Notes under the pieces: model-generated
Told to the model about the DNA's origin: nothing
Database searches by the model: none
The model's input: only the letters and a program-made list of their open reading frames with translations
Translations under genes and position numbers: made by a program
Shown: positions 1 to 32,000 of the stretch, piece after piece
Position numbering within the stretch: the first letter of the stretch is position 1
Layout of the letters: every line of letters begins with the position of its first letter
Assembly: GCF_000012925.1 (NCBI RefSeq)
Contig: NC_007517.1
Location: 1-32,000 of the forward strand
Origin: Geobacter metallireducens GS-15
GTDB lineage: Bacteria > Desulfobacterota > Desulfuromonadia > Geobacterales > Geobacteraceae
DNA length: 32,000 bases
Reading direction: 5' to 3'

Positions 1-188
1 TGTCTCTTTAGCTGATATTGCAAAGAGAGTATCTTTAATCACAGCAACCATTGTCTGTCAAGTACAAATTTACCTCCCTACGGTACATTTGGCCTTGCAA
101 ACGCCCCTCTCCTCTGCTAGTCTCCTCTATCCTGAGGCTACATCCAGCCTGTCCAGAATAGTAGCTTTTCCACTTCCAATACCTCAAT

Positions 189-226
189 TTATCAACAAAA
201 ATCCAGTTATTCACACCTGTTGACAA
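189..226. promoter_or_regulatory. Cluster of three DnaA-box-like 9-mers just upstream of dnaA (candidate oriC part or dnaA autoregulatory site)
   Basis: TTATCAACA at 189-197 and TTATTCACA at 207-215 each differ by one base from TTATCCACA, and the latter fits TTATNCACA. TGTTGACAA at 218-226 is the reverse complement of TTGTCAACA. The surrounding 1-230 is visibly AT-richer than the coding DNA and holds no credible gene. Confidence 0.45.
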
Positions 227-260
227 CCATGTGTATAACTGGTCCCCGAGACTACCCTCT

Positions 261-1613
261 ATGGAAGATGTTTGGCTCCAGGCACAATCCAATCTGGCCA
301 AAGTGCTCACGCACCAGACCTTCACCACCTGGATAGAGCCGATCAGGTTCGCCGGAGCCCATAAGAATACTCTCCTCCTGGAGGCCCCCAACCAGTTCAT
401 CAGGGACCGGGTCAGAGAGAGCTATCTTCCCATGATCCTCGAATCGGTCCGCTCCCTCACCGACTCCCACTTCCAGGTTGAACTCCAGGTGGCGGCCCGG
501 CAACAGGAAAAGACCGCGAAAAGCCCACGCAAAAGCCATACAGAGGATGAGCTCGGGCCCGTTGAGTCGGAAAAATGCGCGCCTGCCGAATTTTCCACCA
601 ATCTGAACGCCAAGTATACCTTCGACACCTTTGTCTGCGGCGGGAGCAACCAGTTCGCCCATGCAGCGGCCCTGTCGGTGGCCAACAACCCGGCCGGCAA
701 GTACAATCCACTTTTCATCTACGGCGGCGTGGGTCTGGGGAAAACCCATCTCCTGACGGCCATCGGCAACCAGGTTCTGACCAAGAACCGCAAGGCCCGG
801 GTCTGTTTCTACACCTCCGAGAAATTCATGAACGAGCTCATCAATTGCCTCCGTTACCAGAAGATGGAGCAGTTCAGGAACAAGTTCCGCAAGATGGACC
901 TCCTCCTCATCGACGACATCCAGTTCATCGCCGGCAAGGAACGGACCCAGGAAGAGTTTTTCCACACTTTCAACGCCCTCTACGAGTCACACAAGCAGAT
1001 CGTGGTCACCTCGGACAAGTTTCCCAAGGACATCCCCGGCCTGGAGGAACGGCTCCGCTCCCGCTTCGAGTGGGGACTCATCGCCGACATCCAGCCCCCG
1101 GACACCGAGACCAAGGTGGCCATCCTCAGCAAGAAGGCCGATTCCGACGGCATCCGCCTTCCGGACGACGTGGCGCTCTTTCTTGCCTCCAGCGCCAGCA
1201 CCAACGTGCGGGAGCTGGAAGGGATGCTGATCCGCCTCGGCGCCGTGGCGAGCCTCACGGGAAAGAACATCACCCTTGACATGGCCCGGGAGGTTCTGAA
1301 AGACATCATCGTCGACAAGACCAAAGAGGTCACCGTGGAGATGATCCAGAAGTATGTGGCCGACCACTTCAACATCAAGGTGGCGGAGCTTAAGTCGGAC
1401 AAGCGCCTCAAAGCGCTGGTGGTGCCACGCCAGATCGCCATTTACCTCTGCCGCGACCTGACCAAGGCCTCGTACCCGGATATCGGGGAGAAATTCGGAG
1501 GGAAGGACCACTCGACCATCATCCACTCGGTGAAGAAGGTGGACAAGCTCCTCTCCCAGGATTTCGAGCTGAAAAGCACCATTGAGACCCTGCGCAAGGG
1601 GCTGTTGAACTAA
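261..1613 (+). CDS. dnaA: Chromosomal replication initiator protein DnaA
   Basis: ORF 231..1613. The N-terminus MEDVWLQAQSNL...TWIEPI matches the usual DnaA domain I start, so ATG 261 is preferred over ATG 231. Walker A GGVGLGKTHL, AAA+ core LLLIDDIQF, and the C-terminal DNA-binding signature GGKDHSTIIHSVKK are present. No clear SD precedes either start. Confidence 0.96.
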   Translation: MEDVWLQAQSNLAKVLTHQTFTTWIEPIRFAGAHKNTLLLEAPNQFIRDRVRESYLPMILESVRSLTDSHFQVELQVAARQQEKTAKSPRKSHTEDELGPVESEKCAPAEFSTNLNAKYTFDTFVCGGSNQFAHAAALSVANNPAGKYNPLFIYGGVGLGKTHLLTAIGNQVLTKNRKARVCFYTSEKFMNELINCLRYQKMEQFRNKFRKMDLLLIDDIQFIAGKERTQEEFFHTFNALYESHKQIVVTSDKFPKDIPGLEERLRSRFEWGLIADIQPPDTETKVAILSKKADSDGIRLPDDVALFLASSASTNVRELEGMLIRLGAVASLTGKNITLDMAREVLKDIIVDKTKEVTVEMIQKYVADHFNIKVAELKSDKRLKALVVPRQIAIYLCRDLTKASYPDIGEKFGGKDHSTIIHSVKKVDKLLSQDFELKSTIETLRKGLLN

Positions 1614-1836
1614 AGGGGACAACCCTGTGAATGGAGGGACCCTTTGTGGACAACCTTCCTATCCTTGACCGTCCGCTCCGGGATAACCCGGCAGCCGTCA
1701 ACAGGGAAGTACTGATAAAAATTGTGTTACTATCGTGAGTTACCGGGTTATCCCCGGATCCACAGCCCCTATTGCTTCTACTAAGCTTTAAAAAAGCATA
1801 AACATACTAATCTGCATCTGTTGACAAGGAGGAGCG
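1614..1836. promoter_or_regulatory. dnaA-dnaN intergenic region with DnaA-box-like motifs, AT-rich tracts and the dnaN RBS (possible second oriC segment or dnaN promoter)
   Basis: TGTGGACAA 1645-1653 is the reverse complement of TTGTCCACA, one mismatch from consensus. Further weaker matches: TGTGAATGG 1626-1634, TTATCCCCG 1748-1756, GGATCCACA 1757-1765. AT-rich runs sit at about 1712-1735 and 1785-1815. A strong SD AAGGAGG at 1826-1832 lies 4 nt before the dnaN ATG. Confidence 0.35.
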
Positions 1837-2958
1837 ATGGAATTCAAGATCGACAAGGAAACCTTCTCCCGGGCTCTCCAGAAGATCCAGGGAATCGTCG
1901 AAAAGAGGAACACCATGCCGATCCTCTCCAACGTCCTTATCGAGGCCCATGCCGATCGGATCGAGCTGACGGCCACGGACCTGGAAGTGGGAATGAAGAG
2001 TTCCTACGAGACGACTGTGACCCGGGAGGGACGAATCACCGTTTCGGCCAAGAAGCTCTACGAGATCGTCAAGGAACTCCCCGAGGAAGCCATCTCTTTC
2101 GCCACCAAGGAGAACGACTGGGTGGAAATCCGCTGTGGCAAGGCCCATTTCAGCATCGTCGGCCTTTCCCCCGAGGAGTTTCCCTATTTCCCCAAGGTGA
2201 ACGAAGAGAGCCTGATCCGGATCGAGGGGGCGCTCCTGGCCGACATGATCGAGAAGACCGCCTACGCCATCTGCTTCGACGAGACCAAGTACAACCTGAA
2301 CGGCACCTTCGTGAAGGCCACCGTTGAAGATGATAAACCGATTCTCCGGATGGTGGCCACCGACGGCCACCGCCTCTCCATCGCCGAGAAGGAATTCCAC
2401 GGGGCCGTGGGGCCCGAGATGGCCAAGGGGGTCATCTTCCCCAAGAAGGGTATCTTCGAGCTCAAGAAGATCTGCGAGGAGGCGACCACCGAAGAACTGG
2501 CCCTCGGCTTCATGGACAACAGCGCCGTCATCAAGAAGGGGAACACCGTGGTGGTGATGCGGCTCGTGGACGGTGAGTTCCCCGACTACACCCGCGTAGT
2601 CCCCGTGGCCAACGACAAGATCGTGACCGTGGCCCGGGATCCGTTCCTCCACTCCCTGCGGCGGATGTCGATCCTCTCCAGCGAGAAGTTCAAGGGGATC
2701 CGGATGGAGATCAACGGCGAGCAGATGATCATCTCCTCCAGCAACCCTGAACTGGGGGAAGCGTCGGAGGAACTGGACGCGGCCTACAGCGGCCCTCCCC
2801 TTTCCATCCGGTTCAATGCCAAGTACCTCCTGGACGTCCTGGCGGTCCTCAACGAGAGCGAAGTGGCGCTGGTCCTCCGGGACGAGCTGTCGCCGGCCAT
2901 CGTGAAACCGGCCGCGGTCGACGGTTTCACCGCGGTGATCATGCCGATGCGGCTGTAG
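1837..2958 (+). CDS. dnaN: DNA polymerase III beta sliding clamp
   Basis: 373 aa. The MEFKIDKETFSRALQKIQGIVEKRNTMPILSNVLIEA start is typical of DnaN, and the C-terminal PAIVKP...AVIMPMRL motif is present. Position directly after dnaA and a strong SD support the call. Confidence 0.97.
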   Translation: MEFKIDKETFSRALQKIQGIVEKRNTMPILSNVLIEAHADRIELTATDLEVGMKSSYETTVTREGRITVSAKKLYEIVKELPEEAISFATKENDWVEIRCGKAHFSIVGLSPEEFPYFPKVNEESLIRIEGALLADMIEKTAYAICFDETKYNLNGTFVKATVEDDKPILRMVATDGHRLSIAEKEFHGAVGPEMAKGVIFPKKGIFELKKICEEATTEELALGFMDNSAVIKKGNTVVVMRLVDGEFPDYTRVVPVANDKIVTVARDPFLHSLRRMSILSSEKFKGIRMEINGEQMIISSSNPELGEASEELDAAYSGPPLSIRFNAKYLLDVLAVLNESEVALVLRDELSPAIVKPAAVDGFTAVIMPMRL

Positions 2959-3040
2959 GAAACAGTAACCGGCAGGCACGGAAGGCGAAGGCCCCTCCCC
3001 GGGAGAGGCCTTTTGCCGTTCTTTCGGCTATAGAAACACC

Positions 3041-6536
<3,496 letters not shown>

Positions 6537-6569
6537 TGACCGATATTAGTAATTATCCGAGGAAACAGA

Positions 6570-9143
<2,574 letters not shown>

Positions 9144-9170
9144 CCGCGACGGACAGCGGCCCGAGACCGG

Positions 9171-10790
9171 ATGATGCGTATTTTCCGGCCGCGGGTCCCT
9201 GGTCCCCGGTTCCCGCCTATGAAAAGTAATCGCAGCATCGACACGAGCCTCCGGGAGCGCCACACGATCCTGAACCTCCTGGAGGAACTGACAAGAGAGA
9301 CCGTCACCACCGACGAACTGACCAGGATCGGCACCACGCTAAGGGCGGCGGGACGCCGGGCCCTTTCTCCCCTCTTCCGGCGCCTCTGGCGGGAGAAGAA
9401 CGAAGCGGTCATCTCCCGCTACACCACGCTCCTGAGCTTCTTCGAGGATGACGGGTGGCTGGAGCAGCTGATCCAGGTGGCCCTCACCCGGAAGGACTTG
9501 GAAGGACCGGCCCGGTCGGCCCTCATCCAGGCACTGGCCGGCTATGGGGTGGACGTGTCAGCCCCCCCCTTCGCCCAGGCCGTGGACGGGAGCGGAGGCT
9601 CCCTTCGGCTTGCGGTTCCCCGGCTCCTTGACCGGGGGGAGGAAGGGCTCATCGTTTTCATGGAGGAGTTCGCCGCTTACGGCCTGGAGGCCCAGAAGGC
9701 CATCGTCCGGGAGCTTTGCTTCGTGGACGACCCCCGGGTGGTGGACCTCTTCGGGGTCCTCCTGGCGTTTGACGAGCCGGATACCCACCGGGAGATCATT
9801 GAGACCCTGGGGAGGGTCAGGTTCCCCGGGGCTGCGCGTCTGCTTCGGCGTTATCTGGCCGAAGCGCACGAAGAGCACCGTTCCCTGGCCGAGCGGAGCC
9901 TGCGGAGGCTGGGGTTCCTGGGGGTCGACGCCGGCGACGGCGGGGCGGAACCGCAACTGCCGTTCCATGCCACGTGGGCGAGTCCCCCCGATGCAGCAGG
10001 ACTCAGCTGCCTCCTGGTGGCACGCTGGACAGCGTCCAATCGTCTCGACGTTCTCTTCATGGAGCTCCACGAGACCGACGGGATGCGGGATGCCTGGGGA
10101 TGGAGCGGCCTGACGCCGGACGAATACGGGGATATCGTGCGGGAAAACGCCGTGGAAGAGACCCTGGTGGCGGTGGACCCGGGCTACGCGGCCGATCTGA
10201 TCGGGGATGCCTTGGAGCGGAGCCACGCGAGCGGCTTCTACCTCCCCCCCGAGTTCTACGTGCGGCAGCGGATCCTGTCGGGGCTCGACGTGACCCCGCG
10301 CCCCTACGTCCCCTCCTTCGGGGGGATGGAACTGGCCGGGGCAGACCGCCCTGATGTGGTGGCCGGGAGCGCCGGGCTCCTGGACGACTGGTTCTTTGAC
10401 GGCTGGTTCTTCTTCGACAGCCGGACCCGGCTTCTGGCCGACGAGCTGGAGCGGTTCGGCGACGAACCCTTTGCCCGGGAGGACGAGGCGGCCGTGGACC
10501 GGTTCCTGGAGCAATGGTGCAGCCAGGAAGTGGCCCCCCGCTTGGAGCGGATCGTCCGGCGGCTCTTCCTCACGGCCGACCTCATGGTCCGCGCCGGCCG
10601 GGAGGAGCACCCGGTGGCCCAGACCGTGGCCTGCGCGGTGAGCCTCTCCCGGGGGATCATCCCCCTTCACCGGCACCCCTTCCTGCGGCGCTGGCTCCTG
10701 GAACTGATCGGCATGGTCCGGGAGGCCCGGGCCGAAGGGTACCAGTTCCCCCCCACCCCCTGGGACGACGAGGATGGGGAGTGGGATTAA
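9171..10790 (+). CDS. Hypothetical protein, possibly HEAT/PBS-lyase-like repeats, with an acidic C-terminus
   Basis: 539-aa ORF with third-position GC bias like its neighbours. Segments such as DPRVVDLFGVLLAFDEPDTHREIIETLGRVRFPGAARLLRRYL resemble HEAT-like repeats. The start is uncertain: ATG 9171, 9174 or 9219 (MKSNRS), none with a good SD. No catalytic motif was recognised. Confidence 0.65.
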   Translation: MMRIFRPRVPGPRFPPMKSNRSIDTSLRERHTILNLLEELTRETVTTDELTRIGTTLRAAGRRALSPLFRRLWREKNEAVISRYTTLLSFFEDDGWLEQLIQVALTRKDLEGPARSALIQALAGYGVDVSAPPFAQAVDGSGGSLRLAVPRLLDRGEEGLIVFMEEFAAYGLEAQKAIVRELCFVDDPRVVDLFGVLLAFDEPDTHREIIETLGRVRFPGAARLLRRYLAEAHEEHRSLAERSLRRLGFLGVDAGDGGAEPQLPFHATWASPPDAAGLSCLLVARWTASNRLDVLFMELHETDGMRDAWGWSGLTPDEYGDIVRENAVEETLVAVDPGYAADLIGDALERSHASGFYLPPEFYVRQRILSGLDVTPRPYVPSFGGMELAGADRPDVVAGSAGLLDDWFFDGWFFFDSRTRLLADELERFGDEPFAREDEAAVDRFLEQWCSQEVAPRLERIVRRLFLTADLMVRAGREEHPVAQTVACAVSLSRGIIPLHRHPFLRRWLLELIGMVREARAEGYQFPPTPWDDEDGEWD

Positions 10791-10809
10791 GCGCAAAAGC
10801 TATTTGAAA

Positions 10810-10945
10810 CACTGAGCAACAGAGCAACGGAGTAAAATCTGAGAAACAAACCCTGAAATTTTAATTGATTGCATTAGTAGGGAACAGGCAGGATGTTTCG
10901 AAAAAGGGTGTTTTCTCAGTTGCTCAGTTGCTCAGTTGCTCAGTG
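10810..10945. repeat. Long imperfect inverted repeat built from octamer units (CTGAGCAA / TTGCTCAG), including a 3.9x tandem CTCAGTTG array at 10915-10945
   Basis: The left arm 10810-10853 is cactgagcaacagagcaacggagtaaaatctgagaaacaaaccc. The right arm 10906-10945 is gggtgttttctcagttgctcagttgctcagttgctcagtg. The arms are largely reverse-complementary and are separated by an AT-rich spacer of about 52 nt. Confidence 0.8.
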
Positions 10946-10961
10946 TTATTAGTTGGTTAAC

Positions 10962-11013
10962 TGTTGAGTGCCACGACATCGTGGACAACTTTTTGTGCCA
11001 TGACATCGTGGAC
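10962..11013. repeat. IS left end: terminal IR plus a subterminal copy of the 19-bp motif GTGCCAYGACATCGTGGAC (10968-10986 and 10995-11013)
   Basis: The two direct copies differ at one base. Each contains the internal palindrome CCA(C/T)GA-CA-TCGTGG. Confidence 0.85.
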
Positions 11014-11024
11014 ACTCATCTGAA

Positions 11025-12194
11025 TCACCGCAGTTTGTAATCGAATTCCTCGACCTGATTTTTATCCAGGAAGAGTTTCAGTTTCTGTTCTTTGACATCG
11101 ATAGTCGCCACCACGTATTCAAGCGCTGTCTCCGGTGGAACCGAGAAGCATTCGCCGAAGATGTTCAGCTTCAGGTCACTGCGGATAAGGCGGACAGCAT
11201 GATATTTTCCGACTTCTGGCTTCTTCAGGCGATGCCTGGGAGGTTCATCCTCAGTCGGGAACCTCAGTTGCACATGCGAGGTGGCCAGTGCTTTCAGCGG
11301 CGTACTCCCCTTTAGCTTGCTGTAGCGATACTTGCTGTTGTGTCGCTGCTCAAAGGTCAGTGAGCCGACTTTCAATTCCTCTTCTGAAGTCATGATGACT
11401 TTGCCGAGGAACCGTTGTTGGTACCGGTCGTTGAACTTTTCGATCATGCCGTTTCTCCATGGTTCAGCCATGGGTATGAACCATGGTTCGACATCGTTAT
11501 GCAGGCAAAGACGAATCAGTGGTCCCATGCCGCGGGGATGTGTCGGGCTGCCGAAGAATGACATGGCATTGTCAACCTGGAGTCGTTCTGGGATGCCTAG
11601 TCGTTTCCAGACTTCCCACAAACCGTCAATGACCATCTGACCAGCTTTGGACCGAGATGAGTGCAACCCGCACCTGACGGTTGCTGTATCGACAACATTC
11701 AGGCTGTAGAAGCGAATTGGCCCTGTCAGATAGCATGGACCAACGAGATCAGCTTGGTGCGTCTGGTTCGGCAACGCTGACGGCAGAACTGGGTAAAGCG
11801 TCCCTTTGGCTTCGTATTTGCCGGTGCGCCGATGTGTCAGTTCATTCCTTGCAAGAATCCGATTGATGGTTCTGGTAGAAGGCAACGGCTTGACACCCAG
11901 GTCCTCCAACTCCCACAGGATGGCCTGTGCACCACAGAACAAGCCCTTGTTGTAGAGATTGAGGCGAACCATTTTGACGATTTCTTCAATCTCTGCCGTT
12001 GTACGGTTCGGCATGGATTGTGGGCATCGGGATCGCTCGTCACTCCATACAGGGTCATCTCCATTCTGGCGAGCAACCCATTTGTATAGCCAGGAACGAG
12101 ACTTGCCGAGTGATGTGCAAATTGATTCCGGGGTTTCGCCGTTTCTGAACCGTTGAACGGCCAACACCCGAAGCTGCTTGTTTTTATCTTCCAT
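11025..12194 (-). CDS. IS481-family-like DDE transposase (N-terminal HTH plus rve integrase core)
   Basis: The ORF is 11025..12224 (399 aa). The internal ATG at 12194 (MEDKNKQ) is preceded by the SD GGAGGTG (reverse complement of 12198-12204) and is preferred. DDE-type core motifs seen: HQADLVGP, LQVDNAMSF and WRNGMIEKFN. HTH-like N-terminus: ESICTSLGKSRSWLYKW. Confidence 0.9.
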   Translation of the reverse strand: MEDKNKQLRVLAVQRFRNGETPESICTSLGKSRSWLYKWVARQNGDDPVWSDERSRCPQSMPNRTTAEIEEIVKMVRLNLYNKGLFCGAQAILWELEDLGVKPLPSTRTINRILARNELTHRRTGKYEAKGTLYPVLPSALPNQTHQADLVGPCYLTGPIRFYSLNVVDTATVRCGLHSSRSKAGQMVIDGLWEVWKRLGIPERLQVDNAMSFFGSPTHPRGMGPLIRLCLHNDVEPWFIPMAEPWRNGMIEKFNDRYQQRFLGKVIMTSEEELKVGSLTFEQRHNSKYRYSKLKGSTPLKALATSHVQLRFPTEDEPPRHRLKKPEVGKYHAVRLIRSDLKLNIFGECFSVPPETALEYVVATIDVKEQKLKLFLDKNQVEEFDYKLR

Positions 12195-12262
12195 GAACAC
12201 CTCCGAGTTTGATGTGGTGTTCACAGAATGCCGTGGCGACTATTCGATTGTCAGAGAACTTT

Positions 12263-12314
12263 GTCTACGATGTGCTGGCACATTTTTCTGTCCACGATGT
12301 CGTGGCACTCAACA
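12263..12314. repeat. IS right end: terminal IR plus a degenerate subterminal copy of the same 19-bp motif (12263-12281 and 12290-12308, reverse orientation)
   Basis: 12290-12308 is the exact reverse complement of 10968-10986. 12263-12281 (gtctacgatgtgctggcac) matches with about 3 mismatches. Confidence 0.8.
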
Positions 12315-12342
12315 GTTAACAAACATGAGCGAGGGACTGTCC

Positions 12343-13350
12343 ATGGGCGAAAAGATCGGAGTCATCGGCGCGGGGAGTTGGGGAACAACCCTGGCAAATC
12401 TTCTGGCAAAGAAGGGGCTGGATGTCACCCTCTGGGCCTATGAGCCGGAGCTGGTGGCGGAGATGCGGGCCACGCGGGTCAACACCCTCTTTCTCCCTGG
12501 CACGGAACTCGCTGCCGGCCTCGCCTTCACCAACTCTCTTGAGGAGGCGGCAGCGGGGAAAGATGTGCTGGTTCTCGTCTCCCCCTCCCAGGTCATGCGG
12601 AGCGTCCTGACGCAGCTCGCTCCCCTCCTGAAGCCCGGGGTGACGCTGGTGAACGCTTCCAAGGGGATTGAGCTCGATACCCTCATGACCATGGACCAGG
12701 TATGCGGCGCCGTCCTCCCCCCCGCAGTCGCCGGACGCTTCTGCGTCCTCTCGGGCCCAAGCTTTGCCCGGGAAGTGGCCCAGGAGATGCCGACGGCGGT
12801 GGTGGCGGCCTCCGCCGACCTCGAGGCTGCGGCCCAGGTCCAGCGCCTCTTCACCGCTCCCTATTTCCGGGTCTACACCAACAGCGACGTGGTGGGGGTC
12901 GAGATCGGCGGGGCCCTCAAGAACGTCATCGCCCTGGCCGCGGGGATCTCCGACGGCCTGGGGCTCGGCCACAACACCCGGGCCGCCCTCATCACCCGGG
13001 GGCTCGCCGAGATGAACCGCCTCGGCCGCGCCATGGGGGCGGATCCGGCCACCTTCGCCGGGCTTGCCGGCATGGGGGACCTGGTCCTCACCTGCACCGG
13101 CGACCTCTCCCGCAACCGGACCGTGGGGATGAAGCTGGGCCAGGGGATGCGCCTTGCGGAGATCCTCGGTGAGATGCGGATGGTGGCCGAGGGGGTGAAG
13201 ACCGCCGAGTCGGCCTGGCGTCTTGCCAGCCAGATGGGGGTCGACATGCCCATCACCGAGAAGGTCTACCAGGTGCTCTACGAGGACAAGCCGGCACGGC
13301 AGGCGGTCCTTGAACTCATGACCCGCGACCCGAAGGCCGAGCGGGGGTAG
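12343..13350 (+). CDS. gpsA: NAD(P)H-dependent glycerol-3-phosphate dehydrogenase
   Basis: It has the Rossmann start KIGVIGAGSWGTTLANLLA and downstream GpsA-like blocks (NAKGIE-type ASKGIE, GALKNVIALAAGISDGLGLG, EGVKTA). The start at 12343 is preceded by GAGGGA at 12331-12336; ATG 12325 is an alternative. The tracked ORF start 12178 lies inside the IS and is an artefact. Confidence 0.93.
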   Translation: MGEKIGVIGAGSWGTTLANLLAKKGLDVTLWAYEPELVAEMRATRVNTLFLPGTELAAGLAFTNSLEEAAAGKDVLVLVSPSQVMRSVLTQLAPLLKPGVTLVNASKGIELDTLMTMDQVCGAVLPPAVAGRFCVLSGPSFAREVAQEMPTAVVAASADLEAAAQVQRLFTAPYFRVYTNSDVVGVEIGGALKNVIALAAGISDGLGLGHNTRAALITRGLAEMNRLGRAMGADPATFAGLAGMGDLVLTCTGDLSRNRTVGMKLGQGMRLAEILGEMRMVAEGVKTAESAWRLASQMGVDMPITEKVYQVLYEDKPARQAVLELMTRDPKAERG

Positions 13351-13385
13351 GAACCCGAGTCCCCACACCCGTCGGAGGGTATGCC

Positions 13386-15677
13386 ATGAACCTGCGCCTC
13401 ACGATCAGGAACAAGCTTTTTCTGGCTACCCTCCTCATTCTCTTCATCTCCTACGCCATCCTTATCCAGACAACCGTCACCAGCATCAACACCTCCCTTG
13501 AAGACAACCTGGCCAAGGAACTTGCCGAGAACCTCCGCTACGCCAAAGACCAGTACTTCTCCCGGGCAGAGCACCTGAAGTACGCCCTCCTCCTCCCCGC
13601 CTCCGCGCAGACGGTGCAGGAGCGGGTCGAGAGGAGGGACAGGGTCTGGCTCCAGGAGACGGCGCGGCGCTGGAAGACCAGCCTCCCCTTCGCTGAGCCG
13701 TTCCTCTTTGTGGACCCGCAGCTGAAGGTCATCGCCGGCGATGGCGAGTCGGTGCCGGAGAATGTCCGCGAACTGGCTCCCATCGTGGAACGGGCGCTGC
13801 GGGAAAAACGGCCCGTTTCCGCAACCGAGCTGGTGAGCGACCGTTTCCTCTGCAGCGCCGGGGTCCGCGACTTCTGCTCCCGTCCTCCCTACGGAGACGG
13901 GAGCGTCATGATGATAACCGTCGTCGTCCCGGTACTGGCCGAGGGGGGGGAGGCCCTGGGCGCCATCGTGGCCGGGGAAGTCATCGACCGGGACGTGAAG
14001 CAGGCGGCCGGGACTCAGGAGATTTTCGGCAAGCAGGTGGTTGTGGCCGTCATCCGTGGCAATAGGCTTGCCCCGGCCGGCGTCAATCCTGCCTTCCCCT
14101 ACCCTGCAGCCATCGCTCCCGATATCCTCGACAAGCTGGAGCGGGGGCAGTCGTTCGGAGGCGACGTCACCATCGGGGGAAAGGCCTACAAGACCGCTAT
14201 CTCACCCCTCACCAACAGCCGCGGAGACTACGTGGGTTCCCTCTACGTGGCCCTCTCCCGGGACGATTTAAAGGGGATCCTCGGCGACAGCCTCAAGAAT
14301 ATCCTCGTATCCGCCGCCATCGGCATCGTCCTCACGTTTCTGACGGCCTTCCACGTGGCCCGCAGGTTGACCATGCCCCTGAACGCCCTTGCCGGCGGGG
14401 TGCGAAAGATCGAGAGCGGGGACTTGCGGCAACGGGTGGAGGTAACCACCGCCGACGAAGTGGGAGAGTTGGGAGAAGCCTTCAACCGCATGGCCCGAAG
14501 CCTGGAGGAGCGGGACCGGACCATCCGGGCCACGGCCCACGAACAGGCGGAGCTGAACCGCAAGCTCCAGGAGATGAATGAACACCTCGAAGAGAACGTG
14601 AGCGAACGGACAACAGCCCTGCAGATGGAGATGGGGCGTCTTGAGGCGATTCTCACCGGCATGGCTGAAGGAATTGCCGTCACCGACCGGGAGGGGAAAG
14701 TCATCCTCTTTAACCCCGCGGCCCAGCGGATCTTCGAGATGGTTCCCCCCCGGGTAATGGGGCATACCCTGGAGGAACTCTGTGCCGGCGGAGAGTTCTG
14801 TGCCCTCGCCGATTACGTCCGCACCATGAAAGAAACCGATGACTTGACCCCCCGCCGGGACGTGGAGATGTCCATGAAGGGGAAGAAACTCACGATCAGC
14901 CTTTCACCTTTCTGCGACCAGGGGGGAGCCTTGGCCGGCGTCGTCATGTCGGTGCGCGATGTGACCGGGGAAGAGGATGTGGATCGGGTGAAGACCGAGT
15001 TCATCTCCACGGTGTCCCATGAGCTCAAGACCCCCCTCACCTCCATCAAGGGTTCGCTCCAGTTCATCCACGACCGGGGGGAAGGGTTCGGCGGGATGGA
15101 GGGGGAGCTTCTCTCCGTCTGTCTCCGTAACACCGACCGGCTGATCCGGCTCGTGAACGATATCCTCGACATTGCCCGGATCGAATCGGGGCGGCTGGAG
15201 TTCGTGCCGGAGCCCCAGGATGTGCGGACCCTGGTCACCCACTCCATCGAGGAGCTGGCAGGGTACGCTCTGGAGCATGACGTCAGCGTCGAGAACCGCT
15301 GTGGCCAGGACCTCCCCCCCATCTATGGGGACCGGGACCGTCTCGTGCAGGTTCTCACCAACCTCCTCTCCAACGCGATCAAGTTTTCACCCCGGGGGGA
15401 ACGGGTGGTGGTGACGGCGGAGCGGACTTCAAACTACGTGGCCATATCCGTGGGTGACCGGGGACGGGAGATCCTGTGGTCGGATCGGGGGAAACTCTTC
15501 AAGAAATTTCAGCTGCTCGACAATTCGGACCGCCGTCAGCACGGCGGGACGGGCCTTGGGCTTGCCATTTGCAAGGAAATCGTCGAACATCACCACGGCA
15601 GGATCTTCTACAACGAAGGGACCGGGGGGGGGAACGTTTTCACCTTCACGGTTCCCGTCTATGAGGAACAATCATGA
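13386..15677 (+). CDS. Membrane sensor histidine kinase (TM - ~280-aa extracytoplasmic domain - TM - HAMP - PAS - HisKA - HATPase_c)
   Basis: Two hydrophobic segments (LFLATLLILFISYAILIQ and ILVSAAIGIVLTFLTAF). HAMP ADEVGELGEAFNRMARSL. PAS LEAILTGMAEGIAVTDREGKVILFNPAAQRIF. H-box FISTVSHELKTPLTSIKGS. N-box LLSNAIKFSP. G2 GGTGLGLAICKEIV. SD GGAGGG precedes the start. Confidence 0.93.
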   Translation: MNLRLTIRNKLFLATLLILFISYAILIQTTVTSINTSLEDNLAKELAENLRYAKDQYFSRAEHLKYALLLPASAQTVQERVERRDRVWLQETARRWKTSLPFAEPFLFVDPQLKVIAGDGESVPENVRELAPIVERALREKRPVSATELVSDRFLCSAGVRDFCSRPPYGDGSVMMITVVVPVLAEGGEALGAIVAGEVIDRDVKQAAGTQEIFGKQVVVAVIRGNRLAPAGVNPAFPYPAAIAPDILDKLERGQSFGGDVTIGGKAYKTAISPLTNSRGDYVGSLYVALSRDDLKGILGDSLKNILVSAAIGIVLTFLTAFHVARRLTMPLNALAGGVRKIESGDLRQRVEVTTADEVGELGEAFNRMARSLEERDRTIRATAHEQAELNRKLQEMNEHLEENVSERTTALQMEMGRLEAILTGMAEGIAVTDREGKVILFNPAAQRIFEMVPPRVMGHTLEELCAGGEFCALADYVRTMKETDDLTPRRDVEMSMKGKKLTISLSPFCDQGGALAGVVMSVRDVTGEEDVDRVKTEFISTVSHELKTPLTSIKGSLQFIHDRGEGFGGMEGELLSVCLRNTDRLIRLVNDILDIARIESGRLEFVPEPQDVRTLVTHSIEELAGYALEHDVSVENRCGQDLPPIYGDRDRLVQVLTNLLSNAIKFSPRGERVVVTAERTSNYVAISVGDRGREILWSDRGKLFKKFQLLDNSDRRQHGGTGLGLAICKEIVEHHHGRIFYNEGTGGGNVFTFTVPVYEEQS

Positions 15678-17200
15678 ATAACCTCAAAATCCTCATCGTC
15701 GATGACGAAGCGGACATCGCCCTCATTCTCAAGCTGCAACTGGAGGACGCCGGCTACCGCACCACCCGGGCCCGGGATGGCCTGGAAGCCCTGGAGATGC
15801 TGGCCCGGGAACACTATGACCTGATTCTCCTGGACATCCGCATGCCCCGCCTGGATGGCATTGAGGTGCTGGAGCGGATCCGGCAGGAGTGGCCCGAGCT
15901 GGTGGTGGTGATGATGACTGCCCACGGCAGCGAGGACATCGCCGTTGAGGCCATGAAGAAGGGGGCGGTGGACTATATCTCCAAGCCCTTCTCCTCCGAT
16001 GATATGAAGAAGCGGGTGGAGCGGGCCATCGAGTACAACCGGACCCGGCTCGAAAACGAGCGGCTCCAGCGGGAGGTGGAGGAAGAGCGCCGGAAGATGG
16101 AGGCGATTCTCCAGGGGATGGCCGAAGCCCTCGTGGCCGTGGACCGCCAGGGACTGGTCATGAGCATCAACCGCACTGCCGCGGAACTTTTCGGGGTTGA
16201 TGCGGCCGCGGTCCATGCCCGCCCCGTGGAGGAACTCCTCTCCGCCGCCATCCCGGCCGACCGGCTCCCCTGCCGCGTGGTGCTCGCCACGGGAGAGCCG
16301 TGCCTCGACGTGGCCTACGACCTCCGCCTGCCGGGCCGGATTGTGCCGGTCCTCTCCAGTGCCGCCCCCCTGGCGAACGCCGCCGGCGAGATGATCGGGA
16401 GCGTGGAGATCATCCGCGACATCTCGGCCCTCAAGGCCCTGGAACAGGAGCGGGAGGATTTCGTCAGCATGCTCTCCCACGACCTGAAGACCCCCATTAC
16501 CGCCATCATCGGCTCCATCGACCTGGTGAAGGAGGGGCGGCTCGGTCCAGTGAATCCGGAACAGAGCATGTACCTGGACGCCGCCGTGGAGAGCTGCGCC
16601 GAGATGGTGGACATGATCGACACCCTGCTGGATGTGCACCGCTTCGAGGCGGGGCGGATGGTGACGACCCTTGTGGAAGAAGAGCTCGGGCCGCTCCTGC
16701 AGCGGACCGTTGGCAGGTTCGAGCCGGTGGCCCGCCACAGCGGGCTCGAACTTACCCTCTCTCTACCCGGCGCTCCAGTCACCTTCCTGGTGGACCGGAA
16801 GCAATTCGGGCGACTCCTGGGCAACCTCCTCTCCAACGCCCTGAAGTTCACCACTGAGGGCGGCATCGAGGTACGGGCGGAGCTGCCGGAGAACGCCGCG
16901 GCGGCCGCACAGGGGATTACCCCCGGCGCCTACCCGACCGAGAGACTCCCCCGGGAGGGACGATACCTGCTCGTTTCGGTGAGCGACACGGGGGCCGGGA
17001 TTCCGGCCGATTCCCTCGTCACCATTTTCGACCGCTTCGTCCAGGCCCGCAACCGCAAGATGGGGAAGTCGAGCGGCACCGGGCTCGGGCTCGCCTTCTG
17101 CCGCAAGGTCATGGATGCCCACCACGGCTTCATCTGGGCCGAGAGCGAGCCTGACAGGGGGAGCACCTTCCGGATGCTTTTTCCGCTGGGGACCGACTGA
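15674..17200 (+). CDS. Hybrid response regulator-histidine kinase (REC - PAS - HisKA - HATPase_c)
   Basis: REC with ILIVDDE...LILLDIRMPRLDG...YISKPF. PAS AILQGMAEALVAVDRQG. H-box FVSMLSHDLKTPITAIIGS. LLSNALKFT, SDTGAGIP and GTGLGLAFCRKVM are present. The ATGA start/stop overlaps the upstream kinase. Confidence 0.93.
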   Translation: MNNLKILIVDDEADIALILKLQLEDAGYRTTRARDGLEALEMLAREHYDLILLDIRMPRLDGIEVLERIRQEWPELVVVMMTAHGSEDIAVEAMKKGAVDYISKPFSSDDMKKRVERAIEYNRTRLENERLQREVEEERRKMEAILQGMAEALVAVDRQGLVMSINRTAAELFGVDAAAVHARPVEELLSAAIPADRLPCRVVLATGEPCLDVAYDLRLPGRIVPVLSSAAPLANAAGEMIGSVEIIRDISALKALEQEREDFVSMLSHDLKTPITAIIGSIDLVKEGRLGPVNPEQSMYLDAAVESCAEMVDMIDTLLDVHRFEAGRMVTTLVEEELGPLLQRTVGRFEPVARHSGLELTLSLPGAPVTFLVDRKQFGRLLGNLLSNALKFTTEGGIEVRAELPENAAAAAQGITPGAYPTERLPREGRYLLVSVSDTGAGIPADSLVTIFDRFVQARNRKMGKSSGTGLGLAFCRKVMDAHHGFIWAESEPDRGSTFRMLFPLGTD

Positions 17201-17224
17201 CCACTGAGCGAGGGAACTTCGCCC

Positions 17225-18676
17225 ATGAAACTGCCGTACCACACCATGCCTTTCAGGATCGCGGCGTACTATGCCCTCTGTGCAGGGCTCTGGATCCTCC
17301 TGTCCGACCGGCTCCTCGGGGTTGCCGTTCGGGATCCCGACCTCATCACCAGCCTGGAGACGGCAAAGGGATGGCTCTTTGTGGCGGTCACCGCCCTCCT
17401 CCTCCATGTGGTGGTCCGGCGCTTCGTCGATGAGGTGATGCGCCGGGAGGAACTTCTGCGGGAGCGCAACGAAGAGCTCTGCATGGTGGAGGAGGAGCTC
17501 CGCCAGCAGCTGGACGAGTCCGAGCGGGCCCAGCAAGAACTGCGGGAGAGCGAGGAAAACTACCGGCTCCTCTTTTCGAGCAATCCGCATCCCATGTGCG
17601 TTTTCGATCTGGAGACCCTCGCCTTCCTGGAGGTGAACGGATCGGCTATCCAGCATTACGGATACAGCCGCGAAGAGTTTCTTGCCATGACCATCAAGGA
17701 CATCCGTCCCCCCGAGGATGTGCCGTCGCTCATGGCTATCGTGAAGCGGGTCGACAGCGGGCCTGACCGGGTCGGCGTTTGGCGCCACCGGAAAAAGGAC
17801 GGCACGATCATCTCCGTGGAGATCACCTCTCACATGATCGATTTCGCCGGAAGGCGTGCGAAGGTGATTCTGTGCAATGACGTAACGGAGCGGATCAGAG
17901 CGAAGGAGGAGATCCTGCGACTCAACGCCGAGTTGGAGCAGCGGGTGCGGCAACGGACCGCGGAACTGGAGCAGGCCAACCGGGAGATGGAGTCCTTCAG
18001 CTATTCCGTTTCCCACGACCTGCGGGCGCCGCTACGCCACATCGACGGGTTCAGTCGGGTGCTTCTGGAAGACTGCGGCGACCAGCTCAATCAGGAGGGA
18101 AAGGGATACCTTACCCGGATCTGCGCCGCTGCCAACCGGATGGGGCAGCTCATCGACGATCTCCTCCAGCTGGCCTCCGTGAGCCGCAGCGAACTGCAAC
18201 GGCGCCCCGTCGATTTCAGTAACCTGGCTCGGACTATAGCCTTGGAACTGAAGCAGACAGACCCGGAGCGTGAGGTTACCTTCACCATTGCCGGGGGGGT
18301 CAGCGCTCAGGGAGATCCCGTCCTCCTGCGGGTCGTGCTGGAAAACCTCCTGGGTAACGCCTGGAAATACACGGGGAAGAATCACCGCACCGCAATCGAG
18401 TTCGGGGCAGTCGAGGGGGAGGAGGGACGGGTCTACTTCGTGCGGGATAACGGGGTCGGCTTCGACATGACCTACGTGGGCAAGCTTTTCACCCCCTTCC
18501 AGCGGCTTCACGCCATGGACGAGTTCGAGGGAACCGGCATCGGGCTGGCCACGGTGCGCCGGGTGGTGGAACGGCACGGCGGGCGGGCCTGGGCCGAAGG
18601 GACAATCGGCGCCGGCGCCACCTTTTACTTTACCCTGGGAGAATCTCACCGCCTTGCGGAGGGCGACGAAGGATAA
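17225..18676 (+). CDS. Membrane sensor histidine kinase (2 TM - coiled coil - PAS - HisKA - HATPase_c)
   Basis: N-terminal hydrophobic helices (IAAYYALCAGLWILL and WLFVAVTALLLHVVV). PAS YRLLFSSNPHPMCVFDLETLAFLEVNGSAIQHYGY. H-box FSYSVSHDLRAPLRHIDGF. LLGNAWKYT, RDNGVGFD and GTGIGLATVRRVV are present. Confidence 0.92.
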   Translation: MKLPYHTMPFRIAAYYALCAGLWILLSDRLLGVAVRDPDLITSLETAKGWLFVAVTALLLHVVVRRFVDEVMRREELLRERNEELCMVEEELRQQLDESERAQQELRESEENYRLLFSSNPHPMCVFDLETLAFLEVNGSAIQHYGYSREEFLAMTIKDIRPPEDVPSLMAIVKRVDSGPDRVGVWRHRKKDGTIISVEITSHMIDFAGRRAKVILCNDVTERIRAKEEILRLNAELEQRVRQRTAELEQANREMESFSYSVSHDLRAPLRHIDGFSRVLLEDCGDQLNQEGKGYLTRICAAANRMGQLIDDLLQLASVSRSELQRRPVDFSNLARTIALELKQTDPEREVTFTIAGGVSAQGDPVLLRVVLENLLGNAWKYTGKNHRTAIEFGAVEGEEGRVYFVRDNGVGFDMTYVGKLFTPFQRLHAMDEFEGTGIGLATVRRVVERHGGRAWAEGTIGAGATFYFTLGESHRLAEGDEG

Positions 18677-18679
18677 GCG

Positions 18680-20365
18680 ATGGACGATTTGCACCTGAGG
18701 ATACTGCTGGCGGAGGACTCCGAGGAGGATGCCTTTCTGCTTCTGCGGGAGCTGGAACGGGGGGGATACACGGTGGAGTGCGAGCGGGTGCAGACCCGCT
18801 CCGCCATGAAAAAGGCCCTGGTCTCCCGGCAATGGGACATGGTCATTTCCGACTACCGGATGCCCCGGTTCTCCGCGCCCCAGGCCCTGGAAACCCTCAA
18901 GGAGAGCGGTCTCGACCTCCCCTTCATCATCGTCTCCGGCAAGATCGCCGAGGATATGCTCGTGGATGCCATGCGGGCCGGCGCCAACGACTACTTCATG
19001 AAGGGGAACCTGTCGCGGCTCATTCCTGCCATCGAGCGGGAGCTGCGGGAGGCTGCCGAGCGGCGCATCCGGCGCCGGGCCGAGCGGGCCATCCGCCAGG
19101 GGAAAATGGAGTGGGAGGCGGCTTTCGACGCCGTGTCGGACCTGGTCCTTCTCACCGACCTCTACAGCACGGTCATCCGCTGCAACAACCGGGTCATCGA
19201 GGCCTTCAACGCCACCTACAGCGACATCCTGGGGAGGAACATCACCGAGCTTTTCTACGGCAGCCCCGACGCCGGGGAGAGCATTTTCGATCAGTGCACC
19301 GATCTGAAGGCCGATAACGGCGATGTCCGCTTTCCCAAACTCACGGGATGGTACAAGGCCTCCTGCTTTCCCATGCACCCTACCGAAAACGAACACGGCT
19401 TCGTCTACGTCATCAAGGACGTCACCAAGCGGAAAAAGATGGAGGAAGAGAAGGAGCTGGCCACCCTGGAGCTTCTCCGGAGCCGCCAGGCCCTCAGGGA
19501 GAATCTGGAGGAGATGAAGCGGGCCAACATGGAGCTGGGGCGCCTGAACGCCGCCAAGAACACCGTCATCGGCATGGCCTCCCATGAACTGAAGACCCCG
19601 CTTACCTCCATCATCGGTGGGCTCCAGTTTCTCTTCCACTACAGCGGCCTGGAGATGACCCCGGAGCAGAAGGAGATGATGGAGTCGGTCTACGAGGGGG
19701 TGACCCAGCTGCGGGGGATCGTGGACGATCTCCTCTCCATCTCCCGCATCGAGACCAAGGGATTCGCCGTCACCAAGCGGATGGTGAACCTCCTCAATCT
19801 CTGCCGGGAGGTGCGCCATACCCTGCTCCTTCCCCTGTCGGAGCGGGACATCGAGCTCTCCATTGCCGAGGACACCTGCAGCATTCCGGCCGACGAGGGG
19901 TTCTGCCGGCTCGTGACCCGGAACCTCCTGGAGAACGCCATCAAGTTCACCGCCGACGGGGGACGGATCACCATCAGCGGCGAGCTCACCTCCCTGGACG
20001 ACCTCCTCCCCCAGGCCGATTCGCTCCGCTGCTTCTACCGGGAGTTCCCCTCCAACATCGAGGGGCACCCTGCCTTCTATCGCCTCGACATCGCCGACAC
20101 GGGAATCGGCATCCCCCCCGAGGAGCGGGTGCGGATCTTCGAGAAATTCTACGGCGTCGGCGACCTCGCCTACCACTCCTCCGGCAAGACCGGCTTCATG
20201 TCCAAGGGGTCAGGGCTCGGCCTCTCCATCGTCAAGGGGATCATGGACGCCCACGGCGGCATGGTCTGGGTGGGGCCCGGGGAAAACGGCTCGGGAAGCG
20301 TCTTCTCCCTCCTCTTCCCCATGGACAACACCTGTGTCATCCCGCCCCGCGAAGGGAGACGGTAG
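18680..20365 (+). CDS. Hybrid response regulator-histidine kinase (REC - PAS - HisKA - HATPase_c)
   Basis: REC with ILLAEDSEED...MVISDYRMPRFSA...DYFMKG. A PAS region follows. H-box VIGMASHELKTPLTSIIGG. LLENAIKFT, ADTGIGIP and GSGLGLSIVKGIM are present. It starts 3 nt after the upstream stop. Confidence 0.92.
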   Translation: MDDLHLRILLAEDSEEDAFLLLRELERGGYTVECERVQTRSAMKKALVSRQWDMVISDYRMPRFSAPQALETLKESGLDLPFIIVSGKIAEDMLVDAMRAGANDYFMKGNLSRLIPAIERELREAAERRIRRRAERAIRQGKMEWEAAFDAVSDLVLLTDLYSTVIRCNNRVIEAFNATYSDILGRNITELFYGSPDAGESIFDQCTDLKADNGDVRFPKLTGWYKASCFPMHPTENEHGFVYVIKDVTKRKKMEEEKELATLELLRSRQALRENLEEMKRANMELGRLNAAKNTVIGMASHELKTPLTSIIGGLQFLFHYSGLEMTPEQKEMMESVYEGVTQLRGIVDDLLSISRIETKGFAVTKRMVNLLNLCREVRHTLLLPLSERDIELSIAEDTCSIPADEGFCRLVTRNLLENAIKFTADGGRITISGELTSLDDLLPQADSLRCFYREFPSNIEGHPAFYRLDIADTGIGIPPEERVRIFEKFYGVGDLAYHSSGKTGFMSKGSGLGLSIVKGIMDAHGGMVWVGPGENGSGSVFSLLFPMDNTCVIPPREGRR

Positions 20366-20370
20366 ACACC

Positions 20371-21297
20371 ATGGCATCGGCCCTTTCGCTTCGCGGCCTC
20401 ACCAAGCGCTTCGGCTCCCTCACGGCCGTGGATTCCTTCTCCCTGGAGGTGGAGCGGGGGACCATCTTCGCGCTTCTCGGCCCCAACGGCGCCGGGAAAA
20501 CCACCATCATCCGGATCCTCACTACGCTGCTGCGCCCCGACGCCGGCACGGCCCTGGTGGAGGGGTTCGACGTGCGCCAGCAGGGGAAGGAGGTGCGGCG
20601 CCTCATCGGCGTGGTCCCCCAGGAGAACAACCTGGACCGCTACCTCACCGCCCGGGAGAACCTGGTGATGCAGGCCCGGCTCCACGGCATGGGAGCCGCC
20701 GAGACGAACGGGCGGGTGGACGAGCTTCTGGAGCTGGTGGGGCTTACGGGGCGGCGCAACGACTTTCCCGACACCTTTTCCGGCGGCATGCAGCGGCGCC
20801 TCGTGGTGGCCCGGGCACTGGTCCACCGCCCCCGGGTCCTCTTTCTCGACGAGCCCACCACCGGTCTTGACCCCCAGTCCCGCCGGGCAGTCTGGGACTA
20901 TGTGGACTCCCTTAAGGATTCCATGACCATCTTTCTCACCACCCACTACATGGACGAGGCCGACGCCCTCTGCGACCGGATCGTCATCATGGACCACGGC
21001 CGGGTGCTCGTGGACGGGAGCGCGGCCCGGCTCAAGGAGCGGATGGCCCACGCCCACTGCTACGAGCTCCGGTTCCGGGCCAACGCCGACCACTACGAAA
21101 CGATCCTGGCGGGTTTCCCCTTTGTCCGCTCCCTCCAGCGGACCGGCGACCTCTTTCGCCTCTCCCTGGCCGGCGAGGAAAGCCTCAAGCCCCTCATGGA
21201 CGCCATCGGCACCGACGACATCCGCACGATCTGTCTCCGGGAGCCGACCCTGGAGGATGTGTTCATCGAGCTGACGGGGAAAGAGGTGCGGGAATAG
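20371..21297 (+). CDS. ABC transporter ATP-binding protein (ABC-2/DrrA-like exporter ATPase)
   Basis: Walker A GPNGAGKTT, Q-loop, signature FSGGMQRRL, Walker B VLFLDEPTTGLD and H-loop LTTHYMDEA are present. The C-terminal extension is typical of the DrrA/NatA type. Confidence 0.93.
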   Translation: MASALSLRGLTKRFGSLTAVDSFSLEVERGTIFALLGPNGAGKTTIIRILTTLLRPDAGTALVEGFDVRQQGKEVRRLIGVVPQENNLDRYLTARENLVMQARLHGMGAAETNGRVDELLELVGLTGRRNDFPDTFSGGMQRRLVVARALVHRPRVLFLDEPTTGLDPQSRRAVWDYVDSLKDSMTIFLTTHYMDEADALCDRIVIMDHGRVLVDGSAARLKERMAHAHCYELRFRANADHYETILAGFPFVRSLQRTGDLFRLSLAGEESLKPLMDAIGTDDIRTICLREPTLEDVFIELTGKEVRE

Positions 21298-22052
21298 TGT
21301 TCAAGGGTGCCTTCTCCATCTGGAAGCGGGACATGCTGGTGCTCCGCCGCAGCCTCTTCTCTGAGCTCGTGGCGGTGGTGGCGTCCCCCCTCACCTTCTA
21401 CCTGGCCTTCGGCTTCGGCCTCCGGGGGTACATCGCCGACGTGGAGGGGGTTCCCTACACCGTCTTCATGGCGCCGGGGCTCATCACCATGACCGCCGTG
21501 TCGGCCGCCTTCGACGAGAGCGCCTGGAGCATGTGGTTCCACCGCAAGGTGCAGCGCACCATCGAGGCCTACCGGGTCACCCCCATCACGGTCTACGACA
21601 TCGTCATCGGCAAGATCATCTCCGGCTTCAGCCAGGGGGCCCTCAAGGGGGTGGCGGTGGCCACCGTGATCTTCCTCCTGACCGGGGTCCGGTTCGACCC
21701 GGCCCACCTGGCCGGATACCTCGCCTTCATCGTCCTCGGCTCCATGGTCTTTTCCTGCGCCGGCACCGTCTGCGGAACCCTCCTGGACAAGCCCGAGACC
21801 ATCGGCAAGGTCCAGGCGGTGGTCATCATGCCCCTCATCTTCCTCTCCGGGGTCTTCTTCCCCGTCTCCTCCTATCCCGAGGCCATGCGTTCCGCCGTCA
21901 TGCTCATCCCCACCACGGCCCTCTTCGAGGGGTCGCGCCGGGCGCTCCTGGCGGGTGCCTTCGACGGAGGGCTCATCGGCATCCTCGCCGTGACCGCCCT
22001 GGTCGCCTTTGCCGCCACGGTGGCCATCTTCAACCGGAAGATGGCGGAGTAG
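21297..22052 (+). CDS. ABC-2 type transporter permease
   Basis: 251 aa with about 6 hydrophobic segments. The GTG start overlaps the upstream TAG by 1 nt (TAGTG) and follows the SD-like AAGAGGTG. The N-terminus WKRDMLVLRRSLFSELV is typical of ABC-2 permeases. Confidence 0.85.
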   Translation: MFKGAFSIWKRDMLVLRRSLFSELVAVVASPLTFYLAFGFGLRGYIADVEGVPYTVFMAPGLITMTAVSAAFDESAWSMWFHRKVQRTIEAYRVTPITVYDIVIGKIISGFSQGALKGVAVATVIFLLTGVRFDPAHLAGYLAFIVLGSMVFSCAGTVCGTLLDKPETIGKVQAVVIMPLIFLSGVFFPVSSYPEAMRSAVMLIPTTALFEGSRRALLAGAFDGGLIGILAVTALVAFAATVAIFNRKMAE

Positions 22053-22138
22053 CCTCTATCTGCGCGGAGCTAAACTTCTTGTGCTGCCGGCGTTATTCAT
22101 AGTAGGATTTATAAGATTGACATACGAACGGAGAACCC

Positions 22139-23209
22139 ATGGCTGAAGAATTCATACCCAAATGGGTTGCCTGGGAAACCACCCAGAAGTGCAACCTCAA
22201 GTGCGTCCACTGCCGCTGTTCCTCTGACCTGACCTCTTCCGAGGGGGATTTCACCACCGAGGAGGGAAAGAAGCTCCTGAAGGAGATCGCTGACTTCTCC
22301 AAACCGGTGATCGTCCTCTCCGGCGGCGAGCCCCTCATGCGCAAGGACATCTTCGAGCTGGCCGAGTACGGCACCTCCCTGGGGCTGCGCATGTGCATGG
22401 CCACCAACGGCGCCCTGGTCACCGACGAGATCTGCCAGAAGATGCGCAAGGCCGACATCAAGATGGTGTCGCTTTCCCTGGACGGCAGCACCGCCGCGGT
22501 CCACGACGACTTCCGCCAGTGCCCCGGCGCCTTCGAAGGGGTAGTGCGGGCCGCGGAGATCTTCCGGCGCAACGGCCAGAAATTCCTCATCAACTCCTCC
22601 TTCACCAAGCGCAACCAGCACGACATCGCCAACACCTTCAAGCTGGCCAAGAGCCTCGGCGCCACCGCCTGGTACATGTTCATGATCGTTCCCACGGGGC
22701 GCGGCGAGGAGATCATGAACGAGCTCATCACCAAGGAGGACTACGAGGAGATTCTGGAGTGGCACTACCAGCAGGAGAAGCTGGAGGACGAGATCCTCAT
22801 GCGTCCCACCTGTGCCCCCCACTACTACCGGATGGTCCCCATGCGGGCGAAAGAAGAAGGGGTCAAGTTCGAGCGCCGGTCGCTGACCTTCTCCACCGGC
22901 GGCGGCAAGGGGTGCATTGCGGCCCAGACCATCTGCCTCATCGACTGCTTCGGCAACGTGAAACCCTGCTCCTACTTCCACCGCACCGCCGGCAACGTGA
23001 AGGAGACCCCCTTCCGGGAGATCTGGGAGAATTCGGAGATCTTCAAGGATCTCAGGAACTTCAAGGCCTACAAGGGGAAGTGCGGCGAGTGCGAGTTTCT
23101 CAATGTCTGCGGCGGGTGCCGGGCCAGGGCCGATGCGGTGCATGGGGATTACATGGCGGAAGAGCCGTTCTGTAATTATGTGCCGATACGCCTTCAAAAG
23201 AAGGCGTAG
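22139..23209 (+). CDS. Radical SAM / SPASM-domain enzyme, AhbC/AhbD/NirJ-like (possible heme-pathway tetrapyrrole-modifying enzyme)
   Basis: N-terminal [17 protein letters not shown] carries the CxxxCxxC radical-SAM cluster in the context typical of NirJ/Ahb proteins. GGEPL is present. The C-terminal Cys-rich SPASM-like region reads CSYF...[17 protein letters not shown]. It lies directly upstream of hemE. Confidence 0.75.
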
Positions 23210-23371
23210 GGAGGAACGTGCTCTTTACGCCATCTTGGCGCCGTCCTCGTCACCCCGTTGTGCGGCGTAGCTGGGCTACGCCTCCGCCGGGGTTCCTGCG
23301 GGTGCACCAATCTGACGTAAATATCACGTTCCTGGTGTTGAAACGCTTTAAATCTCCAAGGAGGATTTCCA

Positions 23372-24394
23372 ATGAATAATCGTTTTCTCGACGCCTGCTG
23401 GGGCAAGCCCGTTGACCGTACCCCCGTGTGGCTCATGCGGCAGGCCGGGCGCTACCTCCCCGAATACATGGCGGTGCGCTCCAAGTGCACCTTCCTGGAG
23501 CTTTGCAAGACCCCGGAGCTGGCCGCCGAGGTGACTCTCCAGCCGGTGGATATCCTGGGGGTCGACGCGGCGATCCTCTTTTCCGACATCCTGACGCCGG
23601 TGGAGCCCATGGGGCTCAAGCTCGATTTTGTCCCCGGCCCGGTCTTCGAGACCCCGGTCCGGACCATGGCCGACGTGGAGCGGCTCCGGATCCCCAACCC
23701 CGAGGAGGATGTCCCCTACGTCCTCGACACCATCAAGATTCTCCGCAAGGAGTTGGCCGGCCGGGTGCCCCTCATCGGCTTCGGCGGCGCCCCGTTCACC
23801 CTGGCCTGCTACATGGTGGAGGGGAAGGGGTCCAAGGACTGGGCCACCATCAAGCGGATGATGTACGCCGCCCCCGAGGTCTACGCCGCCCTCATGGATA
23901 AGGTGACCATGATGGACATGGAGTACCTGAACGCCCAGATCCGGGCCGGAGCCCAAGCGATCCAGATCTTCGACACCTGGGGCGGGGTCCTCTCCCCCAC
24001 CGATTACGAGAAATTTGTCCTTCCCTACACCCGGAAGCTCATCAATGGCCTGAACCGCCAGAACACTCCCGTCATCCACTTCGTCAAGGGGGCCGGCACC
24101 ATGCTGGAGACGGTGCAGAAGGCCGGCGGCGACGTCATGGGGCTCGACTGGCACGTGAACCTGGGGAAAGCCCGGGACGTGCTTGGCCCGAACATGGCCG
24201 TCCAGGGGAACCTGGACCCCACGGTCCTCTACGCTCCCAAGGAGGTGATCGAGGTGGAGGTGAAGCGGGTTCTCGACGAGAACGCCGGTCGCCCGGGCCA
24301 CATCTTCAACCTGGGGCACGGCATCCTCCCCACGGTGCCGCCCGAGAACGCCATCCACATGGTCGAATGCGTGCACCGGCTGTCACAGAAGTAG
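23372..24394 (+). CDS. hemE: Uroporphyrinogen decarboxylase
   Basis: The N-terminal signature PVWLMRQAGRYLPEY is present, followed by ILFSDIL, the PLIGFGGAPFTLACYMVEG block and the C-terminal FNLGHGI. A strong SD AAGGAGG precedes the start. Confidence 0.96.
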   Translation: MNNRFLDACWGKPVDRTPVWLMRQAGRYLPEYMAVRSKCTFLELCKTPELAAEVTLQPVDILGVDAAILFSDILTPVEPMGLKLDFVPGPVFETPVRTMADVERLRIPNPEEDVPYVLDTIKILRKELAGRVPLIGFGGAPFTLACYMVEGKGSKDWATIKRMMYAAPEVYAALMDKVTMMDMEYLNAQIRAGAQAIQIFDTWGGVLSPTDYEKFVLPYTRKLINGLNRQNTPVIHFVKGAGTMLETVQKAGGDVMGLDWHVNLGKARDVLGPNMAVQGNLDPTVLYAPKEVIEVEVKRVLDENAGRPGHIFNLGHGILPTVPPENAIHMVECVHRLSQK

Positions 24395-24418
24395 GAGCAG
24401 CGAAGAGATGAACCGGAA

Positions 24419-24449
24419 AAGGGAGCGAAGGTGGCTCCCTTTTTCTTTT
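24419..24449 (+). terminator. Rho-independent terminator after hemE
   Basis: The stem pairs aagggagc (24419-24426) with gctccctt (24434-24441), and the right arm runs into a T-rich tract tttttctttt ending at 24449. Confidence 0.7.
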
Positions 24450-24471
24450 CACCGTTAGGAAAGAGGCCCCC

Positions 24472-24675
24472 ATGAATAATCGCATCACCGACCTGGAGAT
24501 CCACGTTACCCACCTGTCCCGCACCGTCCACGAGCTGAACGACGTGGTCTACCGCCAGCAGCAGACCATCGATCGGCTGGAGGCGGAGCTGAAGGGGCTC
24601 CGGGAGCAGGCTCTGGCCGCGGCCCCGTCCCTGGTGCGAAAGCCGGAGGATGAGGAGCCGCCCCCCCACTACTGA
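24472..24675 (+). CDS. slyX: SlyX family protein
   Basis: 67-aa coiled-coil protein: ITDLEIHVTHLSRTVHELNDVVYRQQQTIDRLEAELKGL, ending in the SlyX-typical PPPHY. Confidence 0.8.
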   Translation: MNNRITDLEIHVTHLSRTVHELNDVVYRQQQTIDRLEAELKGLREQALAAAPSLVRKPEDEEPPPHY

Positions 24676-24716
24676 GAGCCTGTCCATGATAAGCATTCCA
24701 GGCCCGCATCCTGTCT

Positions 24717-26162
24717 TCACGCCTTCTCGGTTCCTCTCTTCGCGACAAGGCCCCCCCGCTTCATCCCTCGCAAAAACGCATCCACCACCTGGGGATCGAA
24801 CTGGCTCCCCTTCCACCGCTCAATCTCCGCCAGGGCCGTTTCCCGGGGCATCCCCCGGCGGTAGGGTCGGTCGGTGGTCATGGCGTCGAAGGAGTCGGCC
24901 ACGGTGATGATCCGCGCCACCAGGGGAATCTCCTCCCCCTTGAGGCCGCTGGGGTAGCCGGTGCCGTCGTAGAATTCGTGGTGATAGAGGATGGCGTTCA
25001 TGACCGAGGAAAAGAAATCGGAGGTGGAGATGATCTCCATCCCCTTGAGGGAGTGGGCCTGCATGATCTCTAATTCCTCCGGGGTGAGGGAGCTCTCCTT
25101 GCGGAGAATGGCGTCGGGAATGCCGATCTTGCCGATGTCGTGGAGAATGGCTGCCATCTCCACCCGGGAGACGGTTTCCGGCGGGAGCCCCATCTCCCGG
25201 GCGATGCCGAGGGCGTAGCGGGCCACCCGGTCGATGTGGCCCCGGGTGTAGGAGTCCCGGGCCTCCACCGCCGCCGCCAGGGTCTTGAGGGCCGACTGGT
25301 AGCCGCTGATGATCTGGTCGGTCATGGTGTTGAAGGCGGTGCCGAGGTTCTCCAGTTCGTCCCCCGTGGTGAGGGTGGCCCGGGCCGTGTAGTTGCCGGC
25401 GCTGAGGCTGCCGGCAATGCCGTGGAGGTGGGCCACCGGCGCCAGGACCATCCGGCGCAGGAGGTAGTAGAGGGTTCCCATCACCATGGCCATGATGCCG
25501 GCGCCGGCCAGGGCAAAGAGGATGCGGGCCTTGACGATCTGCCGCTCCGCATCCTGGAGCGGCAGGGCGACGCTCAGCCCCCCCCGCACCTCGCCCACCT
25601 TGTATCCCTGCTGCAGGTGACAGGTGAGGCATGACTTCTCCACCACCAGGGGGATGATCCGCTGGTAGGCGGCATGGTCGCCGTCCCGCACGATGCCGGC
25701 GATGCCGTCGCGGCTGGCGGTGAAGCCGCGCCGCTCGAACTGCCGCAGTGCCTCGGACTCGAAGGGGGTCGGCTTGTTTGCGGGGTTCAAGGGCTTGAGG
25801 CTTGAGAGGTGGAAGCGGTAGAGCCCTTTGCGTTGGGCGTATTCGGAGAGCTTACGGATGGCCAGGGCCGGGTTGTGGAAGACGTAGTCCCGTCCCTCCT
25901 TGTCGGTGATGCCGGAACCGGGCAGGTAGGGGTTCGGCTCCACCCCGGGGGCCTGGCGGATGTAGATCCCCTCATGCTCCGAGATCCAGGCCCGGGTGAT
26001 GACCACCTGCTGGAGCAGCGCCGTGCTTTGGCGGTCCACGTGGTCGTAGATGGCCTTTTGGGCCTGCTCGTACATGAAGAAGAAAAGAATGCCGATCGTT
26101 ACGAAGACCGTGATGCCGACGGCCACGAGAAACTTGCGGGCAAGGGCCAGCCTGATAGCCAT
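24717..26162 (-). CDS. HD-GYP domain c-di-GMP phosphodiesterase with an N-terminal TM and a DUF3365-like CxxCH (heme c) sensor domain plus HAMP
   Basis: N-terminal TM FLVAVGITVFVTIGILFFF. Sensor block EKSCLTCHLQQGYKVGEVRGGLSVALPL (CxxCH). Second TM, then HAMP. HD-GYP motifs: RGHIDRVARYA, LHDIGKIGIPD and HHEFYDGTGYPSGL. Confidence 0.9.
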   Translation of the reverse strand: MAIRLALARKFLVAVGITVFVTIGILFFFMYEQAQKAIYDHVDRQSTALLQQVVITRAWISEHEGIYIRQAPGVEPNPYLPGSGITDKEGRDYVFHNPALAIRKLSEYAQRKGLYRFHLSSLKPLNPANKPTPFESEALRQFERRGFTASRDGIAGIVRDGDHAAYQRIIPLVVEKSCLTCHLQQGYKVGEVRGGLSVALPLQDAERQIVKARILFALAGAGIMAMVMGTLYYLLRRMVLAPVAHLHGIAGSLSAGNYTARATLTTGDELENLGTAFNTMTDQIISGYQSALKTLAAAVEARDSYTRGHIDRVARYALGIAREMGLPPETVSRVEMAAILHDIGKIGIPDAILRKESSLTPEELEIMQAHSLKGMEIISTSDFFSSVMNAILYHHEFYDGTGYPSGLKGEEIPLVARIITVADSFDAMTTDRPYRRGMPRETALAEIERWKGSQFDPQVVDAFLRGMKRGGLVAKRGTEKA

Positions 26163-26343
26163 GGAGTCCCTCTCTTTCCAGCGCTGGAGTTTCGCGTCAT
26201 ATCAACAAACTATACATTATCTGTGCCGGGTTTCCGGTCCGGGGCGACGAATTCCCTCTTCTTCCTCCTTGACCGGTCCGGGGTAATGGGGTATCTGGAA
26301 GGGGTGCCGAAAGGCCCAACCTTCGACCGTTCGCGAGGCGACC

Positions 26344-27297
26344 ATGTCAGAAAAAACCGCTGTCCTCCTCCTTCAGATGGGGGGGCCCGACTCCCTGGAC
26401 GCCGTGGAGCCCTTCCTCGTCAACCTCTTTTCCGACCGGGACATCATCCGGATTGGCCCCGCCTTCCTGCAGCCCTTTATCGCCCGGCTCATCGCCAAGA
26501 AGCGGGCCACGCCGGTGGAGCGGAAGTATGAGGAGATCGGCGGCAAGTCCCCCATCCGGGAGCTGACCGAGGCCCAGGCGAAGGCCCTGGAGGAGGTTCT
26601 GGGGGACGGGTACTGCTGCTTCACGGCCATGCGCTACTGGAAGCCCACCACGGTGGAGGCCCTGGCGGCCATCCGGCGGGAGGGAATCACGCGGATCATC
26701 GCCCTCTCCCTCTATCCCCACTACTCCCGGGCCACCACCGGCTCCAGCGTGAACGAGCTGAAGCGGGTCCTGGCCCAATCGGGCGCCACCTTTGACGTCA
26801 CCTACGTGGATCGCTTCTTTGACCATCCCCGCTACATCGAGGCCCTGGCCGAGAAAATAAAGGAAGGGCTCGACGACTTCCACCCCCTGGCCGAGGTGCA
26901 GATCCTCTTTTCGGCCCATTCCCTTCCCCAGTCCTTTATCGACGAAGGTGACCCCTACCTCTCCCATATCGAGGAGACGGTGCGGCTCGTTATGGAGCGG
27001 TTCGAGGGGGTCACCTACCACCTGGCCTTCCAGTCCCGGGCCGGGCCGGTCAAGTGGCTGGAGCCCTCCACCGAGGAGATACTGGAGTACCTGGCGGCCC
27101 ACCAGGTGAAGAACCTCCTCATGGTTCCCCTCTCCTTCGTGTCGGACCACATCGAGACCCTCCACGAGATCGACATCGAGTACGCCATGCTGGCCCACCG
27201 GCTGGGGTACGCCAAATTCCGCCGCTCCCCCTCCCTGAACACCTCTCCCCTCTTCATCGACTGCCTGGCGGACCTGGTGCGGAAGGCGGGGATGTGA
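26344..27297 (+). CDS. hemH: Ferrochelatase
   Basis: Motifs seen: [40 protein letters not shown], and the C-terminal [20 protein letters not shown]. Confidence 0.96.
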
Positions 27298-27302
27298 GCC
27301 GG

Positions 27303-27488
27303 ATGGAAAAGGAAACGAAAGCCTGCGCCATCTGCGGAAATGAATTCACCCCCGGAGAGGAGCGCACCCCCTACGAGGAGGCGGGGGAGTGGCTGGCGAC
27401 GGAGCTCTGGAGCGATGCCGGCACCCTCTGCCCCCAATGCCTGGACAACCGGGCGAAACTCGCCATGATGTACGTTATCGACAGGTGA
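27303..27488 (+). CDS. Small (61 aa) double-CxxC zinc-ribbon protein, hypothetical
   Basis: MEKETKACAICGNEF...TLCPQCLDNRAKLAMMYVIDR has CxxC at residues 8-11 and 43-46. Third-position GC bias matches the neighbours. It starts 5 nt after the hemH stop and ends 6 nt before the next ATG. The tracked ORF 27054.. is an upstream extension that overlaps hemH. Confidence 0.55.
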   Translation: MEKETKACAICGNEFTPGEERTPYEEAGEWLATELWSDAGTLCPQCLDNRAKLAMMYVIDR

Positions 27489-27494
27489 ACGGAT

Positions 27495-28313
27495 ATGGAA
27501 CAGACAACCATCGACGGAATTGCCCTCACGCTGGCCGGACCGGTCCAGCTTCCCCTGAAGTGGGTCGGCCAGGATGAACTTCTCCAGCAGCTCCTGGCCG
27601 CCTGGATGGTCATCGACGACCGGGACATACCCTTCAGTCCTCGCCTCATCGGCAAGCCGGGGGTGGGGAAGACCACCCTCGCCTACGCCGCGGCGCGGCG
27701 CCTGGGGCGCCCCGTCTACCTCTTCCAGGCCACCATGGACACCCGCCCCGAGGATCTCATCATCACCCCGGTCATCGGCCCCGACGGGAAGATCCAGTAC
27801 GCCGCCTCGTCCCTCGTTTCCGCCATGGTGAAGGGAGGGGTCCTCATCCTCGACGAGGGGAACCGGATGAGCGAGAAGGCCTGGGCCTCCCTGGCGCCGC
27901 TCCTGGACGACCGGCGTTACGTGGAGTCCATCATCACGGGCCTCAGGGTCCCGGCCCACCGGGACTTCCGGATCGTGGTCACCATGAACGAGGACGCCTC
28001 CACCTTCGAGGTCCCCGAGTACATCCACTCCCGGCTCCAGCCCCAGATCTTCATCGACTTCCCCGAGGCCGACGAGGAACTCATGATCCTCAAGGAGAAC
28101 CTCCCCTTCGCCCCGACCCGGATCCTCAAGTACGTGGTGGATTTCCTCCAGCGGGCCCATGCCGCCGACGAGCTCTACTCGGTCCGCGACGGCATCAACA
28201 TCGCCCGCTACGCCCTCAAGATGATGGCCGCCACCGAACGGGACGCCGCCGAGCTCCTCCCCCTTGCCGTGGAGCGGGTGCTGGGGGACGAGGCGCTGCG
28301 GTATCTGGCGTAA
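27495..28313 (+). CDS. MoxR-like AAA+ ATPase (AAA_5; size and layout of the CbbQ/NirQ/NorQ/GvpN group)
   Basis: 272 aa. Walker A GKPGVGKTTLA, Walker B VLILDEGNRM, and the LAPLLDDRRY and FRIVVTMNED blocks typical of the MoxR/CbbQ class. Confidence 0.85.
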   Translation: MEQTTIDGIALTLAGPVQLPLKWVGQDELLQQLLAAWMVIDDRDIPFSPRLIGKPGVGKTTLAYAAARRLGRPVYLFQATMDTRPEDLIITPVIGPDGKIQYAASSLVSAMVKGGVLILDEGNRMSEKAWASLAPLLDDRRYVESIITGLRVPAHRDFRIVVTMNEDASTFEVPEYIHSRLQPQIFIDFPEADEELMILKENLPFAPTRILKYVVDFLQRAHAADELYSVRDGINIARYALKMMAATERDAAELLPLAVERVLGDEALRYLA

Positions 28314-28316
28314 GCC

Positions 28317-30281
28317 ATGCCCCACCGCCTCCACCTGGAACAGTTCGGCCCGGTTCACGCCCTCCCCGTCCTCCACTACCGGATGGAGTTCGCCTGGCTC
28401 GTGCGCGAGGCGGTGCACCGGGTGAAGCCCGACTGCATCGCCCTGGAGCTGCCGCCGACCCTGGAAGCACCCTTCCGGCGCGCCGTGGCACGGCTGCCGG
28501 AGGTGTCGGTGCTCCGCTACGGCACCAAGGTGAAGAAAGGGCACGAGGAAACGGTCTACCTCCTCGTGGAGCCGGCGGACCCCCTGGTGGAGGGGGCACG
28601 GCTCGGCCGGGAACTGGGGATCCCCGTGGCACTGGTGGACGTGGATACCGATTCCTATCCCCTCCACCACGAAGCGCTTCCCGACCCCTACGCCATCCAC
28701 CGGCTTGGCCTCACCCCCTACTACGAGGAGTACCGGAAGGGGTGCGCGACGCTCTCCCACGGTCCCGAGGACCGGCGGCGGGAGCAGGGGATGGCCTTCC
28801 GGCTCCAGGAGCTTTCCCGAGAGCACGGCCTCATCCTTTTCATCTGCGGGATGTTCCATCTGGAGCGGGTGAAGGAGGAATTCGGCCGCCCCCAGGCCGC
28901 GCCCCTGGAACGGGTCCGGCGCGAGAACGTGGCCCTCTTCAATCTCCACCCCGATTCCTGCCGAGAGATCCTCGGGGAGTTTCCTTTCCTCTCGGCAGTG
29001 TACGAGCTGCGCCGGGACACTTTGCCACCGGAGCCTGTAGACGGCAGTGCCACGCTGCGCAAACGGTATAGCGTATTGGAACTGATCGAGGGGGGGAAGC
29101 GGGAAATCCCCGAGGAGGAGCTCCTGCGCCACGCCGTGGAGCGGAGCGCCCGCCACACGGGGCGGGAGGGGGAGTTTCCGGACCGGCAGCGGATCATATA
29201 CCATCTTTTCAAAGAGGCGGCCCGCCACTACCGGCAGGAGACCGGCGAGCCGCTCCACCTCTGGCAGAAGCGGGCCTTCTTCCGCTTTACCCGCAACTAC
29301 GCCTTGACCGGCGGCATGCTCCTCCCCGATCTCTTCCAGCTCCTAGCCGCGGCCCGCGGCTGCATCGACGACAACTTCGCCTACGCCTTCTGGCGCCTGG
29401 CCACCCACTACCCCTGGCAGCGGACCGACGCCGACCTCCCTACCCTCGCCATCTCTCCCGAGGAAATCTGGGGGGGCGCCCGCCGGATCCGCTTCCGTCC
29501 CCGGCAGCAGCGGCAGAAGGGGCTGTCGCACCTGGGGTTCCTGAAGCGGAAGAAGGAGAAGCGCCCCGGCGAATGGCTGGAGGGGTTCGACAATCCCGCC
29601 ATCTGCTCCTACCCGCCGGAGGACGTGGTGATCGAGGATTATGGCCGGTTCCTGAAGAAAAAGGGGGCCATGCAACTCTCCGAGGAGCTCTCCCGCACCG
29701 AGCCGTTCACGGCGTCGCTTCTGGACGGGATCGACATGCGGGAGACCCTGCGCAATCTGGCCGACGGCCGGATCTACGTGCGGGAGAACCAGCGGGCCAC
29801 GGGGGGCGTCGGCGGGGTGGTGGTGATCTTTGACGAGGACCGGGACAACCGCAGGTTCCCCTACCGGATGACCTGGCTCGGGGAGCACGATCAGGAATCG
29901 GACATGGCCTTTTACGCCACCTCCCCGGCCGACAACATCGTGGGCCCCGGCATCTGCCGCTGTGAGTACGGCGGCTTCCTCCTCTCCTACCCTCCCCGGC
30001 GCATGATGGACGTCTGGCACGACCCGGACTACGCCTTTGCCCGCTCGAAAGCCGAGGTGCTCCTCCTGGCGGCCCTGGACTACTCCCCCGAGAAGCACGT
30101 GGTCTACGCGGCGCCCCGTCCCCCCCGGAGCATGTTCCGCCAGCTGGCGGCCCGCATGGGGAAGAAGATCGTCTACATCCCCCTCGGCTCCCTGTCGCCG
30201 GTGAAGCTCAAGGGGCTGCGGGTCCTCCACATCCTCCATGGCCACGACAAGCGGGAGATCGCGAAGAACTATGTCTGGTGA
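28317..30281 (+). CDS. Large hypothetical protein with an N-terminal TraB/PrgY/GumN/TIKI-like domain (possibly DUF5682-like); C-terminal ~460 aa unassigned
   Basis: 654 aa, starting 3 nt after the AAA+ stop. The ordered motifs resemble the TraB/TIKI superfamily: LPVLHYRMEF (His), PDCIALELP (Glu), GIPVALVDVD, EDRRREQGMAFRL and ILFICGMFHL (GxxH). I see no VWA MIDAS motif (DxSxS). Confidence 0.7.
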   Translation: MPHRLHLEQFGPVHALPVLHYRMEFAWLVREAVHRVKPDCIALELPPTLEAPFRRAVARLPEVSVLRYGTKVKKGHEETVYLLVEPADPLVEGARLGRELGIPVALVDVDTDSYPLHHEALPDPYAIHRLGLTPYYEEYRKGCATLSHGPEDRRREQGMAFRLQELSREHGLILFICGMFHLERVKEEFGRPQAAPLERVRRENVALFNLHPDSCREILGEFPFLSAVYELRRDTLPPEPVDGSATLRKRYSVLELIEGGKREIPEEELLRHAVERSARHTGREGEFPDRQRIIYHLFKEAARHYRQETGEPLHLWQKRAFFRFTRNYALTGGMLLPDLFQLLAAARGCIDDNFAYAFWRLATHYPWQRTDADLPTLAISPEEIWGGARRIRFRPRQQRQKGLSHLGFLKRKKEKRPGEWLEGFDNPAICSYPPEDVVIEDYGRFLKKKGAMQLSEELSRTEPFTASLLDGIDMRETLRNLADGRIYVRENQRATGGVGGVVVIFDEDRDNRRFPYRMTWLGEHDQESDMAFYATSPADNIVGPGICRCEYGGFLLSYPPRRMMDVWHDPDYAFARSKAEVLLLAALDYSPEKHVVYAAPRPPRSMFRQLAARMGKKIVYIPLGSLSPVKLKGLRVLHILHGHDKREIAKNYVW

Positions 30282-30344
30282 CCCTCCTTGTCGAGGGCGG
30301 CCGGACGGGTATACTTGAAGCAATGTTAATGGCCGGAGGCACGC

Positions 30345-31571
30345 ATGTCCTGGTTTGCCAACCTGAAGATCAGCACGAAGTTCAACATCATCCTGTCGCT
30401 CCTTCTGGTGTTCGTCTTCCTGGCGGCGGCCTTCTTCGTCTACCATCGGGAAAGGGCGCTCATCGACCGAATCGCCGTGGACAACGCCCGGAGCATTGCC
30501 CGGCAGATCATCGAGACCCGTGACTACATCTCCAGCGTGGTAAAGGGGGAGCCCAACGAGAACTACAACCTGGTTCCCCAGGTGGTGGCCACCAACGTGG
30601 CCAAGCGGCTGACCAGGGGGAGCGACTACTATGTGCGGCAGGTTTCGCTCCGGTACCGCAACCCCGACAATCGCCCCGATCCGTACGAGGAAGAGATGCT
30701 CAAGCTCTTCGCGGCAAAGAAGAGCACGGAAACCTACCGCATCGTCCGGACCGACAAGGAGCAGAGCTTTCGCTACATGCTCTCGATGGTGGCGGAGAAG
30801 AGCTGCCTCGAATGCCACGGCCGCTACGAGGATGCGCCACCCTTTGTCCGGGCCCGCTTCCCCAAGGGGCACTTCTCCTACAACTACCAGGTCGGCGAGG
30901 TGATCGGCGCCGTGTCGGTCTCGATCCCCCTGGCCGACCTCTATCGCGAGGCCGGGACCGACTTCAGACTCGATCTGGCCACCCGGGGGCTCACCTTCTG
31001 TCTCATCATTTTCGTGATGGGATTCCTTGTCCGGCGCGCCATCATTGACCCGCTCCGGCAGGTTTCCGCCTCCATCACCCATGTCGCTGCCACCGGCAGT
31101 TTCGGCGACCGGATTCCCCAGCGCTCCCGGGACGAGATCGGCGAACTCGTGGCCGCCTTCAACGGCATGATGGAGGAGTTGGACCTCAAGACCCGCCAAC
31201 GGCTAGAGTCCGAGGACCGCTACCGCAATGTCCTGGAGATGGCCCAGTCGGCCATTGTCACCTTCCTGGCCGACGGCAAACTCATCATCACCAATCGTCG
31301 CGCTGAGGACCTCTTCGGGCTGCCCAAAGGTGAACTCCTCGGGGCATCGATCTACACCTTCCTGGCCGACGGCGACGGGGTGCGGGAGGGGATCTCGGCA
31401 TACCTGCGCGACGGGACGGGGGGATTGGTTGGTGAGACGACTTCCCGGAAAATACGGGACATCAGGGGGAGGATAACCGAGGTTGAGATGGCCCTCTCCG
31501 TTTCACGGTCGGACCATAATCCCCTCTTTACGGCAATCCTGAGGGAGCACAACCAACACTCGGTCTACTGA
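30345..31571 (+). CDS. Membrane sensor protein: TM - DUF3365-like CxxCH (heme c) domain - TM - HAMP - PAS, with no recognisable output domain
   Basis: TM ILSLLLVFVFLAAAFFVY. Sensor block AEKSCLECHGRY...YQVGEVIGAVSVSIPL (CxxCH codons at 30804-30818). Second TM LTFCLIIFVMGFLV. HAMP RDEIGELVAAFNGMMEEL. PAS YRNVLEMAQSAIVTFLADGKLIITNRRAEDLFG. The protein ends TAILREHNQHSVY* right after the PAS core. Confidence 0.85.
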   Translation: MSWFANLKISTKFNIILSLLLVFVFLAAAFFVYHRERALIDRIAVDNARSIARQIIETRDYISSVVKGEPNENYNLVPQVVATNVAKRLTRGSDYYVRQVSLRYRNPDNRPDPYEEEMLKLFAAKKSTETYRIVRTDKEQSFRYMLSMVAEKSCLECHGRYEDAPPFVRARFPKGHFSYNYQVGEVIGAVSVSIPLADLYREAGTDFRLDLATRGLTFCLIIFVMGFLVRRAIIDPLRQVSASITHVAATGSFGDRIPQRSRDEIGELVAAFNGMMEELDLKTRQRLESEDRYRNVLEMAQSAIVTFLADGKLIITNRRAEDLFGLPKGELLGASIYTFLADGDGVREGISAYLRDGTGGLVGETTSRKIRDIRGRITEVEMALSVSRSDHNPLFTAILREHNQHSVY

Positions 31572-31585
31572 AAAAGTTTCGGCAC

Positions 31586-31620
31586 AAAAAGAGGGGGAAC
31601 GCTTGATGCGCTCCCCCTCT
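31586..31620. terminator. Strong hairpin terminator, probably bidirectional
   Basis: The stem pairs agagggggaacgc (31590-31602) with gcgctccccctct (31608-31620), with one mismatch and loop ttgat. AAAAA upstream on the plus strand gives a T-run on the minus strand. The plus-strand tail attgat is only moderately T-rich. Confidence 0.65.
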
Positions 31621-31849
31621 ATTGATAATCCCTCCACCATGCCGTTGGCTTGTAAGGGCCTCACAGCGAGTTCCTTACAGGTGGCAGGCTCTGTACCGCT
31701 TCAGGCAAATCCCACATGATGGGGCAGCACACCACGGTAGAAAGAACCCCCGTCTTACGTAAATGTTCCGCTGGGGCATATCAGCCTGACGCGCATGGCA
31801 GAGAGAATTCTAATATTTGTAGCTAGTTTAGCCTCCTCTCCCGGATAAA

Positions 31850-32000
31850 TCAAGGGGCTTTTTCTCCACCGTCGTCGACCCCGAGGAATGCGTTCAGGCG
31901 CCTGATTTCCTCCATGAGCAGATCAAAGCCGTGGAAGGTCAGGGATTGGGGACCGTCGGAGAGGGCCTTGTCCGGCTCCGGATGGACTTCAATCAGGACG
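31850..32000 (-). CDS. 3' end of a 3-deoxy-7-phosphoheptulonate (DAHP) synthase-like gene (class I-beta/KDO8PS-related), truncated by the window edge
   Basis: Reverse-strand translation from 31999 gives VLIEVHPEPDKALSDGPQSLTFHGFDLLMEEIRRLNAFLGVDDGGEKAP*, with the stop at 31850-31852. IEVHP(D/E)P..ALSDGPQSL is the conserved C-terminal block of this family. Confidence 0.6.
   Translation of the reverse strand, partial: VLIEVHPEPDKALSDGPQSLTFHGFDLLMEEIRRLNAFLGVDDGGEKAP

Follow-up and report, generated by a model that had tools for sequence, protein, structure and literature searches.

The genes Gmet_0021 and Gmet_0022 of Geobacter metallireducens GS-15, which encode a MoxR-class AAA+ ATPase and a soluble 654-aa protein, form a gene pair that recurs from Geobacterales to Asgard archaea. 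We propose, with a probability of roughly 60%, that the pair constitutes a self-contained cytoplasmic module, namely a machine that remodels a client with ATP and processes it by hydrolysis, and that is related to YehL/YehM as a stripped-down sister. The encoded sequences point to ATP-driven remodelling and hydrolytic processing as the probable activities. They also identify the module as a stripped-down sister of the YehL-YehM-YehP-YehQ/YehI MoxR systems that has no VWA, SWIM or DUF4132/DUF5691 partners.

Gene layout and conservation of the pair

In the window, that is, the whole 32,000-nt stretch of DNA analysed, four plus-strand genes are tightly packed. The first is hemH (26344-27297), encoding ferrochelatase (Pfam Ferrochelatase, 1e-116; TIGR00109, 1e-101). 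The three ORFs 3' of it carry the public locus tags Gmet_0020 (27303-27488), coding for a 61-aa acidic zinc-ribbon protein with two CxxC motifs (C8, C11, C43 and C46), Gmet_0021 (27495-28313), coding for the 272-aa MoxR-class ATPase, and Gmet_0022 (28317-30281), coding for the three-part partner and forming the second of the two conserved genes. The ORF coordinates and the successive gaps of 5, 6 and 3 nt are exactly those of the preliminary description, which took this spacing to imply co-transcription and translational coupling with hemH. Scanned with a consensus, the intergenic stretches showed no terminator-like site on the plus strand. Upstream of the hemH cluster lie hemE and a gene for an AhbD-like radical SAM protein, and genes for heme-c (CxxCH) Tll0287-type sensors are found on its flanks.

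The unit had been described as a trio that included the zinc-ribbon gene, but only the AAA and 654-aa genes are conserved together. The AAA gene lies directly 5' of the 654-aa gene in 67 of the 80 Geobacterales loci, and it is also found upstream in Asgard archaea (L081-83, L096), Myxococcota (L094), Neochlamydia of the Chlamydiota (L088) and loci L084, L085/86, L095 and L161. The two genes are adjacent in most of the distant lineages sampled, where they often overlap (-11, -14 and -17 nt). This adjacency is beyond chance; the linkage with hemH and the small ORF is lineage-specific. In G. sulfurreducens PCA the two genes occupy separate chromosomal sites, and several loci have unrelated genes inserted between them, hence co-translation is not required. 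The Gmet_0022 family comprises at least 1,561 clusters at 50% identity (E ≤ 1e-3), and a literature search with DUF5682, the locus tags Gmet_0018-0023 and related terms returned nothing relevant.

As a general rule, a gene for a VWA-domain cofactor is found near a MoxR gene (PMC3893208). The present pair departs from this rule, with no VWA gene within the window, beside the pair in the annotated distant loci, or among the recurrent families of the 99 ORFs in the Geobacterales flank census. Genes for SWIM, DUF4132 and DUF5691 proteins likewise do not accompany the pair in the loci examined.

The ATPase and its three-part partner

The sequence motifs identify Gmet_0021 as a compact MoxR-class ATPase with all catalytic motifs, belonging to its own very strongly conserved lineage. 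The protein matched AAA_5 with 72.6 bits (4.1e-20; Pfam cut-off of 22) and has the motifs of the MoxR family: Walker A (G53-T60, nt 27651-27674), Walker B (D120/E121), sensor 1 (N165), a candidate Arg finger (R180) and sensor 2 (R231). Its closest solved relatives (phmmer against the PDB) were the midasin AAA modules (2.6e-22), NorQ (5e-8) and CbbQ (6e-7), with the MoxR structure 2r44 also among them. This agreed with the MoxR/CbbQ/NorQ class to which the ATPase had initially been assigned. No CGN (CbbQ/GvpN/NorQ) equivalog was matched, the score for GvpN (TIGR02640) being 39.5 bits against a cut-off of 266.8. The similarity to NorQ and CbbQ amounted to only ~32-36 bits, and plasmid norQ-type genes were at most 32% identical. 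Gmet_0021 shares 58-65% identity with the corresponding ATPases of the Asgard, Chlamydiota and Myxococcota loci (31-52% for the 654-aa partner), and a large gap separates this lineage from all other plasmid-borne AAA_5 genes (≤35% identity).

The whole Gmet_0022 protein gave no Pfam, NCBIfam or PADLOC match even at E ≤ 10, and it contains no TM-like segment (maximum KD19 of 1.23). An AF2 model based on 57 aligned sequences reached a pLDDT of 91 and a pTM of 0.71. The partner is not a VWA protein, as had been stated: Pfam and Foldseek gave no VWA signal, and hhalign assigned the YehP-type VWA a probability below 1%.

Residues 1-235 (28317-29021) correspond to a predicted alpha/beta domain of the TraB/PrgY/TIKI fold, with alternating strands and helices over residues 8-210 of the AF2 model. 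The hhalign comparison with PrgY yielded 92.4% probability (E 5e-7, 181 columns) with the motifs in register, and the sole significant BFVD match of the model in Foldseek was a "TraB family protein" (E 1e-4, prob 1.0). When compared with a six-sequence DUF5682 alignment, the probability was 98.8% (E 9e-17), with query residues 11-349 covering DUF5682 positions 3-333. The aligned stretch thus takes in residues 236-349 (29022-29363), a hairpin and helical region that Gmet_0022 shares with DUF5682/YehM. Together, these matches supported the proposal of a TraB/TIKI-like N-terminus with kinship to DUF5682. Homology did not extend over the full DUF5682 model (~700 positions), the C-terminal halves giving 0.3-0.4% by hhalign.

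The Pfam matches that had been anticipated were obtained for AAA_5 and not, on Gmet_0022 itself, for the other two families. TraB (PF01963) gave no match to the protein, and DUF5682 (PF18934, threshold of 26 bits) gave none to the full-length sequence and 12.7 bits (E 0.041) with the N-terminal 200 aa. Both families were reached only through homologues or profile-profile comparison: 3 of the 57 homologues matched PF01963 (best 7.5e-4), 3/57 matched DUF5694, and 14/57 showed weak matches to DUF5682 (best 4.9e-8). Foldseek with the Gmet_0022 model recovered none of the TIKI-fold structures of the PDB (ChaN, Bcr135, RRSP).

Active hydrolases of the TIKI superfamily have a conserved His-Glu pair, a basic residue and a second His (PMC6254334). 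Gmet_0022 presents these elements in the same order, with the second His in a GxxH motif. The candidate catalytic residues are H20, E44, R155 (in RExxMA) and H181 (in GxxH), kept in 51, 53, 53 and 49 of the 57 diverse homologues, respectively, and the His/Glu/Arg/His order is also in register with YehM. The ordered motifs first noticed in the sequence of this one protein are thus genuine.

Residues 350-654 (29364-30278) are family-specific, include an alpha/beta domain at the end, and are the best-conserved part of the protein. G471, E523, G553, H638 and R646 are invariant in this region, which also displays the motifs SYPPED, DGxDxRET, GEHxxESD and GPGIxR. It had no Pfam match and no PDB match by sequence or fold, and comparison with VWA, SWIM, DUF4132, DUF5691, the DUF5682 C-terminus, AAA and the N-terminus of Gmet_0022 gave at most 1% in all cases. 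The tail of about 460 aa that had been considered unassignable is therefore so for its last ~300 residues, while residues 236-349 are shared with DUF5682. H524/E527/H638 are a possible metal site in the C-terminal domain; any role given to this domain is a guess.

Proposed activity and alternative explanations

In the proposed two-gene machine, the ATPase ring would bind the 654-aa partner, most likely via the conserved C-terminal domain, the latter thereby replacing the absent VWA adaptor. From gene order, and from gene order only, we infer that Gmet_0021 and Gmet_0022 interact physically. The ring would spend ATP in remodelling a cytoplasmic protein client, or in gating access to this client, and the TraB/TIKI-like domain would next cleave a peptide or ester bond in it.

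A more far-reaching version is tentative at best: the pair would represent a new kind of ATP-dependent processing enzyme, in which a MoxR ring is coupled directly to a cytoplasmic His/Glu hydrolase of the TIKI type, with no VWA adaptor in between. The C-terminal domain (E523, H638, R646) would then serve either as an additional catalytic or metal site or as a novel adaptor for docking to the ring, and Geobacter, Myxococcota, Chlamydiae, Eremiobacterota and Asgard archaea would all have the client. Such a shared client would explain why the motor is ~60% identical between two domains of life.

By analogy with NorQ/NorD, CoxD and CbbQ/CbbO, the pair might instead act as a MoxR-type chaperone for the maturation of metallocofactors or complexes, inserting or repairing a cofactor in an enzyme, with the TraB-like domain being a non-catalytic ligand or metal binder as in ChaN. 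We regard this as unlikely. NorQ and CbbQ are indeed, besides midasin, the closest solved ATPases, MoxR proteins are generally maturation factors (PMC3893208), and some members of the TIKI superfamily, ChaN and the PMT C1/C2 domain among them, are not enzymes (PMC6254334). Metal-related neighbours also occur, scattered as hemH (some Geobacteraceae), SufE (Myxococcota L094) and ferritin (2 of the 99 flanking ORFs), but a metalloenzyme gene is never a conserved neighbour. Furthermore, the hydrolase-type His/Glu/Arg/His residues are kept in ~90% of the diverse members, and the VWA/MIDAS adaptor, the usual client-binding element of such chaperones, is missing.

The preliminary description had favoured a machine for the handling or quality control of heme or iron, formed by the zinc-ribbon, AAA+ and TraB-like proteins and functionally coupled to ferrochelatase. 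This now appears improbable. The short gaps after hemH in G. metallireducens are compatible with it, as are the contiguous hemH, zinc-ribbon and AAA genes of G. sulfurreducens (where a protoglobin gene is interposed), the upstream hemE and radical SAM genes and the flanking sensor genes. ChaN, a member of the TIKI superfamily, binds heme. However, just 21 of the 80 Geobacterales loci, from part of the Geobacteraceae only, have hemH within 6 kb of the pair, and none of the distant loci examined has it there (Asgard, Myxococcota, Chlamydiota and others). No heme gene is recurrent among the 99 flanking ORFs, so that synteny with hemH or other heme genes is not conserved. In addition, the 654-aa gene is gone from the hemH locus in G. 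sulfurreducens, and in many Geobacteraceae the spacing to hemH and the AAA gene is loose (90-1100 nt).

The zinc-ribbon gene follows hemH and not the pair. Among the 80 Geobacterales loci it occurs in the hemH-linked ones only, being absent from all 49 AAA-containing loci without hemH. Across 60 metagenome loci it is usually placed 3' of a Radical_SAM_N2 gene, and in most of them it adjoins genes other than the pair. Its conservation nevertheless marks Gmet_0020 as a real gene and a lineage-specific, independent neighbour: 17 orthologues keep the four Cys together with EAGEWL and NRAxLxMMY, and the codon-position differences are 1982/2088/3399. The 61-aa ORF accordingly stands as a gene, and falls away as a conserved member of the module. 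The adjacency to hemH and the zinc-ribbon gene are Geobacteraceae-specific neighbours outside the machine, and the position beside hemH reflects a chance of local gene order and is no evidence for a heme role. The preliminary description had itself held that a trio unlinked to heme genes in related genomes would speak against the heme/iron reading, and this is what we found. In Geobacter annotation, these genes should thus not receive a heme or cytochrome biogenesis label from hemH adjacency alone.

A conflict or anti-phage module, with an NTPase sensor or switch controlling a TIKI-type protease effector, had been offered as the alternative and is likewise improbable: many defence systems have a similar NTPase-plus-peptidase design, toxin-antitoxin (MNT/HepT), HsdM and SWIM-SNF2 genes are inserted at the pair or close to it in some Geobacterales genomes, and canonical DUF5682 systems are found on plasmids next to R-M genes, but PADLOC gave no match for the 654-aa protein and only weak generic P-loop matches for the ATPase, carriers are nearly absent from mobile elements (none among 50,697 phage records, one plasmid among 72,556 and two viral contigs among 2.9 million), the ATPase is ~60% identical between bacteria and archaea, unlike fast-evolving defence genes, and the neighbours are variable housekeeping genes (e.g., ribosomal proteins, purA, hisS).

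Comparison with known systems

To our knowledge, the described members of the TraB/PrgY/GumN/TIKI superfamily are membrane-anchored or secreted stand-alone proteins that have no AAA+ partner. Gmet_0022 differs from them in its ~420 extra residues, and from PrgY in having no TM segment, a strong one being present in PrgY. The partner family, spread over several bacterial phyla and Asgard archaea, thus combines a putative TIKI/TraB-type hydrolase domain with an unclassified, highly conserved domain.

The pair resembles CbbQ/CbbO and NorQ/NorD in that a compact AAA_5 ATPase of ~270 aa is encoded directly upstream of a partner of 600-770 aa. In contrast to CbbO and NorD, Gmet_0022 has no VWA or MIDAS domain, and no Rubisco or NO-reductase genes surround the pair. 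MoxR ATPases are usually understood to act via VWA/MIDAS adaptors, and a large MoxR family without such an adaptor would reveal another route for coupling motor and client.

The YehL-YehM systems share with the pair an AAA_5 gene immediately 5' of a gene for a 650-800-aa protein, and the first ~330 residues of YehM/DUF5682 are homologous to Gmet_0022, with the same His/Glu/RExxMA/GxxH motifs. The canonical DUF5682 loci of six lineages all have the order AAA, DUF5682 and VWA, with SWIM and DUF4132 or DUF5691 genes. Among these operon partners, the pair shares the upstream AAA_5 gene only, the genes for VWA_CoxE (YehP), SWIM (YehQ) and DUF4132/DUF5691 (YehI) all being missing. The ATPase is also smaller than YehL (272 vs. 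~362 aa) and shows generic similarity only to it (blastp E 0.096; hhalign 95%), and the C-terminal ~300 residues of Gmet_0022 have no relationship to the C-terminus of DUF5682, which is helical. Moreover, DUF5682 is frequently plasmid-borne, whereas members of the Gmet_0022 family are almost always chromosomal. With its two proteins, the pair would offer a minimal entry point to the YehLMPQ/DUF5682 systems, which are just as uncharacterised and occur in E. coli and numerous further bacteria.

Gene layout around hemH and the small ORF Gmet_0020

The four plus-strand ORFs of the cluster in Geobacter metallireducens were confirmed at exactly the coordinates of the preliminary description: hemH (26344-27297), Gmet_0020 encoding a 61-aa CxxC...CxxC protein (27303-27488), Gmet_0021 encoding a 272-aa protein (27495-28313) and Gmet_0022 encoding a 654-aa protein (28317-30281), with intergenic gaps of 5, 6 and 3 nt. 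Profile searches likewise confirmed its hemH, hemE and AhbD-like radical SAM assignments. A consensus-level promoter/terminator scan detected no plus-strand terminator-like site from hemH to the end of the 654-aa gene, which would be compatible with co-transcription and, resting on consensus-level matches only, proves nothing. Since the window opens with the genes of the replication origin (dnaA, dnaN, recF, gyrB and gyrA, 231-9143, plus strand), the origin is about 27 kb away from the cluster.

Other features of the window were recorded. Four consecutive genes for PAS-containing histidine kinases or hybrid response regulators (13386-20365, plus strand) are followed by an ABC-2 transporter pair (20371-22052). 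The radical SAM/SPASM gene adjoining hemE (22139-23209, plus strand) encodes a protein whose best match was heme b synthase AhbD (TIGR04545), at 450 bits and thus below the 500-bit equivalog cut-off; such a gene is unexpected alongside the classical-route hemE and hemH of this genome. The hemH cluster has a Tll0287-like (PF11845) sensor gene on either side (24717-26162, minus strand; 30345-31571, plus strand), one product carrying HAMP and HD-GYP domains and the other HAMP and PAS. Their CxxCH motifs (CLTCH and CLECH) are suggestive of heme-c-based sensing. A full-length 6S RNA gene (SsrS, RF00013) occupies 31627-31807 on the minus strand (82.3 bits; gathering score 46.4), with a strong terminator-like hairpin at 31620-31590 on the same strand.

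Judging from its substitution pattern, Gmet_0020 is a real gene. Its 17 orthologues keep the four cysteines and the EAGEWL and NRAxLxMMY motifs, their indels are in frame and the changes fall mostly in third positions. The zinc ribbon had also been proposed to form a trio with the ATPase and the 654-aa protein, and this grouping did not hold: a Gmet_0020-like gene lay upstream of the ATPase gene in none of the 49 AAA-containing loci without hemH, and of 60 metagenomic loci retrieved with the small protein as anchor, most had no hemH or ATPase gene alongside. In settings that lack hemH, the zinc-ribbon gene lies flush against the 3' end of a Radical_SAM_N2 plus Radical_SAM gene of about 560 codons (around position 5001 in loci L105, L108, L122-L124, L139, L144 and L152), which itself follows a gene for a NuoG/formate-dehydrogenase-like molybdopterin oxidoreductase. 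Gmet_0020 is thus no member of the two-gene module, and proteins of its kind may be small accessories of Fe-S or Fe enzymes. A PADLOC match of the 61-aa protein to Csf1 (E 2e-5) was judged to reflect generic zinc-ribbon similarity.

Domain composition of the ATPase and its 654-aa partner

Gmet_0021 matched AAA_5 in Pfam (4e-20) and, by its motifs, is seen to be an intact MoxR-class motor: Walker A at 53-60, Walker B at D120/E121, sensor 1 at N165, a candidate arginine finger at R180 and sensor 2 at R231. Its nearest solved relatives by sequence were midasin AAA modules, NorQ, CbbQ and a MoxR protein, which placed it in the MoxR family, as previously proposed. It matched no NCBIfam equivalog, GvpN reaching 39.5 bits where the cut-off is 266.8. 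The counterpart ATPases of Asgard archaea, Neochlamydia, Myxococcota and other lineages are 58-65% identical to Gmet_0021, whereas all other AAA_5/MoxR/NorQ genes on 72,556 plasmids are at most 35% identical, so that Gmet_0021 represents a MoxR lineage of its own. A homologue search started from Gmet_0021 added little, returning near-identical Geobacteraceae sequences only.

Full-length Gmet_0022 had no match in Pfam, NCBIfam or PADLOC, even at E<=10. Its family comprises about 3,000 clusters at 90% identity and 1,561 at 50% (E<=1e-3). An AF2 model based on 57 diverse homologues reached a pLDDT of 91 and a pTM of 0.71; it replaced one from 20 close homologues that was unusable (pLDDT 42). Four independent lines of sequence and model evidence identified the N-terminal ~235 residues as a predicted TraB/PrgY/TIKI-type domain. 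First, weak Pfam matches occurred among the 57 homologues (DUF5682 in 14, TraB_PrgY_gumN in three and DUF5694 in three). Second, in profile-profile comparison the family matched YehM of E. coli, itself a true DUF5682 member, and a six-sequence DUF5682 alignment matched Gmet_0022 residues 11-349 (98.8%, E 9e-17). Third, the profile matched PrgY of pCF10 over 181 columns (92.4%, E 5e-7). Fourth, the sole significant Foldseek match in a viral library was a "TraB family protein" (E 1e-4, probability 1.0). Canonical DUF5682 proteins gave no direct TraB signal in Pfam and matched PrgY at only 51%, and the TraB assignment therefore rests on the family's own comparison with PrgY. PDB sequence searches with both profiles returned nothing meaningful, nor did Foldseek match the model to any PDB entry at E<=1e-3.

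Residues H20, E44, R155 and H181 line up with their counterparts in the PrgY and YehM motifs and are retained in 49-53 of the 57 family members. They fit the pattern of active TIKI-superfamily hydrolases, namely a His-Glu pair, a basic residue and a second His (PMC6254334). Unlike PrgY, Gmet_0022 has no membrane segment.

Conservation in Gmet_0022 is highest over its last ~300 residues, where G471, E523, G553, H638 and R646 are invariant; this region matched no Pfam family and no PDB entry by sequence or fold. Conservation also pointed to a possible HxxE...H metal site (H524/E527/H638). Profile probabilities of at most 1% led us to reject a fused or degenerate VWA domain, a SWIM, DUF4132 or DUF5691 domain, the DUF5682 C-terminus and a duplicate of the protein's own TraB domain; an AAA match was equally low.

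The partner is thus a tightly linked, predicted soluble protein in which a TIKI-type domain with hydrolase-type residues precedes a conserved, novel C-terminal domain. The ATPase ring would bind it, probably by way of this C-terminal domain, which would take the role of a VWA adaptor, and ATP-driven remodelling would then present a cytoplasmic client for hydrolytic processing. The main rival is a role in cofactor maturation, in which the TraB-like domain would be non-catalytic despite its residues; we consider it unlikely.

Conservation of the pair and its neighbors

The AAA gene lies directly upstream of the 654-aa gene in 67 of 80 Geobacterales loci, most exceptions being truncated contigs. 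Two Asgard (Promethearchaeota) genomes, Myxococcota, Neochlamydia and several metagenomic contigs of unclassified origin show the same order, and the stop and start codons of these distant pairs often overlap. Eremiobacterota also have members of the 654-aa family, the evidence for gene order coming from the other lineages. Among 99 flanking ORFs of 25 hemH-less loci, 141 Pfam families occurred at most four times each, with no VWA among the recurrent ones. Apart from the pair itself, no neighbor is conserved.

The preliminary description had suggested, from the linkage to hemH, hemE and an Ahb-like radical SAM gene, that these genes form a heme or iron handling or quality-control machine. Its anatomy of the locus stood, but the trio and the heme coupling did not: hemH lies within 6 kb of the pair in 21 of the 80 Geobacterales loci, all from part of the Geobacteraceae, and near none of the distant ones. 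A heme-handling role for the pair is accordingly quite improbable, and the locus gives no evidence for a new system of this kind. The conflict-type NTPase-protease module offered earlier as an alternative is highly improbable on four grounds: no phage and hardly any plasmid or viral contig carries the family, PADLOC gave no match, the neighbors are housekeeping genes and conservation of the ATPase is extreme.

In G. sulfurreducens PCA the break in the cluster falls precisely between the two genes of the pair: hemH-(protoglobin)-ZnR-AAA stays together at one site, and the 654-aa gene with the downstream Tll0287 sensor gene is at another, next to a transposase. On a G. sulfurreducens-type contig (L159), a Protoglobin/PsiE-domain gene of opposite orientation separates hemH from the zinc-ribbon gene (4811-5713, minus strand). 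L055, L066 and L072 each have a gap of about 1 kb here that may hold the same gene. Elsewhere the two genes of the pair are separated by unrelated insertions, which encode MNT/HepT, an MFS transporter, HsdM or an SNF2 helicase with a SWIM motif. The helicase (~1,166 aa, with an N-terminal SWIM-like CxCx(n)CxH motif) is tightly wedged in five of the 80 Geobacterales loci (L013, 2475-5975; L052, 2477-5989; L058, 1425-4928; L074; L042). It could be a coincidence or an optional partner, as canonical DUF5682 systems also have a SWIM protein.

The sole plasmid copy of the pair among the 72,556 plasmids is on pS13 of Neochlamydia sp. S13 (L088, 138151-140864), a non-mobilizable 231-kb replicon whose housekeeping-type genes (ttcA, surE and queG) suggest a chromid-like nature.

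Relation to known MoxR systems

Literature searches on DUF5682, MoxR with TraB/TIKI, DUF4132 with MoxR and SWIM, and Gmet_0018-0023 found nothing relevant, and those on yehL/yehM returned incidental mentions only. The pair is an uncharacterised, widely conserved two-gene machine, and an exception to the rule that MoxR genes have a VWA-domain cofactor gene nearby (PMC3893208). The closest known system is the YehL-YehM type, itself uncharacterised. In the loci compared (E. coli, Iodobacter, Agrobacterium, Deinococcus, Bacillus and Methylosinus), this type always follows the order AAA_5, DUF5682, VWA_CoxE, together with SWIM and DUF4132 or DUF5691 proteins. The Geobacter pair shares the order of AAA followed by TraB-like gene and about 330 homologous residues, but its ATPase is shorter than YehL and different, the C-terminal half of its partner differs from that of YehM/DUF5682, and the VWA_CoxE, SWIM and DUF4132/DUF5691 components are missing. 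It is a MoxR/DUF5682-type system in a new, VWA-less form.
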